This document shows, piece after piece, positions 1 through 64,000 of a DNA stretch of 64,000 nucleotides. The first letter of the stretch is position 1, and the number at the start of each line of letters is the position of its first letter. The notes under the pieces are model-generated. The model saw nothing but the letters and a program-made list of their open reading frames with translations, searched no databases and was not told the DNA's origin. Both the position numbers and the translations under genes were made by a program. Origin of the DNA: Macrostomum lignano. Taxonomy: Eukaryota. Where the stretch lies: assembly GCA_002269645.1 (NCBI GenBank), contig NIVC01000010.1, positions 1,240,001 to 1,304,000 on the forward strand, in the 5' to 3' direction.

Positions 1-143
1 AACAGTCTAGCACTCTCTAATGGCAAATATTTAGGCCTCTAGTTATCTTTTGCCATAAAGAACGCCCATTACGAGCGTAAATAAGGATCTGTAGATAAAC
101 AAAGTTACATGAATTTCTAATCTACTAATGTTTTAGCCAAAAA

Positions 144-2183
144 ATGCACTCGACAAGACAACAAAGTTACTTCCCTCAAGCATCCGCCGGTGTGGCAAAG
201 AAGTTTCGAGCGGCCAACGGAACAGGCAGCTCTGTGGAAAATATTATGCATTTAATTTCCAGTCTCACACAACCTGCAAGCGGCTGCAACTTCTATGTAA
301 CTTTAGACGACAAAACACTTCAGCGGTTGAACTCAATGGTCGATGAGGTCACAAGCTGCACTCGAGACCGACTTCCGCTAGACAACATGGAACTAATTCA
401 GGAACACCAAAAAATGAGCTTCACAGGTGAAATGTTTCAAAAGTTGCTTCAACATGCAGCCACAGAAATTTCAAAGTTCCTGATGATGAATGTTAGACAG
501 AATACTCAGGCTTCAGAAATGAATTTACGGGCAGCGCAACAAGGAAATAAGGCTCAAACAGGTAAGAGCAAGGTGCTGCGGTACTACAACAACAGCACAC
601 CTGGTGGCAGAGCGTCATCCGTGCCGCAGACTCTGGACTTCCGCAATCAGCGATGGGACACGAGTGGAATGCCGGCCTCGATTCCACAACACCTGTGGGA
701 CATGAGACGAGAGGAGAACAGGTGGCAGTACTTCCACCTGCCAGATGCCAGCTTCACAGCGGCTCACCTGGTGTCAGTGACGGATCTGGCTGCTGACGGA
801 TTCTTCTACCTGCAGGAGTCGGACAGAGTAAAGTGTGCATTCTGCAAGGGTGTGCTCAAGGACTGGGAGGCGGGCGAGCAGGTCCGAGAGGCTCACAGAC
901 GCCACTTCTCCACCTGTCCGTTCGTGCTGTTCGTCGAGGTCGGCAACGTGCCTCGAGAACACAGAGAGCCGGAAGGAGACTCGAGGTCAGCAAAGCTGGT
1001 AGAGGCAGTGCAGTGCAGTGATCAGACTGCAGATGATGCAGCAGTGATGGTGAACGGAGACTGGAGAATGAAGCTGGTCGCTGAGCTACCACCGATGGAG
1101 TTCGCTGGACTGAACGAGTGGGCACTGGCGACACGCGAAACTCGTGGACCGAATGCACGACGCGTTGTGGACGACGAGCTGGTCGTAGTCGACATGATGA
1201 AGCGTCCTCAGCTTCCAGTGTCGAGCGAAGTAGCGAGATCTGCGTGCTCCGAGAGAGCTCTCACGAACCTGTCTGCTCTGCAGCACAGTGTCGAGAGTGA
1301 TCCATCGAGTGTGACTGCCAAACACACACAGTTCGAGACCTACCAAGCGAGGTCGCAGTCTCTGCACTCGGCTCTCGTTCAGCAGCCAGTGTACTTGCTT
1401 GCAAAGGCGGGCTTCTTCTACTCGGAAGCAGAGAGAGCGACCTGCTGCTTCAGCTGCGGACTTTGCATGAGCGAGTGGAGCTGCGACGATGATGTGTGGG
1501 TTGAGCACGCCAGGTGGTCACCTCGGTGTCCTCACGTGTTGTTGGAGCGAGGTAGCGACTTTGTACAGGCGGTGCATCGACTGTCGCCTCCCGTGCAGCA
1601 CCCGACTTGTGGCGCCTCAGCTCAGCGTCACACTGCATTGGTACAGACGGACTCAACTGCATCAGCTGGTGTTGCGACTGTCGACGGGTCCGCAGTCCAC
1701 AGCAGTCGCGCAGACGAGGCTCTCGCAGTCACTCCTGGAGTCGAGTTCAGAGTTGAGGCCAGAGACATCAAGGCGAGAGCCGACCTGCCCGTTGTGAGAC
1801 TGCTCACTCAACTCGGATTCTCCGCTCTGCAAGTGAGACTGTTCACAGAGCTGCATCTCAGACAGCGAGGCGATGACTTTGCCACATCGGAGCTGTTCCT
1901 CGACTTCATGCTCACCGAGAGCCGCCGCATGCGCAAGCAGTCGCAGGACCCGGAGGCGTTCTTCGAGAGCAGGATGTCTCAGATTCGAGAGTCTCTGAAC
2001 CAACAGCCGAGACCCCGAGACACAACCGACTGGAAGACGTGCAAGGTGTGCATGGACAAGGAGGTGAACATCATGCTGCTGGACTGTGGTCACGTGGCCT
2101 GCTGCTCAGTGTGCGCCAAGTCGCTGAAGACGTGCCCCATCTGCAGAGCCTTCATTCGGGGTGTACTTTTTCTGCGGGACTGA
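144..2183 (+). CDS. Inhibitor of apoptosis protein (IAP/BIRC family), BIR-BIR-UBA-RING, intronless
   Basis: 679-aa ORF. Two BIR motifs (GFFY..DRVKCAFC..L.DW....H..H...C; AGFFY....CCFSC....W.....W.EH..W.P.C), a UBA-like segment (LPVVRLLTQLGFS, cf. the MGF loop) and a C-terminal C3HC4 RING (CKVCMD...CGH..CC..CA..L..CPICR). Confidence 0.95.
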   Translation: MHSTRQQSYFPQASAGVAKKFRAANGTGSSVENIMHLISSLTQPASGCNFYVTLDDKTLQRLNSMVDEVTSCTRDRLPLDNMELIQEHQKMSFTGEMFQKLLQHAATEISKFLMMNVRQNTQASEMNLRAAQQGNKAQTGKSKVLRYYNNSTPGGRASSVPQTLDFRNQRWDTSGMPASIPQHLWDMRREENRWQYFHLPDASFTAAHLVSVTDLAADGFFYLQESDRVKCAFCKGVLKDWEAGEQVREAHRRHFSTCPFVLFVEVGNVPREHREPEGDSRSAKLVEAVQCSDQTADDAAVMVNGDWRMKLVAELPPMEFAGLNEWALATRETRGPNARRVVDDELVVVDMMKRPQLPVSSEVARSACSERALTNLSALQHSVESDPSSVTAKHTQFETYQARSQSLHSALVQQPVYLLAKAGFFYSEAERATCCFSCGLCMSEWSCDDDVWVEHARWSPRCPHVLLERGSDFVQAVHRLSPPVQHPTCGASAQRHTALVQTDSTASAGVATVDGSAVHSSRADEALAVTPGVEFRVEARDIKARADLPVVRLLTQLGFSALQVRLFTELHLRQRGDDFATSELFLDFMLTESRRMRKQSQDPEAFFESRMSQIRESLNQQPRPRDTTDWKTCKVCMDKEVNIMLLDCGHVACCSVCAKSLKTCPICRAFIRGVLFLRD

Positions 2184-2452
2184 TGAACTCGTACAGTGGG
2201 TGGACTGTGAATTTTTTATACCTGGTAGTCAATAATGGTATTTCTCAACGTTTACTTTGCTTTTCTATCAAAAATGTATCTTTATCATTTTCTTTTTGTT
2301 TTTTGAACTGTCTTTCAGTTTTAAAAGCTTTTGTTTTCAGCTATTGCGTGAGACAATAGTTTGTTTGTCCCACTCCGTATTTCCGCCTATTTATCCAGTC
2401 CAGTCTTACATAAAATTCGGTTTAAAGCTGTCTAATTACGAGCGTACTTGCT

Positions 2453-2700
2453 TATCTAAATATACTAAATCTCTAAAATTTGTTTGTATGTTTGTCCATA
2501 ACGCTCTAGAGATTGCAATTCTTGACAGATTTCCATATACTAAAAATGGTTTGTTTGTTTGTTTGTTTGTACGAAATCGATTATCTCCCAAAAGGCTTGA
2601 CCGATTTTCTTTGAACTTGCACTGTTCGATCAGAAATTTTTCCGTGAGGGTACATGCATCGTGGCTAAGAAATTACTCGATGTTAAAGGGATTAAATATT
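2453..2700 (+). mobile_element. Possible non-autonomous Helitron-type 5' termini, two in tandem
   Basis: Two starts of the form (TC..)ATATACTAAA followed by (TTTG)n microsatellite; the second continues with ATCTC..AAAAGGCTTGACCGATTTT. This resembles Helitron/DINE-like 5' ends from recall; no 3' hairpin-CTRR end was identified. Confidence 0.3.
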
Positions 2701-2937
2701 CGAAAAATAAAATCTCTAAAACTTTAAGACTAAAGCCATTAATAAAAAAATTGAAAGACCTGAAATTACCCATGCAGACTTTGCTCCTTAGTCTTCAGTC
2801 ATGCCTTGGCAGTGAAGCAGGGGATAATTAATTTAGTTGGTGGTATATTTATTAGTAATAATTAAACCATTGGAAGTTTAATCGGATTGTTTAGTCTATT
2901 CATCGTAAAACATCCACCTAATTCTGATCTGCAGCGA

Positions 2938-3767
2938 TCAGCCTTGAAAACCGAAGAATCGCTTCGACTGAGGAGCACCGATGGGAATGTTGTACTCGAG
3001 GATGAGCACCTTCATCATGGCGTACATGCAGCGCCTGTTGCACCTCTCGCTGCTATCGTCGCAGTCGCATTCGCTGGGCAACTCGCCAGCCAGCATCCTG
3101 GTGCCCATCTTGGCGTTCTCCATGTTCTCCACGATCTTGTCGTAGCTCAGAGAGCCATCCGGCGGGCAGCGGACTCCGTTGACGATGCAGGGGCGCAGGA
3201 AGGCTTCAAGCTGGCCCTCGGTGAGCCGGTTGCGGCCGCCCGGCTGAGCAGACTGGGAAAGAGCGAGTTAAGATTGATTATGCACAGAATTATTAGCAAT
3301 TATGAGTATTGAGAGCGTTCATTTACATGTAAGAGTCACGTCTGTATTGGATGTGGACGGGCATCTGGACGGGAATCAGCACTGGATTCGGACAGATCTG
3401 CATTGGATTCGGACAGATCTGCACTGGATTCGGACAGATTTGCACTGGATTCGGACAGATCTGCACTGGATTCGGACAGATCTGCATTGGATTCGGACAG
3501 ATCTGCACTGGATTCGGACAGATCTGCACTGGATTCGGACAGATCTGCATTGGATTCGGACAGATCTGCATTGGATTCGGGCATATCTGCATTGGATTCG
3601 GACATTCTGGAAGATCTGCATTGGATTCGGACAGATCTGCACTGTATTCGGACAGATCTGCATTGGATTCGGACAGATCTGCACTGGATTCGGACATTCA
3701 CAATAAATAGAGGTCTTACCACAGTGGCCACGATGGCAAAAAAAGCAGCACAGACGATGAGCTTCAT
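2938..3767 (-). CDS. Two-exon 120-aa secreted Cys-rich protein / putative prohormone (exon 1 3767-3720, exon 2 3252-2938)
   Basis: Exon 1 MKLIVCAAFFAIVATV ends at a GTAAG donor (phase 0). The acceptor CTTTCCCAG at 3253 gives in-frame SAQPGGRNRLTEGQLEAFLRPCIVNGVRC...ECDCDDSSERCNRRC...QSKRFFGFQG*. Hydrophobic signal peptide; AATAAA about 85 nt downstream (2848-2853). Confidence 0.8.
3380..3697. repeat. 21-bp minisatellite (TGGATTCGGACAGATCTGCAY), about 15 copies, inside the intron of the secreted-protein gene
   Basis: Directly visible tandem unit; accounts for the repetitive WIRTDLH/QICPNP ORFs. Confidence 0.95.
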
Positions 3768-4559
3768 GATTGAGAGGTGGTTAAGCTGTTCTCAAGTTGC
3801 AGTTGCAGTGATCTGGCTGAGGAAAACGATTTGCTGCCTCCCTAAAGTTTCGAATGCCGTTAAATAGACTTTTTACAGCAATTATTGCAACGGAATGTGT
3901 CGAATCTGACTTTAATGGTTTTCTTCCGGCCGGGAGGGGGGCGTATGGGATGGTGAAAATTGGAGGGTCGACAAAAAGAGCAGGAAGCTTTTAATGCGAG
4001 GTCATTATGTAGAGTTTTTCGACAATATCCAACTTATAGTGTCATTCGGTACGGAAACTTTAGATAAGCTTTCACAGTTTAAATAGTGCTCGAACAGTTT
4101 TCCCTCAAAAGAGAAATGTCTGCTAAAAATGCTCTACCGCTTTGGTCTGGAGCGGCAAACGCGTCCGACGCTCGCTCCAGAACCCCTGGTTCGATTCCCT
4201 GCGCGGCCACATTCATTTCTGGAGTTTGCGCCTGCGCCTGCGTACATTATTGGCGCCTTGGCGCTCAGAAATTAGAATTGCCTTAGTCGCTGAAGGCGTC
4301 GCACCAGGGGCTCATAACCTTCCTGCAATCATTAGTATGTCCCCGTTTAAAGGATGTCATTTTGCGCAGAATGAGGAATGTTAATGGCTACTGACAGTTT
4401 ATTTTGAAGTTTTGTAGCTCTAACGTTTTTAATAGATTGGCTCGCTTTCGATGTCTCCTGGTCGTCAAGGATGGAAAAACTGCTTAAGAAATAATTTGGA
4501 ACCAACCAATCTTAAATAGGTTTTAAATGGGCAACGATGTTGCCCACAAATGCTTTCAT

Positions 4560-5110
4560 CGCTTCAAAACAGTCTTTGTTTTATTAAAGTATAAGCCTTC
4601 GTTAGTAGTAGGCCTCACTCGGACGAAGGTGCGAAGGTTGTCCGGGGTGGTCAGCTCGTCCATCCGCTTAGGTTGGTCGAGGTATTTGTGCCGCGCCTTA
4701 TTGAACTGAGGGGTGGAGGTGATGTGATGCTCCGCGGTCTCCTCTGGCCTATGCCCTAGAAAAGACAGGGCTTGTTTGTAATGGAAAATGTCTCTGGAAA
4801 AATCCATGGCCGATCAAGACCATGCACATTTCCCTGAGGTCGGTTCTATTTAGTGAGATCAGATATTCAGAGACTTTCCTGTTTAGGTTAGGCATTGCAG
4901 TTAGGTCTGCTTGTACTCTGTGCAGCTGTTCCTGTGGAGCTGGTGCTGCTGGTGGAGCCACCTGTTTGTTGATGGGTAGTCTCATCAGACTGTGGTTGCT
5001 GTCTGGGTTGCTGCCCTCCTTGACGAGAGAATCCGCGAGTTCGTTACCCAAAATATTGATGTGACCATGCAGGTGTCCAAATGATACTAATCCAGTTAAG
5101 GACTGAGAGG
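4560..5110 (-). mobile_element. Degenerate 3' fragment of an RNase H-bearing non-LTR retrotransposon (same group as the 27-33 kb LINE)
   Basis: Frameshifted peptides [19 protein letters not shown] (RNase H end), [20 protein letters not shown] and EETAEHH parallel the C-terminus of the 30567-33104 ORF (PGHVGIRGNELADTLAK; LLRLSRRDIRAATMTLSGHG; DETAEHF). Confidence 0.8.
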
Positions 5111-5227
5111 GATTGTACACTGTGAAAATAAAAGTAGCGTAATCTAAAACAAAAAGCTACGTTGAGGTCATGTCAAGCATGGAAGAAGCGTCGTTTTAAA
5201 TATTGTCTTGAGACGTCAAGACTGACG

Positions 5228-5310
5228 GCGGGATTGCTGAGATGTCAAGGCTTACTGGGGGATTACTGAGATGCCAAGGCTTACTGGGGGATTACCTAGA
5301 TGTCAAGGCT
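5228..5310 (-). repeat. Dispersed ~29-bp minisatellite family, copy 1
   Basis: Reverse complement reads CCTTGACATCTCAGTAATCCCCCAGTAAG repeats, matching the copies at 19.0 kb and 34.5 kb. Confidence 0.7.
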
Positions 5311-8023
5311 GAGAGTTCAGAAGCTACATGTAGTTTATTCAAAAATCTTTAGTCCATTCCTTTGTTGTTGGCTCTCCAACGCTTTCTATCGGGGGATGCT
5401 TGCTATCGAGTGATCGCTTGCTGTCGGGGTTGTTTACGATTGAGGGAAGGAAGCCTAGAGAGGCTTAGAATGTTTATGAGCGTAGTTTTATACGATGGTC
5501 AATAGCAAAAATACGAAAGCTACTTTAAATGGCAGATCTATTTAACTTGATCAAATGACACAGCTTTCTAATACTTTTGCTGGGTCTGCCAGCTAATTTT
5601 ACTTTCTGCAAAATGAATTAATGTCAACCGGACAAGAGGAAATGTGCATACGTTTTGGTTTCTACAACAGTATCTCAGCTTGATATGTATTTAGTTCACG
5701 AATCGATTCAGATATGTATTTAACCCCTTCCGTGACTGAGCAGAACCTGGATATTTAGGTCCACTATTAGAATTTCATCATGGCGTTGGTGTATGGAGGG
5801 CCCGTTGCACTGGAGACAGTGTAGGGACCTCTGCGATTTTAATTTTGTTCGTACGCTAACACCCACTGTTACAGGCTCTAATAAATAAGCAGCGTTTTCA
5901 CTAAGCGTATGTTACTCGTATAGCATCAACAACCGGAAATGAAAGTATTGGAGTTTGGAATTTTTATCATCTGTTTCCGGTTCAGTTTATATTGCTCCTA
6001 GTTAATTGCTGGATTGTTTGGAGCGATTATAAAGACTGAATGGTGACTGACACGTGATGCATCAGCTAATAGTTCGGCTATTAACAGTGGGAATACCAAG
6101 CCATTTTTCCGCCCGTAGAACTACCAAGAGGGGGGAATTCCCCCTGACAATTTTTTTGCTGCGCCGTATTGGAGCAACGCAGGGCACAGGAAATTCAAGA
6201 ACACGGGCTAACTTTTTGTTGAGTACCTTCTCAAATCAGAATCAAGTCGCGAGCCCTCCGGACCGTCGAGACATTCGACGATTCTGCCAGAAGGTTGGAT
6301 TTTTCCCAGTGCAGCCTTGCCAAGTCTCGAAATTTCATCAGCACGTCGATCACATTTGTCTGCATCAGCTCTGACTTCGTTGGTCACTGGATTTTACACA
6401 GGCGGAGCTTCTGGACCTTCAACAGGTGGCACCAGGTGACTATGGACACCCTAATGCGACTTTCTCTAGTTTCGCTGATCAAGCCTCGACAGTGGGCAAG
6501 CCTCAACTGCTGGACATCCTAGGCTAGTCTCTCAAGCATTCCGTTATCACCCGGACGCCGTCGGCACGTTCAACAGATTACACCAGGCGACTATGGACGC
6601 GCTGTTGCGAATTTCTGTGATTTCGCTGACCGGAACAGTTGCTCTGATCAGTTGCTCCTGTACAATGAGCTGGTTTTGTTTGAGGCTAGCTCTTAGACTT
6701 GATTTTGATCTTAATCTTAGTCTTAATCTAGTGGGTGTCATTTTGCTCTCCAGAGGGGGGGAATTGGTTAGTTTTAACTGTCCAAACTTCACACTGACAC
6801 TGAGGTAGAGCAAACTTCATCGCATCCACAGCAGTGACTTCATTACCTTTGATCTTTTCTGCAATCATTTTGCCTCTTTCGAACGGATTCTGGCCCATCT
6901 GCATAAAAAAGAAAAGTGCTGCGTAAGTGATGGAATGATTAAACCAGCAAACTTGTTTACCTCAAGGGCCAGGTAAAGAACTTTGCTAATGCTGCGGCCC
7001 GGATGGGAGAGGACAGAAGAGAGGAAAGGCGAGAGAGATAAGAGAAGAGAGGAATGAAGGGAGAGGAGAAGAGAAGATGAGAGAGGTGGACCTGGGCACC
7101 TGAGAGAGGTGGATGAGAGAGAGGAGAGAGGTAGTCGCCGTTTCTTACGACTCGATTAAAGAAACATCTAATTCTGCTTCAATAAGGATTCCCCATCATT
7201 TGCCCTGCTCTCAGTTGAGTCTGGAAACTGATAGCCGCCATGAAGCATGCAGAGCATGCAATCAGACAGGTAAAGAGAATGCAGTGAGACAAAAGGAAGC
7301 ATCAGACACATTCGTCCCAAATCCCGGTATCTGAAACCGGTAAAACGGATATTTCAGGAAAAGCAATACCGTCCTCAAGCATTGTGGATTCAAATCTGAA
7401 TGCACTGAGGAATTATTCAAGGTGTTAAAAATGAGAATTTCTTTGCTGCACCAAAAGAGGTCCCAAGCATCACCGCAGAGCGGCGGCCTGGCTTTCTCCA
7501 TAGGTCGTCAAGGCCCTACAGCTCCTATTATATTTCTAGTCTTCCAACTTGTCTTCATGGCTTTCCATCAACGACTTCAATAATCCTAATTAGTGTTAAT
7601 TTCGTTTCCCTCTTTGGCAACAACAGCCATTACGCCTCCTCCTTGCACTTTGATACTATGGCATCATTGACTATGGTGTCATCGAAGCTTCAGCCGTGGC
7701 ATGCGCGACATGTCCGTCCGATAAAGAACTTCTGATTTATTTTCGTCATACATCCGAGTGATGCACTGGTCTCACTCCGTCCGGCCAAGCGATAAAGTTG
7801 ATGAAAAATAGTTTGAGCAGGTTTTGCTCGTTTCCGCATTTTGAGCAGGTTTTGCTGTCCGAGGCATTCTCCGTCAGGATACGATTCAAGAAGTGTTGCT
7901 CGCCAGTAACACTCACCAGTTACCACTTATAGTGCGTCCAAATGGCCGAATGTCCTTAGCCGCAGCTCCCTCATGCTGAACAAATTTCGATATCTGTTCA
8001 AAGTTCCTGGCGAGGCTGACGAT

Positions 8024-8421
8024 ATTCTCCGCCCTGCAAGTGAGACTGTTCACAGAGCTGCATCTCAGACTGCGAGGCGATGACTTTGCCACATCGGAGC
8101 TGTTCCTCGACTTCATGCTCAACGAGAGCCGCCGCATGCGCAAGCAGTCGCAGGACCCGGAGGCGTTCTTCGAGAGCAGGATGTCTCAGATTCGGGAGTC
8201 TCTGAACCAACAGCCGAGACCCCGAGACACAACCGACTGGAAGACATGCAAGGTGTGCATGGACAAGGAGGTGAACATCATGCTGCTGGACTGTGGTCAC
8301 GTGGCCTGCTGCTCAGTGTGCGCCAAGTCGCTGAAGACGTGCCCCATCTGCAGAGCCTTCATTCGGGGTGTACTTTTTTCTGCGGGACTGATAAGCTCGT
8401 ACAGGAGCTGGACTGTGAATT
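8024..8421 (+). pseudogene. 5'-truncated near-identical copy of the IAP 3' end (part of UBA + RING + start of 3' UTR)
   Basis: Aligns with 1817-2213 with only scattered substitutions; one extra T in the terminal T-run alters the C-terminus; BIR domains absent. Confidence 0.9.
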
Positions 8422-8756
8422 CTACTAGGATGTGTCCCAATTGCTTCGTCAAAACAGTTTTAATTTCCTATAAACGACGGCACCTAAGCGCTGGTTATAT
8501 TCGTTATACGTGTAGTTTTTAAAACAAGTTCTTTAGGAGCATTCAAAGGTATTCAAATGTATTCTTTTCTTTCAGGAGCATTCAAAGGTATGCTCCTGTA
8601 GTCTCTTTTAGGCTATCAGTCATGTACCCGCATCATCAAAAAAGTTTTTTTGCCAAATAACTAAGATAAGTTTTAAAAGCTTAGGTGCACAGTTTTTACA
8701 TTATATTTGTTCAGTAGTTTGTTTTCCTCTTCATATTTTTGCTTACGATCGTACTT

Positions 8757-9335
8757 ATACAACAACAACAACAACACAATATGCAGTCAGCGTCACAGGG
8801 CGCGCCTCAAGGCCAGGTCGCGGATGAACGCCACGCCGCCAGTCGAATCCGGGGCGCCGGCATCAGCCAGTAGGCAGTCGACGAAACGCCGAGTGCGCGC
8901 CTGCCCCTGTCGGTAGAGTGCCTGCAGCGTTAGCAGCAGCACCTCCTGCACCGGCTGTGGGCAGTAGGACTCGGCGCGGATGATGTGGCCTGCCAGCTGG
9001 AGTCGCTGACCGCGCAAAAGGACGGACCAGGCCGGCGCATTGATACAATGCCGCGTTGGTCACTCGCTCGTAGCCGACCTCGAAGGCGGCGCGCAGCAGG
9101 CCAGCATGCGCCGCGTCAACTTGTTGCTCGATCGACTCCGTCAGCGTCCAGGTCTCGGCGTTGTATAACAGGACGGTCTCGATCACCGCCTAAAACAACG
9201 CCGCCCTCTGGCGGTCAGGTACTGCAGGACTGCCCTCACAGAACGAAAGGCAGCCCAGGCAAGACCGCAGCGACGCCGCAAGTCCTCACGGATGCCGGAA
9301 ACCAGATCACACGACGGTTTTCTACGTGTTGACCA
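8757..9335 (-). mobile_element. 5'-truncated RTE-clade LINE with (TTG)n tail
   Basis: Peptides GLAWAAFRSV, IETVLLYNAETWTLT and RLQLAGHIIRA are typical of RTE RT C-termini; frameshifted; terminal (CAA)n on the plus strand at 8759-8777. Confidence 0.85.
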
Positions 9336-9687
9336 CCAGGCCGACACTCGCCGCAACAGCAACTAGGTTGTCCAGCTGTCGCTGGGCGCCCTCGACAGTT
9401 GAAAACAACAGGGCGAGATCGTCGGCTTAGCCAAGCAACTATGAAGTGAATATGAAATGATGATTGACACATAATACGCAAGCTAAGTTTAGTTATCGAT
9501 TTAGAGACCAACTCCGTCATTTGAGATTTGAAACCGTGGACAGCTAAAATGGAATGACGTTATACTCGCGCATCAAGGTCGATTCTCGCTGCAAAGTTCC
9601 TTAGCGAGCTGGATGAGTTCAGCTCTTGTAGCACTAAATTAGTGAATTCCCCTCCTGGACTGGACGGGCGTACCTGGTAGCACGCCG

Positions 9688-9788
9688 ATGACTGCGTACG
9701 TATTAGCGCGCTTGTGTGTCTGCTCAGGGGAGTCGGCTGTATGGGCAGTAATGCTTCTCGCCGGTTTTGTGACAAAAATGTCGCTTAA
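9688..9788 (+). mobile_element. 3' fragment of SINE-like family B
   Basis: Matches the 3' part of the 12519-12791 and 51499-51805 copies (TGCTCAGGGGAGTCGGC..ATGGGCAG...TGTCGCTTAA). Confidence 0.75.
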
Positions 9789-12518
9789 CTTCCAGTAGAC
9801 CTCAGTTCAGGCTTGCAAGATGAAAAGAAAAACAGACCTTAGCACTGAAGTTGATAGGTTGAGCATAGGTTATAGTGTGACAACTTTGTGTTTGAGAATG
9901 CGGGACTTTGTTCTTTTGTTATGCGATGCCACTAATCATCATATAATAGATGAAAATCAGCTATTACCCAACAATGATTAGAGGTTACAGCATTGTGAGA
10001 TGAGGAAGAGCGCACACAAAACATCATTTCAATCGCGCGCCATGTTGCATCAAAAGTACACGCGCACCCTTCAGACAGTCACTGTACAAGACAAATATAA
10101 ATATGTACTCCAAAATCCAAACGTACTCGTACTTTACAGCTCAGCTCTGATCGAGTCTGGGCCTACACGGAGGCAAAAAACTTGGCCATACTATATCTTT
10201 GTTTTAATCTTATAAAGATTTTTCTAACTCTAATCTCACAGCAGGTGAAATAAAATCTTAAAAAGGCCGTCCTGTCTTCTCAAGCTTCTTATCTGTTTGA
10301 ATTTAGAAAAAAACTGCCTCGGTCTATTCCGAGGATAAAATGTTTGAGTTACGACCGTAAAGCAACAAGACGCAATTTTGCTTCCCGCTGTGTTTGCAGC
10401 AAACTACAAGTATGTTTCGGACTGAATTTAAAATTGTGCAAATCCTAGTGGTGATCTTGCTGTCTGCACCGAGTACTTTTTGGTGAGTAAGTCGTTGCGT
10501 TTAAGACAAAAAAAGAGTTACTTGAATTGCACTAAACGTATTATCATTCATTTTCCCACAAGTTCCAACCCAGAGAGCGAGCAAGAGCCACTAAAAGAAG
10601 CAATCTTGGAGGGCAATGTCACAATTCTGCCTGGCATTGTCGTTGACGACTTGAACTTCGAGCCAGACTCCGATGAGGCCGATGAAAACCACGGCTCCCA
10701 GGACTCCAACAGTTTGCACCTCAATGCCAGCCTGCTGGCTCAGCTTTCGGGCCAAAATCTTTGTCGAATTACGCCACACAGGCGATGGTGGTGGTGGGGC
10801 TACTACTATAGAATGTAAGTCGTTTTATACCCTTGCGTGTAAAACTTGATGAAAGCGATCAACGACCCCACAGACTGAGGAACAGATAATGCGAGCTGAA
10901 TCGAGAGAGAAGGAGGACTTTAAAAACCAGATCAGTGGAGGCAGGTGCGCTCGGAGCAGAGAGACGGAGGGGGGGAGCGCGACGGAGACAGAGAGAGTAG
11001 ACAAGGCGTACAAAATGGACAAAGCAAGGTAGATCGTGCCCGACCGGTCATCAACTACCCAGAAAGGAGAAGGAAGCCTACGGATTATTATTGACATCCA
11101 CACCCGCTACACTGACACAAACATACTGTCCTTAATTTTAGTCGAGACTTCAGTTATCCTCAGATTCGAAGACAGCAGTGGGGCTGGCGTAATTTGAATT
11201 ACTTCGACTGCTGCCCTGGCTGGGCCCGAGAGAATCGGCACGACACGGGCTGCACAGTGCGTAAGTATTGATACTGTTGAGACTTCATGCGGCTTTTTTT
11301 TATACATGGTCTTGTCTATCTTTTTGCATAACTATAACGGGCATAACTTGAATCCGTTGTTACTTCGACAGCCATCTGCTTTGGTCGCAAAGGAGTCTGC
11401 CCGAATGGAGGCACCTGCACTCGACCCGACTACTGCAGCAACTGTTTCCCCACCCACTACAGCCCGAGGTGCGACCGTAAGTGGCGAGGATTGGCCGTTT
11501 ATTGAAAACTCCCAGCAATCAAAGCTTTACATATGCAACTGTGTACAAACAGTTTGCCCTCAGATTCGGTTTTGTGCGCTGACCCATTGTTATCACAACC
11601 CGAGCGCTCACGAAACGAAGATTTGTCAGAGCTGCATGTACAATCACGAGCCAAGAGGCCAGGCCTACAAGCTTTCAGCAGATAGAAAGCATTGTATTGG
11701 TAAATAATCTGGTATATGCTACAATTATTAAGGGTGTATAAATCCCTAGAAACAACCGAAACTTTTACAGAAACCTGCTCGTGGCGCTTGGAGCACAATT
11801 TATGCTTTCCTGGCAAGTGCGACGGCTACAGCACGGAGTGCAGGTGCGATCCCGACTTCGCTCCTCGTCCTGGCTCCAGAGATTGCCTAAGAAGTGAGAA
11901 TTCTTCCTCTTGATACAAGGTGATGTCAAAATTTTATCACAATTAAAAACATTTTTTTAGTTCTAACGAAGCCGACGGTGCTGACCGCCACAATGACTAT
12001 CCGACTGTCTGCCACCGGCAACTGTAAGTAAACAAGAGTAATATTTTAGCTGCATTTCTTCTTCTCCGAAACGAATAATTGAGGCTAATCTTTTCAGCTT
12101 CGAAGAACGAAGCCATAGTTGACTTTCATCGTCAGCAAAATACAATTGACTACATCAATGCTAAGCCAGGTAAGGCTACATGGTTCTGTGAATCATTTAA
12201 TCTTAAGCTGTCTTTTTTCTCTTTTACGAATAGAAAACTGAAACGAATACCTGTTTATAGCACCGAACAAAAAACTGGAGCTGGAGTGGGCAGTAACAAG
12301 CCGGTTCAAGCCGGATATTTCGAGTCCGGGCGTTAGGCATCACTTCATTCCGACTGACGGCTATCAGATTGGCCTAGTGCGAGAGTACTTCGTCTTCACC
12401 CTGTCAGGGCACGGTACGTTGCCTGTACATTTTCCACTGGTCACTTCCATTGGCTCGGGTCTCACACTTTTTATTGATCGATCTGAAGTGCAGTCACTCT
12501 GCAGACGCTCTTATGCGG

Positions 12519-12791
12519 CCCAGGCTCGATTCCAAGTGCAGTCACATTAAGTTTGGGGCTAAATTGGAATCTCGTCTTGGCTCTGCTCGTGCAATTGACG
12601 CCCTTGAAGGCCAACCCCCAAGGCACAGTGAAGTGTACATGCCTAACGATAAAGTTAGTGCCGCTGTATACATTTCTGTGTGAGTGTGTGCCTGTGCGTA
12701 TGACTGCGTCATTGCGTTTGTGTGCCTGCTCAGGGGAGTCGGCGGAATGGGCAGCAATGCCTCTCGCCGGTTGTGTGACACTGTCGCTTAA
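12519..12791 (+). mobile_element. SINE-like family B copy (intronic)
   Basis: ~270 bp closely matching 51528-51805; B-box-like GGCTCGATTCC near the 5' end; ends TGTCGCTTAA. Confidence 0.75.
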
Positions 12792-15259
12792 TGTACGCCA
12801 GGGCGCACACAGCCCCCTGCTTTTAATAAAAACAACATGGACAGTAAAAATTATGTGATAACCCAAATATTGATTTATCTTGAGACGTGGGAACAAGACC
12901 TCAAACAGCCCTTGATCCCTTTAGTCGTACTGAAGATAAACATAGGCAAATGAAACGGTGCAATGTCCATCGATATTGTTCAAATGAAAGTCACTGGATG
13001 AACTTATACTTTCCTCTGCTGCAGCGACTTATCCTGCGAATTCAATCGGTCCGTTCGATGACCACAGGGTCTCGGAGACGAATCCGAAACTAGCGGAGCT
13101 GACATTCAGCGGTCAGCTGACTCAGCTACCGCCGACTGGCTGGGAGCTCCAGTCAGGCCAGACGCTCCGCTACTCTTACACGGCGAAAAACGGGGGCTTT
13201 GTAACCGTTGCTAACTTGGACGCCAACGGGGCCAGGTCGCGGCGATTTCTGACTGGCCAGGAGTTCTCGCAGGTGGGCACGTTTGTGTTTGATTTCAACG
13301 AGCCGTACCACTGCACTCTGGCCGGCCAGACAGAAGGGCATCGAAGCTGCAGGCATGACTTTGACCAGGAGATGCTGCAGTTGAGCGTTTCTTTCACTCG
13401 ACAGGTATGACCAGTTTTTTTATCTTTTTATACTACAACATGCTAGCAGAGTTACATCTGACCACTGAAAATTAGCAGCCAGGAACGCAGCCAATAACAG
13501 CCAAAGCGGCACACATTTCTAAGAGCGTAATATGCAAATGCTTATCAGTAGCAGCCTATATAAAAAATCAATATTGGCAAATCCGCATGCAGAACGAAGT
13601 GACCGCAAGATTTGGCGGCTGGCGCGACGATCACGCTGGAATCGTGAGCTACGAGGCCCAAGTCATGCCGATGTACAGGCTGGGCGATCGGCTGAACGAG
13701 AACCATCACGGAGCTGCACCGCCTCATCAATCCATTTTGCTCACTGGTGAAGCCGAAGAGACGCGACGTGACGGTGGGGATAGGCAGTTTAGCGTTCGGG
13801 TGAGTAGTCGGCTAAGATACCTAAAATACCTTAGCGCGAACTTTTGCTCTTAAGTTTGATTGGCTGCCGTTCTCTCCTGATTTTGTACCGTAGTTTGAGC
13901 TGCCACCGGCTACCCCGGCTGTCTACTCAATAATAGTCACAGCTAGAGACGCTGTAAGGAACGCAATGAAAAACCTGAGACGGACTAGACGCTTCTTTAT
14001 CTTTGACAACGCATCGTTTGTCAGCAAACGCGACTCCATATACCCGTTGAGCGTGGATAACAGCATTTCAAACGATGGTCACTGGTGGCTACAAAATCTC
14101 GATGAAAATGTTGTCTTTCGCTGGACCGACAACTTCATAAACGAAATTCACGATACGGGAGGCTTTTTGTTGCCAATCATTCGATTGCCTGAGCTCTATA
14201 ACGAGGGCTACGAACATAATGCAGGACCTCGGAGTGTGAACGCTATCGACAACGTGCACGGAGTTGTTCACTTCGCGGCTCAGTTCGGCGTGGACGCAGA
14301 CGGTGGTCGAAGCCTGCAGAGTCCGGACGCCAGCAGGTGGCTGCCGACGGCGGATCTTCATGCCCAGATGCAGAGCTTCCGGGTGAACAGACGCGATGGA
14401 GAATCGGCCAAGCTGTGGGTGCGAGCCGATGATGTAATGAACAGCAGCCAGGTGAACAGCTTTGTGCTGCACTTCGATTCGTCCCCCGCGCAGCTGGGCC
14501 AGGTAGGCCTTGTAAACAGAGGTGTCGATGGTCTGGTTGTGCACCACAGCAGAAGCCTGCATGAGCTCAGGTTAGTCCTTAGCCTGCTTTGGTTTGATGA
14601 GGTAAATTTTCTTCTCGTTTCCAATGTATATAAATCTCAATCTTTTAAACTTTCAGGGTTCAATGGACATCATCGGATGTGCACAGCGGACTATACACCG
14701 TTCAGTGGGAAATAATTGACAATTACACCGATTCAGGAGTACTGATGCACTCGCAACACGAAAGAAGACAGCGCTTTGAAAGTGCCGAGGTAAAATATAA
14801 AATTCTAACTTTTGCTTTCTATATTCTATGCATTAATAGTTCTATCAAGTTGTTTTTTTCAGAGCTGTCGAAAAACTTCCTACCGACCTGAATATTGCTA
14901 CTGCACTGCTATCACCGGTTGCTTTAATGCGTTTTACGCAGCATCGCCGAATACAGAAGCAACTACTGAGCACAACCACGACTTGCTCCTGAAGCTCACA
15001 GTGACAAATAGTGCATTGCTGACTAGCAGCAGCACTATCAAAATCAGCATCGACTTGTCGGCACCTCATCCTGGTCACGTGTTCGACGGCGCTCCGGGCT
15101 CTGAGGAGGAAGTCGATTTTCAATCGGGGCGCCTGCTCCGGGCGCACTGGAGCGGCTTTTTTGATCCGGAGAGTGGCATTCGGATGTACAGGTGCAAGAA
15201 AGGGTCCTTTTTAAAATCGAATTCAGACTTCAGACCCTATGAGTTCATTTTGCTTCCCA

Positions 15260-15490
15260 GGGAGTCGTAGCCCAGTGGTTAGAGCATCGGACTCATGAAA
15301 GTCGGGGGTTCGATTCCCACTTCCACTGCAACGAGTTGTGTCCTTGAGAAAAAACTTACCTCTGCATTGCTTCAGTTCACCCAGCTGTAAAATGGGTGCC
15401 AGCATTCGCTGAGATAATTGAGGCTGTGTGTGGCGACACCCCCCCCCAGTCCTTGGACTGAACAGCCGTACGCAGCCTTCAGATGCGCCG
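15260..15490 (+). mobile_element. tRNA-derived CORE-SINE (MIR-core-like), copy 1
   Basis: tRNA head with A-box TAGCCCAGTGG and B-box GGTTCGATTCCC, followed by TGTGTCCTTGAG....ACTTA.CTCTGCATTGCTTCAGTT...CAGCTGTAAAATGGG, which resembles the MIR CORE consensus; second copy at 39287. Confidence 0.8.
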
Positions 15491-18400
15491 TGCAATAGCT
15501 GCGGCTGAGCTGTCGGTTGTACATATGGCCAAATCGGGGCAAATGTAATCAATTAATTTATTATTATTATTCATTATTCATTCCCACGCAAAACAGGTAT
15601 GGTTTCGGAGCCAACTGTCTGTCAGAGTCGCAGCTGCACCTGGAGACGACCGGCCTTGAAGCCAGCTGGGAGGCTCCCGGACCCGGCAGCTACATGATTG
15701 CAGTTGCGGCCTACAACAATGCAATGGAACCGTCTGCCGTCGTCTGCTCAGACGGAGTATTAATCACGGACCACAGGCCCAGTATTGCCCAGATTAGCAT
15801 TGGAAGCCTTAAAGTTCGTCCTGGACTACTGCTGGACGCCGGGTCCCAGGATCTCTGGTACCTGACCGAGACGGGACGGCGCAGGAAGCTTCACAATGAC
15901 AATGCCAACTGCAGGTGTGCCTCCTGTATAAGCTCTGCTGTTTATCTGTTAAAACTCCATCATACTTGTATGCCACGTGACCGATATTTTTCATTTCCCG
16001 CAGAGCTCGTGCAACAAAGATGGAAAACACCAACTTGCTAGCGTTGGATCTCAGCAAGTTCAACGAATCGGTAATTCAAAAGTTTGAGGATGCAGATTGC
16101 GAAGACATCGGTCCCGCAGGAGAAGTGTTCTACCTCGTGACGGATAGCGCCGTGAGTGGCAAAATCTAAACCGACAATACAGTCAATAGTAGTCAATAGT
16201 ACAGTACAGTCAATAGTTAAATTATAAACTCCTTTATACGTACGTCCGACACTTCGACACTGGGCGTACAGAAGTTGCCCACCCGTGTTAATCTTGGTTA
16301 TTTGACGTTGTGTTCGCTAGTATCTCAGAAGCAATAGTTTTTCTGCTTTCTTCTGATCCGTCATTTTTCAGAGATAAGACTTGGTTTTATAGAACTTCTA
16401 AGAATTTCAGTCCATTTGAGAGCTAAGATTAAAATTTTTAGCAAACCAGAAAAATCTGCTGTCCTGTATGGGATATTGTATCTGTCAGAGGAAAAACACT
16501 GATACTGATAAGACTTGTACTTGAAACCTGACTGACTATCCGACAGACCCAAACTGTTTTTTTTCAACTCTTCAGACTTGATTTCGAATTCAAACTTGTC
16601 AAAACTGAATTTCAAGGCAAGGTGAAGGGCTGATAAGTAGCAAAAAACAAAAAACAAGTTAGATTTAGTGCAGAAGCTTGTGGGTTACAGTACAGTGTGT
16701 TGCAAGCTATGGTTAGGCTATGCAAGGTATCAAATTTCAGCAGCCGAATTATTTATTGAAATTATCTTTCCTAATTGAGACCTCCTACTTATTGCATCTA
16801 CTTTTTATATTGCGAGAATTTTATGTTTGAATGACCCCCTCTGATGATGCAGTGCCTAGTTTATGTTTATGATGAACCATGAGCCGAAAATTCTTCCCAG
16901 CTATATTCAAGCGTAGTGCTTCCATTTTCGGCTTACTTTTGAAAATTCTCTCACAGTTGCGCAAATGTTATAATAAATGTGTTTCCAGATGGAGCTGAGC
17001 TGGAGAGCAGCTGACTCTGTGTCCGGAATCCGCAAGTACTCAGTCTTACTGGCCCGCGACTCAACCGGACTGTCAAGCATTGCCGGACCATTTGTCACGA
17101 AGCATTCGACGGAAAAAATCTCTGGACTGTCGCTAGAAGATGGAGGCAGGCTGTTTGTGATTGTGACAGCTAACAATCGGGCGGGACTATCGGCAAACTT
17201 GGTGAGAAGTTCGTTTTTAATCAAAAACGAAAAGTCAACTCATCAATTTAACGTTCCGTATGAAACTAACTTTCAGACATTCGGGCCCATCACTGTGGAC
17301 ACCAGCGAGCCAAAGTTTTCGGGTCAGTTGAAGACTCGCTCAGACAGCCAGCTGCTGGTGGTTTGCTGGGGCGGTGGCGACTTTCAAGATCCAGAGTCTC
17401 ACGTTCTCGAATTCGAAGTTGGCGTTGGTATGAATTTAGGGAATTTTTTTTTCTTAATAAATAATGTTGGCATTGCGGACCAATACTAGACTTAAGCCAT
17501 GTTTTGGAGTAACATTCTTGGTATGAAAGCATGATTTTCAGCACGCTTTAGCTTCTCTGATGATGAATTACAGCCGCGTCCTAGCGAACCCTGCTTAGAT
17601 GACTGAAAGATTGTGCCTATTAGGTTGACAGTTGCCATCAAATTAGACCTCAGTCTTTATTCTAATTCTTCAGACACTGTTTTAGGTTGTGTCTGGTTCC
17701 TATTAGCTCGTATGATTGGCCCTGAGAACGAGTTTATGAAATAATTCCCAAGAACTCTGCCTCTGCCTACCGTTACTTCGTTCTTGAGAAATCCCCGTTG
17801 AAGCCGTTGAGAGCCATAGGAGCACAGTGATCGAAAAGTGCGATCTGGCGACAGCCGATATTCGACATCCAGTCACTGGATTGCGCATCTTCTACGCTTT
17901 TGTTTCCAAGATTGATGGATTGATTGATCATTGATTACCGCTCGAGCTCGCCTATTCCGCCATCACTTCGCGTCTGTCTAATCAATATCATCGAGGATCA
18001 ACGTTTCGGAAGGGCCAATCTTCAATTGAAAGCCACCGCCGCGATGTTCATCAAGTCAGGTGGATCCGTGAAGCAGTTCTGTGCTTTTAGAGACCGAGGA
18101 TTTGGAAAAGCTACAAAGCTACTTTGACCGAAGTGATCCCACCATTCTTCAATAGGAGGTGTATGCACGTGCTTGCTTTCCATTTTTGGTTGCAGGTCTA
18201 TTGGTTAGTTTGATATTCTGGCTCGCTTGGATTTTTAATTGAAGTTTTCTTGTGATATTTTCCTGTTTCATACTGTTTAATAATGCAATGTTAAAATATT
18301 TTTTTGCTCAGTGTGGTTTGGCCAAAGAAATTTGAATCGTGCAGCAATTTGGCTTCATTGTTGGACCCATGAAAACCCCTCCAACATGGTTACAAGGATA

Positions 18401-19003
18401 AGTTACTGAGTCTTCCAGTATTCGATACTGTAGAAATGAAGTTAATAAACGTTCAACGATATTTTACAATACGATTTTCATGCTCAACCGAATCAATTAA
18501 AACTCCAATAGGTAGCCGCAGGAATTCCACCGACATTGTACCTTATCGGCCGGTAGAATCAGCCGAGTCTCAAGAGCGTAGTCGGGCCGCAAATATCTCG
18601 TCCGTTAACAGCACTTGCGCCGTGCTCCGCTTGCAAGAACTCGACTGGAATCTCATCGGAGAGCACACATATCACGTATCGATAAGGTGCACCAATGGTG
18701 CCCGCCTTACCACTACAGTGTTCGCCGAACCAATGGTGCATACGAACCGGCTGCCCACTCAGGGAATTGTGATGGATGAAGACCCGGACGCTAATCTGGA
18801 GAACATGTTTGGGGTGAGTCAAGAAAATTAGCAACCGACTAGCAATGAAGGCTGAAGCCTTACATAAGGTCGGAGTGCAAACATAGTGAAAGATAGAGTA
18901 GTAGAAAGCCCACCCTAAGGTAAAAATAATACTAATTCACAAAAATTTGCTAGTGAATGAAGATGCTGTCGTCTTCAAGGTTCGCCGCCACCCACACCCA
19001 AGA

Positions 19004-19125
19004 CTTTACATCTCAGCAATTCCCCCATGCATTGCCGCCCCAGTAATCCCCCCCGTAAGCCTTGACATCTCAGCAATTCCCCCCTCCCAAGATTTTACAT
19101 CTCAGAAATCCCCCCGGCCAGAAGA
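19004..19125 (+). repeat. Dispersed ~29-bp minisatellite family, copy 2
   Basis: Repeated GACATCTCAGCAATTCCCCC / CCCCCGTAAGCCTTGACATCTCAG. Confidence 0.7.
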
Positions 19126-22100
19126 CTTGAACCGAACCGAATACGAAAACTCAATTGTAATTCCAATCTAGTCATTTGACTTTTGATTGGCTGCAAAGTT
19201 TATCGTCAATTACATGCAAATACAATAGGGTTTATTCTAGAACTACATGTAATGATTAAATGAACATCCAAAGGCAAACTTCGAAAGATTTTAGTTTAAT
19301 AGAGTAGCTTTCTTGTTGGTACAAATATAAACTCATTAAACACAGTAAAATCATTGCATGTCACTTATAATTCAACCAATATTCACTGAATTAATCTGAA
19401 TTAAACAACTAATTATTAGCTAAGCATGTATTTTGATTGCATGAAATTGCTGCTACCGCAGGTACCGCACGACATTCGATATCAGCTTCGAGCCGACACT
19501 TTGAGATCGCGCTGGTCTGGCTTTAAGTATGCAACCAGCTTTCAGGTGTTTCTGGTGGACGAAACCAACAATATTCTGGCAAAAAGTCCGTCACTCCCGC
19601 CTGAACAAGTTCGCTATCAGTTTTTTGGTCTTGATTTGGAAGTATTTAAGGTGCGTTTTAACGTTGAAATTTCTTTGTACCTAATATTGAATTAAATGCT
19701 ATTTGTTTGCTTAAACCACAGACGTATTTCACCAAAGTGTCTGCCACGAACGCGCTGGGAACGGTGTCAGCCACGTCCAGTGGCGTCACAGTGGAATCGC
19801 GCAGAGCAAAGCTTGGCTTGCACCCGCTGAATGTGCTGCCACCAGTGGCCGACGAAACGCGTCGCTATATGGTTGAAATGGATTTCCAGAGTTCACTGTC
19901 AACAATCAGAGTGCAATGGACCAGGCCTAGACCGCCGCTCGATGTGATATTTCACACCGCTTACTGGTCGCTTGAAAGGAAGCGGACACATGGTTTGTAA
20001 ATTGATTTGTGTTTTGGGAGGGACAAGGCCTGACGCTGGCCCACATGCGACTGTCTGTATGAGCGTACAAGTTCCTTGGTTCCATTCCATGAGTAGACCC
20101 TATCTAGGGGATCCGTCGTGCGATTCATGCTCATGAAAAAAATTCCAAAGGCACATAATGTGCACAATACCTAACGGCGTGAGTCAGGGCTTTGACTCAT
20201 GGATTAGTGTAATTGGCACAGCTATTTGCCTTCTTGCGGCCTTCAGGTTGACCGTTGCTTTGATTTGCGCCAGTGCCCAAAATCCTCTTGCGACAAAAAA
20301 TTTCAGACTGGCAAACAGTTGAAGACTTCAGACGAGTGGCTTACAACAATGATACAGTGGTACTCACCAACTTGCACTTAAAGGATGGATCCATGTACAG
20401 ATCACTGCTAAAGCTATGTAGCGAGAGGGTGTGCTCGGAAGCGGAGGCAACTCCTGAACTCATGGTACTGCACACACCTCCTAGCCCTAGCGACTGGTCT
20501 GTAAATCTTGAAGCTGATAATAAAACTGTGAGGACTTTCTTCAAGTGTTTCGTACTTGTATTTCTGAATTTCGGATTTCCATTGCAATTATATAATCGCT
20601 AAATTACCAATTTACCTTGATAATGCGCTGCAGATTAACCTTAATATGAAGGAATTCAACCAGTTTCCGTCATCAGAGAAGAATGCTATTAGCCACTATC
20701 AGTGGTCGCTGCAGCATGACGGCGCAAATATACTAAACTGGACTGATATTGACTTGCCTTCTAGTGATAGTGCATCCAAGGTAATATGTTATTTACGTTA
20801 AGGGCGTTAGAGTGAATATTTATGATAGTGCGATTACTTTGATTTTTCAGTCTATAATCATTGAGCTGCCCTGGCCAGTGCGCTCGACAAAGTGCCTGCA
20901 ACTGGCAGTCAGGTGTTTCAACAGGGCCGGCTTGTCAACAATTGACAGACGTCAGCTGAGAGACTGCAGCGCTTACGATCCGAAATTAATCATTGATCCA
21001 ACTGTAATTGATGCAATTGGACCAGTGAATCTGGGCAAGCACAAGCTGTGGACTCTCCCAGACGCTGATTATGCAAGTTCCAAAGCGCAGCTTGCGGCTG
21101 TGTGGCCTAAGCTGCGATACCCGGTGAGAATCTCTGTTGTATAGATTGTATAGATGTTTCGCGTAAGACAAACTGATTTTTTAAATCTTCTTTTAGTTGT
21201 ACGAATGGGCTCTGCTGGCGAGCAGCGGAGGCACTGGAGGCTCTGGATATTACGACAAAGTGCTGCTCAATCCTCCAAGAAGCCCCATCAACCATCCTGA
21301 CGCCATCGCAGGCGGATTCACTGATGCTGAGTTTGTGAATGTGCCGCCGGAACTGTCAATGCAGCCAGGTAGGCGCTATCACCTGTGTATTCATGCCAAC
21401 GAGACGCTGTTGCAGTTTGAAAAGTTCACTCAGCTGCTGCCAGAGCTGGTTGAGTGCAGCGATGGCATCACTGCTCTGGGCGAGACTTCTGGGCGAGAGG
21501 GTCGAGTTGCTCTAAACGGTCGATTTGAGGATCAGATGGTGGTAAGTAGGCCATGATTCCCTTACTCATTTTACGCAAAAAGAATCAAGTACTTGGTCCA
21601 AACTCTGCAGACGTCGCTCTCAGACTTGCTAATCGAATGGACCGGTTTCGAGGCGCATGAGCAGCCGCAGGCTGATCTGCCTCACGTAACTGACATTCAA
21701 GAATACGCGTACTGCCTTGGCTCCTTCGAATCGGGTTGCGATGTACTTGACTGGATCAGCGTTGGTGTAGCTAAAAGTGCATCTCTGACTGGACTCAGCT
21801 CTGAGCTGCAGGAAGGCCACCGGTACTTTGTTTCTGTCAAAGGTATTATGATTATTTTGATTCGTATTGAGGACTATTGACATTACTAGAGATCATTCAT
21901 GAAGAAATATAATGTTTACAAAATAAATTTACTCTTTAATTACTTTCCGAAGGACTCGACTTCATTGGCCGGATAGTGCGGTCTCAGCCGCGCTCATTTC
22001 GCGTCGTCATCCATCCGCCGCGAATCAATCCGGGCGCACTGATCGCTTTCGGAGGACGTCACCGCTCGATTTCGGTCCTGGGCGTTGGCGAAACAGTGTG

Positions 22101-25100
22101 CTGGCACGGCCGGTTTTCAGATCCGGTGGCCGCAGTTAGAACCTACTGGGTCGCTCTGGGCTCCTCACCAAGCCGTCCAGACGCTATACCGTTTGTAGAA
22201 TCGCCTGACGAATGCCACTTCTGGAGCTCTGAAGAGCTGTCGGAGCTGCGCGATGGACACCACTATTGGGTGCTGCTGCGCGCTGAGAACTTTGCCGGAC
22301 TCATCGCAGACGATCATTCCGCCCCGATCCTAGTCGATCGAAGCCCGCCATTGGCTGGCTCAGTGCTAGACGTCGATCCGATGGTGCATGCTGTTGGGAC
22401 AACGGCTGCTCAGAACTGCAACTATCGGTCCAGCCCTGAGGGGGGCCTGTCAGCCGTCTGGACAGACTTTCATGATCCGCATAGTCACCTGACAGATTAC
22501 TGGGTTGCCGTGGGCTCCTGCAGGCAGTGCCAGGATGTCATGGCCTTTCTTGAAGTTGGTGCCCGACAAAGTAAGCACAGCACTGAGGGTAGGGCTCGAG
22601 TATTCAATGGATAACGATGATTAATTAGCTAGGGAGTTTGGAAGACTTAAATTGGACAAGTTTGTAAAAGTATTTAGTCGAACTGTGTGGTAACTTCTTC
22701 ACGACAAAATATACCATACTACTGCTATCACAGCCCATTTGTCTTTTCGTCACACCTGTAAGATTTCAGTGTGGACCATTTGGACTTGCAATCTGGCCAG
22801 CAATACTTCTTCACCGTTCGCGGCTGCAATGCCGCCGATCTCTGCACCGAAGTGTCCTCCGACGGGGTTATCATTGATCCGACGGCTCCTCTTGCAGGAG
22901 CCGTTCTGGTTGGACCAACTGACAGCCATCAGGAGTTCCTGCGTCCTAGGTAAGAACAGATCGGTCTGAAATCCAGCGGAAAATCGAACGAAAAGAAGCT
23001 AATTTTGCCCGGTTTAAAACGGAAAATTTCAGCAAACTTTTCGAATTTTCTCTAATTGGGTTTAATGACCCGGAGTCTGGCATAGCGTTCCACCGGTGGG
23101 GAGTGGCAAGTCTGAATGCCTCAACGCCTGACGTACTCAACTGGATTGTCACAGCTGAGACAATTTTTTTGCAGCACAAGGCGAAACTTCCAACAAGGAC
23201 ATGGCTAAAAGTCTTAGTGGAGACTGTGAATAATGCAGGTATGAGCGTATGACGCGCTTTATTTCATATAGTTTGCATAACCTTGTGTCACAATTTTCCC
23301 GATTAAATTCAGGATTGTCAATCGCGACCGAGTCGATGGGTTTCCTGATAGACGAATCTATCCCAGAGATTCAGGTGCCACTGTCAGTCAGCGATGCAGT
23401 TGGCCAGCTGACACCCGACTGGTTAGTTGTTGATGACGTCATCACTGTAGAGTGGGTAGTTTCCGATCAAGAAAGCGGTGTTAAAGAGCATTGGATCTCG
23501 TTGTGGTATCATGATACTGGTCGAATAACATTTGAGCCTATAAAGGTAAATTTTGACATTTATAAACTCTGATTATCAGTGATGTACAACGTATAGCTGC
23601 GTTACCCTTAAATACCCTTAAATATACTATTACTAAGAAAACAATAAAAGTTCGTCCCATTGCGATATCATATGAAAATTCAGTTTGCGTTAGCAATATA
23701 TACATGTATTATGTTGGTATTATGTCAAGCTTTTCAATCTTCATGATCGTTTGATGTCCTCCTCGGAAGTTTCGACTTCGTCTTTCGTCGACCAAGAATT
23801 TCCTGTAGGCCCTTAGGTTAATGAAATGATTTTGATTCAGCAGGCACGTTAAATTTTTACCCTGAAAATACAATTTTAGATTCCAGGCCTTCTTAACAAC
23901 TTTACGTTTCACAAGTTGGATTTGAAAGACGGTGGAAACTACACTGCCCAGCTGGTGTCCTGCAACAGGGCCGGCACCTGCATTCGTCAGTCGTATCGGT
24001 GGCGGTGGACACGTCCCCACCTGTGACAGGTCATCTGGCTGCTGCCACCGATTCCGCAGTGGATTTGGGCCGGCAAACCGAGGATGGACTCGCGTGGAAG
24101 GACAACGAGGTCAACATCAGTTGGGTGGGATTTCAGGATCCGCATTCGGGAATCGACAGGTATACAATTCAGATGGGTACAACTTGGTTTGGCTCGGAGT
24201 TGCTTCAGGTAAACCCTTAACGAATTACATTACTCTTTCTTAAAAGTTATTTGTTACTTGCTTGCTGACAAAGTTATTTGTCGGTATAAACAGGAGACGG
24301 AAGTCGAGCACAGTGATGAGACAGTAATCAGCGAATCTTCCGATGTTCCATACGTGGAAATTGAAGTGGATAGCAAGACAGTGGGTGACAACGGCTCCTC
24401 AAATGCGCACGAAGGTCCAATTCAAATGGCAAGTTTAAGACTTCAGCGGAGCCTGACGCCCGGAATATCATTCTTCGTTCATTTGGTCGCCATTAACAAG
24501 GCAAGCAAAGTTATAGATTTTAACTTATGCCTGGAATGAAAATGAAATAGCGAGTAAGGTTGCAACCCGATAAAAATCTTGAGTTAGTTGCAAGGGGCTT
24601 TTGTGTGAGCCAGCAAGCCAACGAGGAGGAAAACAATATTACGCGCTACAGGTGTCCCTTATTAGCATGAACTGCACGTATGTGTCCTTGAGGTCTGTAT
24701 CCATTCCAATCCGCCATTGAGCCTCCTTCAGTAAATCAGACTGCGTAGAACAATTTTAGAAAATCTTTAATTCTTTGACAGGCCGGATTGCACAGCCAAC
24801 CGGTTCACGCAACCCTAATTGCTCTCGACACGGGCAGCCTGTGGCTTCAGCGTCGCTGCCCCGGAGCCGCGACCTGCATTGGGCACTGTTCCTGTGCACC
24901 GCAGCACAAGCTCTGCCGGCCAGAAGTCGAAAGTGACTGCCGACCTGTCAAACCAGCAGACAGTGTGGATCATGATATTGAAGTGCTGGACACCCTCGGT
25001 GTCAGTCAGAGCAATGACACCTTGCCGAGAAATGGCATGCTAACTACACCAACGCGTTCACTTCTTGCCGCAGTTTGGCGAATTCGAAAGCCCGTTGGTC

Positions 25101-27762
25101 GGCCACCCATTCGCTATGAGGTTAGCGTCGGCTTGGCAAAGTTTGAGGAGCCTCGCGGAATACTGGATGTGGTGCATGAACGTGTTTGGCTTGATGTAGG
25201 ACTTCGGAACCAAGCAGTGGTGAACATCACAGCTGGCAGGCGACTGACGGAGCACGTAGCCTACAGGATGTTTGTTCGTGCCTGGTTCGATATGAGTACC
25301 TACGTTGTCTTCCATTCAAATGGCGTTCTTGTCAACACGCAGCCGCCGCTGGTTAATAAACATCTTGGAGTCGGTGTGAAAGACTTGTTAACACCCGAGA
25401 GCCGGCGAGATACAGATTTTGTCACAACGGCTGACATCGCTACCGTCGGTTGGAGAGGCAAGTTTTCGCAAATTAAAGACGCACCGCCGCTCTTCTATCG
25501 CGTGTCGCTGGGAAACGAGCCCGGCATGAATGACATAGCTGAAGCCATCGTTTCGTTGAACAAAAGCGCTCACACCTTTTACGAGCTTAAACTTCAGCCG
25601 GGTCGTCGTTATTTTTCAACAGTGACTGCTGTCAATGAAAACGGACTGGGGACGTCGGTATCCTCTGATGGTTTTTTGGTAGATCTAAAAAGTCCAAAAC
25701 CTGGAGTCGTCTACAACAGACTTAGTAAGCAGCGTGTATTATATGTAGTCCTAGTTCGTACCTCAAATTATAAGCTGTTGATGTTTTAATGCTCTTCACA
25801 TTCGCAGGTTTAACAGACGCTAGATACTCGCGAGAATTAAGCGAACTATCATGCAGCTGGCATGGATTTTTTGACGAAGAATCTTTCATCCAGTCATACG
25901 AGACCTGCGTAGCTACCAAGCGCGATGGAAAAGATTGCGATGCTTTCAAGTGGACTGACGTCAAGTTTCGACAAAGTGTTTCTCTACAGAGCTCCTGGCG
26001 ACATGGCCAGATGTATTTCAATCGAGTGCGAGCCATCGACGCAGCAAACCGCACTTCAGAAGCAGTGACAGGTCCTGGCATTATTCTCGACGCGACGCCT
26101 CCCTTGGCCGTAGAACGTCTTGACTTAAAACCGATCTCAATAAAGAATGGAAACTTTGAAGAGGCCGCCCAGTTACTGCGTAATTCATCTGATGCGATTA
26201 TTTCTCACTCGGATCTGATTCAATTTTGGAACGCCAATGCTTCGATTCCCCACTGGGATATTCAGGGAGGCCGCGCCATCTCTGTTCAAGTTGGAGCTTC
26301 GCTGGCTGCTGATGGCGAGTCTGCTCTAATGCTTTTCGGTCGGGTTTCTCAAACTGTCGCCACAAAGCCTAAGTGCAGGTATCGTCTGCAGCTATTTGCC
26401 TCGCCTCTACCAGTCGCGGATCCGTTGTCAGCGATGGCGGGCGGCCTGGTCACAGCTCCAGGACTGCGTCGGGCTTTCCGCTTGTACGACGACGACGCTA
26501 ATACGAGTGAAGGCGGGAAGATGCACTGGCACAGGCAGGTGTTTTACTTCACTGCTAATGCCGCAGTCTGAAATCAGCATTCAGTCGCTGTCACATCACA
26601 CCGGACTGGGTATGTGACGAGTTAGCACAGTTCAACAATTTAAGGGCAAATTACAAGAATGAAAATCTATAGCTGTGTAAACTAGGCAAAAAGGCAGGTT
26701 TGAGCTAGTCCGAGAAAAACACGAAGTGGCTAAGCCAAGCGAGATATTTTATATTTGATTTTGCAATGTACACTAGCGATTGTACACTGAGAATAAAACA
26801 CATAAATTCACGCACACGCGAGAGCGAAAATGATGCTATTTACAGCTGTATAACATTCCGACCCCCGCGGACGCTACGGACGTACCAAAAGCCAATAGAC
26901 TGCTATAACAAATGGGTACTTTTACCTATGTCGGCGGATCCGAACGCAAAAACCTATATTTTTCTTAGAATTATGTACTTTTTGCTGTCTTCGACTATAA
27001 GTCGGCGTAGCGTAACAGTGCTCATTTGTTATCGATGTCGCAGGACGCCGGAAGTGCCCCCCAGCATCTCCGACGTCGTATTGTACGAGATATTATTTTG
27101 ACTATTATTAACTTTTTTTTCCTCAGCCATCGACCTAGTATCACTGGATCTGATCGACACTAAAGCAGCCGCTTCCAACCTATCAACAAATCCAATCCAT
27201 GTGGATACCGTGGCCGCCAGAGATAGCGGCTATGTGCACGCTAGCTGGGACCTACAGGATGAGGAGAGCGGAATAAGCTCGGTACACTGGGCTGTCGGCA
27301 CGCACGCGAAGGCGTATTCAGCATGCCAGTGAAGTATGAGACAGACTAGGCCCATGGGCTAAGGTCTGCGATGCTTCACGCCTGCCCCTATCTTCAGCAG
27401 GTCAAGGCTGGTGGGAGGTCTGCACCCTCTATTTGCCTCTGGCAGCCGCAGACCCCCCCCCACGCTGTCTCGCAAGTCGACCCAGGGTACTCGTCCCCGC
27501 GTGTGTTCAAGGCAGTCCCTAGGGCTGCTGGACAGACTGGGCTCCGGCGCTGGCGACCCTATCCAGTGGCTTCGGCCGAATTTGGGTATGCGGGTCTGGC
27601 TCGCCAACCTGCAGGCCGTGGTACTGCTCAACGTACTCTCTAATGCCTAAGGTGTTGACCGTGCCGATGGGCTGGAAGGCCGGGGAGTAGTCCGGTCGCA
27701 AGCGGTCCCCCTCCTGGTGTCGGGCCAGCCTTGAGGGTGCTATTGGCCTACTGCCCGGTCAG

Positions 27763-29325
27763 GTGGAGCGGCCGGGTGGGTACCGCGCCCCTTTGAGGGT
27801 AGCCCACCAACCTTTTATCATGGCCTTCGAGCCGACTATGGATAAACAAGCTATTTCTAGGGACGGGGACCCTTCTAAACCCCAACCTCAGTCCGAAGGA
27901 CCGGCCGGCCCTGCTGGCAGATCCCAACCGACTGATTCAACTGTGGCAAAGGAAGGACCGGCTGGCTCTGCTGGCAGATCCGACCAGAGCTACCAAACTC
28001 AAAATACCCTAAGACCTGCCAGCTCCGCTGGTGGATCTAAGGGAACCGCGAGCTCTGAGCCTAAAGGACCGGCCAAATCTGGCAGATCCGATGAAGCTCA
28101 GCGGGCTCGGCTTGAGCGCAAACGCGCTAAACAACGCGCCAAAAGGCAGGCCAAGAAGGGAGCTGCGGGGGCCAAAGCGGCGGCGTCCACCATGGATGCT
28201 GAAGCGACTGGAGTCCCAAGGCAACCAGGCGGGCCGGCCGGTGGAAGCTCCAGTAGTTCAGCGGCGGCGCTCCCTGGAGCTGCTGCCGCGGCTGCTGAGG
28301 CCGAAACCACGGCGCAACAAATGGCCACTGCCAACAAGGAGGTTCCTTCGGGAGCTACCTTTGCGGCGAAGGCCAAGGCCAAAATCCCGGGAGTGATCAT
28401 CCAAGGTCGCGACCAGGACTGGACCACTGATCAGCTTCAAAAAGTGTGGAGTGCTGTTGACTCCTATCTGATTGAGCTGACTGTCGAGGAGGGAATCTCC
28501 ATCGGCGTTGAGCGGATGGTGCTGCGAAGCACATTCGTTCTTATTGCTCCTAGCAGCGAGGAGGACGCTCGGCGGCTGCTCCAGCGGCTACCGACGGTCT
28601 CCTTGGATGCTGACCTTGGTGGAGCTCTTTTTCTTCGCGAGGGCCAGCGTCCAAAGACGATACCCTATGTGGTTTTCGTCCCTGCTAAGAGCACCGCAGC
28701 TGGACCAGACGTTATTCGCCGGGTCCTACTGCGTCTGAACCCCGACCTCCCTGCTAGTGGACTGGTGTATCACCGCAAAGTCCGCAGGGGGGAGACGGGC
28801 AACTCAATTGTCCTCGGCCTTTCCAGCACTTGGGCGAGTCGGTACCCTAATGGATCCTCTTTCCAGCTGGGTGCCCTCAAGCTCAAGTTGCGCCGAGGAA
28901 AGTCTGCCAAAGGGAAGGCTACTGCCAACCCCGGCATCTCCGGCAAGAGCGGGGCGCAGTCTAAGGCCCAAGGAAAGGCGCAAGCCGATCCCAAAGCCAA
29001 AGCTGCATCTCGCCCCTCTGCTAGCAGCAGTTCGGCGACCGCGGTAACGGCTCCGGCCGAGCCCCGGGAACCAAACCTGCCAGTCGGAGAAGGAGTTGAG
29101 GACGAGGCCGGGTCTTCGGAATCCGAGCTCTCCTCGGCCACCTTGGTGGGGTCTGAAGGTAAAGATGCAGGTGAGGAAGCTTCCTCCATCCTGTCATCGG
29201 AGCCTGAGGACTCTGCTGGGGGGGCCGGTGGGGGTGAGGAGGCCATGGACGTCGACCAACTCCCATCTCCCAGTCAAGCCCCAGCGGCCTGGGACGAGGA
29301 CGATCTGTTGTCCAAGTCTCCTTGA
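27763..29325 (+). CDS. LINE ORF1 (first ATG at 27820); basic and low-complexity flanks around a central RRM/DUF4780-like core
   Basis: Long ORF ending 39 nt before ORF2; core VFVPAKST...RRVLLRLNPDL recalls LOA-clade ORF1; no CCHC knuckles seen. Confidence 0.8.
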   Translation: MERPGGYRAPLRVAHQPFIMAFEPTMDKQAISRDGDPSKPQPQSEGPAGPAGRSQPTDSTVAKEGPAGSAGRSDQSYQTQNTLRPASSAGGSKGTASSEPKGPAKSGRSDEAQRARLERKRAKQRAKRQAKKGAAGAKAAASTMDAEATGVPRQPGGPAGGSSSSSAAALPGAAAAAAEAETTAQQMATANKEVPSGATFAAKAKAKIPGVIIQGRDQDWTTDQLQKVWSAVDSYLIELTVEEGISIGVERMVLRSTFVLIAPSSEEDARRLLQRLPTVSLDADLGGALFLREGQRPKTIPYVVFVPAKSTAAGPDVIRRVLLRLNPDLPASGLVYHRKVRRGETGNSIVLGLSSTWASRYPNGSSFQLGALKLKLRRGKSAKGKATANPGISGKSGAQSKAQGKAQADPKAKAASRPSASSSSATAVTAPAEPREPNLPVGEGVEDEAGSSESELSSATLVGSEGKDAGEEASSILSSEPEDSAGGAGGGEEAMDVDQLPSPSQAPAAWDEDDLLSKSP

Positions 29326-29364
29326 TGGCCCTGGGCTCTAGCCAGATATTGCATTTAATACAGT

Positions 29365-30654
29365 ATGACTAAGCTCCACGCTGCCAAAGGAGCGACATTC
29401 TGTCTGCAAATAAATTTACAGCATTGCGTATCTGCGTCAGTAAATCTGATGAAGATTGCTGAGCTGTACAGGCCAGGCCTCATCCTGATCCAGGAACCCT
29501 GGATGCGCAACGGTAAGTTGCCCAACATTCCCTCTGGCTACTCTGATTTTTATGTGTGTGGCCCGGGGAACAGCCGCCCTAGAGCGGCTATCCTCGCTGC
29601 TAGCCATCTCCAGGCTTGGCTGAGGACTGATCTCTCTGATGGAGACCTTTGCGTCATCCAATCTAATCATTTCTCTCCGCGTACGTGTCTTGTTGCCTCG
29701 GTTTATATCCCAGGCGACAGAGACCCTGCTCCCGAGAGTTTACTGCGCCTTGCGCAGTACTGCGAGTCCCAGAACGCTGAGCTGTGCTTAGGGGGCGACC
29801 TCAACGCGCACCACAAGCACTGGGGCAGCAAAGATACCAACACTAGAGGAGAGGAGCTTCTGGCCCTCATCTCTAACACAAACCTCATGCTCTGCAACCG
29901 CGGCAGCACTCCTACCTTTAATAATGGCAGATGGACCGAGGTCCTCGACGCCACACTCGTTACCCCAAGACTCTTTGACAGAGTCAAGGAGTGGAGAGTC
30001 TGGTCTGAGGAGCCCTCCCTGTCTGACCACTGCTTTATCGCCTTTAATATCGCGGACACTAAAACCCAGTCTCCGATCACTTGGAGACGCAATATCCGCA
30101 ACACTGATTGGGCGGCCTACAAGGCTGCCCTTGATCTGCACCTGCAGGAACTCACGGACTTACGTCCGATTGAGACCTGCGAGGATGTGGATCATATGGC
30201 TGAGACGCTGACAGGTTGCATTATTGCAGCCTACGAAGCGGCTTGTCCTGCTCGCGCCTACAGAGGCAAGACCTCGGCGCCGTGGTGGAACCCGGAGCTG
30301 GGGAAACTCAGGCGGAAGGCCAAAAGCCTTCATCGCCGTGCCATGAAGACCGGAAACCCGGAGGACATGGAGCTTTTCCGGCAAGCCTCCCGCAATTTCA
30401 AATCTGAAGTGCGCAAGGCCAAGGAATGTAAGTGGCGCCAATTCTGCAATGAATTGGATCAAGACAGACCTACTTCTAGGCTTGTCAAGGCCCTTACAAT
30501 GGACAAAATGTCCAAATTAGCCATGATAAAAAAGATGATGGCTCTCTTACTAAAGACCCTGAAGAAGTGCTTCAGCATATGCTTAGCACATTCTTCCCGA
30601 GGGTACCTACTGCTAGACCGGAGCCCAACCATTCGATGGATGGAGCCACCCTAG
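29365..30654 (+). CDS. LINE ORF2, N-terminal part: apurinic-like endonuclease
   Basis: QINLQHC, LIQEPW, LGGDLNAHH..WG, PTF, VLDATL and SDH are APE motifs; the frame shifts -1 near 30528-30534. Confidence 0.92.
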   Translation: MTKLHAAKGATFCLQINLQHCVSASVNLMKIAELYRPGLILIQEPWMRNGKLPNIPSGYSDFYVCGPGNSRPRAAILAASHLQAWLRTDLSDGDLCVIQSNHFSPRTCLVASVYIPGDRDPAPESLLRLAQYCESQNAELCLGGDLNAHHKHWGSKDTNTRGEELLALISNTNLMLCNRGSTPTFNNGRWTEVLDATLVTPRLFDRVKEWRVWSEEPSLSDHCFIAFNIADTKTQSPITWRRNIRNTDWAAYKAALDLHLQELTDLRPIETCEDVDHMAETLTGCIIAAYEAACPARAYRGKTSAPWWNPELGKLRRKAKSLHRRAMKTGNPEDMELFRQASRNFKSEVRKAKECKWRQFCNELDQDRPTSRLVKALTMDKMSKLAMIKKMMALLLKTLKKCFSICLAHSSRGYLLLDRSPTIRWMEPP

Positions 30655-33104
30655 CGGCGGGCATTGTCACTGAAGACCTAATCGCTCGTGCGGTCAGAAC
30701 CTTCAAACCCTTCAAATCTCCTGGACCTGATGGTATCTACCCTGTTCTCCTTCGTGAAGCAGCCAAGATACCCTCGTTCCTGAGACTCACCCGCAATCTT
30801 ATGCGGGCCTCTATCCAGCTGGGATACGTTCCCAAAAGCTGGACTGAAGCTCGAGTAGTCTTTATTCCCAAACCTGGGAAGGGTGACTACCAAAGCGTCA
30901 AGGCCTTCCGGCCAATTAGCTTAACGTCAGCAATGCTTAAGCTCACTGAGAGGCTTATTCTCTGGCGGCTGCTCTCCTGCGAGCTGACAGCGATGCCCCT
31001 CAGCAATAATCAGCACGCCTTCCGTACCGGGAGGTCGACTGACAGCGCCCTGCATGCGATTGTCGAAAAGATTGAACGGGCGGTACTGGGTGACGGTTAC
31101 GCCCTGGCTCTCTTTCTTGACATTGTTGGCGCCTTCGACAACGTTATCTTTGAAGCGTTTCAGAGGGCCCTTCAAAATCGCAAAGCTCATGCTACCCTCA
31201 TACGGTGGATCATGTACATGATCTCCAACCGTACGGTCACTGCCCAACTTCTTGGGCAAACTGCCTCCACCAGAGTCTGTAAGGGTGGACCCCAAGGCGG
31301 AGTCCTCACCCCGACGCTCTGGAACCTGGTCATGGACGCTCTTCTGAGTGACTCCCGACCTGACCCCGTCTTCAAAGTCGGGTATGCTGATGACGTCACG
31401 GCCATTGTGGCAGGACCGTCTCCCAGCACGCTCAGGGATCTGATGCAGAGCTTTATCCGCAAAGCAGAATCCTGGGCCAATGACAATGGTTTGGAACTCT
31501 CTGAGCCCAAAACCGTTGCCATTATGTTTACCAGCAGACTACGCTGGAACATACGTCCTCTGCAGCTCTACGGCAGAGATATTGCCTTCGCGCACCAGAC
31601 CAGATGTCTCGGGGTCACACTTGACCACCGGCTCAACTGGTCCTTCCACGTGAAAGCAAAAGCTAAGCGTGCCTCAGCCATCCTGGCCCAGCTCCGACGA
31701 GCACTTGGCACTTCTTGGGGTCTATCCCCAAAGCGGCTTTGGTGGATCTATACTTCCGTAGTTAGACCTGCCATTACGTACGCCTCTGTTGTCTGGGTTA
31801 GCGCTACCCAGGTCAAAAGCCATGCAGACCTGCTCAACACGATCCAAGGCAGAGCGTGTAGGCTCATCTGCAACGCCACCAGGTCCACGCCCTTTGCTGG
31901 CATGGGGGCCTTTCTTAATCTTCCGCCTCTTGACCTCTTCATCAGGGGTGAGGCGGCTAGAACGACGCGGCGTCTAATTGATGCCGGCGTCAAATTCATT
32001 TACATGAGAGCACCTGCTAAGCGGAACCTTGTCCCGCATAGCGATCTGTGCCTCAACTTTCTCAACGAGTGTCAGGCCAATCGCGTCTTCACCGATGGCA
32101 TTGCCTCAACGCTCAACCTGAGACAGCGCTACTCCGTAGCTATCGACTCGCGCGATAACATCAATGACCATTGGAACCCTGGTGAGCTTCATTGCTACAC
32201 CGACGGTTCTAAGCAGTCAGCCAACACCGGCTTTGGTGTTGGAATCTTTCTGAACGGGAGGGTCATCGCTACCCACGCTCAATACACTGGGGTCAACTCC
32301 AGTGTTTTCCAAAATGAAGTTCTGGCCATCAGCTCCTGCACTGCAGAGCTTCTCGCCACTGGCGTTACTGGTAAGAACATCATTTTCCATTCGGACAGCC
32401 AAGCTGCCTTGCACGCCATCAGTGGCTGCAGCACCAACTCTGCTACAGTCCTTGACTGTATCAAACTCCTCAATGTGTTGGGTTCCGCCAACAAAATTAC
32501 CCTTAAGTGGGTTCCGGGGCATGTGGGGATCCGAGGAAATGAGTTGGCTGACACCCTTGCAAAAGTTGGTGCCTCCGGCTCCTCTCTCGGCCCCGAACCT
32601 CTTGTCCCGATTCCTGGCTGTGTCATCGACTCGCGCATCAAAGCGTGGATCAGGACTCAGCACCGCTCGACTTGGGCGAACCGCACGAACTGCAGGCAAT
32701 CCAGAGGCGCTGTCCCTCAGCCCTCTCACCAGCTCCGGAAGCTCCTCTTGCGCCTCTCGCGCAGAGACATCCGGGCTGCCACCATGACCCTCTCTGGTCA
32801 CGGCTGCTTCTCCAGGCACCAGTACCTGCAGGGCAACGCCACCAACGCCACCTGTAGTTTCTGCAACTCAGGTGACGAAACCGCTGAGCATTTCGTCAGC
32901 ATCTGTCCCGCCTTCACGCGGGCCAGACTCACTTACCTCGGGCCACACACATCTATTACTGAAGCGTGCAAACCCGAAAACTTTAATCAGCTCATGCGCT
33001 ACCTTCGGGCCACCCGCAGGGCTGAACTCTCCTTTCCAGAGAGCACCATAGCTGCTGGCGACACTGGGGGACCTCCCTGGGCGGCGCCAACCCTCCGTCC
33101 ATAG
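30567..33104 (+). CDS. LINE ORF2, C-terminal part: reverse transcriptase, RNase H, CCHC finger
   Basis: KSPGPDGI, RPISL, QHAFR.GRST, LDIVGAFD, PQGGVLTPTLW, YADD, LGVTLD; RNase H YTDGS...E..AI...DSQAAL...WVPGH.GI.GNELAD; CSFC...ETAEHF...C. Confidence 0.95.
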   Translation: MLQHMLSTFFPRVPTARPEPNHSMDGATLAAGIVTEDLIARAVRTFKPFKSPGPDGIYPVLLREAAKIPSFLRLTRNLMRASIQLGYVPKSWTEARVVFIPKPGKGDYQSVKAFRPISLTSAMLKLTERLILWRLLSCELTAMPLSNNQHAFRTGRSTDSALHAIVEKIERAVLGDGYALALFLDIVGAFDNVIFEAFQRALQNRKAHATLIRWIMYMISNRTVTAQLLGQTASTRVCKGGPQGGVLTPTLWNLVMDALLSDSRPDPVFKVGYADDVTAIVAGPSPSTLRDLMQSFIRKAESWANDNGLELSEPKTVAIMFTSRLRWNIRPLQLYGRDIAFAHQTRCLGVTLDHRLNWSFHVKAKAKRASAILAQLRRALGTSWGLSPKRLWWIYTSVVRPAITYASVVWVSATQVKSHADLLNTIQGRACRLICNATRSTPFAGMGAFLNLPPLDLFIRGEAARTTRRLIDAGVKFIYMRAPAKRNLVPHSDLCLNFLNECQANRVFTDGIASTLNLRQRYSVAIDSRDNINDHWNPGELHCYTDGSKQSANTGFGVGIFLNGRVIATHAQYTGVNSSVFQNEVLAISSCTAELLATGVTGKNIIFHSDSQAALHAISGCSTNSATVLDCIKLLNVLGSANKITLKWVPGHVGIRGNELADTLAKVGASGSSLGPEPLVPIPGCVIDSRIKAWIRTQHRSTWANRTNCRQSRGAVPQPSHQLRKLLLRLSRRDIRAATMTLSGHGCFSRHQYLQGNATNATCSFCNSGDETAEHFVSICPAFTRARLTYLGPHTSITEACKPENFNQLMRYLRATRRAELSFPESTIAAGDTGGPPWAAPTLRP

Positions 33105-34464
33105 CGACGCGTCGGCCGTTCAGGGACTAGCGGAATGGGCGCCCGCGCCTTCCCGCTGTGTCCCCTCCGGGACAGCCCTGCAGCTAAGTCAAAAGTCAGG
33201 GCTGTCGGCACGGTTCGTGGAGGCACTCAACTGCTACCGTTTACATACGTTGGCCCAGCCTCTGAGGCGACGGCGGAGGTTCGACTCGTTCACGGCAGCA
33301 GCGTCCATGTGTCTGTGCTAGCCAAGAACGGGGCAGGCCTGGTCCGGTTGTTCCACTCGCAGCCAAGCTTAATTGATCTCACGCCGCCAGTGATTGAATA
33401 TGTTACCGATGGCAACTCAACAGTGGATGGTAAACCTCTCGGATTGCAGGTGAGTTGTTTGCTTGTAGTGGATAGCTCCGCTATATACTTTCGACTACTT
33501 TTGAAAAAGGAAACTGTTGGGAAAGACTTCAGAGCAGGAGATGCTTGTCCTGCAGTACGAGTTGTATAAAATTGTTAAATCGAAAAAATCGGGTTTGTGA
33601 TAAGCAAACAAAACTTCGGGAGAATTCGTGCTTTGTCACGTCCTAAGCTTTGTCTGGAGCTTGAGCCATGTTAAGTAAAGTCACTTTTAACAGTTGAAGG
33701 GAATTTCACCTTTCAGGAGAGCGCTCATAAGCTGATTATTAGATTCAGCGCCAGCGATCCGGAAACTGGCCTTGCTGGCCGTTGCTTCTGGTGCTGTGGC
33801 TCCGTGCCCGGAACCTGCAATTTGGCTGCCTACATTCGCGTGCCTGACGGAGCGTTCTGGGCTACCAGGCTGATGCACGAGCCGGAAAGGCTGTCGGGCT
33901 CGCGCATCTTCAGCTCCGTTAGGTGTGGCAACGGTGCAGGACTGTGGACAGTAAAGTAAGTAGTTCATGGTTGCATGGTTGTATAGTAATATAGCTTTCT
34001 CTGGTGCTTGTGACGGCGTGTGAATATTAAATTCTGCTTTATTATTGCAACTGTGATTTACTAAATTGAACAGAAATTATGTGGTACACATGCCCTAAGC
34101 ATTCCTGTGTGGGTCCATCAAGGTTTCTTTGTGAAACTGCCAGGGAGACACCAAATGCATCATCCTACTGCTTTGCATGGGCAATGTACATGACGCAAGT
34201 ATTGTATATTGCGGCGGCAAGCACGCATATTGACCAGCAAATCTATGCCAGGTTATTTTTGTTTTTACACTCGTAAAAATTAAACTTAGGAAACGCAAAA
34301 GTTATAGTAGATCCTATCACATAGCTACAGACAACTCATTTTTAGTACGAGCTATATCGGACTAGCAATTAGCGCCCCGTGTTAGGGAGGCAACAAAGAA
34401 CGGAAAATTGTTTTAGTAAACTACATGTACATGCTGCTTCTGACCTTGCTTCAGCCATGACATT

Positions 34465-34516
34465 TCAGCAGTGCCCCCCCCCGTAAGCCTCGATATCTCA
34501 GCAATTCCCCCGTAAC
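34465..34516 (+). repeat. Dispersed ~29-bp minisatellite family, copy 3
   Basis: CCCCCCCGTAAGCCTCGATATCTCAGCAATTCCCCCGTAA. Confidence 0.6.
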
Positions 34517-35202
34517 TTATAGTAAATATTCGAGTACGAGAGGTATGAGGTAGCTATTGAACTTCGGAGATGACCATGGTTCTGATTACTTTCTACCTCT
34601 TTTACTTACTTAGTAATTCACAACTATTAAACACTTTTCCAGAGTTTCCGCTGGAATCCTAATTTACAACGGCACACCTGACGCCTCCGCTGTTAAACCC
34701 CAAAAAACTAACGCAGAGTAAAAGCAAGTGGCACAAAAGACCGGCAGACGCGGCCCAGAAAGGGAAAACGAACCCCTTAAGCGACGAAATATATTGATTT
34801 TGTAATTTAAAAGAGAAAAAAATATTTTGCCAAAATTACGCCGACTCAGCGGCCGCGACGCGTGACTAAATAGCACAGAGCGGGGGGGAGGCTGCCCTAA
34901 GCCCTGCACGCACGCAGAGCACCAGCACCCCACCAACCCACCAAAGCGAGGCCGGACCGGTGCGGGGGGGTTTAAAACCAGTTAGAGTCAGATACCTGCC
35001 TCAAACTGACGTATTAAACCCCAAAAAACTAACGCAGAGTAAAAGCAAGTGGCACAAAAGACCGGCAGACGCGGCCCAGAAAGGGAAAACGAACCCCAAC
35101 ACCAACAGAAAGAGGGAGGAAGGAGACAAGCGTGTAAAATCAAATCAACGAGCCGCAGAAAAAATTAAACCAAGCCAAAAAAGCCAGGTCCAAGCAATAG
35201 CT

Positions 35203-37650
35203 CTAAGACTCGTACCTGAGCTCGGGATCTGCTTCAGCCGTCGCAACTCGCTCCGCTCGAGAACTGCGCCAGAGACCGGGGCTCAGCGCGAGCGACGCCT
35301 GCTCAAGCAACCGGGCCGCCGTTGACTCATTGAGGCAGGCCCTGCGCAGATCTTCCGGCTGCGCCTTGGCCCGGCCGAAGTAGCGCAGCAGAAACAGCAG
35401 CATGTGGCGGGGATGCGTCAGGCAGCGCGACAGCGGGTCGCTCAGCAGCTGCCAGGACCCCGGCATATGGTGAGCTCGAAACTGAAAGTCGTGCCTCAGC
35501 GCTGCCAGAGTGGCCGTTTTGAGCAGGGTCATGACGATCGGGTTGCTGGAGGCACCGCGGTTGATGGTGCCGACCGCCGCGCTGCTGTCGACGTAGCAGG
35601 CCACCTTGCCGCCGGCCAGCTGCTCCTGGAACAGAATGATGGCGAGCAGCGGCAGTACCGTCTCCTTGGCGTTGATGTGCTCGCTCAGGAAGATGCCACC
35701 GGCGTCACTGCAGAAGTCGACGAGGCGGAACTCGCGCTGGCCATCAGAGGTGCTCAGGATCATGCCACCGGCACTGACGCAGGCGTCCGTCTCGACCGCT
35801 GCCAGCACTCGTGCACGCCGCCACAGCTTGTCGGTCGGGAACACTGGGATTGCATGCTGCCAGAACTGCAACTGGGCCAGTAGCTCGCCGCGCACCGGTA
35901 CTCGATGATGCTGCTCAGGAATAGCGATGGTTATCTCCAGGAGCGCGCGAAGCAGGGCCTTTGCAGGTTTGGCCACTTTGCAGAACCAGTTCAGTTTGCC
36001 GACTAGGTGCTGAAGGCGACGTTTTTGCAGGCTCTTCGAGTTGGCGCAGTCCTGGAGAAGTTCTCGAAGGCCGTCCATCTTCTCGGCGGGCAGTGACAGC
36101 AGGCCAGTCAATGTGTCGATCTGCACACCCAGGAAAGTGACCGAAGTGGCTGGGCTCTGCGTCTTGGCCCAGTTGATCTCAAAGCCGAGGCGCTGCAGGG
36201 TGACCAGCAGAAAATTGTGCAGCTGCAGGCAGACCTCGTAGTCCCGGGCAGCTATGCAGAAATCGTCGAGGTATGCGATGACGACGAATTTGGACAGATG
36301 CGAGAATTGCCTGTACATAAAGCGCTTGACAGCTTGCGTTAGGCGGTGGAAAATGTTGACTGATGCCGCCGCACCGAATGGGAGTCGCGTGTCAACCAGA
36401 TAAGTGGGCTGACCGTCCAGCTCGAACGTCCACCGGAGCCCCGTCGCCTGATAGCAGTCTGGGTGCACCTGAACACTTCGGTAGGCGTGGCGTAGGTCGA
36501 CCTTGCTGATGAACCAGCCTGGTGCCAGCTGCCTGGTGAGATCCTCGACATTGGCAAACTTCATCTTCTGGCGGGGCTTGTACAGATCGTTGAGGCTGTT
36601 GCCCTGTGGCGCGGACGCGTCGTGAATCAGGCGGATGGCGCCGTCTGCCTTCGGGACGGCGCCCAGTGGGCTGATGATGGTCGGCCTGGCGATGCCCAAG
36701 TCAGTTGCGCTGATGTACCGGCCAGCCACGACCTCCTCTCTGATCCGCAGCTCAACGGCATTCCGATTTGCCTCGCAGCAGGCGGATGCATGATTTTCGA
36801 GCTGGGATTCGCTGGTCGGAGCCGCGTCGGTGATGCGAAAGCCATCGCGAATTCCCGCGATCAGAAACTCCGCGTCCGAGTCTCCGAGCAGGACTGGTGT
36901 CCAAGCAGCAGTTAACAGCGGCCAACGTTTTCGGAGTGCAGCCACCGGGCCGGCAACAGGGCCGGCAGCAGCGCCGGCAGCGGGGCCGGCGGCAGGGCCG
37001 GCGGCAGGGCCGGCGGCAGGGCCGGCGGCAGGGCCGGCGGCAGGGCCGGCGGCTGGGCCGGCGGCAGGGCCGGCAGCAGGGCCGGCAGCAGGACCGGCAG
37101 CAGGGCCGGCAGCAGGACCGGCAGCAGGGCCGGCAGCAGGACCGGCAGCAGGGCCGGCAGCAGGGCCGGCAGCAGGACCGGCAGCAGGGCCGGCAGCAGG
37201 ACCGGCAGCAGGGCCGGCAGCAGGACCGGCGGCAGGGCCGGCAGCAGGAACGGCAGCAGGACCGGCGGCAGGAACGGCAGCAGGACCGGCGGCAGGGCCG
37301 GCAGCAGGACCGGCAGCAGGGCCGGCAGCAGGACCGGCGGCAGGGCCGGCAGCAGGGCCGGCAGCAGGGCCGGCAGCAGGGCCGGCGGCAGGGCCGGCGG
37401 CAGGGCGAGTGGCAGGGCGAGTGGCATGGCGAGCGGCAGTGCGAGCGGCAGGGCGAGCGGCAGGGCGAGCGGCAGGGCGAGTGGCACGTCGAGCGGCAGG
37501 GCGAGCGGCAAGGCGAGTGGCAGGGCGAGCGGCAGGGCCAGTGGCAGTGCGAGCAGCTGTCTCGCATGGAATTAAAATTTTGGACTGTCTATCAGACGCC
37601 GTCCGCTTAGGGCTAAAACTGGTGCCGCCGCGACCCGCCTCTTTGCTCAG
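35203..37650 (-). CDS. DIRS-type RT + RNase H, with an upstream repeat-encoded (PAAG)n linker; no ATG start of its own
   Basis: [39 protein letters not shown]; RNase H ETDA, HINAKE, VDS. The frame is open from about 37650 to 35203; the track start at 36945 is a GTG. Confidence 0.85.
36948..37555. repeat. 12-bp GC-rich minisatellite (~50 units: GGCCGGCAGCAG type, then GGCGAGYGGCAG type) inside the Ngaro-like element
   Basis: Directly visible; gives long repetitive ORFs on both strands. Confidence 0.95.
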
Positions 37651-38692
37651 TTTTTTGATTCGGCAGCCACCGAGCTGTGTTGCAGCTTTGAGTGGCTCCC
37701 TTCGCAGATGCGGCAGATGTGGGCGAAATTGCAGGTGTGTCTGTGACAGCCTTTGTTGCTATTGAACAAGCCGCAGATGACCTGTCCAGCGGATGACAGC
37801 TGGCCCCTGCTACGGTGACCCTGGACTCCTTGACCGACCGCGACTGGGCCAGCAGCTCGCAGGTTTTTGGGCGCCGTCATATGCTTGATGATGAGGTTCA
37901 GATCGGGGCTGTCCCAGTCGCGCTGTCGCGAGTGCTGCTGCAGCCTCATGTCCTGGTCGTACTGGAGCACCACCTTCCAGTCGTAGCCAGCGTCGATCAG
38001 CTCGCCGATGTGGATGTTAAAGTTGAGGTAGGCGTTCAGACTCTTGCAGTCGGGCTGTCCATCCGTACCGGGCGCCACCAGCTGGCCGGTCTCCAGCAGT
38101 CGCTGCATGATCCGCGCGTTGGCAGCCACCCACTGGCCGAAGTTGACTCCGGACAGGCTCGGCGTTGCGCCTTTCAGAGTCAGGCGACCACGTTCCTGTG
38201 TCAGCCATCCTCCGACTGCTGCCTCTCGTCCAGAAATTCCGGGATGAGCAGCGCTGATGGTGGCCGCTGGGCTCCGGCCGAATCAAACCTCGGTTGTCGG
38301 CTCTGGTCCCCGAACAGGCTGGCGTAGATGTCCGGCCCTCCTCTGGCCAGCGGGGGCGATGCGGCGCCACTGCGGATCGACTGCACTTCATCCCGCAACT
38401 GGGCCTCAGCCTTCTGCAATTTAAGCAGCTCGATCCTCTTCTGAGTCTGCCGAATCTGCGCTTCTGTGGCCTCCTCCGCTGGCGCAGCCCGGCGCACGTC
38501 ATCCTCGTCCTGGTCGTCGTCACCGTCGTCATCGCTGGGAGCTCGTTCGGCCTGGCTTGCAGCGAGCAGGCGGCCTATCAGCTCTTCTTTATTGCCACTT
38601 GTAGGTAAGGCCTTCTCGCGTAAGGCATCTTTGAGGGCCTGCACGGTCATGCTGCCCAACGTAGAGTCCATTGTGAGTGCAGTGCTTGGCAA
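37647..38692 (-). CDS. Gag-like ORF of the Ngaro-like element: N-terminal SAP motif, C-terminal C3H/CCHC-like zinc finger, one frameshift near 38205
   Basis: MTVQALKDALREKALPTSGNKEELIGRLL (SAP); LLIPEF; after a -1 shift LTLKG..LSGVNFGQWVAANARI; CGLFNSNKGCHRHTCNFAHICRICEGSH. Confidence 0.8.
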
Positions 38693-39286
38693 ATCAGGCA
38701 GGCTAAAAATATTTTGCCAAAATTACGCCGACTCAGCGGCCGCGACGCGTGACTAAATAGCACAGAGCGGGGGGGAGGCTGCCCTAAGCCCTGCACGCAC
38801 GCAGAGCACCAGCACCCCACCAACCCACCAAAGCGAGGCCGGACCGGTGCGGGGGGGTTTAAAACCAGTTAGAGTCAGATACCTGCCTCAAACTGACGTA
38901 CAAAATTAAGCGTCTACAGTCCAATCGTTTCCCCATTTCTTGCTAAGGACGCTTTCGTTGGCAACGCATCGGCGCTTATGCTTAGCTGGTGGGGATTTTT
39001 AGACCAAGTGGAGCTGGCAGATTATCAGATCCGACTGATAGACGTTGGGCAGAGTTTTGTAGCACGCGACTGGCTCAGTGTTGGCGGCTCCAATGTGCAG
39101 TCGTTGCGCTTCGGTGACTTGTCGCTGGGCACCGGCAGAATCTACCGAGTCGAGGTGCGGGCAGTGAACGTCCTTGGTAAAATGAGCGAAACTGTAGCTC
39201 ACGAGTTCCGAGTTGACGGCAAGCCTCCTAAACTGACAGGTTGGTTGCTTCATTGAGTTTTCGAATTGATATCATACTTGCATAAA

Positions 39287-39505
39287 GGGGTTGTAGCCCA
39301 GTGGTCAGAGCGTCGGACTCACGACTTGAAAGTCGGGGGTTCGATTCCCGATCCCACTGGAACAATTTTTGTCCTTGAGCAAGACACTTAACTCTGCATT
39401 GCTTCAGTTCCCACCAGCTGTAAAATGGGTGCCAGCATTAGCTGGGGTAACTGAGGGTGTGTGGCGACCCCCCATGGACTGAACAGCCGGACGCAGCCTT
39501 CCGAT
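39287..39505 (+). mobile_element. tRNA-derived CORE-SINE, copy 2
   Basis: tRNA-like head plus GTCCTTGAGCAAGACACTTAACTCTGCATTGCTTCAGTTCCCACCAGCTGTAAAATGGG; 3' tail shared with the copy at 15260. Confidence 0.85.
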
Positions 39506-40028
39506 GTTTTTTATTGTATAAAACTTGGCTAGGGAATTTACAAACGATTATAACAAACCAACTCTTTCAGGAAAGAAATGGCTTGTGAGCTACAATTCAG
39601 ACAGGCGTCAACTCACAGTGGACTGGCTCGGCGTGTTTCACTCCGCCAGCGATCTCGTCTTCGAAGTGACCGTAGAAACTGCGCCCTCGTTTGGCGACAT
39701 CTACAGATGGCAGGCAACCGGACAACACAGCTTGGTGCTGAAAGCGATCGACCCTGCTCAGCAGAGGCTGTTCATGCGACTAACCGCTGTCAATGAGGCT
39801 GGGATTTCTAGCTGGTTGTATAACGAGATTACAGTCTAGTTGACTCATAAGAATTCAGAACGATCATGCTAAAGTTCTTCGATATTTGATTTGATGTTAA
39901 TTAAACAGTTTAATTATATTCTATACTTGGTTAATATTTTTTTAGAAATTTATATTATTAACATATTTTTTATTCCTTTCATACTCTAGGCTTTGAAAAT
40001 CAGTGATTTATTTTAAAGTACTTTACTA

Positions 40029-40797
40029 TAGCTTTTTGCAGCCCATTTGGGCTTACGGGCATTTAATTTAATCCAAGATACGTTTGCCAATGTAACGGAG
40101 CTTTTGTCTATGGTAGCAAGGCTGGCACAGCGGCATTTAATTTGGTCCAACAAGCATCAATTTGGTCCAAACACTCGTGAGCCATTCGGCAAACTCCTGC
40201 CTTCTCGCAACCGTCTGCGGGTTGTTGCGCACCGCTGGAATGTCAGTGTCTCTACCGACAATTTTCTGTCGCTTTTCCAGAGCTCTGCTGATAGCCGAAC
40301 TCTGATAACCAACTGAAACTGTTCCTTCAACTTCTTTCCTTCAACTTCTGCTGCATTTTCTGCAGCATCAACAAATGGTTCGTCTCAATTGTATCGAGTA
40401 GCAGTTGGACCTGAAGCTCTCGAGCAACTTGCCCTGGCGATTGCCACCCATTTGCAGGCGATTTCTGCCGGCAGATTTTCAACGCGCTGATGGATGCTGA
40501 AAACCATCTTTTCTTTTACATTCAGCAGCCTTTGGGTGTTCTCCTCTGTCGAGCGCTTCGATCACAAGCCTAATGGCATTCGTTTGACAGCCTTGCATAT
40601 GGTTCACAATTCTGTGGCTGATCTTGCTCCTCCGCAGCAGTTGCTAATGAAGCTATGGACCAAATTGAATGCTTGTTGGACCAAATTAAATGCCGCTGTG
40701 CCAGCCTTGCTACCATAGATAAAAGCTCCGTTACACTGGCAAACGTATCTCGGATTAAATTAAATGCCCGTAAGCCCAAATGGGCTGCAAAAAGCTA
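40029..40797 (-). mobile_element. Internally deleted Tc1/IS630-like DNA transposon with ~141-bp TIRs and TA TSD
   Basis: 40029-40169 is the reverse complement of 40656-40797; TA on both flanks; internal minus-strand relic SAISRALEKRQKIVGRDTDIPAVRNNPQTVARRQEFAEW resembles the HTH-to-DDE linker of IS630/Tc1 transposases. Confidence 0.85.
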
Positions 40798-41449
40798 TAT
40801 TGATCTGTTTAGAAATTGACTGCATATAAACATATAGTTTATGATGATTGGTATATAATAATGATCGAGCAGATGATTCAATTTCTATGGCCAATCGAAT
40901 TTTACTGTGAGATTTACTTGTGTGTTAAAGTACAGCGCTCGATACATGTATGTCACAACAAACTCTGCAATAAAATTTTAATGTATTTGACAGTTCTAAT
41001 TTACGAGTATTCTAAATCGAGAGCCAGCTAATTGAGCTATTTTTCTATAAAACCTGATTGACAAATGAAATACAGAATACAAGCTAAATAAGACTTAGCC
41101 ATATCATATTGCAGCAGATCACAGAATTTTGTGTGCCTGCAATCGTAAATACGGCGCCTATACCAAAAATAATCAATTTAGAATAGTTTATTGATATATT
41201 TAGTAGCCACATGTACTTGTGCAGAATCATAAAAACGCATTGTTGTTATTACAACATATTATAGCGAAACAAATATATGCATTTAATTTCTGGATTAATA
41301 ATTTAAAAAGCAGATTCTTTCAGAAAAGCTGGAAAATAATCAACACAAACTATAAAAATTTCAAGATCAAGTTTGCAGTCTGCGTTGCAAAAAATTTACT
41401 GTACGCATCGTGATCAATTCGTGACGGATTCTGTTCATCTCATCGGTTA

Positions 41450-43057
41450 TCACTTTTCCTCAGCCTCCGCCTTCTTGGCTTCAGCAGTCTTGGTGGCAAT
41501 CGCGGCTTTCAGTAGCTGCTCCTCTGAAAAGAACATTCCGTGAATACCGGAGGGCACTGAGACGCCCTTGAAGTCGACCTTGGCCACCTCAGTCATGTTC
41601 TTGGCATCCAGAATGACAAGGAACAGAGACCGTTGATCCACAGTGCCCACTACAGAGGCGAGCAGAAGGCCATGGTCTTCACTACAGCGATCAGGATGCT
41701 CAACGAATATCGCCTCGGATGGTTCGCAGCCTGGAGCATTCCATTGCAGAACTTCCTCGGTCTGCCAGTCCAGCTTCACGATGCTGGAGTTGGACGATGC
41801 GGCAGCAGACGCCTCGGTGGTAGACATAGATTTGCCAACACCATAGCCGTAGCGGTATGGCTCACCGTTGTACCGGTAGTTTATCTGGGGAAACTCGATG
41901 GCCAGTCGACACGCAGGCTCCGTGCATTTCACGATCTCAGTGCTGCCAAGCTTCAGTCGGTAGCGACGAAGCGTCACATCTGTCTTTGGCAGCTCACTCA
42001 GCTGCTGCATCTCTTTCAGCGACAGTCGCTTAATTAAATCTCCAGACTTGTAGGCGCTGAGATCCATGACGATCTCTACACTTCCGTCCTTGCATTCCAC
42101 CTCGTATGCGTTCATGTGATGGAAGGTGAAAAAGGCCTCGGCTGTTAGCGTCTGCACTAGCTTGCCGTCGGCGCGAGACACGACGTGAAGCAAAGAGCCG
42201 TAGCCGTCATGCCAGTTCAGACAGTCTCCGTAAGACAAACCGAATGTTCCTGCGGCTATGAGGCGCGGAATGTTCAGCGCTAAAGGCGACTCAACCAGAA
42301 CTAGATAGTTGCGAGTCATGGCGAAGCTGTGAAAATACGCTGGATTGAAGCGCCACCTCGACGGTATTTTTGCTACAACTTCGGCTTTATCCAAGCCTCC
42401 GGGCGGGATGCGTGCGAATATGTACTGCGGACCCTCACGATCACGGAATGCTGTGCCGACGTTCAGAACACTGCCGTTCGACTCAATGTGCGGGTGTGCC
42501 GTCACTGTGTTGATTGGTATTACCTTGTTCAGGTCGACTTTTTCCAGACGGTCTAAAGTCCTGGGATCGATTCGGTTAAGAAAGTTGGTCTCGGTAGTGG
42601 CGTAAACTTGATCTCCAATCGGAAAGATGTTCACGAAGGTGTTGTCAGACACCATCGACCTTAGTTTTGCCTCCTCCTCGCTTGGCCAGAAATAAGAAGC
42701 GAACCGTCCTAGCCACGATTTGCACGGATCTGGAAACGTCCGCGTGCCGAACTCGCTGACAACGATGCGCTTGTACGCCATGTTTGTCGTGTACGCGTCC
42801 GAACGGAGGAATTGGCTAGTGAACTCCACCTGACCGTTCGAGATGCTGAACTTTCGCAACAGTGCCAGCCCATCGAAGTAGTGATGGTACTGAGTGTCGC
42901 CCACTTCAAACAGACCCGGTCCATTCCGAATGAGGCTGCCGTTCAGCCAGGTGGGTACAGAGCCTCCGTCTCGGACTACTCCTCGCACTGGTTCGGTGTT
43001 CTCTCCGCTGGCAGACGTGTACAAAGCGGCACCCAGGTTAGTTAATTTATCGGACAT
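41450..43057 (-). CDS. Carotenoid cleavage oxygenase (BCO1/BCO2/RPE65/NinaB family), intronless
   Basis: 535 aa; WLNGSLIRNGPG, HYFDGLA, EFGT..FPDPCK, DNTFVN; four iron-ligand His in AHPH, YFHSF, FHHMNAYE and GIHG. Confidence 0.96.
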   Translation of the reverse strand: MSDKLTNLGAALYTSASGENTEPVRGVVRDGGSVPTWLNGSLIRNGPGLFEVGDTQYHHYFDGLALLRKFSISNGQVEFTSQFLRSDAYTTNMAYKRIVVSEFGTRTFPDPCKSWLGRFASYFWPSEEEAKLRSMVSDNTFVNIFPIGDQVYATTETNFLNRIDPRTLDRLEKVDLNKVIPINTVTAHPHIESNGSVLNVGTAFRDREGPQYIFARIPPGGLDKAEVVAKIPSRWRFNPAYFHSFAMTRNYLVLVESPLALNIPRLIAAGTFGLSYGDCLNWHDGYGSLLHVVSRADGKLVQTLTAEAFFTFHHMNAYEVECKDGSVEIVMDLSAYKSGDLIKRLSLKEMQQLSELPKTDVTLRRYRLKLGSTEIVKCTEPACRLAIEFPQINYRYNGEPYRYGYGVGKSMSTTEASAAASSNSSIVKLDWQTEEVLQWNAPGCEPSEAIFVEHPDRCSEDHGLLLASVVGTVDQRSLFLVILDAKNMTEVAKVDFKGVSVPSGIHGMFFSEEQLLKAAIATKTAEAKKAEAEEK

Positions 43058-46000
43058 TGTGTACTTCTATCACAGCTTGATGAATCGTTGAAGTTCTTGA
43101 CTTTTTGGTGCTTAACAGTTAGCTCCGAATTATTTCGAATAGGTAGGTGTGACGATTGCAATTTTATGTGCTTGAAGCTGGCCTGGAGTTTGAACTTTGA
43201 AATCTAGCAAGTCTCACTCTTTACACCCACAGCTATGGGCGCACGCTTATCTAGTGTGTCTCTCTTCTCTCTCTGCCCCTCCTCTGTTTCCTGCAATTTT
43301 CGTATGCTGCATACAAACTCTGTACTTTTCTACCGTACACTGAATCATGTGACCTAAATGTACATCCAACTATTTGCCTTCCCTTAGCGCACAGTCTTAT
43401 AGTTATTGCGTCTAGCTGCAAATTAACTGCTGTAGCTGCTGTATAGCAAAATGCATTTATGCCCATACCGCCTTGTTTGGACCGCTTCAATATTTCCGCT
43501 GTTGCTAGATATGGCTTGATTCAAAATAGGTTTGCAAACAGATGTACTTTGGTAGTCGGGACCTTTTATGATAGTCTGGTAACAAACTTCGAAACAAGTT
43601 TTTTATTATCGTATTTTTGTGCTTTAAATTCTCTGTTTTTAAGCTCCGTTGGCTGGTCTCTTCATGGATGGTTGACATGGCTGGTCTCAAGATAAAGCAC
43701 TTTATTAATATTGTCCATTAGAAGTTACTGTGTCATTTAATATAAAACGGCTGCTAACTTCTAATGCGTCCTTGCACTTTGTACTGTGACATTTCAACGT
43801 TTATTCGATCATCCCGATATAATTAAAATGGGATGCGAGACTCAAACAACACAGCATCATGCAACTGGCTTTACGTGTGTGTTCATGTTTTCAGAGCATC
43901 TACATGCATGCACCCATGAACTAATTTCCATTGTTGAATTTACAAGAACAAAATATTGCACTTAATGGCTTCAATTGCCTGTACATGTATAATGCCACTA
44001 AAAAATAAAAAAGTAAAAACTGCGCGTACAATTAAATATGTGTATGCACTTTTACAGCTGTACTTACAGTGTAGGTTCGCAGCTAGAACAAAAATGCATT
44101 AAAAATACATGTACTTCGTGTATTTGCATGAGAATACCTGTGCAAGCTCATGGGCTCTGGCTCTGAAAAAGTGCAGCCACCAGGCCTCGTCCCCTAGACT
44201 TTGTCCGCCTCTGGATGCGGCAGTAGCTGACGTTGTGACAAATCCCATTACCTAGAAAGCGGGCCTGGGTTGTATTAGAGTTACACACTTAAAGCGTAGC
44301 CGCCACTACTAGTCACCTGTGCAGCGGTGACAACTCCCACTAACGGGACGGGATCGAGTCCCGGTCTGTCGTAGACTAAGGTTCTTGACTCCAACTGTGT
44401 TAGGCAAACAAAGGACAGTCTACTCAGCGCTGGAAACGAAAACTTTTTGCATTGGGGTAAATTTAGTTGGTAGGCGATTCTAAGGATAAAATTCCCTCCT
44501 TAGCTCCAGGATCTCAAGGATAAATAATAAATAACGCAACTCTAATCTCTTTCCTCATATTAATGGATGGGTTCGATCCGGCAGGGGAGATGGGGAAGTG
44601 CAGTTCCCAGAGCTCTCTCGTGGTGCACATACATGTATCTTACAGGGACTTACTTAGAAATATTGTTACTGCTGTGATTATTTGGTTGGACTCGGCTAAT
44701 ACTCGGTGATTTTGCAGGATCAGTTAATTAATAAGATGATCAGAGGATTAGCATCAGTTAATCCGGTAAGATTCGGTCTCGCTTTCGGTTTCGGTTTCGG
44801 TTTCGGTCTCGCGCGGTAACAACCAACAGGTAAAAACAGCCGGGGAGCCAAACAAGTTGCCGCTGAGGGTATTTTCTTTGTTAAGTATATAGCGTTTCAG
44901 CCCCTAGCCGGGGCTCTTCCGTTAGTTTTTTTAGAATTTAATTTTAACGCGTGTACACATCCCCCGTCAATTTTTAAGGGCTCAAAACGGGCTGCTATTT
45001 ATAGCCCTGAGAGACCGCGCAATCACGTGAGCGTGATGTGTGATAGCAATATTGAAGGTCATAAACCTCTCCCTGACCTGGAGAAAAATGATTAATAATG
45101 GAGGATTACATAACAGGCGGGAAAAATCTTAGCGAGATAGAGGTTCATCAAACTGTCACGCGAACGAATGATTTCGAACAGTACTCGTATAGAAGCTCTA
45201 GAAGATGGGGTTGGTGCGCGGGGGAGTGGGTGGGTGATAAGCAATGATAAGCGGAGGCACAGCGACCACGTGGGAAGGATGGTGCACAAAAATTAGTGGG
45301 GAGGCCCAGGACATGTCTTACATCATATAATGTATGTAGATGTGACGCGCTATCGCATACAGGAAAAAATATGTGTCTAAATATATCCGTCTGCAGATGC
45401 TACACATGTATATACTACTACATGTGCGCTGCTAAATTTGAGTCTGCGTAGCTGACTGTAATGGAACTTTGAACAAATTTCAGTATACTTAAGTCTAGCA
45501 TACTCTTACTAAACTATAGCGTAAACATAGATCGAGATCATTGAAACAGCTGAAAAAACTTATTATACCTCTGTAGTGTAGTTCCTTTGGAAACCTTACG
45601 CATGAGAATGTATAGCTGTCTGTAACTGTCTGTAACTATTTGTAGTATTTAAATATACATTCCAGCTCTCTATAACAATATTATTGTAATACAGGAAATT
45701 TTAATATATATGGGCAATAATGTTTTTGACCGGCCTTAAAAGCCATTTACAGTTTACTGTTAACGAGAGCCAGCACGTAGCGCTGAAGCTAGCTCAGTTA
45801 AGGTGTCAAATGTCAAAATTAATTAATGCATGTATTGGACACACTGTATAGCCACCTGCGTCTTAACGTGTACATGAAGCCCAACCACCTGAGAACATCA
45901 CGTATAGCTTTTTTAAAACAGCGACACATGCAAACTGGAAGTTTAAATTGTGGTATGGACGCAATATTGACTCAGACATCGATCGTGCTGGAGTGCAGCT

Positions 46001-47445
46001 CCAACTTGTTTCTTGGACTGACAGACTTAATAGCTTTAAGTATATGTGCCCGTATACATGCACTTGCTGCTCATCTTAAGTTCGATCCGATTAGCGTTAT
46101 TTAAAAAATGTATTTTTAATTATCGGATAAAGTAGATTAACAAGTAGAAAGAACTAGCTCAACAGTGAAGTATTTAATTTTTATCTTTTTGGTTCAAACT
46201 TATAAAAAAATCAGCAGGTATTGCAATTTTCTTCCCATATTGGATTTTATTTCTTCTCGAGATGGAACGCGGGTATTATTCAATTTTTCTCAACTGGACC
46301 AATTTTCGCTTTTACGTGTGTACATGCGACTTTTTCACATTGTTCTAGATTATTTTTTTATGCACAATTGAGAATTACTATCAATAAGTTTATAGTTAAA
46401 ATGAAATATAGAAAATTATGATTTTTTAAATAACTATGATTTTCTCCATAGAATTATTTTTTAACTTTAGACTTATATAATATAATATTAATTTTTTATT
46501 TTTAATGCCACATTCTAAAATTACAAAACAGAACGATACTGCCACTGAAAACAAACTTATCAAAGTTTAGGTTAAAAGAGACTTAAAATAGTTGTATTAG
46601 AATGGAAATTTATTTATAAATATTTATTAATTTTAGGCCTACTTTGTTTTAAAGCCTGTCCTAGGCCAATAGGCAGTTCTTTTTTCCTCCTAACTAAGGC
46701 CTACCAAGTACCAAACCCAACTCAATTGATCTAGTTTTGATGACTACTACAATAGCATTGATTAAAATGTTTTAGTTTTGGATAAAAAATACTATATACT
46801 AAATATACTAAATATTATATACTATATATAATAATAATATATATAGTATATTTTTATTGAGTTTATATAATGTATAAAGAAAAAATTATTATTAACCATA
46901 CATGCCCAACCTTAAAGTTTCACCTATCTGGTTCTACTTAGTTTTGTCCAGATTTGCAACTTAGTTCCTCCTAATTGTGACTTAGTAAGTTCTTCTCAAT
47001 TGCAACTTAGTTCCTCCTGATTGCAACTTAGTTCCTCTCAATTGCAACTTAATTCAATTGCAACTTAATTTTCACTTTGTATATGACTTTTCTTGCCTTT
47101 TTCTCTTTTCTCTTTCTCTCTCCTCTTTCCCTTTCTCTCTCCTCCCTCTTTTCTTTTCCTTTTCTCTTCCTCTCCTTCCTTCTTACCTCAATTTTTTGTT
47201 TTTTTTGCATTTTTCAATTTTGCGACTTACCTTGGCTAGTGGCCATTTCACATGTCTAGTTTGGATAGGTCAGATGCCTATTGGGCATATATGTTATTAA
47301 TTGTTCTTTAATAAACTCTTAGTGTTGGCAGTTTAAAAAACTATATTGACATACCAATGGCAATCTTTTATTATTATCATCAATTTAAAATAATGATTTT
47401 TCAGATTGTTTCTTCAAGTGTTATATGTAATTCATTGTCTATACA

Positions 47446-50400
47446 ATGGAGGATATATCAGCTGATATGCTTGTCACTGTTAACCAGTCTTCAATGGAAC
47501 CTGAACTTGCTGAAGTAACTGCATCAGCACCTATCCTTACTAGAGTAAGTATTTTCATTTTATCTTTAATTCAATTAATCAAAGTTTTTTAGAGCAATAA
47601 TATTATGAATTAAAAATTGTATCTATTAAAATTAAATTTTGATTTATTACAATGATTCACAATTAAATTTGTTTATTAAGCATTTCTATGAGTTTTTCTT
47701 CATATTTGCTTGTACACAACTAGATGCCTAAATAAAAAATATAAGGGTATCTATCAATATATTAGCTTGAGTCCCTGCTAAGTTTTATTTCAATTTCATA
47801 TACAACAAAAGGTTGCTAGAGTTCCTTTTTGATACTGATATATAAAACTATTTTTGTAACTCTATGGGCCACCATAGACCAAATATAAAAGCACCAATTT
47901 CTTTTTAAATTATTGTATACACAAAAATATGTAATCAAATGATAAATAAGATTTTCTACTTTCAAATGAATTTGTCTTCAAACTTGTTAAATTTCAAACA
48001 TGCATTTACAACTTAAAGATAGAAGCATTACCACTTTTTGGAAATTTTATATAATCACATTATGCATATCAATGCATGTATTTGCATTCTAGGAACTCCC
48101 CAGTTATAATAGACTTGCTATTAAACCTAAAGAAAGTAGGCAAAGTAGTCTTAGTGACCTCTGGCTAGTACATAATTTCTACATAAATTTCTCATTGAAA
48201 AAATCTTCTTCCCTATGCCTTAGCAACCAGAGCTGAGTCAGGCAACAGGAGACAGTCGCCTAGCCAAGCCTGCCAGTCTTTGTCACGAGCAGCCGCTGCA
48301 GGTCAGCGTGATGAGGCCGCAGAAAAAAGGCGATGGAATTTCAGCGTACGTTGTGTACACAGTGAATCACTCTACCAAGTTGGAGCACTTCTCCAGCTCA
48401 GGCGGCGGCAGCGTCACTCACAGATTCTCAGATTTCCTTGCTCTCTGGGAGCGACTTCGAGATCGCTACGCCAGGTGAGTCACCATAGCTGCCAACTGAT
48501 GTAGCGGCGATGGACCTATTAAATGGCGAACCCAAGGTATTAGTTGCAGGGGGTGGGTAAGAGACAGAGTAACTCCTCCAGTAGCTGGCAGTGCACCAAC
48601 TTCCCTACCAAAAAATGCTCACCCCACAAAATAATCTGTACGTAGTACTAATTACATGACGAGACATTTAGCCGTAATAATACAGTCTTAGTTACTTCTG
48701 CCGTTTACCCATTTACGCTAGTATTGTCTAGGTGTCCTTGATAGGTAAGTAGCATTTTTGGTCAAAAAATAAGTCGCACGGCCGGTGTAAATCAGGGGGT
48801 TGCGCATGTATGCTCCCCATGTTTTCTTTCATAACTCTTTCAGCGAAGGCGTCGTTCTGCCGCCAAAGCCGGAAAAATCGATAATTGGCGCCGCCAAAGT
48901 GAAGCTCGGCAGCGGAGGAGGCGCCGGAGGCGTTGCCAATGACGATGAGTTCGTGGAGCGTCGTCGCGGCGAGCTGGAACGATTCTTAACTTACTGTTGC
49001 GAGCATCCCCGTCTCCGACTGGATGCCGATTTGCGCGACTTTCTTGAGCGCCCCGGAGCCGTCAGCGTTGCGGCTGGCGGCTCTGGCAGCGGCTCGGGTC
49101 TGGGCGGCGTTCTTCGAGCCTTCACTTCCGCCGTGGCCGCAGCTGGTGGCGGTGCAAGCGGCAGCTCTAGCGCTTCCGGCGGCAAGGCTGAAGAAGAGAG
49201 CGACCCGGTTAGTGGCATTCCCTGTTTGAGCACTTGCGGCATATCATGTCATCTTATGTCAAATCAGGTCACTTTGTTGACATGTCACTTTGTTGACATG
49301 TCACTTTGTTGACATGTCACTTTGTTGACATGTCACTTTGTTGACATGTCACTTTGTTGACATGTCACTTTGTTGACATGTCACTTTGTTGACATGTCAC
49401 TTTGTTGACATGTCACTTTGTTGACATGTCACTTTGTTGACATGTCACTTTGTTGACATGTCACTTTGTTGACATGTCACTTTGTTGACATGTCACTTTG
49501 TTGACATGTCACTTTGTTGACATGTCACTTTGTTGACATGTCACTTTGTTGACATGTCACTTTGTTGACATGTCACTTTGTTGACATGTCACTTTGTTGA
49601 CATGTCACTTTGTTGACATGTCACTTTGTTGACATGTCACTTTGTTGACATGTCACTTTGTTGACATGTCACTTTGTTGACATGTCACTTTGTTGACATG
49701 TCACTTTGTTGACATGTCACTTTGTTGACATATGGCATGATCATGTCATGTCATGTCACCGAAGGCGTAGCGCTAGTGTGCCTGCAGCCCTCCTGCAAAT
49801 AATATTATTATAGCTTTTAGAATATGCCTGTAAACCGTGACCTTCATTTGACCCCTTCTTGCAATTCTCTCAACAGTGGTTCGAAGAGTTGTACTGCCGC
49901 CTGCAGCAGCAGGAGTCCAGCCTGCGACCTTGGCACGCCGCGGCCAGTCGCTTAGCAACCAAGCGACGCGACTACGCCAGACAGGCGCATCAGCTGGCAG
50001 CCTCGATGGCCCAGGCGGCCGCCATAGCCGAGTTTCCTGCGGAGGCGGCGGAATTAAGCGGCAGCTCGGATAGCGGCGAGCCCGATGGCTGCCATTCTGC
50101 CAGGCTGATGGTAGCCTTTGGCCGGCTAGCCGAGACTGAGGTTGGCAGCTGCTTGTGGGACTGACGGGACTGAGGGGCTGGCGTGCTAGCGGGACTGACT
50201 GACTGATGGGCCTGAGGATGCTGCAGCCCCAGTCCTTAGCCCTGAGGATGCTGCAGCCCCAGTCCTTAGCCCTGAGGATGCTGCAGCCCCAGTCCTTAGC
50301 CCTGAGGATGCTGCAGCCCCAGTCCTTAGCCCTGAGGATGCTGCAGCCCCAGTCCTTAGCCCTGAGGATGCTGCAGCCCCAGTCCTTAGCCCTGAGGATG

Positions 50401-52100
50401 CTGCAGCCCCAGTCCTTAGCCCTGAGGATGTTGCAGCCCCAGTCCTTAGCCCTGAGGATGCTGCAGCCCCAGTCCTTAGCCCTGAGGATGCTGCAGCCCC
50501 AGTCCTTAGCCCTGAGGATGCTGCAGCCCCAGTCCTTAGCTCTGAGGGTCCTGCAGCCCCAGTCCTTAGCCCTGAGGATGCTGCAGCCCCAGTCCTTAGC
50601 TCTGAGGGTCCTGCAGCCCCAGTCCTTAGCCCTGAGGATGCTGCAGCCCCAGTCCTTAGCCCTGAGGATGCTGCAGCCCCAGTCCTTAGCTCTGAGGGTC
50701 CTGCAGCCCCAGTCCTTAGCCCTGAGGGTCCTGCAGCCCCAGTCCTTAGCCCTGAGGGTCCTGCAGCCCCAGTCCTTAGCCCTGAGGATGCTGCAGCCCC
50801 AGTCCTTAGCTCTGAGGGTCCTGCAGCCCCAGTCCTTAGCCCTGAGGATGCTGCAGCCCCAGTCCTTAGCCCTGAGGATGCTGCAGCCCCAGTCCTTAGC
50901 TCTGAGGATGCTGCAGCCCCAGTCCTTAGCTCTGAGGGTCCTGCAGCCCCAGTCCTTAGCCCTGAGGGTCCTGCAGCCCCAGTCCTTAGCCCTGAGGATG
51001 CTGCAGCCCCAGTCCTTAGCCCTGAGGGTCCTGCAGCCCCAGTCCTTAGCCCTGAGGGTCCTGCAGCCCCAGTCCTTAGCCCTGAGGGTCCTGCAGCCCC
51101 AGTCCTTAGCCCTGAGGGTCCTGCAGCCACGCCCGCTTGCCCGCCCCGCAGGATCGAATCGCCAGTCTGCAGGCAGCCCAGGCCGAGTGCGAGTTCGCCG
51201 AGCTGTGTGAGCAGCTCCGCCACCAGCTGGCCATGCTGGAATCGCTCCGGTCGGCCTGTCAGGAGCGCCGACGCCTGCGCCGGTGCCAAGCCGATGCGGA
51301 GGCGAGTCTGAGCCGCCGGCGCGAGGAGCGGGTCAAACTGGAGCGTGCGGGACGCGACCTGACGCTCTGCGAGACGCAAATCGCAGAGGCTGAGGCGGCG
51401 GTAAGAGTTTTGCTCGGGCTGAGCAGTCCTCGCAGAAGTTGTAGAAGAATTCAGACTACAAGTTTATAGATTACTACAGCTTGACAATTCCAAAGTCAGG
51501 GTGGCCATAGTGCTCTGATGTGCCAGCGACCCAGGCTCGATTCCAAGTGCAGTCACATTAATTTGGGGCTGAATTGGAATCTCGGCTTGGCTCTGCTTGT
51601 GCAGTTAACGTCTTCAAGGGCCAACACCCAAGGCACAGTGAAGTGTACATGCCTAACGATAAAGTTAGGGCCCCTGTACACTCCTGTGTGAGTGTGTGCC
51701 TGCGCGTATGACTGCGTAAGTATCCGCGCGCTTGTGTGCCTGCTCAGGGGAGTCGGCGGAATGGGCAGCAACGCCTCTCGCCGGTTGTGTGACAATGTCG
51801 CTTAAAGCTCCTCTAATACAAAAGCCTGAAAAGTCACCTTTAAAAAATCAATTGACTTTTGCCAACACTCCCGCCCAGGTGGACCGATGCCGTTCGGAGT
51901 TCGAATCGGCGTCAGCCGCAATCAAAGCGGAGTCGGATAGGATCGATCTGCTTCGCGGCTTTGAGCTGCGCTCGGCTCTGCTGTGCAGCATGGAGCACCA
52001 GCTGTTGCAGCAGCAGCAGGTGGCCGACGCCTGGCAACAATTTTTGCCAGAGGCGCACAAAATTAGCCCGAACTCACCGAGTGAAGTTGAAAACAATTGA
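47446..52100 (+). CDS. SNX1/2: Divergent sorting nexin 1/2-like PX-BAR protein; exons 47446-47544, 48224-48474, 48844-49207, 49877-50140, 51152-51400, 51879-52100
   Basis: All junctions are GT-AG and phase-compatible. PX motifs KKGDGISAYVVY, HRFSDFL, LPPKPEK, FVERRR.ELERFL; BAR start WFEE; C-terminal WQQFLPEAHKI. Confidence 0.88.
49268..49731. repeat. Perfect 16-bp tandem array (GTCACTTTGTTGACAT) x29, SNX intron 3
   Basis: No variant units seen; 464 bp. Confidence 0.97.
50208..51127. repeat. 30-bp tandem array (GCCCTGAGGATGCTGCAGCCCCAGTCCTTA), ~30 copies, SNX intron 4
   Basis: Directly visible; two recurrent variants (ATG/GTC and GCC/GCT). Confidence 0.97.
51499..51805 (+). mobile_element. 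SINE-like family B, longest copy (SNX intron 5)
   Basis: tRNA-like head GGTGGCCATAGTG...GGCTCGATTCC; body shared with 12519-12791. Confidence 0.75.
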
Positions 52101-52259
52101 TCGATTGATTGTTGATATTCGGGATTTTTTGCTATTTATCGAATCTATTTATAATATCGAATAGGTACGAATTTGAAGGTCTACATATATCGAGATTTGT
52201 TTTGAAGTCTGGGATTGGATGCTGTCTATGTGAATAAATTACTCTGAAAATCGTTTTCG

Positions 52260-53390
52260 GGATTCAGGATCTTCTGTTTAAGGATTCATGATCTTCTGTT
52301 TCGGGATTCAGGATATTCTGTTTCAGGATTCAGGATCTTCTGTTTCAGGATTCAAGATCTTCTGTTTCGGGATTCAGGATATTCTGTTTCAGGATTCAGG
52401 ATCTTCTGTTTCAGGATTCAAGATATTCTGTTTCAGGACTCAGGATCTTCTGTTTCAGGATTCAAGATATTCTGTTTCAAGATTCAGGATATTCTGTTTC
52501 AGGATTCAGGATCTTCTGTTTCAGGATTCAGGATCTTCTGTTTCAGGATTCAGGATCTTCTGTTTCAGGATTCAAGATATTCTGTTTCAGGACTCAGGAT
52601 CTTCTGTTTCAAGATTCAGGATATTCTGTTTCAGGATTCAAGATTTTCTGTTTCAGGATTCAAGATACTCTGTTTCAAGATTCAAGATCTTCTGTTTCAG
52701 GATTCAATATATTCTGTTTCAGGATTCAGGGTCTTCTGTTTCAGGATTCAGGATCTTCTGTTTCAGGATTCAGGATCTTCTGTTTCAGGATTCAGGATCT
52801 TCTGTTTCAGGATTCAGGATCTTCTGTTTCAGGATTCAAGATATTCTGTTTCAGGACTCAGGATCTTCTGTTTCAATATTCAGGATATTCTGTTTCAGGA
52901 TTCAAGATCTTCTGTTTCAGGATTCAATATATTCTGTTTCAGGATTCAGGATCTTCTGTTTCAGGATTCAAGATCTTCTGTTTCAGGATTCAAGATCTTC
53001 TGTTTCAGGATTCAATATATTCTGTTTCAGGATTCAGGATCTTCTGTTTCAGGATTCAAGATATTCTGTTTCAGGACTCAGGATCTTCTGTTTCAATATT
53101 CAGGATATTCTGTTTCAGGATTCAAGATCTTCTGTTTCAGGATTCAATATATTCTGTTTCAGGATTCAGGATCTTCTGTTTCAGGATTCAGGATCTTCTG
53201 TTTCAGGATTCAGGATATTCTGTTTCAGGATTCAAGATCTTCTATTTCGGGATTCAGGATCTTCTGTTTCGGGATTCAGGATCTTCTGTTTCGGGATTCA
53301 GGATCTTCTGTTTCGGGATTCTGGATCTTCTGTTTCAGGATTCAGGATCTTCTGTTTCAGGATTCAGGATCTGTTTCGGGATTGGGCTTC
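52260..53390. repeat. 22-bp tandem array (TTCAGGATCTTCTGTTTCAGGA), ~50 copies, just 3' of SNX
   Basis: Directly visible, with point variants. Confidence 0.95.
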
Positions 53391-55472
53391 AGGATTCTAA
53401 GATTCCTGGCTGATGAGGTCTCATTCAGGTGTTTGGATTCTTAATTTAAGAAAAACGCTCCTTCTCGTTCCTTTGATCAAGTAGTCTGGAATAGAATAGA
53501 GTTGAGGTATCTGAATCTCAAAATAATCGCTTTTGGTTTAAGAGTATCGAAAGGACTCTAAAGGTCATATATTATAATGAATATTTAGTCATGCTCGCAA
53601 ATTTATTCTGCACACCCTATATTCCGATGCTTCTCATTTGATTTCATGATAGAGCACGTGATACGACGCAGATTGATTTTATTTTCGCCCATTTTACGTT
53701 TATTTACGCTTATTCCATTCATTAAGTATTTAATAATTAGACTTTTGTTTGCAAAGATTTAACGTATACGCAGGCAATGATGCCTAATCCATTTTTATAT
53801 AATATAATGCCTGGTAGGTCGGTGGAAATTTTCAGAAATTATTTATTTCTTTTTTATGTTGACTGCGTTTTAAAAAGTCAGTACCTCCATTCTCCAAAGT
53901 GCAACCAGTCGATGATTTTGCTTCAAATCAAATTTACACACGTCTCATTATATTTGATTAGAATTTTTTTGGTTTGCATTACAACAATCAGTAATTGTCA
54001 AATAATTTTATGGTGCGTAAAATTTTTAGAAAGCACATTTATTTCACCATTTCTTAATAGATTTTTTCTGAATCTATGTATTTTTGTTTCAAGTACGGAT
54101 GCCTTAATTCTATTATTTTTGTAAACATATTGGAATCACAGGTGCTAAGTATACTTTCTGTTGATTTTTGCAGTCAGAGTTTTCGATTTTAAACATTCCA
54201 ATTGCGGCACACAGTATTTTATTCAGCATATCGATTTCGCTTTAATAAATGATGCCAAAATCATGCTACAGCAATTATAGTTCTACAATTTCTATTAAAA
54301 AAAGAAAGTCGACTTAGTTTTACTTTTTCAAATTAAGTGCCTATAGCTTGTACATGTTTGCGTTATCGTACGTGTAGCTGCTAATATTTATCCTAATACG
54401 CTAATATTTATCTAGCATTTTAATGACACTATAGTAGAAAATAGTAGTAAAATCGCTACTTTGCATAAGTGAACTAAAAAAATAAGCAGAAACGGCCACA
54501 GAATAGAAACGGCAGTTAAAATTTTTGCTAATTGGGCCTTAAGCGCATAAAAAGGCGGTCTTTATCATGCAACCGTATCTTATAGATGATACGGACCGCC
54601 TTTTACGCGGTTTATGAAGTGTTCTATACCGCCTAACGTGTACATACGGGCTGAGCTGAGCTTTTAGTTTCGAAGCGCCATTTTCATGCCACAGTACAAT
54701 TAATTTACGCATAAACTGCATTCTTTGTTATGCATCATTCAAATACTACATTACAGCAAGAGTTGATTTATAAAATTGTTTAGTATGGGATGGCTACTTT
54801 TGCCTTTTCAGACAAATAAAATTGAAGCCGTTCTTAATTTGTTCGTTTATAGCACCAAAAGTCGTGATAAGTCACGGTCTAGTACTGTGCAAATATAACA
54901 AAACTACTACTATAAGTTTAAAGTAATCGACTTCATTTAAAAAGCTAGCTTGCTAGACATTGCTTAGTTAAAAGTTTTTAGATAAATAAAGATTCTTGAA
55001 GCTTCTTAAAGACTATATATTTTGACATTTTGCAATACGAAAATTTGTCAATTGTCGTGTTCATTCAGCGTGTTATATATTTAATCCACCTATACTAGGC
55101 CTATCTTTGTGTACTAAAAATGATAATTTATTCATAACATTTTATAATTGAAACTAAGACTCGAAGCATTTCCACCTGTTGATTAACTGAATAAATAGTG
55201 ACTAATACCAATCTGCAAAAAATATAAAGCGTGTATCTAATGTTTTTGATCACAATAGTCCTTAGGCTATCGCCTATTCATAAATAAGTACACGTTTTAC
55301 TGTTTTAGCTAGGCCTAGCCCGCCTTGGCTTAGCCATAGCCCATACCATAGCATTAATTGTCTCGGTTTTAATGTCAATGAACTGACACTTTCATTTTAT
55401 TATCATTTTTCTAATCAAATGAATAGATAAAAAATCTAGCTTGCTTCGCTAGTTTCAAATTCAGAATCTAAA

Positions 55473-58400
55473 ATGTTGGACAATGCAACACAATATGTAA
55501 CCAATCCCAATCCAATTCCAATATTTACTACAAACCAAGTGCATAATAGAACAAATTCAAGCTACCATTGTCCAAATGGCTCAACTTTAATAAACTCAAC
55601 TTGCAATGCTGTGAGCAAGCCATTTCTTGCAAATGCAACAACTCAAATTCTAAATTTTGTTAGTAGCAACAAAAAAACTTTATTGAACAGTGCAATTGTT
55701 CTATGTGTCTTAACTAGCATTGTGGTAATTTTCTTCATTATCAAAGCCATTCGGTAAGTTTTAAAATTATTTTAATAAATAAATATTCAGCTTTTTTTAG
55801 CTTTTTCCACTTGCTTAACTGTTAACTTATTTATTATCTATTATTATACTATCTAAGCTAAGTGGAATAGTTATTTTAGTATAATAGTAAGTATTACTTA
55901 ATGGATATTATATTAGCTTTCCTTTTTCATTGTTTTTTTACATAATCTTTATTTAAAATATTTTAAATCTTATGCTTTAAATATACTTTCTAAGAAATAT
56001 TTGTTCATTTTTAATGATGCATAACTAGGCCTATTTAATTTATCTCAATCAAGTGCAGTTTTTTCTAGCAAAGGTCATATAATTTAGTATATAATTAGAG
56101 AGGGGAGAGTAGAGGAGAAGGGAGAAAAGTGGGGAGAAAGGAGACATGAGAGAGTAGAGACAAAATACAAAGAAAAAGATATAAATAAAGTAGTAGAGAT
56201 AAGAAGAAAGAGAGGAGAGAGGAGAGCAATAAAAGATCAGAGATGAGAGAGTTAAGAGAGGAAAGTAGTGAGGAGAGGAAAGATGCAATAAGAAAAGAAA
56301 TGAGTGAGAAAATAAGAGAGAAGAGATTAAATATTAGAGAAGAGAAGATGAGAGGAGAGACGAGAGAATGGAGAGGAGAGAAAAGAAAGGAGAGAAGACA
56401 GGTGATACAGTAGAGAGGAGGGAAGAAAGATGGGAGATAAAAAAAGGAGAAGGTGAGAGCATATAGGAGATATGAGAAATGAGAGCAGAGAGAAAAGAGA
56501 GTAAAGCAGAATTGATAGATAAGTAAGTAGAGATCAAATATGAGAGAGAATAGAAAATGGGAGAAATAAGAAAGAAGCAAGGAGACAAAAGAGTGTATAG
56601 ACAAAAAATGAGGGAGGGAGAAGAGATAAAAAAGAGAGTAGATGAGGAGAGAGAGATGTAGAGAGAAAGAAAAAAGGGCACGGCATATTAAAATATTATT
56701 TTAGAAAATAGGCTACTGGTTTCAAGCCTCTAGGCTCTTAGTCAGGCCAAAAATCTGTAATGCAAAGCAGGTTGGTCTTTTAAGTATTATTTTTCTTAGT
56801 CTGATAAAATTGATGAGTAGTTGTACATATGAGGGATGTACATTTAAAACCCTGTTTTGTCTAGCTCTAACTTGACCCAGAGGCTTTTCACCATTCATTT
56901 CAATTGACAGTATATTTATTATCTAAAAAAAGTTTTTTTTCAAAGTACAATACGATTAGATGAAATGCTAGTATTGGAGGTAGGAGCATAAAAATTGATA
57001 TTTGTGCATACAATCAAGTAGTTTGGATAAAATAAATGACAAAGTAAATAAATATTGTACTTCAATAGGGTAAAGTGAGCATATTGGTTAAAATGATTCA
57101 ATGGTTTCCTAGCTAAGATTTAAATTTATTGGGAGCCAGGAGGCTCTATAAATTTCGTTGCCATGTAAATGCAGGCAGTATGCAGGAGCCTGGTTTATTT
57201 TGTAGCTTATCAAAGTTTTTAGCAATCTCATTGGCAAGCCAGACCATAGATGGGTGAAAAGGAAGGACCAGTGGGATAGGTCGGAGAAGATGATTGTCAA
57301 CCCTGATATTCGTACCTGGCGGTTTGTCAGTCCCCAGTTTTTTAATCCAGATTTCTTCCAGATTTTGTTGTTATTAAGAACCTGTTCAATGGCAATGGTG
57401 ACAAAGTTTGCAATCGAGTGATTGGGAGTGAGAAAGTGCTCTGACCCTGAAGTAACGATTCTCCTGTTAATATTTGACCTGTGCTAGTTCATTCTATCTC
57501 TCATTGTTCTTCTAGTCATACCTACATAGAGAGTTTTCCTAGGGTGGCACTGGTTATAGGAGATGCTATAGATGATGCTCTTGGAGCCACAGGACAGGCT
57601 CTGAGAGATTAAAAAACTGGAAGCCGGTCCCAGTCCCTGGGCAGAAAGAGCAGGCAGTGAGTGTGTGCAGCATTTGCAGCGGGATGACCCCAGATGGAAC
57701 CCTTTGCCCTATTGGAATAAATGTTAAAAACCTGCGGACGCGCACTTTAGAAAAGAGTCAAACTATTTTACCGCACTTTAGGATTATTAGAGATGTTCCA
57801 AAAGATCTGCAGTTTCGTCAAAATCAAAATTCGCTAACTTTCCAAAATAAAAATTGAAATTTCCCGAAATCATAATTCAGAAAAACAAAGCTTAGTATGA
57901 TCAACACTCACTTTTTTACTTTCAATTTACTGCTTAAGCAAAAGGTAATACATGTATATGTAGTAGAAAGTAGTTTATTTTTAGTGACTTTTTAGACACT
58001 ACCAAAATTTTCACTTCTAAATTTTTTTCAAAATTGAAATTTGCTCTAAAAAATTTCAAATTTTGGAAAATTAAAATTAAATTTTCAGAAAATCTCTAAG
58101 CTTAATAAATTATAATACCCTTCAACAGAGGCATTGTACCCATTTACATGTATATGTATTTGCTAGAGCAGCAGCCAGTAAGAAAGGGCAGTGCTGCGCT
58201 TTAGAAAAATTTCAAAAGTGCGCCGGACACCGTCTGCGGTTTTACAACTTTTTCCTATAGGGACCCTTTGGGAGCAGACCCAGATTGGTCCTTGGTCCTG
58301 CAGTCCAGTTCATAAGTTTGAGGACCTCATTTTTGCAGTTTCTAAGAAAAATCTTCAAGTAGCCTAATTGCTTGAGTTCCAATTTTAAAGAATTTAAAGC

Positions 58401-61400
58401 ATTGTTGAAAGACTTGTAGTCATCATAGATTCGAGCATACCGAAGGACTTGGGATTTTACTACCCCCTTGAAAGTGTGACAGATGGAAGGATTGTCGGTG
58501 CAACAATCTATGAGTGTCTGTTTCTTTCGAAAACAGTTGTGTTGTGAAGTGGTTTTCAGCTTTCTTGATGGTCATGTCAAGGAAACTGACCTCAGTTGAT
58601 AAGGAGCTGATGGTGAGTTTAATGTTTAGGTTGATTGAATTCAGGTATCGAATAAATTCTATCAGAGCTTCAGCCAGGTGGTCCCAGTGAATGAAGATAT
58701 CATCTATGGATCTAAAATAAATTTTCGGCTTACAAAGAGCAGTTCTCAAGGCAGTTATCTCCCAGAGGCTCATGAAGAGACAGGCATAGCTGGGCGCAAA
58801 TATGCGCCCCATAGCTGTGTCTCTAAGCTGTAGGAAGATCATTTTGTCAAATTCAAAGTCATTCCTGTACAAACACAGACACAAACTCAGAGAAGAGATA
58901 AAAAAGAGAGGAGAGTAGAGGAGAGAGAAGAGAGAGAAGCTAGAAAAGGGAGAGAGTACAGAGAAGATAGATGAAAGATCAGATATAAAAGAGTTAAGAG
59001 GAAAAAGTAGTGAGGGCAAAGAGGAGGGTAAGAGAGGAACACAGAGAGAAAAAATGAGAGATGAGAGAGCAAAAAGGAGACAGAAGACAAGAGAGTCTGA
59101 GTCTGGACAATGGCAGTCAGTTTTTGCAAACATGGAAAACAAGAATATAGTATTTAAAAGGCATTGTAGAGGATTTGGAGACGATTTGGAAGATGGGATT
59201 CAAGTCATGGAATTTCTTCTGATGGATTTCAGGGAATGGAATTCCAGTGATAGGAGTTTTTCCCCTTTCTGCTCCAAAGGAGGAGTTCCACTTGTATAAA
59301 GATAAAACTCTGTATGTCTGCGTGTGTGTCTGTGTGTTTGTATTTGCTATGGACTCCTAAAGGGGAAGTTGTAGAAAGATAGGACTTTGAATAATAGACA
59401 CAAATTTTTCTAGAGAGTGCTTTAGGCTAATAAAAATGGGGGCCCTAACTAAAGAAATGGCTGAAAATGGCCAAAAACCTGTTTTTTCTTATTTTAGTAA
59501 TGTATTTTAGCTCACAGGGACTAAAAGCTATGTCTATGGCCGATTTCCCTCTGGCTGAGGCTAAGAAAACCAGCTACACATACATAGAGTGCTAAAATTA
59601 AATAGCATTCACCACTGCTTTATTAATGCATACTTGAAGTTTGAAGTCAGCTTTTTTCCTTAATACTACACTCATAATAGGCCTAGATGACAACTGATAT
59701 GGACTAAAGTTCTTAATAGCTTAGCTTTTATGCCTCTGAATAAGGGCACTCTTGGAAGGATATCAGCAGCTGCTAGAAGGCTTAGACAGGCAAGAAATAA
59801 TGAATCAGAAGCAAAAAAGCAGCGGCAAGCTGCTAACAGAGCTCAAATGTAAGCTGCTCAAAATGAAGAAATGACAGTGCAGAGATAACAAAGACTAGCT
59901 GCTAACAGAGCTCAAACGTCAGCTGCTCAAAATGAAAAAATGACAGCGCAGAGAGAACAAAGACTAGCTGCTAACAGAGCTCAAACGTCAGCTGCTCAAA
60001 ATGAAGAAATGACAGCGCAGAGAGAACAAAGACTAGCTGCTAACAGAGCTCAAACGTCAGCTGCTTAAAATGAAGAAATGACAGCGCAGAGAGAACAAAG
60101 ACTAGCTGCTAACAGAGCTCAAACGTCAGCTGCTCGAAATGAAGAAACAATAGCGCAGAGATCAAAGAGCAAAATGCACCTCCTGATCAGATAGACAGGT
60201 AGCACCTTGAAGACAGGATCTGATACAGAAATCAAGCAGGAGCCTTTCAGTTTCGTGGCCAACAGAATAAGCCTGAAGAAGCTGCTCAAGCCACAAACCC
60301 TAACCCTTATCCCTTATCCCTAACTTATCCCTAACAATGATTTATTGCTCTGCAAATTGTTTACACCTTTACCCTGCATCCTATTCCATGCAATTCCAAT
60401 TCCAAAAAGAGAGGAGAGAGAATTGAGGAAATAGAAGAGAAGAGAGAGGAGAGTAGAAGGAAAAGAGTAAAAAGGGGGGAGAAGTAATAGAAAAGTAGCA
60501 ATGATGAGAAGAGTGATGAGAGGAGAGAAGTTTTAAAGGCCTCAAATCTTAATATAATACACATTTATTCCAATTTTTGTTTACCTCTATCACTACTACT
60601 TACAAGTGTTTGTTTGAGTATGACTTTAGATTTAAGAATGCATGCAAAAACAGTTCCAGGGATCGGAATTCAGCGGGTTCAAAATCTGTGGGTTTCAACA
60701 GCTCATATACTTGTATAATATATAAGGTACCATTGGCCTTGATGCCTCTTCTCACTTGAAAAGTAAAAGGGCCATGCCCCCCCTGACCCCCTTGAATGCA
60801 TACAAAATGATCCCTAATCATTTGTTGTAATCAATTAATTGCTAATCTGATAAATCTCAGATCCTGAATCTAACCCAATCTAATCCATAGGCCTATTATA
60901 GTTTCCATCTCTCATAAGATATAAAATTAGCAATTTATACTAAAATGTATCAACATGTTTTATATTTTTGTCTAAAACTCAAATTTTTAGCTCAATTACT
61001 AAATGTATTGTATTTTCTTAGCATTTTTATCTTGTGATATTTTGAAATTTACCTTGTCATCAAAACATTCTTCCATACTATGAAGATAATATCCAAGGCA
61101 AAACAATTATATACATAGTGTAGCATACCCCCTATTAGAATAAGTTTCAAACCCACAGATGTACAAAATAGATACATAAAAGTAGGCCCTGCTCTTTACT
61201 CTGCCATGCAATTTGATGCCATTGCCTTTCTTATATCTGCAATATAACACTGGAAAATAAAAAATGTGACAGGTGGCTATATGTGATTTGTTAACTTATT
61301 CTAATAGGGAGTACTATATGCCATAGTCAAGAAAGCCTTTGTCATAGAAATTTGAATGCACACAAAGGGGTCTTAAATACACCTGATTGCATTGAAGATA

Positions 61401-62253
61401 TCCTTAATGTATTTGGCATACAATCATAGCATATATTTTTTGAAAAATTAGTTGTAAGACAAGTAATTATTTGTTAATCCAGTAATGTGTTTTATAATAT
61501 TTAACTTCCATATATCTTATAGGTGCTACTAGATTTTGAGTAAATAATGTATTAAAAACATAGGCTACTAAGCTAGGTAACTTAATAAATTGACCTCTGT
61601 CTTAAATAATAGTTTAACCTATCACTCATTATTAGGTCTCATGCTTATTATATATATAAGAATGGCTAGGATTGCATTCATATTAACTTTAGCCCCATAT
61701 TACCCTATCTTAATGGTATAAAATGTGTATGTGGCATCAAAAATATTTTCTTCAAGTCCCCAAACCCAGAGGGCTTTAGGGTTCCCTTCATCAAGGCTTT
61801 GAAATTAGCAAAATTCATTCATTTCTGCTGTTCTAAAACCAACCATGACACTTCTGTGTCAGTTTTTTATTACCATTAGATATGGGAAATATATCCCTAA
61901 CTTCCCATTGCCATATCCATAGCTATGGTGGAACTCTAGCATGTAGTTTTAACCAACCAAAATCATTTATTACACTTGAATCTTATAGATATAAAACGAT
62001 ATATCAATTTGTATAGCCATTCACTCTTGGCCTAGTTTTGTTATTATCAATACTAATCTCTATACTTAAAAACAACTCACCCCAAAGGCTGAAGCGAGCA
62101 GCCAGACGGTCCAAGCGCTACGGCCTGGTGGACGCTGACAAGCTGGAGATGCAGCGGCTTGGCGACGAGGACGATGATGATGACGAAGACATCACCGTGT
62201 TCGATGTGAATGGGTCGCAGCAGGCCAGGGATAGGGGCTCTGCTGGTCGATAG
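55473..62253 (+). CDS. FAM174: FAM174-like single-pass membrane protein; exons 55473-55753 and 62088-62253
   Basis: Exon 1 has six N-glycosylation sequons and a TM segment (SAIVLCVLTSIVVIFFII), ending CG|GTAAG. Exon 2 continues in phase: RLKRAARRSKRYGLVDADKLEMQRLGDEDDDDDEDITVFD, the basic-YG-acidic-VFD tail typical of FAM174. Confidence 0.85.
56095..56680. repeat. Purine-rich (AG) low-complexity tract; similar tracts at 7010-7130, 58870-59100 and 60405-60530
   Basis: Visible GAGA/AGAG-rich sequence with no exact period. Confidence 0.85.
57110..58870 (-). mobile_element. Degenerate Penelope-like element (RT and GIY-YIG relics) in the FAM174 intron
   Basis: TAMG...APSYACLFM, FRSIDDIF, VSFLD, LFSKETD..R.L...SFH (PLE RT, 58440-58870); CGSKSIIYSI...LYVGMTRRTMRDRMN*HRSNI (GIY-YIG, 57460-57600). 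Confidence 0.85.
59760..60150 (+). pseudogene. 69-bp tandem repeat encoding 23-aa STPR-like units, with in-frame stops (possibly Helitron-derived)
   Basis: AANRAQTSAAQNEEMTAQREQRL x ~5; fits the E.x.x.x.QR..RL spacing of 23-aa STPR repeats; three TAA stops. Confidence 0.55.
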
Positions 62254-62499
62254 TTCACGCTTTGTTTATCAATCATTTGTTGGCAGTACTGTAGTCATTG
62301 TGTATTGAGCGTTTGTTTGGCTGTTGCTGTTTAAGACTGTAAGTTTTGTCTGTTTAAATATAGCTATTGTGCTTGAACTCTGTTTATTTGTTTCCAATCC
62401 AATCCGTATTGGATAGTTTTTTGGTTAGAGGTTAGCAATCCAGCTACCTGCTTGCCGCTCCACTTTTCACTGCATTCGCACCCTTCAGGTTGCTCGTCT

Positions 62500-63460
62500 G
62501 ATACTCCAGACCTGGCAAAACCTTCAGGTTGCTCGTCTAATACCCCAGACCTGGCAAAACCTTTAGGAGTCTGCTACCCCAGACCTGGGAAAACCTTCAG
62601 GAGTCTGCTACCCCAGACCTGGGAAAACCTTCAGGAGTCTGCTGCCCCAGACCTGGGAAAACCTTCAGGAGTCTGCTACCCCAGACCTGGGAAAACCTTC
62701 AGGAGTCTGCTACCCCAGCCCTGGCAAAACCTTCAGGAGTCTGCTACCCCAGATCTGGCAAAATCCTTTGGGGTCTGCTACCCAGCCCTGGCAAAACCTT
62801 CAGGAGTCTGCTACCCCAGCCCTGGCAAAACCTTCAGGAGTCTGCTACCCAGCCCTGGCAAAACCTTCAGGAGTCTGCTACCCCAGCCCTGGCAAAACCT
62901 TCAGGAGTCTGCTACCCCAGACCTGGCAAAATCCTTTGGGGTCTGCTACCCCAGATCTGGCAAAACCTTCAGGAGTCTGCTACCCAGCCCTGGCAAAACC
63001 TTCAGGAGTCTGCTACCCCAGACCTGGCAAAATCCTTTGGGGTCTGCTACCCCAGATCTGGCAAAACCTTCAGGAGTCTGCTACCCCAGCCCTGGCAAAA
63101 CCTTCAGGAGTCTGCTACCCCAGACCTGGCAAAATCCTTTGGGGTCTGCTACCCCAGATCTGGCAAAACCTTCAGGAGTCTGCTACCCCAGCCCTGGCAA
63201 AACCTTCAGGAGTCTGCTACCCCAGCCCTGGCAAAACCTTCAGGAGTCTGCTACCCCAGATCTGGCAAAACCTTCAGCAGTCTGCTACCCAGCCCTGGCA
63301 AAACCTTCAGGAGTCTGCTACCCCAGCCCTGGCAAAACCTTCAGGAGTCTGCTACCCCAGCCCTGGCAAAACCTTCAGGAGTCTGCTACCCCAGCCCTGG
63401 CAAAACCTTCAGGAGTCTGCTACCCCAGATCTGGCAAAATCCTTTGGGGTCTGCTACCCC
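62500..63460. repeat. 33/34-bp tandem array (CCTGGCAAAACCTTCAGGAGTCTGCTACCCCAG[A/C]) with a recurring variant unit, 3' of FAM174
   Basis: Directly visible; variant AAAATCCTTTGGGGTCTG recurs every few units. Confidence 0.95.
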
Positions 63461-64000
63461 TAAGTTGTTTATTTAAATGCTTCCATTTAAGGTCACCAGC
63501 CAAATTCTACATTCAAGCTTCCATTGCTGTGCAAGTGTCTTTTTATTGTTTTTTTAACAATTGTAAACAAAGGTGGTGGTCATTGTTGTTTAATTTCTGA
63601 GCAGTCGAGTTTTATGAGATTCTTGGTTTAGGACTTTGCGATTTCATTTATTATTTATGTTTTGTTAGTGTGCGTACGAGGATATTATTAACATTATATA
63701 TAAAATGTTTTATATATTCCGGCCCTATAACGACCGTTCGTTTTCGTCTTCCATGTCATTTTCAGTTTGCCTTTTTTGACAGCCACTATCCCGTGATGTA
63801 CCATTGTGAACATGGATGTTTTTTCACAGCCATTTTGCTTGATCTTTGTGTTGTCAGCATCTAGGGAACATTATGAAGTCACGAATTTTTCTTGACACTG
63901 AATTATTATTGGATCTTTTTTGTTTGTGCTGTTTTTCATTTTATTATTTATACCTGTCTAATTCTATCATTGTGTTTAGTGATAGACATGGGAATAGAGA

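What the first reader, a model, noticed from the sequence alone, without database searches (positions are those of the whole stretch)
2938..3767. Hidden two-exon secreted protein that looks like a precursor for an amidated peptide (FFGFQ-amide) plus a 6-Cys domain
Seen: splicing across a minisatellite-filled intron gives a 120-aa protein with a signal peptide probably cleaved at SA|Q (possible pyroglutamate), six Cys in the mature region (C-x6-C...CxC-x6-C-x3-C), a dibasic KR site and terminal FFGFQG*, followed by AATAAA. Known: KR cleavage plus C-terminal Gly is the convertase/PAM amidation signature. The Cys spacing does not match insulin, CHH/ITP or eclosion-hormone patterns as I recall them. 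Inference: an undescribed neuropeptide, pheromone or seminal/toxin-type precursor.
Basis: partly seen in the sequence, partly recalled or inferred. Interest (0 to 1): 0.75.

Follow-up and report, generated by a model that had tools for sequence, protein, structure and literature searches.

The report
Orphan secreted cysteine-rich flatworm protein
The two-exon gene is real: it is an unannotated third copy of a Macrostomum lignano gene for a small secreted, disulfide-locked helical protein from a family seen only in that species in these searches, and the proposed amidated peptide FFGFQ-amide rests on a tail that no other family member shares.

Summary
The sequence observation holds. On the minus strand, exon 1 (3767-3720), a GT..AG intron (3719-3253) holding a 15-copy 21-bp minisatellite, and exon 2 (3252-2938) give the 120-aa protein as described.

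The window is Macrostomum lignano scaffold NIVC01000010.1:1240001-1304000. Two 97%-identical copies elsewhere in the assembly are annotated, from RNA-seq-derived transcript models, with the same two-exon structure (hypothetical protein Mlig031165g1/g2). This copy's exact product is not on record.

The protein belongs to a multigene family found only in M. lignano in the databases searched. Members have a signal peptide split by a phase-0 intron and a roughly 75-aa core carrying six cysteines. AlphaFold2 predicts a three-helix core (pLDDT about 90). There is no Pfam, PDB-sequence or Foldseek-PDB match.

The conserved unit is the Cys domain. The C-terminal tails do not align between paralogues. 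Seven of nine lineages have di- or polybasic tails, but only two have a Gly placed for amidation.

The neuropeptide reading is therefore possible but weakly supported (about 0.2). The function remains unknown, and I found no expression data.

The parts
3720..3767 (-). Exon 1 (coding part): ATG plus 15 codons, MKLIVCAAFFAIVATV, most of the signal peptide
   Evidence: The same exon is annotated in the homeologue. An in-frame stop lies 9 codons upstream.
3253..3719 (-). Intron, 467 nt, phase 0, GTAAGA...TTTCCCAG
   Evidence: The splice sites are identical in L001. Paralogues P0003, P0011 and P0007 have a phase-0 intron at the equivalent place.
3375..3696 (.). 21-bp minisatellite inside the intron, 15 copies, unit ATCTGCATTGGATTCGGACAG on the + strand; it keeps several frames open, which creates spurious ORFs
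   Evidence: 0 matches expected by chance. Copy number and arrangement differ in the homeologue. Spurious ORFs on both strands are listed.
2938..3252 (-). Exon 2 (coding part): residues 17-120 plus TGA (2940-2938)
3247..3252 (-). Last two signal-peptide residues (S17, A18); predicted cleavage VSA|Q leaves an N-terminal Gln19
   Evidence: The hydrophobic core has a 10-residue Kyte-Doolittle maximum of 3.09, with V at -3 and A at -1. No SignalP was available. Paralogues P0011 and P0005 also have Gln just after the hydrophobic segment, where cleavage would be expected.
2986..3222 (-). Conserved six-Cys three-helix domain, residues 27-105 (C38, C45, C78, C80, C87, C91; helices 28-41, 53-71, 85-103)
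   Evidence: Family alignment A1: C38, C45, P75, R89, C91 and Y93 are invariant; P37, C78, C87 and A94 are nearly so. The AlphaFold2 core has pLDDT 86-92.
2959..2964 (-). K113-R114 dibasic site in the tail
   Evidence: Identical in the homeologue. Not conserved in paralogues.
2941..2958 (-). FFGFQG, residues 115-120; candidate FFGFQ-amide (unproven)
   Evidence: This part of the model has low confidence (pLDDT about 55). The peptide is mentioned in no paper.
2848..2853 (-). AATAAA polyadenylation signal 84 nt after the stop (an ATTAAA also lies at 2882-2877)
3860..3866 (-). TATA-like TATTTAA about 100 nt upstream of the ATG (consensus match only)

Best explanation
This is an intact copy of the Macrostomum lignano gene Mlig031165; its exact product is not on record. 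It is one of three near-identical copies in a partly duplicated genome.

It encodes a 120-aa preprotein. Exon 1 supplies most of a signal peptide. After cleavage at VSA|Q, the 102-aa product folds in the ER into a three-helix domain locked by three disulfides and is secreted.

One disulfide, C80-C87, is inferred because both cysteines are lost together in the second domain of the two-domain paralogues. The other four cysteines (C38 and C45 with C78 and C91) would tie the N-terminal helix to the C-terminal helix.

The folded domain is the conserved and therefore functional unit of a multigene family of at least nine lineages, so far seen only in Macrostomum. It most likely acts outside the cell as a ligand or binding protein.

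The C-terminal tail is a disordered, fast-changing appendage. In most members it ends in, or contains, basic clusters that secretory-pathway convertases and carboxypeptidases could trim. In this member such trimming would release FFGFQG, which could be amidated, but that peptide is probably a by-product and not the reason the gene exists.

Shown: the gene structure, family membership, Cys conservation, and the absence of any known family or fold. Inferred: secretion, disulfide pairing, tail processing and extracellular action. Unknown: tissue and partner.
For: Gene model and organism:
- The gene model is read directly from the sequence.
- The window is NIVC01000010.1:1240001-1304000 of M. lignano assembly GCA_002269645.1.
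- P0001 (PAA50938.1 / PAA88221.1, Mlig031165g1/g2) is 97% identical with the same 120-aa two-exon model.
- GenBank gene models for this assembly come from RNA-seq-based transcript assembly (PMC5730564).
- The window is collinear with the homeologous scaffold over 6.2 kb (BLAST identity 96.7%; substitution-only identity 94-99% by segment).

Family:
- An exhaustive phmmer search of 1.84 billion representatives found nine proteins at E<=0.001. One is an unrelated EF-hand repeat protein of unknown source; the other eight are all M. lignano proteins.
- A profile search added P0018.
- In alignment A1, C38, C45, P75, R89, C91 and Y93 are invariant, while the tails cannot be aligned.
- Exon 1 is 42-60 nt and is followed by a phase-0 intron in all four lineages tested.
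- In the second domain of the two-domain members P0006 and P0018, C80 and C87 are lost together. The linker between their domains has no dibasic site.

Structure and known families:
- The AlphaFold2 model has pTM 0.66, a core pLDDT of 86-92, three helices and a low-confidence tail.
- There is no Pfam hit for any member at E<=10.
- There is no significant PDB sequence match; the only hit has E=1.7. There is no Foldseek-PDB match; the best has E=7.

Tails:
- Seven of nine lineages have basic clusters in the tail.
Against: - No direct RNA evidence exists for this particular copy, and its exact product is absent from the protein collection. It could be silent.
- The comparison with the homeologue shows 4 non-synonymous and 1 synonymous change, and CDS divergence is no lower than in the flanks. 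Nothing shows purifying selection on this copy.
- Secretion, disulfide pairing and processing are predictions only.
- The KR plus terminal Gly, and the Gly-Lys-Arg end of P0003, fit a prohormone reading in which the tail matters more than I allow.
- The structure model rests on only 14 sequences.
Confidence: 0.7

Rival explanations
1. One reading: a prohormone. A convertase cuts after K113-R114 and PAM converts FFGFQG to FFGFQ-amide, which is the active neuropeptide or pheromone. The six-Cys domain is a carrier or a co-released associated peptide, as neurophysin is for vasopressin.
For: - The signal peptide, the KR site and the terminal Gly are all present.
- The motif arises in only about 1.3% of composition-matched shuffles.
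- Paralogue P0003/P0010 ends ...QQRFPGKRSV, and five other lineages end in or contain polybasic runs.
- Flatworms make amidated peptides (FMRFamide-like peptides, NPF) and have PC2- and PAM-type enzymes (my own knowledge, not tested here).
Against: - The tail does not align between paralogues, whereas the Cys domain is conserved.
- P0005/P0014 and P0008 have no basic site in the tail.
- Two-domain members have no cleavage site between their domains.
- FFGFQ occurs once, not in repeated copies.
- No paper mentions the peptide.
- The KR-FFGFQG tail is seen only in copies that are 97% identical, so its age cannot be assessed.
Confidence: 0.2
2. A fast-evolving reproductive or gland secretion, for example a seminal-fluid protein from the prostate glands or a product of another secretory gland. 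It would belong to the large class of small, secreted, taxon-restricted proteins described in M. lignano.
For: - The family was found only in M. lignano.
- It is a multigene expansion that includes domain duplication.
- The homeologue comparison gives 4 non-synonymous to 1 synonymous change.
- M. lignano is reported to have putative seminal-fluid proteins identified by an in situ hybridisation screen (PMC5977470) and rapidly evolving reproduction-related genes (PMC7336406); I saw only their titles and abstracts.
Against: - Neither the gene nor five paralogue ids searched appear in the held supplementary tables of the seminal-fluid screen or of the rapid-evolution studies. Those files are incomplete and partly use other transcript names.
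- There are no expression data at all.
Confidence: 0.25
3. This copy is a silent duplicate, a young pseudogene in waiting. Only the two annotated copies would be expressed.
For: - The exact product is not on record, while the twin copies are.
- The genome has extensive recent duplication.
- A degraded, frameshifted fragment of the same gene lies about 5 kb from the annotated copy (L001 15930-16650).
Against: - The ORF, both splice sites, the poly(A) signal and 500 nt of upstream sequence are intact; the upstream sequence is 97.4% identical to the annotated copy.
- GenBank models overlapping repeats were filtered out, which could explain the missing annotation.
Confidence: 0.15

Closest known systems
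M. lignano hypothetical protein BOX15_Mlig031165g1/g2 (PAA50938.1, PAA88221.1; UniProt A0A267DNS2)
   Same: 120 aa and 97% identical, with the same two exons, the same splice sites, the same KR-FFGFQG end and a minisatellite in the intron.
   Different: Four substitutions (F9L, A63T, G66A, I107V) and a different minisatellite arrangement. It lies on other scaffolds. It is annotated, whereas the window copy's product is not on record.
M. lignano paralogues: Mlig014137/003397/013351, Mlig007900/032223, Mlig001682/030151, Mlig028719, Mlig014068, Mlig029205 (two-domain), A0A1I8G7C1, A0A1I8G9Z9
   Same: Signal peptide, a phase-0 intron inside it, an RPC-x5/6-C motif, a P-x2-C...C...C-x3-C-Y-Y-A-x2-K motif and similar length.
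   Different: Only 27-43% identical. The tails are unrelated (RRRR, HRK, KRR, GKRSV or none). The spacing of the third and fourth Cys varies (x1 to x3). Some members carry two domains. UniProt's automatic 'WAP' and 'Saposin B-type' names for some of them are not backed by Pfam.
Cys-rich peptide hormones and their precursors (CHH/ITP, insulin/relaxin, vasopressin-neurophysin)
   Same: Works-like comparison only. Each is a secreted product of about 70-110 aa with three or more disulfides, basic processing sites and sometimes a C-terminal amide. The 2 + 4 distribution of Cys recalls the insulin B and A chains, including one dispensable pair within the four-Cys cluster.
   Different: No Pfam hit to Insulin, Crust_neurohorm or Eclosion at E<=10. 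No Foldseek hit to any of the many solved structures. The Cys spacing is different, and there are no dibasic sites flanking a C-peptide.
Small helical carrier proteins (insect OBP/CSP)
   Same: Secreted, helical, disulfide-locked, about 100 aa, in multigene families that include two-domain forms.
   Different: The only hit is an OBP at E=1.7 in the PDB profile search, which is not significant. There is no Pfam hit. The predicted bundle has three helices, not six.

Membership tests
Mlig031165 gene and its M. lignano paralogue family | Significant sequence similarity across the whole domain with conserved cysteines | tested here: met
   E=3.7e-74 to P0001 and 3e-14 to 6e-08 to the paralogues. 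Invariant C38, C45, C91, P75, R89 and Y93.
Mlig031165 gene and its M. lignano paralogue family | Shared gene structure: a short first exon and a phase-0 intron within the signal peptide | tested here: met
   The window has a 48-nt exon 1. P0001, P0003, P0011 and P0007 have 48, 45, 42 and 60 nt, all phase 0.
Amidated neuropeptide precursor (functional class) | N-terminal signal peptide | tested here: met
   Hydrophobic core with a Kyte-Doolittle maximum of 3.09 and V-S-A at -3 to -1. This is a rule-of-thumb check; no SignalP was run.
Amidated neuropeptide precursor (functional class) | Dibasic cleavage site immediately before the peptide, and a Gly amide donor at its end | tested here: met
   K113-R114 followed by FFGFQG then the stop. 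The chance estimate is about 1.3%.
Amidated neuropeptide precursor (functional class) | The peptide and its processing signals are conserved in relatives while spacer regions drift | tested here: not met
   The opposite pattern holds among paralogues: the domain is conserved and the tails cannot be aligned. Orthologues from other species could not be reached with these tools.
Amidated neuropeptide precursor (functional class) | The mature amidated peptide is detected; expression is in neurons or endocrine cells | not testable with these tools
   No peptidomic or expression data were found.
Insulin/relaxin superfamily | Profile match (Pfam PF00049) and a Cys framework of B: C-x11-C and A: CC-x3-C-x8-C | tested here: not met
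   No Pfam hit at E<=10 for any of the 14 domains. The framework here is C-x6-C ... C-x-C-x6-C-x3-C. No Foldseek hit.
CHH/ITP and eclosion hormone families | Profile match (PF01147, PF04736) | tested here: not met
   No Pfam hit at E<=10.
Saposin-like and WAP four-disulfide-core domains (automatic UniProt names on three paralogues) | Profile match to the SapB or WAP models, and a saposin fold or a four-disulfide core | tested here: not met
   No SapB_1, SapB_2 or WAP hit in any member at E<=10. The domain has six Cys, not the eight of WAP (my recollection). The prediction is all-helical. No saposin-like structure appeared in Foldseek.
Insect odorant-binding / chemosensory proteins | Profile or structural match | tested here: not met
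   The only match is 6jpm_A at E=1.7. There is no Pfam hit. Foldseek listed the mosquito D7 protein 3dy9 only at E=8.7 with TM 0.21.

The most novel reading that the evidence does not exclude
The Mlig031165 family is a Macrostomum-specific set of secreted signalling proteins built on a three-helix, three-disulfide fold that has no match in the PDB. Its variable tails would be processed by convertases, yielding in this gene FFGFQ-amide and in Mlig014137 a ...QQRFP-amide end. That would make it a new flatworm hormone or pheromone family, possibly tied to the species' reciprocal mating biology.
Probability: 0.15. Interest if true: 0.6.

Novelty: new variant of a known kind. Interest (0 to 1): 0.3.

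Why it matters
If the family proves to be a set of processed extracellular signals, it would give M. lignano a lineage-specific hormone or pheromone system built on a fold not yet solved. M. lignano is a transgenic, RNAi-amenable flatworm model for regeneration and sexual conflict, so the system could be tested directly.

As things stand, the gene is one more taxon-restricted secreted cysteine-rich protein of unknown function. Such proteins are common in animal genomes.

The practical gains are modest:
- A third gene copy whose product is not on record has been located.
- A family of at least nine lineages has been defined, with its invariant residues.
- One disulfide (C80-C87) has been inferred.
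- The amidated-peptide idea now has a clear test.

Tried and rejected
- Drosophila or insect neuropeptide origin was my first impression from codon usage. It was rejected when the only close hit was M. lignano and the window was placed exactly in that assembly.
- Known families: Pfam on the protein and on all 14 family domains gave nothing at E<=10 except chance RhoGAP/DUF7545 hits. The PDB sequence profile gave only an OBP at E=1.7. Foldseek against PDB gave a best E of 7.
- Relatives outside Macrostomum: the exhaustive phmmer search and the profile search found none. The one non-Macrostomum hit, P0002, is a 1404-aa protein with 11 EF-hand-like repeats. Its score is the sum of many weak matches to residues 43-80, and the 'DG' it matches is not conserved in the paralogues, so I rejected it as homology.
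- Tandem copies in the window: tBLASTn found none.
- Using the degraded paralogue fragment (L001 15930-16650) to date the tail: its homology ends about 12-16 codons before the stop, at the edge of the duplicated segment. It also carries a +7-nt frameshift and lacks exon 1. It is uninformative.
- Selection test between homeologues: only 5 CDS differences, and CDS divergence equals that of the flanks. There is no power.
- Expression or function from the literature: 'Mlig031165' occurs in no paper text. It and five paralogue ids occur in none of the held supplements of six M. lignano papers, and a seventh paper had no supplements held. FFGFQ occurs in no paper. A 2026 review on marine flatworm neuropeptides does not mention Macrostomum.
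- A tRNA-like stretch upstream of the paralogue fragment: ARAGORN found no tRNA.

Full report

MKLIVCAAFFAIVATVSAQPGGRNRLTEGQLEAFLRPCIVNGVRCPPDGSLSYDKIVENMENAKMGTRMLAGELPSECDCDDSSERCNRRCMYAMMKVLILEYNIPIGAPQSKRFFGFQG*

- The donor is GTAAGA and the acceptor is a pyrimidine tract plus CAG. The intron is phase 0.
- The intron contains a 21-bp minisatellite of 15 copies at 3375-3696.
- An in-frame stop lies nine codons upstream of the ATG. AATAAA lies 84 nt after the stop and a TATA-like TATTTAA about 100 nt upstream.
- Without splicing, the reading frame runs into the repeat and gives a meaningless 143-aa ORF. The repeat keeps several frames open on both strands.

**Where the window comes from.**
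- The only close protein hit is a Macrostomum lignano hypothetical protein, BOX15_Mlig031165g1/g2 (P0001). It is 120 aa and 97% identical.
- An intronless RPE65-family ORF in the window (41450-43057, minus) is encoded exactly on scaffold NIVC01000010.1 of assembly GCA_002269645.1. The fetched 5.6-kb locus is identical to the window.
- The window is therefore NIVC01000010.1:1240001-1304000, and the gene lies at 1242938-1243767.
- The window's own 120-aa product is not among the 15 billion sequences indexed. I take this copy to be unannotated. Its two twins, on NIVC01000199.1 and NIVC01003532.1, are annotated.
- GenBank models for this assembly derive from RNA-seq transcript assembly, after removal of models overlapping repeats (PMC5730564). 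The splice junction thus has indirect transcript support through the twins, whose exon-intron boundaries are base-for-base the same.
- The same paper reports 180 Mb of the assembly in duplicated blocks that are at least 95% identical. That fits the collinear 6.2-kb alignment seen here (BLAST identity 96.7%; substitution-only identity 94-99% by segment).

**Copy comparison.** The window copy differs from the twins at five coding positions, four non-synonymous (F9L, A63T, G66A, I107V) and one synonymous. Coding divergence (1.3-2%) is no lower than in the neighbouring non-coding DNA. This comparison has no power to show constraint on the domain or on the tail.

**A degraded relative.** About 5 kb from the annotated twin lies a degraded fragment of the gene (L001 15930-16650).
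- It carries the same minisatellite, lacks exon 1 and has a +7-nt frameshift.
- Its homology stops roughly 12-16 codons before the stop codon, so it does not date the tail.
- The corresponding place would lie just left of the window.

**Family.**
- An exhaustive phmmer search of 1.84 billion cluster representatives found nine proteins at E<=0.001. One is an unrelated EF-hand repeat protein; the rest are all M. lignano proteins. A profile search added one more.
- They are single-domain proteins of 108-137 aa (Mlig014137, Mlig007900/032223, Mlig001682/030151, Mlig028719, Mlig014068) and two-domain proteins of 174-219 aa (Mlig029205, A0A1I8G7C1, A0A1I8G9Z9).
- In the alignment (A1), C38, C45, P75, R89, C91 and Y93 are invariant. 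P37, C78, C87 and A94 are nearly so.
- The consensus reads RPC-x5/6-CP ... P-x2-C-x1-3-C-x4-6-C-x-R-x-C-Y-Y-A-x2-K.
- All four lineages I examined at the DNA level have a 42-60-nt first exon ending in a phase-0 intron two to four residues before the predicted signal-peptide cleavage site. This is independent support for both the splice model and common descent.
- In the second domain of the two-domain proteins, C80 and C87 are replaced together. The simplest reading is that they form one disulfide.

**Structure and known families.**
- AlphaFold2 on A1 gave pTM 0.66 and a core pLDDT of 86-92, with helices at 28-41, 53-71 and 85-103. The tail (110-120) is low-confidence.
- Foldseek against the PDB found nothing; the best E was 7.
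- No family member hits any Pfam model at E<=10. That includes Insulin, Crust_neurohorm, Eclosion, SapB and WAP.
- The PDB sequence profile search gave only an insect OBP at E=1.7.
- UniProt's automatic 'WAP' and 'Saposin B-type' labels on three paralogues are therefore not supported here.

**The tail.**
- The tails cannot be aligned.
- Seven of nine lineages have a dibasic or polybasic motif after the last helix. Five of them have it at the very end of the protein: WRRRR, SHRK, LRRK, DKRR, EKK.
- Two lineages have none.
- Only two lineages have Gly placed for amidation: this gene (terminal Gly) and Mlig014137 (…QQRFPGKRSV).
- A KR with a terminal Gly arises in about 1.3% of shuffles of the mature sequence.
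- I conclude that trimming at basic residues in the secretory pathway is plausible for the family. The conserved, selected unit is the folded domain. A specific FFGFQ-amide signal is possible but unsupported, and I put it at about 0.2.
- The two-domain members, which have no cleavage site between domains, also argue that the domain is a product in its own right.

**Function.** I found no expression or functional information.
- The gene id appears in no paper.
- It and five paralogue ids searched appear in none of the held supplements of six M. lignano studies, and a seventh paper had no supplements held.
- The peptide appears in no paper.
- My best account is a secreted, disulfide-locked three-helix protein acting extracellularly.
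- The family's restriction to Macrostomum, its expansion and its fast-changing tails fit either a reproductive or gland secretion or a lineage-specific signalling molecule. I cannot separate these with the tools at hand.

**Verdict.**
- The gene is an ordinary-looking member of an undescribed orphan family, and two of its three copies are already annotated as hypothetical proteins.
- Interest is moderate to low (0.3). It would rise if tissue expression or peptidomics supported processing.

**Limits.**
- No orthologues from other Macrostomum species could be searched.
- SignalP was not available.
- The structure model rests on 14 sequences.
- Model coordinates could not be inspected for disulfide geometry.

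Noticed in passing
window 144-2183 (+) and 8040-8522 (+): A 679-aa single-exon ORF with two BIR domains and a C-terminal RING finger, i.e. IAP-like. A second, partial copy of its RING-containing C-terminus lies 6 kb away. The exact 679-aa product is not on record.
   Followed up: partly
L001 15930-16650 (-), homeologous scaffold NIVC01000199.1: A degraded fragment of the same gene: exon-2 homology at 82% nucleotide identity, the same 21-bp minisatellite fused directly to the coding part, no exon 1, a +7-nt frameshift and a different end. The equivalent place in this scaffold would lie about 2 kb left of the window.
   Followed up: partly
window 27763-33104 (+) and 35203-36945 (-): A non-LTR retrotransposon with endonuclease, reverse transcriptase and RNase H ORFs, plus a second reverse-transcriptase fragment next to a 66% GC stretch with overlapping ORFs on both strands.
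   Followed up: partly
window 41450-43057 (-): An intronless 535-aa RPE65 / carotenoid oxygenase family gene (Pfam E=2.6e-107), annotated in GenBank with exactly this product. It served to place the window in the assembly.
   Followed up: yes
window 49268-49731, 50211-51128, 52255-53372, 59828-60161: Four further minisatellites with periods of 16, 30, 22 and 69 bp; the first is 29 perfect copies. Long 'ORFs' at 50186-51379 and 52288-53400 are repeat artefacts. Tandem repeats are reported to make up about 15% of this genome, so the repeat in the intron is not unusual.
   Followed up: partly
window 3302-3867, both strands: The 21-bp (7-codon) minisatellite keeps several reading frames open and yields ORFs of 102-154 aa on both strands, including a 143-aa intron-retention ORF that starts at the true ATG. 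These are not genes.
   Followed up: yes
P0002 (ENA, 1404 aa, source organism unknown): A protein with 11 EF-hand-like repeats scored E=1e-17 against residues 43-80 (CPPDGSLSYDKIVENM...) through many weak repeat matches. The matched 'DG' is not conserved in the paralogues, so this is probably not homology. A remote helix-loop-helix origin of the domain is not excluded.
   Followed up: partly
window 46001-48000 and 54001-58000: Strongly AT-rich stretches (28-30% GC) and a block with high GC skew (0.34 at 56-58 kb). Not examined.
   Followed up: no

Follow-up and report, generated by a model that had tools for sequence, protein, structure and literature searches.

A putative tyrosine recombinase-less derivative of a Ngaro-type retrotransposon in an exon of Macrostomum lignano

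Insertion site and structure of the element

The analysed window, a 64-kb stretch of the Macrostomum lignano contig NIVC01000010.1, contains an exon of an FN3-domain gene that is interrupted by a 4208-bp retroelement. The left part of the exon, read from the sequence (34644..34692, plus strand; VSAGILIYNGTPDASA, ending GCT G|), and its right part (38901..39238, plus strand; CA AAA ..., AKLSVYSP...KPPKLT), which is followed by a GT donor, border the element on either side, and the preceding exon of the same gene lies at 33702..33956 on the plus strand. In tblastn searches with P0200, an FN3-domain protein of M. lignano from UniRef, the right part was found at 95% identity and the preceding exon at 96% identity. 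Joining position 34692 to 38901 gives a single reading frame ...TPDASA|AKLSVYSP..., and in P0200, which is 95% identical to the joined exon, TPDASA|AKLSVYSP is contiguous with no residue gained or lost at the insertion site. This paralogue can be taken as a protein-level empty site, and its uninterrupted sequence agrees with the exact restoration of the host frame (DASA|AKLSVY) that had been proposed in an earlier, sequence-only reading of the locus. Read from the left exon part into the element, the host frame meets a stop after 9 codons.

The element occupies window positions 34693-38900 and its coding strand is the minus strand, along which the features follow the order A1-gag-RT/RH-B1-A2-41 nt-B2, where RT/RH stands for reverse transcriptase/RNase H. 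The 5' terminal repeat A1 (196 nt; 38705..38900, minus) and A2 (196 nt; 34818..35013, minus) are identical (196/196), and so are B1 (84 nt; 35014..35097, minus), which adjoins A2, and the 3' terminal repeat B2 (84 nt; 34693..34776, minus; 84/84). A2 and B2 are separated by a spacer of 41 nt (34777..34817, minus), and relatives have 96 and 157 nt in the same place. Neither the A nor the B repeat occurs again within the 64-kb window. The internal junction of B1 with A2 (...GGGGTTTAA|TACGTCAG...) equals the end of B2 joined to the start of A1, i.e., the B2|A1 circle junction. The 5' end of the element is at 38900, where the A1 homology breaks off precisely at the host junction, and the 3' end is at 34693. 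No target-site duplication (TSD) is present at the element ends, and both the ends and the lack of a TSD can be stated exactly because the flanking bases differ immediately between the copies of each repeat. The terminal repeats are direct repeats, and the ends (A versus B) bear no relation to each other; terminal inverted repeats were not reported in the repeat analysis of the window. For DIRS1-like elements, a tri-nucleotide common to the junction and the target has been proposed; such a tri-nucleotide was not seen here or in the relative L003.

The copy looks very young, with the repeats identical at 280/280 positions and the 851-codon RT/RH frame intact with all catalytic residues. The matching repeat pairs, the reproduction of the circle junction by B1|A2 and the lack of a TSD, all claimed in the sequence-only reading, are borne out by these measurements. 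Its description of the element as complete and pristine holds for the repeats and the layout but not for gag, which a frame change of one base divides in two. A 12-nt tandem repeat makes up about 600 bp of the element and is a further caveat to these two adjectives.

The ends also bear on the mode of insertion. If the lineage inserted its cDNA through host repair or recombination, no tyrosine recombinase (YR) would be needed, in keeping with the lack of a YR in the element and with the fact that none was found in trans among the listed YR-profile matches or in the window. However, the ends match the B|A junction to the base, with neither a TSD nor a target deletion, which is the signature of site-specific recombination at a circle junction, and the cDNA of DIRS-1 was not integrated in cells without the element proteins (PMC7192593). 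We therefore regard YR-independent integration as hardly credible.

Gag and reverse transcriptase

The gag gene is distributed over two frames; the relatives have one gag ORF. Its N-terminal half (38204..38671, minus; ATG at 38671) encodes a SAP domain (Pfam, E=1e-9) and an acidic and coiled-coil region, and closes at a stop (38201-38203) that arises from a frame change of one base near 38205-38212. The C-terminal half (37647..38282, minus; stop 37647-37649), which is in the -1 frame relative to the N-terminal half, contains the conserved gag core and a Cys/His zinc-knuckle-like motif, and matches the gag of the relatives L001, L003 and L002 with BLASTP E values from 2e-19 to 2e-12. Just before the gag stop, in the gag zero frame, lies the heptamer A AAA AAC (37650..37656, minus), the sole heptamer of its kind on the coding strand of the element. 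Its sequence and phase make it a candidate -1 frameshift site into the RT frame; a stable stimulatory RNA structure 3' of it was not supported (z +1.55).

The RT/RH open frame of 851 codons from stop to stop (35203..37758, minus; stop 35203-35205) comprises an RT domain (Pfam RVT_1, E=4e-17), RNase H and a 73-aa tail, and has 79 homologues with E values down to 1e-112. The catalytic residues D150 and D227/D228 of the RT and D387, E428, D453 and D503 of RNase H fall in invariant or near-invariant columns, and RT/RNase H is apparently functional. N-terminal to the RT domain, the 12-nt tandem repeat found by TRF (36947..37554, minus; ~50 units) is translated in the RT frame as (AAGP)n and adds about 200 aa ahead of the RT. 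The protein P0001, which represents a second M. lignano copy, also begins inside this repeat; at the same position the closest relative, L004, carries another repeat (AHLNPPA). The tails of the relatives measure 18-82 aa save for one long outlier, with a median of 52, and the 73 aa of the element fall inside this range. On the RT frame, Pfam recognised no domain beyond RVT_1 or after RNase H, a methyltransferase (MT) included.

Absence of a tyrosine recombinase

A YR directly follows RT/RH in four relatives, L001, L002, L003 (from Oculina patagonica) and L004. The RT/RH of the element is 33-38% identical to that of gag-RT/RH-YR elements with the same repeat plan, and 54% identical in the RT to the closest of them, L004. 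The repeat structure was resolved in two of the four relatives (L001 and L003), which share the plan A1...YR-stop|B1|A2|spacer|B2, in which 0-5 nt separate the YR stop from the start of B1. Where the relatives have a YR ORF of 790-1090 nt, the element has a non-coding, AT-rich gap (43% GC) of 105 nt between the RT stop and B1 (35098..35202, minus) that gives no YR signal; the sequence-only reading had put this distance at about 100 bp.

Pfam found no YR in the three coding-strand frames of the element, and a family profile built from 81 sequences found none in its six frames (best E 1.9) or in the 64-kb window (best E 0.12); as a positive control, the YR of L004 scored 8e-55 with a family model from which L004 was excluded. 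A YR hidden in an overlapping or opposite frame, which the sequence-only reading had named as an HMM result that would speak against it, was ruled out by Pfam on X-masked coding-strand frames, by a 4-sequence HMM and by the 81-sequence HMM. Two weak matches in the window were rejected: one at 6051-6371 (4-sequence HMM, E 0.005) was gone with the 81-sequence model, and one at 20344-20598 (E 0.12) is without the catalytic motif. We interpret the element as a YR-less derivative of a Ngaro-type element of the DIRS order, in which loss of the YR is more parsimonious than its primary absence, because 4/4 relatives examined, the closest included, carry it.

An assembly artefact would mean that the YR region was collapsed or dropped by the assembler, or that the gag shift was introduced by it, in an element that is in truth complete. 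Long-read assemblies often contain single-base indels, of which the gag shift could be an example, and the 600-bp tandem repeat in the element is hard to assemble. However, a clean loss of ~1 kb of unique coding sequence is atypical as an assembly error, and the stretch between the RT stop and B1 consists of unique sequence without repeats, which makes this explanation very improbable.

It had also been suggested that the tail of the RT ORF is a stump of the YR N-terminus. The tail does align with the N-terminus of the L004 YR (shuffle p ~0.0035, uncorrected), but it competes with an alignment to the RT-frame tail of L004 (p ~0.03), and the family YR profile is blind to stumps of up to 45 aa; the proposed origin of the tail is thus only suggestive. 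When breakpoints were sought by comparing the RT tail and the 3' region with L004 at the DNA level, only the RNase H end aligned, and the post-YR sequence of L004 had no significant match in the 3' region of the window (p 0.21).

Relationship to other retroelements

Split direct repeats ordered A1 ... B1 A2 B2 are the Ngaro-like plan (PMC6681497, PMC3783388), and the absence of a methyltransferase domain after RNase H sets Ngaro apart from DIRS1-like and PAT-like elements (PMC3266345, PMC7192593). With Ngaro-like elements the present one shares the A1-B1-A2-B2 split direct repeats, gag followed by RT/RH, insertion without a TSD, and the lack of methyltransferase, protease and DDE integrase. 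It differs from them in lacking the YR, the defining enzyme, and in its SAP domain at the gag N-terminus, the ~200-aa (AAGP)n before the RT and the split gag. Because no YR was found, we file it as a YR-less Ngaro derivative by descent and not as an autonomous member. The RT/RH matches carry no family names, and the element is placed with Ngaro by its architecture. The Ngaro/PAT-type architecture assigned in the sequence-only reading is supported, and the RT/RH is homologous to that of gag-RT/RH-YR elements with the same split direct repeats.

Other classes were considered and rejected. The repeats would fit a PAT-like element, but the element has no MT, and the RT ORFs of the relatives are short as well. 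A DIRS1-like element is ruled out by the direct terminal repeats and the missing MT domain. LTR retrotransposons have identical LTRs at both ends, a protease, a DDE integrase and a TSD of 4-6 bp, whereas the present element has unrelated ends and lacks a PR or IN domain as well as a TSD. Troyka (PMC12440569) was looked at and proved irrelevant. Our literature search found no paper tying M. lignano to DIRS, nor any mention of Ngaro in the 15 papers that best matched Ngaro together with flatworms.

[quoted passage not shown] It differs in its inverted terminal repeats with an ICR, its methyltransferase domain and its overlapping ORFs, whereas the M. lignano element has split direct repeats without an MT. 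SIRE of Trypanosoma cruzi, a non-autonomous derivative of VIPER, also lacks a recombinase and keeps the terminal repeat sequences of its parent, by whose proteins its mobilisation has been proposed (PMC6681497). SIRE is however only ~435 bp long, corresponds to A2+B2, is non-coding and reaches a high copy number, whereas the M. lignano element is 4.2 kb long, keeps gag and RT/RH, and is known from only two copies. Among LTR retrotransposons, Dasheng with its partner RIRE2 (cited in PMC9210276) and the LARD and TRIM elements are internally deleted forms that retain their cis-acting ends and rely on the proteins of a partner. These belong to another order, in which a DDE integrase and a TSD stand in place of a YR and TSD-less insertion, and, unlike them, the present element is without its integration enzyme only.

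Second copy and origin of the deletion

P0001 differs from the element by 4 aa over the 596 aa they have in common, and its flanking exons are absent from the window, which places it at a different locus. It is known as a spliced gene-model protein, and the comparison, which ends at the RT tail, follows the tail of the element up to three codons before the stop. The C-terminal 77 aa of P0001 represent neither a hidden YR nor sequence from the element's locus. Exact-protein look-ups with P0001, the 580-aa RT ORF and the gag C-terminal half retrieved no further M. lignano copies, RT-pattern scans of metagenomes and viral contigs gave no match, and no M. lignano YR was present among the 120 listed (named-source) matches of the YR profile search.

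The sequence-only reading had seen in the element a semi-autonomous family of Ngaro/PAT type without a YR. The type and the missing YR hold, but with one other copy, and no partner among the listed YR-profile matches or in the window, the family itself is unproven. [quoted passage not shown] However, gag is frame-shifted in this copy, so that it shows no obvious sign of being selected as a semi-autonomous unit, only two copies are known, no partner turned up among the listed YR-profile matches, and selection cannot be read from the intactness of so young a copy. We consider such a lineage possible rather than probable.

Alternatively, a complete autonomous element may have inserted with its own YR and later lost ~0.8-1 kb with the YR ORF. 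Surveys of YR retroelements find mostly truncated or incomplete copies (PMC3783388, PMC9210276), this copy already has another lesion in the gag frame change, and there is no demonstrated partner or second deleted copy. Such a history would leave the same final structure, which also counts against the explanation that we favour below. On the other hand, the insertion looks very young, with 0 differences in 280 repeat positions, the YR was removed cleanly while the RT ORF, its stop and B1 are intact, and the diverged copy P0001 agrees with the RT tail until 3 codons before the stop. A deletion after integration appears rather unlikely.

Our preferred explanation, held with moderate confidence, is that the element is a recently integrated, internally deleted Ngaro-type copy that had lost its YR and was supplied with one by another copy in trans. 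It is most likely an ordinary deletion derivative that integrated with a borrowed enzyme. The cis-acting parts are all kept, namely A1, the B1|A2 circle-junction template and B2. From the observed anatomy, the exact TSD-less ends and the absence of a YR we infer all steps of the mechanism. RNA starting in A1 would yield Gag and, probably via a -1 shift on A AAA AAC at the gag stop, a Gag-(AAGP)n-RT/RH fusion. During reverse transcription, the internal B1|A2 junction would be used to rebuild the ends, giving the B2|A1 junction, which the YR of another, autonomous copy, acting in trans, could recombine with the target without a duplication. In this way the copy would have landed antisense in an exon of one FN3-domain gene paralogue, truncating it. 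The RT of DIRS-1 works in trans, and the other DIRS-1 proteins apparently do so too (PMC7192593); SIRE, the non-autonomous relative of VIPER, is a second precedent (PMC6681497). What speaks against this explanation is that no YR-bearing conspecific partner appeared among the 120 listed YR-profile matches or in the window, and that P0001 is the only other copy known. The deleted form might, tentatively, be a propagating non-autonomous lineage; that this is a one-off copy, with the deletion arising in the very reverse transcription that produced it, seems only slightly less likely.

Significance

We hypothesize, with considerable doubt, that M. lignano harbours an active Ngaro-type lineage that is without its own YR, keeps gag and RT/RH, and hijacks the YR of a related autonomous family. 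If true, it would be the first integration-only parasite to be described in the DIRS order. Should many independent YR-less copies exist, they would document the natural trans-use of a retroelement tyrosine recombinase, which has so far been supported only by the DIRS-1 experiments and the SIRE/VIPER pair, and they would offer a naturally occurring donor/helper pair with which to study the integration step of this order, about which little is known. For now, a copy that has lost its recombinase is to be expected among retroelement insertions. The value of this one lies chiefly in its being a clean specimen, with exact ends, an uninterrupted paralogue and perfect split repeats. It gives a base-resolution view of Ngaro-type entry with no duplication, no loss and no visible core common to the junction and the target, and it represents a recent exon insertion in a model flatworm with heavily duplicated genes.

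Structure of the element and its insertion site

The element is a single retroelement of 4208 bp (34693-38900) with genes on the minus strand and a GC content of 62.5% versus 43% in the flanks. A repeat search of the window found two direct-repeat families in it, both on the minus strand: the 196-nt repeats A1 (38705-38900) and A2 (34818-35013), identical at 196/196 positions, and the 84-nt repeats B1 (35014-35097) and B2 (34693-34776), identical at 84/84; neither has further copies elsewhere within the 64-kb window. The order on the coding strand is A1, gag, reverse transcriptase/RNase H (RT/RH), B1, A2, a 41-nt spacer and B2, which forms the 3' end. B1 touches A2 at ...GGGGTTTAA|TACGTCAGTTTGAGG..., thus the internal sequence is exactly that of B2, the 3' end, joined to A1, the 5' end. 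At 4/4 repeat edges the adjacent base is not the same in the two copies, so the ends are defined to the base, and there is no target-site duplication (TSD). The sequence-only reading had described this architecture with its matching repeat pairs, the B1|A2 circle junction and the missing TSD, and all three are borne out here.

When 34692 is joined to 38901, one open exon results (acceptor at about 34641-34643, GT donor after 39243), whose translation is VSAGILIYNGTPDASA|AKLSVYSPIVSPF...KPPKLTG. The single match of the 130-aa joined-exon peptide in the protein search was P0200, a M. lignano UniRef 'Fibronectin type-III domain-containing protein' with 95% identity, whose exons lie by tblastn at 33702-33956 and at 34644-34692 plus 38901-39238 on the plus strand. 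P0200 carries ...TPDASAAKLSVYSP... uninterrupted across the insertion point, so this paralogue or allele serves as an empty site at the protein level. It confirms that the insertion falls inside an Ala codon (GCT G|CA AAA), with no gain and no loss, and the exact restoration of the host frame claimed earlier holds. In the disrupted copy, the element lies antisense to the host gene and the host frame enters it to stop after nine codons.

Coding capacity

From its ATG at 38671, gag first encodes a SAP domain (38570-38665, minus strand, Pfam E 1e-9) and then an acidic/coiled-coil region. SAP domains bind DNA/chromatin; none was detected when the gag of three relatives was scanned. The C-terminal half shows homology to the gag of relatives (E 2e-19 to 2e-12) and ends in a Cys/His knuckle, with the stop at 37647-37649. 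A one-base change near 38205-38212 (...QQSEDG* / ...GGWLTQERG...), where no slippery sequence was found, puts the two halves in different frames; in the relatives, gag is one continuous ORF. We take it to be either a real lesion of one base or an indel introduced in assembly. The copy is thus not fully pristine: the split repeats, called pristine in the sequence-only reading, are perfect, but gag is not intact. As a side observation, gag of L002, a related metagenomic locus, gives a weak match to a CCCH zinc finger, below the cut-off (19.3 vs 20.5 bits), rather than to a SAP domain.

RT/RH has 851 open codons (37758-35206, stop 35203-35205) and lies at -1 relative to gag, with an overlap of about 110 nt at the 3' end of gag. 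The gag stop comes straight after A AAA AAC (37656-37650, minus strand), which is in the zero frame of gag and in the correct phase and is the sole such heptamer on the coding strand of the element; this textbook slippery site suggests a Gag-RT/RH fusion by -1 frameshifting, and no stable RNA structure was predicted downstream of it. A 12-nt tandem repeat of about 50 units (36947-37554, minus strand), open in all six frames, encodes (AAGP)n over about 200 N-terminal residues of the RT ORF. In L004, the closest relative by RT, the corresponding place (1-90) is taken by another in-frame repeat, AHLNPPA, thus a repetitive linker ahead of RT seems to be a trait of the sub-clade of the element and L004. 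All catalytic residues of RT and RNase H lie in alignment columns that are invariant or nearly so.

The missing recombinase

Between the RT stop and B1 lie only 105 nt, of 43% GC and non-coding character. In the four related loci examined, RT/RH is followed by a tyrosine recombinase (YR) or YR-like ORF: 298-347 aa in L001 (ENA metagenome assembly; YR-like), 262 aa in L002 (metagenome; a 4286-bp unit present three times in tandem; weak Pfam Phage_integrase match), 352 aa in L003 (Oculina patagonica chromosome) and about 327 aa with HSLRRGG...GGW...Y motifs in L004 (JGI metagenome; 54% RT identity). L001 and L003 share the repeat plan of the window, with A1 before gag and A2 abutting B1, then a spacer (96 or 157 nt) and B2, and B1 begins 0-5 nt past their YR stop. 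Judged by position, the YR of the relatives sits exactly where the window has its 105 nt, in agreement with the gap of about 100 bp reported earlier.

A YR in an overlapping frame had been named as a finding that would speak against the sequence-only reading, and none was found in the element or the window. Pfam gave no YR in the three coding-strand frames of the element, and a 4-sequence HMM none in the six-frame translation of the whole window; the best hits of an 81-sequence HMM were E 1.9 in the element and E 0.12, without the catalytic motif, in the window. As a control, an HMM built without L004 was run on the L004 YR: E was 8e-55 for the whole protein, 1e-8 for the N-terminal 120 aa and about 0.004-0.008 for the N-terminal 60-80 aa, and fragments of 45 aa or fewer were missed. 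The absence of a YR is well supported.

The tail of the RT ORF had been proposed as a stump of the YR. Past the ADxxSR motif, counted in the 35 relatives where it was found, the ORF extends 18-82 aa (median 52; plus one 416-aa outlier), so the 73 aa of the element are within the usual length. Homology to the L004 RT tail is clear for the first 17 residues, and the rest has two mutually exclusive alignments to L004: one with the YR N-terminus (20 residues against ARLADSLALLAFAPATWKASR; score 43; 7/2000 shuffles as good, p ~0.0035) and one with the RT-frame continuation (p ~0.027). DNA-level comparison with L004 placed no deletion breakpoints. A YR stump is possible on these alignments, but unproven.

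In the protein search, the RT ORF is 99% identical to P0001, a M. lignano UniRef gene model that starts inside (AAGP)n and shows four substitutions in 596 matched residues. It departs from the element at ...ADPELR, where the window reads AG|GTACGA, plausibly a splice donor; its next 77 aa are not encoded anywhere in the window and show no YR signal. This match and the foreign 77 aa mean that at least one further, slightly diverged copy with the same RT tail is present at another locus. A YR profile search of a large protein collection gave 229 matches, and the 120 listed contained neither a M. lignano YR nor one with more than 36% identity to the L004 YR.

Classification and history

The Ngaro-type class assigned earlier is well supported by descent and architecture. 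A-pol-B-A-B repeats are the basis for such a placing (PMC3783388, PMC6681497), and a methyltransferase is present in DIRS1-like and PAT-like elements and absent from Ngaro elements (PMC3266345, PMC7192593). The element shares with Ngaro-like elements these repeats, which are also the plan of its relatives, and the lack of a methyltransferase and of a TSD, but differs in having no YR. Since no YR is encoded, it lacks the defining feature of the order and is a YR-less derivative, not an autonomous member.

In the accepted model, the YR of an element recombines the rebuilt junction with the target (PMC3266345, PMC7192593). The ends match the junction templated by B1|A2 to the base, hence integration is taken to have followed this usual route, which under the model would be YR recombination of the rebuilt junction. 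Either the element belongs to a propagating non-autonomous lineage supplied with YR by a partner, as the sequence-only reading proposed, or it is a one-off copy that suffered the deletion during its own reverse transcription and was integrated by the YR of its parent; taken together, we consider these two histories rather probable. They are favoured over integration of a complete element with later loss of the YR, which we regard as unlikely, because the repeats show zero differences across 280 positions, the YR alone was cleanly removed, and a second copy has the common RT tail.

Action in trans is plausible. The RT of Dictyostelium DIRS-1 acts in trans, and transformed DIRS-1 cDNA was integrated only where the cells made DIRS-1 proteins (PMC7192593). 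SIRE is considered to derive from VIPER and to be non-autonomous (PMC6681497), and most YR retroelements in genome surveys are truncated or incomplete (PMC3783388). A semi-autonomous family is a possible reading. The element is a new, well-preserved, recombinase-deleted case of a known kind of element, of modest weight unless the deleted form is shown to be widespread genome-wide.

Other features of the locus and its relatives

L002 (1-12441) consists of three perfect head-to-tail gag-RT-YR units with a period of 4286 bp; such an array is expected if circles integrate at the junction of a copy already in place, or it may be the assembly of a circular or concatemeric form. In the host gene region just upstream of the element lies a long non-LTR (LINE) retrotransposon (27763-33104, plus strand) in the orientation of the FN3 gene, with ORF1 of 520 aa, an AP endonuclease of 429 aa and RT plus RNase H of 845 aa, the latter two ORFs overlapping at 30567-30654. 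An ORF at 33135-33569, beginning about 30 nt past the LINE end, is FN3-like in look, possibly a host exon. A tRNA-like sequence (39287-39356, plus strand; Rfam tRNA 34.6 bits, gathering 29) lies in the intron that follows the disrupted exon and, since ARAGORN did not call it, is probably a tRNA pseudogene or the head of a SINE derived from a tRNA. Two neighbouring host genes are one for a BIR plus RING (IAP-like) protein (144-2183, plus strand) and an intronless ORF of the RPE65/carotenoid-oxygenase family at 41450-43057 on the minus strand (Pfam E 3e-107). Sharp GC contrasts occur at 46000-48000, 50000-52000 and 54000-56000; the stretch of 64% GC at about 50-51 kb, flanked by 27-32%, has long ORFs on both strands with no Pfam match and may be another GC-rich mobile element.

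Follow-up and report, generated by a model that had tools for sequence, protein, structure and literature searches.

Gag-pol frameshifting is textbook knowledge for retroviruses and many LTR elements, where A_AAA_AAC serves as a −1 signal, for example at the gag-pro sites of betaretroviruses and deltaretroviruses. At the −1 sites of plant luteoviruses and dianthoviruses, the 0-frame stop codon directly follows the slippery heptamer. Few heptamers are as prone to shifting on eukaryotic ribosomes as A_AAA_AAC (PMC5009743). For retrotransposons of the DIRS order, the expression of pol has been left open, the ORFs being described as separate or overlapping (PMC3266345, PMC6681497, PMC9210276), and elements with a tyrosine recombinase (YR) are stated to encode no protease (PMC3783388). 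Our literature search returned no report of a slippery site in DIRS-order elements. Here we describe such a site at the end of gag in an element of Macrostomum lignano. The site is common to a clade of Ngaro-like elements within this order and probably directs programmed −1 ribosomal frameshifting in the manner of retroviral gag-pol signals.

The element lies on the minus strand of the window, by which we mean the whole 64-kb stretch of DNA analysed, and its features are collected in the table below. Its gag product carries a SAP domain at the N-terminus and a CCCH-like zinc-finger region at the C-terminus. The pol frame is open from 37758 to a stop codon at 35205–35203, soon after the RNase H region (about 35425–35802), and contains an RVT_1 domain at 36118–36552 (Pfam, E 9e-17) with the YLDD motif at 36273; its product is 99% identical to a UniRef protein of M. 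lignano. Apart from RVT_1 and RNase H-type domains, Pfam searches of pol from the window copy and from two relatives (L009 and L010) revealed no methyltransferase, protease or DDE integrase. A tyrosine recombinase was found neither in the window copy (Pfam) nor anywhere in the 64 kb (tblastn). Among the relatives, Phage_integrase matches below the Pfam cut-off were obtained for L001 (E 1e-4) and L010 (3e-5), L009 has a recombinase-like ORF, and these three display the gene order gag - RT/RH - YR. The sequence-only reading had assigned the element to the DIRS order, which is right and can be made more exact: with its split direct repeats, its recombinase-bearing relatives and no methyltransferase, it is best classified as Ngaro-like.

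Features of the Ngaro-like element and of its gag/pol junction in the window
Feature	Position	Strand	Evidence or remarks
Whole element, A1 - gag - pol (RT/RH) - B1 - A2 - B2	34693..38905	-	repeat families D2/D3, self-blastn, ORFs
Split direct repeat A1 (5' end)	38705..38905	-	196–201 nt, 99–100% identical to A2
gag, one frameshift in window copy	37647..38671	-	Pfam SAP E 1e-9; ATG at 38671 confirmed
Gag/pol overlap, 37 codons; pol in −1 frame relative to gag	37647..37758	-	ORF frames
Slippery heptamer A_AAA_AAC, proposed tandem −1 slippage site	37650..37656	-	in phase with gag; same in 7/7 relatives
gag stop codon TGA, directly 3' of heptamer	37647..37649	-	TGA in 8/8 elements
Unique spacer 3' of shift site, G-rich tract at its 5' end	37555..37646	-	frame reading, folding, Rfam
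Tandem array, 12-nt unit, about 50 copies	36947..37554	-	TRF and translation
pol open frame: linker, RT, RNase H	35203..37758	-	851 codons, no internal stop; Pfam
Split direct repeat B1	35014..35097	-	84 nt, 100% identical to B2
Split direct repeat A2, directly after B1	34818..35018	-	repeat families, self-blastn
Split direct repeat B2 (3' end), 41 nt past A2	34693..34776	-	repeat families, self-blastn

The window copy is a defective, non-autonomous derivative, with a frameshift in gag and its recombinase missing, and therefore yields no full Gag-Pol; it is also young, because its terminal repeats are 100% identical. The frame change inside gag, which has a counterpart in one relative (L003), was considered as a second programmed shift and rejected: gag is a single ORF of 313–372 aa in five relatives (P0081, P0084, P0085, P0095 and P0233), no in-phase heptamer lies at the break, and the breaks in the window copy and L003 are not homologous in position. 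A shift site at the pol/recombinase junction was likewise rejected; in L009 and L010 the recombinase lies in the −1 frame relative to pol with an overlap of 280–300 nt, and no conserved heptamer is present.

At the gag/pol junction, the signal is intact although the copy itself is defective. The 3' end of gag reads ...GCC GAA TCA AAA AAC TGA GCA AAG AGG CGG GTC GCG GCG GC..., which bears out the sequence-only reading, in which gag was said to end GAA TCA AAA AAC TGA with the heptamer directly before the stop. A_AAA_AAC stands in the X_XXY_YYZ phase relative to the gag frame and is the sole in-phase heptamer in the C-terminal gag frame. A second match to CAAAAAACTGA in the window, at 19617–19627, was examined as a possible second element and rejected as a chance match devoid of ORF context. 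In the 92-nt spacer, the 0 and +1 frames are closed after the heptamer and the −1 frame alone is open. The same reading had described the −1 frame as uninterrupted through the repeat and on into RT/RNase H, which is true of all 851 codons, RVT_1 included; the open frame across the repeat itself carries little weight, however, because no stop codon interrupts the 12-nt array in any of the three frames. The array keeps frame and, read in the pol frame, encodes a low-complexity linker of Pro-Ala-Ala-Gly/Arg. A near-identical M. lignano protein from another copy (P0001) likewise starts within the 12-nt array, and in two relatives (L002 and L001) the corresponding place is occupied by 21-nt arrays. 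The first pol-frame ATG, which the earlier reading had put at about 36565, well inside RT, is found at 36564, some 100 codons past the conserved N-terminus of pol, which begins near 36873. The window copy has no usable pol start codon of its own.

For comparison, we assembled seven relatives with DNA by protein searches and contig look-ups with exact proteins, from five sources: JGI metagenome 3300040801, two Logan runs, a second M. lignano family (NIVC01002140.1) and the family of the window copy. With the window copy, eight elements were compared. Gag identity among these relatives is 26–56%, and RT identity 38–42%. Conservation of heptamer, stop and frame offset had been put forward as a check on the proposed shift, and it holds throughout: gag ends NCA AAA AAC TGA, in the same phase, in all seven relatives, and the heptamer, the adjoining TGA and the −1 offset are invariant in all eight lineages, those from short-read metagenomes included. 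In every relative with sufficient sequence past the site, the −1 frame alone stays open and encodes RT; in these five relatives (L007 to L011) it is homologous to the window pol (38–42% identity, E 1e-26 to 1e-131) and, in L009, L010 and L011, contains RVT_1. In L007 and L008 it opens only 15 and 24 nt, respectively, before the end of the stop codon, with the heptamer still inside; because the overlap is so short, the shift is pinned to the heptamer. The anatomy and phase of the site, the lack of a usable pol start in the window copy and nucleotide-level conservation in eight lineages are thus established.

No relative in the clade of the window element was found to have gag and pol in one frame, an arrangement that the sequence-only reading had named as evidence against its proposal. 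The shift site is absent from three distant RT relatives (L004, L005 and L006); as judged from the sequences compared, it is a feature of the clade and not of the whole superfamily. Metagenome contigs scanned with one query at a time, the window Gag or the window RT, gave pattern matches and no confirmed relative. Among the 12 best-scoring Gag homologues whose sequence was read, 10 have a Lys-Asn C-terminus. The record of one Gag homologue, MEE4248673.1, assigns it to a bacterial MAG.

Codon shuffling of one sequence gave a probability of about 0.06 for an in-phase XXXYYYZ (Y = A/T) somewhere in the 38-codon overlap, and of about 0.004 for one within the last three codons. When the synonymous codon usage of each gene is taken into account, an invariant site in all eight lineages has a joint probability of about 1e-11, a figure that assumes independence and is therefore a lower bound on p.

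Throughout the eight lineages, the run of A is exactly six, never longer, and always followed by C (C-AAAAAA-C). For cellular polymerases to slip efficiently, a run of six A is short, and six A followed by C makes up the optimal eukaryotic ribosomal heptamer. Both points speak against transcriptional slippage, in which RNA polymerase would miscount the six-A run so that some transcripts join gag and pol in one frame and are then read normally by the ribosome. Downstream RNA structure bears on the same question. Stable hairpins starting 5–7 nt past the heptamer, a spacing typical of stimulators of ribosomal frameshifting, are predicted in four relatives: L011 (z −4.8 to −6), L010 (z −3.1), L003 (z −2.5) and L002 (z −2.3). 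A hairpin at this canonical spacing is thus present in about half of the relatives. No significant structure was detected in the window copy, L008 or L009 (z −0.4 to +1.6), by a folding procedure that is blind to pseudoknots. In the window copy, folding of 45–200 nt downstream was never better than shuffled controls (MFE z +0.3 to +1.6), pairing of the G-rich tract with the C-rich tandem array is possible but no stronger than expected by chance, and Rfam gave no match around the site. Of the stem-loop or pseudoknot that the sequence-only reading had suggested looking for, a stem-loop is predicted in the four relatives and none is detectable in the window copy. These three elements out of eight that lack detectable structure are compatible with polymerase slippage, as is the homopolymeric nature of the conserved core, and slippage of polymerases on A runs is established in some viruses and bacterial insertion sequences (PMC5009743). 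Weighing the length of the run and the placement of the hairpins, we consider a transcriptional origin of the shift unlikely.

The conservation extends to nucleotides on which the protein sequence places no demand. The codon preceding the heptamer encodes Ser, Ala, Thr or Pro, and its third position is always A. In the rest of these gag genes Lys is encoded mostly by AAG, with AAA in the minority, and in the internal conserved KHMTAPKN block of gag the Lys-Asn codons do vary. These observations tell against separate translation of pol, whether through initiation at an internal or non-AUG site, through ribosomes that re-initiate past the gag stop or on a spliced or subgenomic RNA, with Lys-Asn-stop being kept for some other reason: a constraint on Lys-Asn as protein cannot account for invariant synonymous positions, nor for a third-position A that persists while the amino acid changes. 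Separate translation would agree with the published description of DIRS-order ORFs as separate or overlapping, with no recoding signal (PMC3266345, PMC6681497, PMC9210276), and five relatives (L001, L007, L008, L009 and L010) do have a pol-frame ATG between the gag stop and RT. The position of this ATG is not conserved across all relatives, however, and the window copy has none ahead of the conserved pol residues; furthermore, the array periods of 12, 21 and 21 nt all keep frame, which fits translation through the arrays. Independent expression of pol therefore seems improbable to us. That the offset arose by accident, through mutation or an assembly error in the homopolymer length of a decaying copy with the heptamer as a chance match, is very improbable, for although the window copy is damaged elsewhere, homopolymers are error-prone in long-read assemblies and an in-phase heptamer in the overlap of one sequence has a chance of 6–12%, the identical 11 nt and offset recur in eight independent assemblies and lineages too divergent in Gag to be near-identical copies, the terminal repeats mark the copy as young and the pol frame runs over its full length with no stop.

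Programmed −1 ribosomal frameshifting would proceed as follows. When a ribosome translating gag arrives at A_AAA_AAC, its P site would contain Lys-tRNA paired with AAA and its A site Asn-tRNA paired with AAC. Most ribosomes would stop at the adjoining UGA and release Gag, whereas a minority would slip back by one base, re-pair on AAA_AAA, bypass the stop and go on in the −1 frame. These shifted ribosomes would cross the variable low-complexity linker, which in the window family is the frame-preserving tandem array, into RT/RNase H, and the outcome would be a Gag-Pol fusion made at a fixed ratio to Gag. We infer from the comparison that the slippage is ribosomal; its efficiency, and what stimulates it in the window copy, are likewise matters of inference. 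The earlier proposal that RT is made as a Gag-Pol fusion gains support from the invariance of the site and from the RT encoded in the −1 frame. Because the elements encode no protease, the fusion presumably stays uncleaved.

The mechanism is canonical; the class of element that hosts it is new. For the Ngaro-like clade, the conserved signature of 11–12 nt provides a concrete and testable mechanism of expression, and it can serve as an annotation marker, given that gene callers at present split or mis-start pol. It would also present a case of Gag-Pol fusion in elements that have no protease, and homologous elements appear to have switched between frameshifting and readthrough in the course of evolution. 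As a tentative extension, the Gag-RT fusion might be permanently uncleaved, with the fast-evolving, frame-preserving, Ala-rich arrays of 12- or 21-nt units providing, instead of release by proteolysis, a flexible tether that can expand, and lineages of this single superfamily might have switched between A_AAA_AAC-UGA frameshifting and UGA readthrough while keeping the same ratio.

Among known systems, the stop codon abutting the heptamer recalls the luteovirus and dianthovirus sites, which differ in belonging to RNA viruses, in using another heptamer and in depending on a long-range RNA stimulator; there is no evolutionary relation. Nearer at hand is a sister lineage represented by L004 and L005 (Oculina patagonica), whose Gag is homologous at 30% identity and whose Pol is 36–38% identical. 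There, gag and pol share a reading frame interrupted by a single TGA; CTA or CTC follows it, neither heptamer nor offset is present, and the residues directly after the stop are conserved between the two. This arrangement resembles readthrough of the gammaretrovirus type, and, as in the present clade, Pol would be needed as an extension of Gag; in contrast to it, the window pol sits in the −1 frame.

With the Ngaro superfamily as described (PMC3266345, PMC3783388, PMC9210276), the element shares the A1...B1-A2-B2 split direct repeats, the order gag - RT/RH - YR in its relatives and the lack of a methyltransferase, which separates Ngaro from DIRS1-like and PAT-like elements, as well as of a protease and a DDE integrase. 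It stands apart from described Ngaro elements in the short gag/pol overlap with a conserved slippery site, which defines the present clade, and, in the window copy, in the missing recombinase and the 41 nt that separate A2 from B2.

Compared with the A_AAA_AAC signals of retroviruses and LTR elements, four differences emerge. The element has no protease by Pfam, so that the fusion would go unprocessed; the stop abuts the heptamer in every member of the clade; the members do not share a downstream structure, and the window copy has no detectable one; and, in the window family, a long tandem-repeat linker lies between the site and RT. The likeness is nevertheless extensive: the same heptamer stands in the same phase at the end of gag, pol follows in the −1 frame with no start of its own, a hairpin begins 5–7 nt downstream in about half of the relatives, and a fixed ratio of Gag to Gag-Pol would be expected in both.

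On the minus strand, the end of gag in the Ngaro-like element reads GAA TCA AAA AAC TGA GCA AAG AGG CGG GTC, with an A_AAA_AAC heptamer directly in front of the gag stop; the sequence-only reading was correct on its position, its phase and the adjacent stop. It had also claimed an open -1 frame into RT/RNase H, and this frame indeed extends over 851 codons, including RVT_1 (Pfam, E 9e-17), a YLDD box and a region resembling RNase H. By three-frame translation, the 92 nt of unique spacer 3' of the heptamer are open in the -1 frame alone. That it stays open through the repeat is true but carries little weight: all three frames are open across the 12-nt tandem array, so that an open pol frame there is uninformative by itself. 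The first pol-frame ATG, predicted near 36565, lies at 36564, inside conserved pol; the conserved pol N-terminus begins at 36873, some 100 codons upstream of this ATG, and conserved RT residues also precede it. When codons were shuffled, a heptamer in phase (Y = A/T) turned up in the 38-codon overlap in 6% of cases, and within the last three codons in 0.4%. From this single sequence the site exceeds chance only modestly, and the decisive evidence is the comparison with relatives. A second exact CAAAAAACTGA at 19617-19627 (minus strand; 0.07 expected per window) was rejected as a second site and is considered a chance match, as it has AT-rich surroundings without ORF or Gag similarity.

The window Gag, used as query in a word-indexed search, yielded two relatives, P0080 and P0081 (54-56% identity), and an exhaustive phmmer search with P0081 yielded 613 Gag homologues; 10 of the 12 best-scoring homologues read end in Lys-Asn. 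One Gag homologue with this ending, P0230 (MEE4248673.1), is annotated as a hypothetical protein in a MAG named 'Kangiellaceae bacterium' and probably derives from a mis-binned 1.3-kb contig of the eukaryotic retrotransposon clade. We compared the DNA of seven relatives: L002, L003, L009 and L011 from JGI metagenome 3300040801, L007 and L010 from two Logan runs, and L008, a second M. lignano family (NIVC01002140.1). In each of the eight elements, whose Gag proteins are 26-56% identical in pairwise comparison, gag ends in NCA AAA AAC TGA, with the heptamer in phase and 0 nt from the TGA stop. The codon before Lys-Asn specifies Ser, Ala, Thr or Pro, and its third letter, which is the first letter of the heptamer, is invariably A. 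Elsewhere in these gag genes AAG is preferred for Lys (2 AAA versus 13 AAG in L007), and in the internal KHMTAPKN block, though conserved, the Lys-Asn codons vary among the window copy, L002 and L003. If the amino acids are fixed and synonymous codons are drawn at the frequencies of each gene, eight identical sites would arise together with a probability of about 1e-11, under an assumption of independence that is reasonable, given the divergence, but not exact. A (TGAG)n microsatellite of 18 copies lies upstream of gag in L002 (5-76), and the translated 5' end of L003 likewise appears repetitive.

Conservation of the frame offset, which the sequence-only reading had proposed as a check together with that of heptamer and stop, was likewise observed. 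In L007 to L011 only the -1 frame stays open after the site, and its ORF is a homologue of the window pol (38-42% identity, E 1e-26 to 1e-131; RVT_1 in L009, L010 and L011). Stops end the 0 and +1 frames after 4-45 codons; the one exception, a 144-codon 0-frame run in the GC-rich L011, was read as chance. The -1 frame opens only 15 nt (L007) or 24 nt (L008) before the end of the stop, which confines the shift zone almost exactly to the heptamer. In L002 and L003 it is open to the end of the contigs, which stop short of RT. Between site and RT, the window's family, and only this family, carries tandem arrays with periods that are multiples of three, the other families having short non-repetitive linkers of roughly 30-60 codons. 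A CTGCYGCT core is common to the otherwise different array units, in which the pol frame encodes an Ala-Ala-rich low-complexity peptide. In L001, the closest RT relative (54% identity), the RT frame is open throughout the array and one other frame has a stop in every unit. The frame-preserving periods and the open pol frame fit translation through the linker.

Tandem -1 slippage of ribosomes on A_AAA_AAC, with those that do not shift terminating at the adjacent UGA, would explain these observations best, and we consider it likely. This heptamer is among the most shift-prone on eukaryotic ribosomes according to a 2016 review (PMC5009743). The claim that RT is made as a Gag-Pol fusion thereby gains strong comparative support and extends from one copy to the clade. 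Folding of the sequence 3' of the site, also proposed as a check, gave a mixed result: L011, L002, L010 and L003 have hairpins or stems and L007 a weak structure, but no pseudoknot-free fold beat shuffled sequence in L008, L009 or the window copy (for the latter z +0.4 to +1.6, with 200 nt folded as well). In most members a G-rich tract follows the site at 6-14 nt, and no Rfam match was found around it. A downstream stimulator is thus plausible for the clade, and not demonstrated for the window copy. Slippage during transcription of the A6 run would yield a nearly identical product; this is improbable, since exactly six A plus C are conserved and the hairpins sit at ribosomal spacing. Translation of pol independently of gag, for which pol-frame ATGs upstream of RT in several relatives would speak, is slightly less probable still, as it leaves the nucleotide-level invariance of the site unexplained and the window copy has no pol start. 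An accidental indel or assembly error is scarcely credible, being excluded by eight independent sequences.

Features of the window element and its relatives (window positions for the window copy, locus positions for L handles)
Feature	Position or extent	Strand	Remarks
Whole Ngaro-like element	~38905 to 34693	-	repeats and ORFs
Repeat A1	196-201 nt	-	precedes gag and pol
Repeat B1	84 nt	-	after pol; A2 directly 3'
Repeat B2	41 nt beyond A2	-	repeat partner of B1
gag	37647-38671	-	split into two frames
Heptamer A_AAA_AAC	37656-37650	-	X_XXY_YYZ phase versus gag frame
gag stop TGA	37649-37647	-	directly 3' of heptamer
pol open frame	37758 to stop 35205-35203	-	three-frame translation; one base back from gag
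Tandem array	36947-37554	-	TRF; 12 nt x about 50
L001 array	1-107		21 nt, just before RT
L002 array	1253-1323		21 nt, just after site
L003 gag	251-1284		split into two frames, -1 offset as in window
L009 pol/tyrosine-recombinase overlap	3455-3734		recombinase in -1 frame versus pol; 280-300 nt
L010 pol/tyrosine-recombinase overlap	2951-3251		as L009
L004 stop between gag and pol	1915-1917		first dozen or so residues past stop conserved with L005
L005 stop between gag and pol	6408-6410		as L004
L011 structure	5 nt past heptamer (start)		12-14-bp perfect hairpin; z -4.8 to -6
L010 structure	from 7 nt		two-tier stem; z -3.1
L003 structure	from 6 nt		long-range GGGGGCUG/CAGCCCCC stem; z -2.5
L002 structure	at 7 nt		8-bp G/C hairpin; z -2.3
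L007 structure			weak; z about -1 to -1.7

The split direct repeats of the window element (each pair 100% identical over the blastn matches) are arranged as in published Ngaro and PAT-type elements, which belong to the order DIRS (PMC3266345, PMC9210276). Pfam detected no methyltransferase, protease or integrase in the element, and a tyrosine recombinase is absent from this copy and from the entire 64-kb window. Its gag is broken by one frameshift and its pol frame has no stop, and five relatives have a single continuous gag (313-372 aa) that shares its SAP domain and zinc-finger region with the window copy. The gag splits in the window copy and L003 were rejected as a second programmed shift, as they lack a slippery site and lie at non-homologous positions; they were read as independent damage. 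With its recombinase missing, its gag frameshifted and its pol frame uninterrupted, the window copy is a young and damaged derivative of a Ngaro-like element. The best protein match to its pol, the M. lignano UniRef entry P0001 (99% identity), shares the short pol tail, so the recombinase-less form is present in more than one copy or allele. A tyrosine-recombinase ORF follows RNase H in L001 (Phage_integrase E 1e-4) and is likewise present in L010, and L009 has a recombinase-like ORF. Within the pol/recombinase overlap, L009 has three slippery heptamers in phase and L010 has none; no such heptamer is conserved there. Upstream of gag on the same L009 contig, a recombinase C-terminal fragment (40-378; weak Phage_integrase) suggests that copies of the element lie head to tail or that its assembly is circularly permuted. 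An 845-aa ORF adjoining the window element (30567-33104, plus strand; RVT_1 E 5e-28, RNase_H E 7e-11) belongs to another retroelement, encoded on the opposite strand.

The one-frame arrangement of gag and pol, named beforehand as evidence against a frameshift, was not found in the fetched members of the site-bearing clade with RT, but it does occur in two more distant relatives, L004 and the coral (Oculina patagonica) locus L005 (Gag 30%, Pol 36-38% identical to the window copy); L006 is degraded. In L004 and L005, one TGA stands between gag and pol, with CTA or CTC directly after it, a layout of the stop-codon-readthrough type in a sister lineage. The frameshift site is thus the mark of one clade in a larger Gag/RT family with at least two recoding layouts. 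A full-text search found no literature pairing 'slippery' with Ngaro, DIRS1, PAT-like or YR retrotransposons; the original Ngaro descriptions in subscription journals lay outside its scope, and a prior mention is possible. The portion of the 2016 frameshifting review available to us does not mention DIRS or tyrosine-recombinase elements (PMC5009743), and Ngaro and VIPER elements are usually without ORF overlaps (PMC3266345). The mechanism itself is canonical, and functionally the solution is the same as in retroviral gag-pol. In contrast to the retroviral systems, however, no nucleotide separates heptamer and stop in any member of the clade, the stimulator is not conserved, and the elements lack a protease, as described for YR elements (PMC3783388), so that the Gag-Pol fusion would presumably stay intact and uncleaved.
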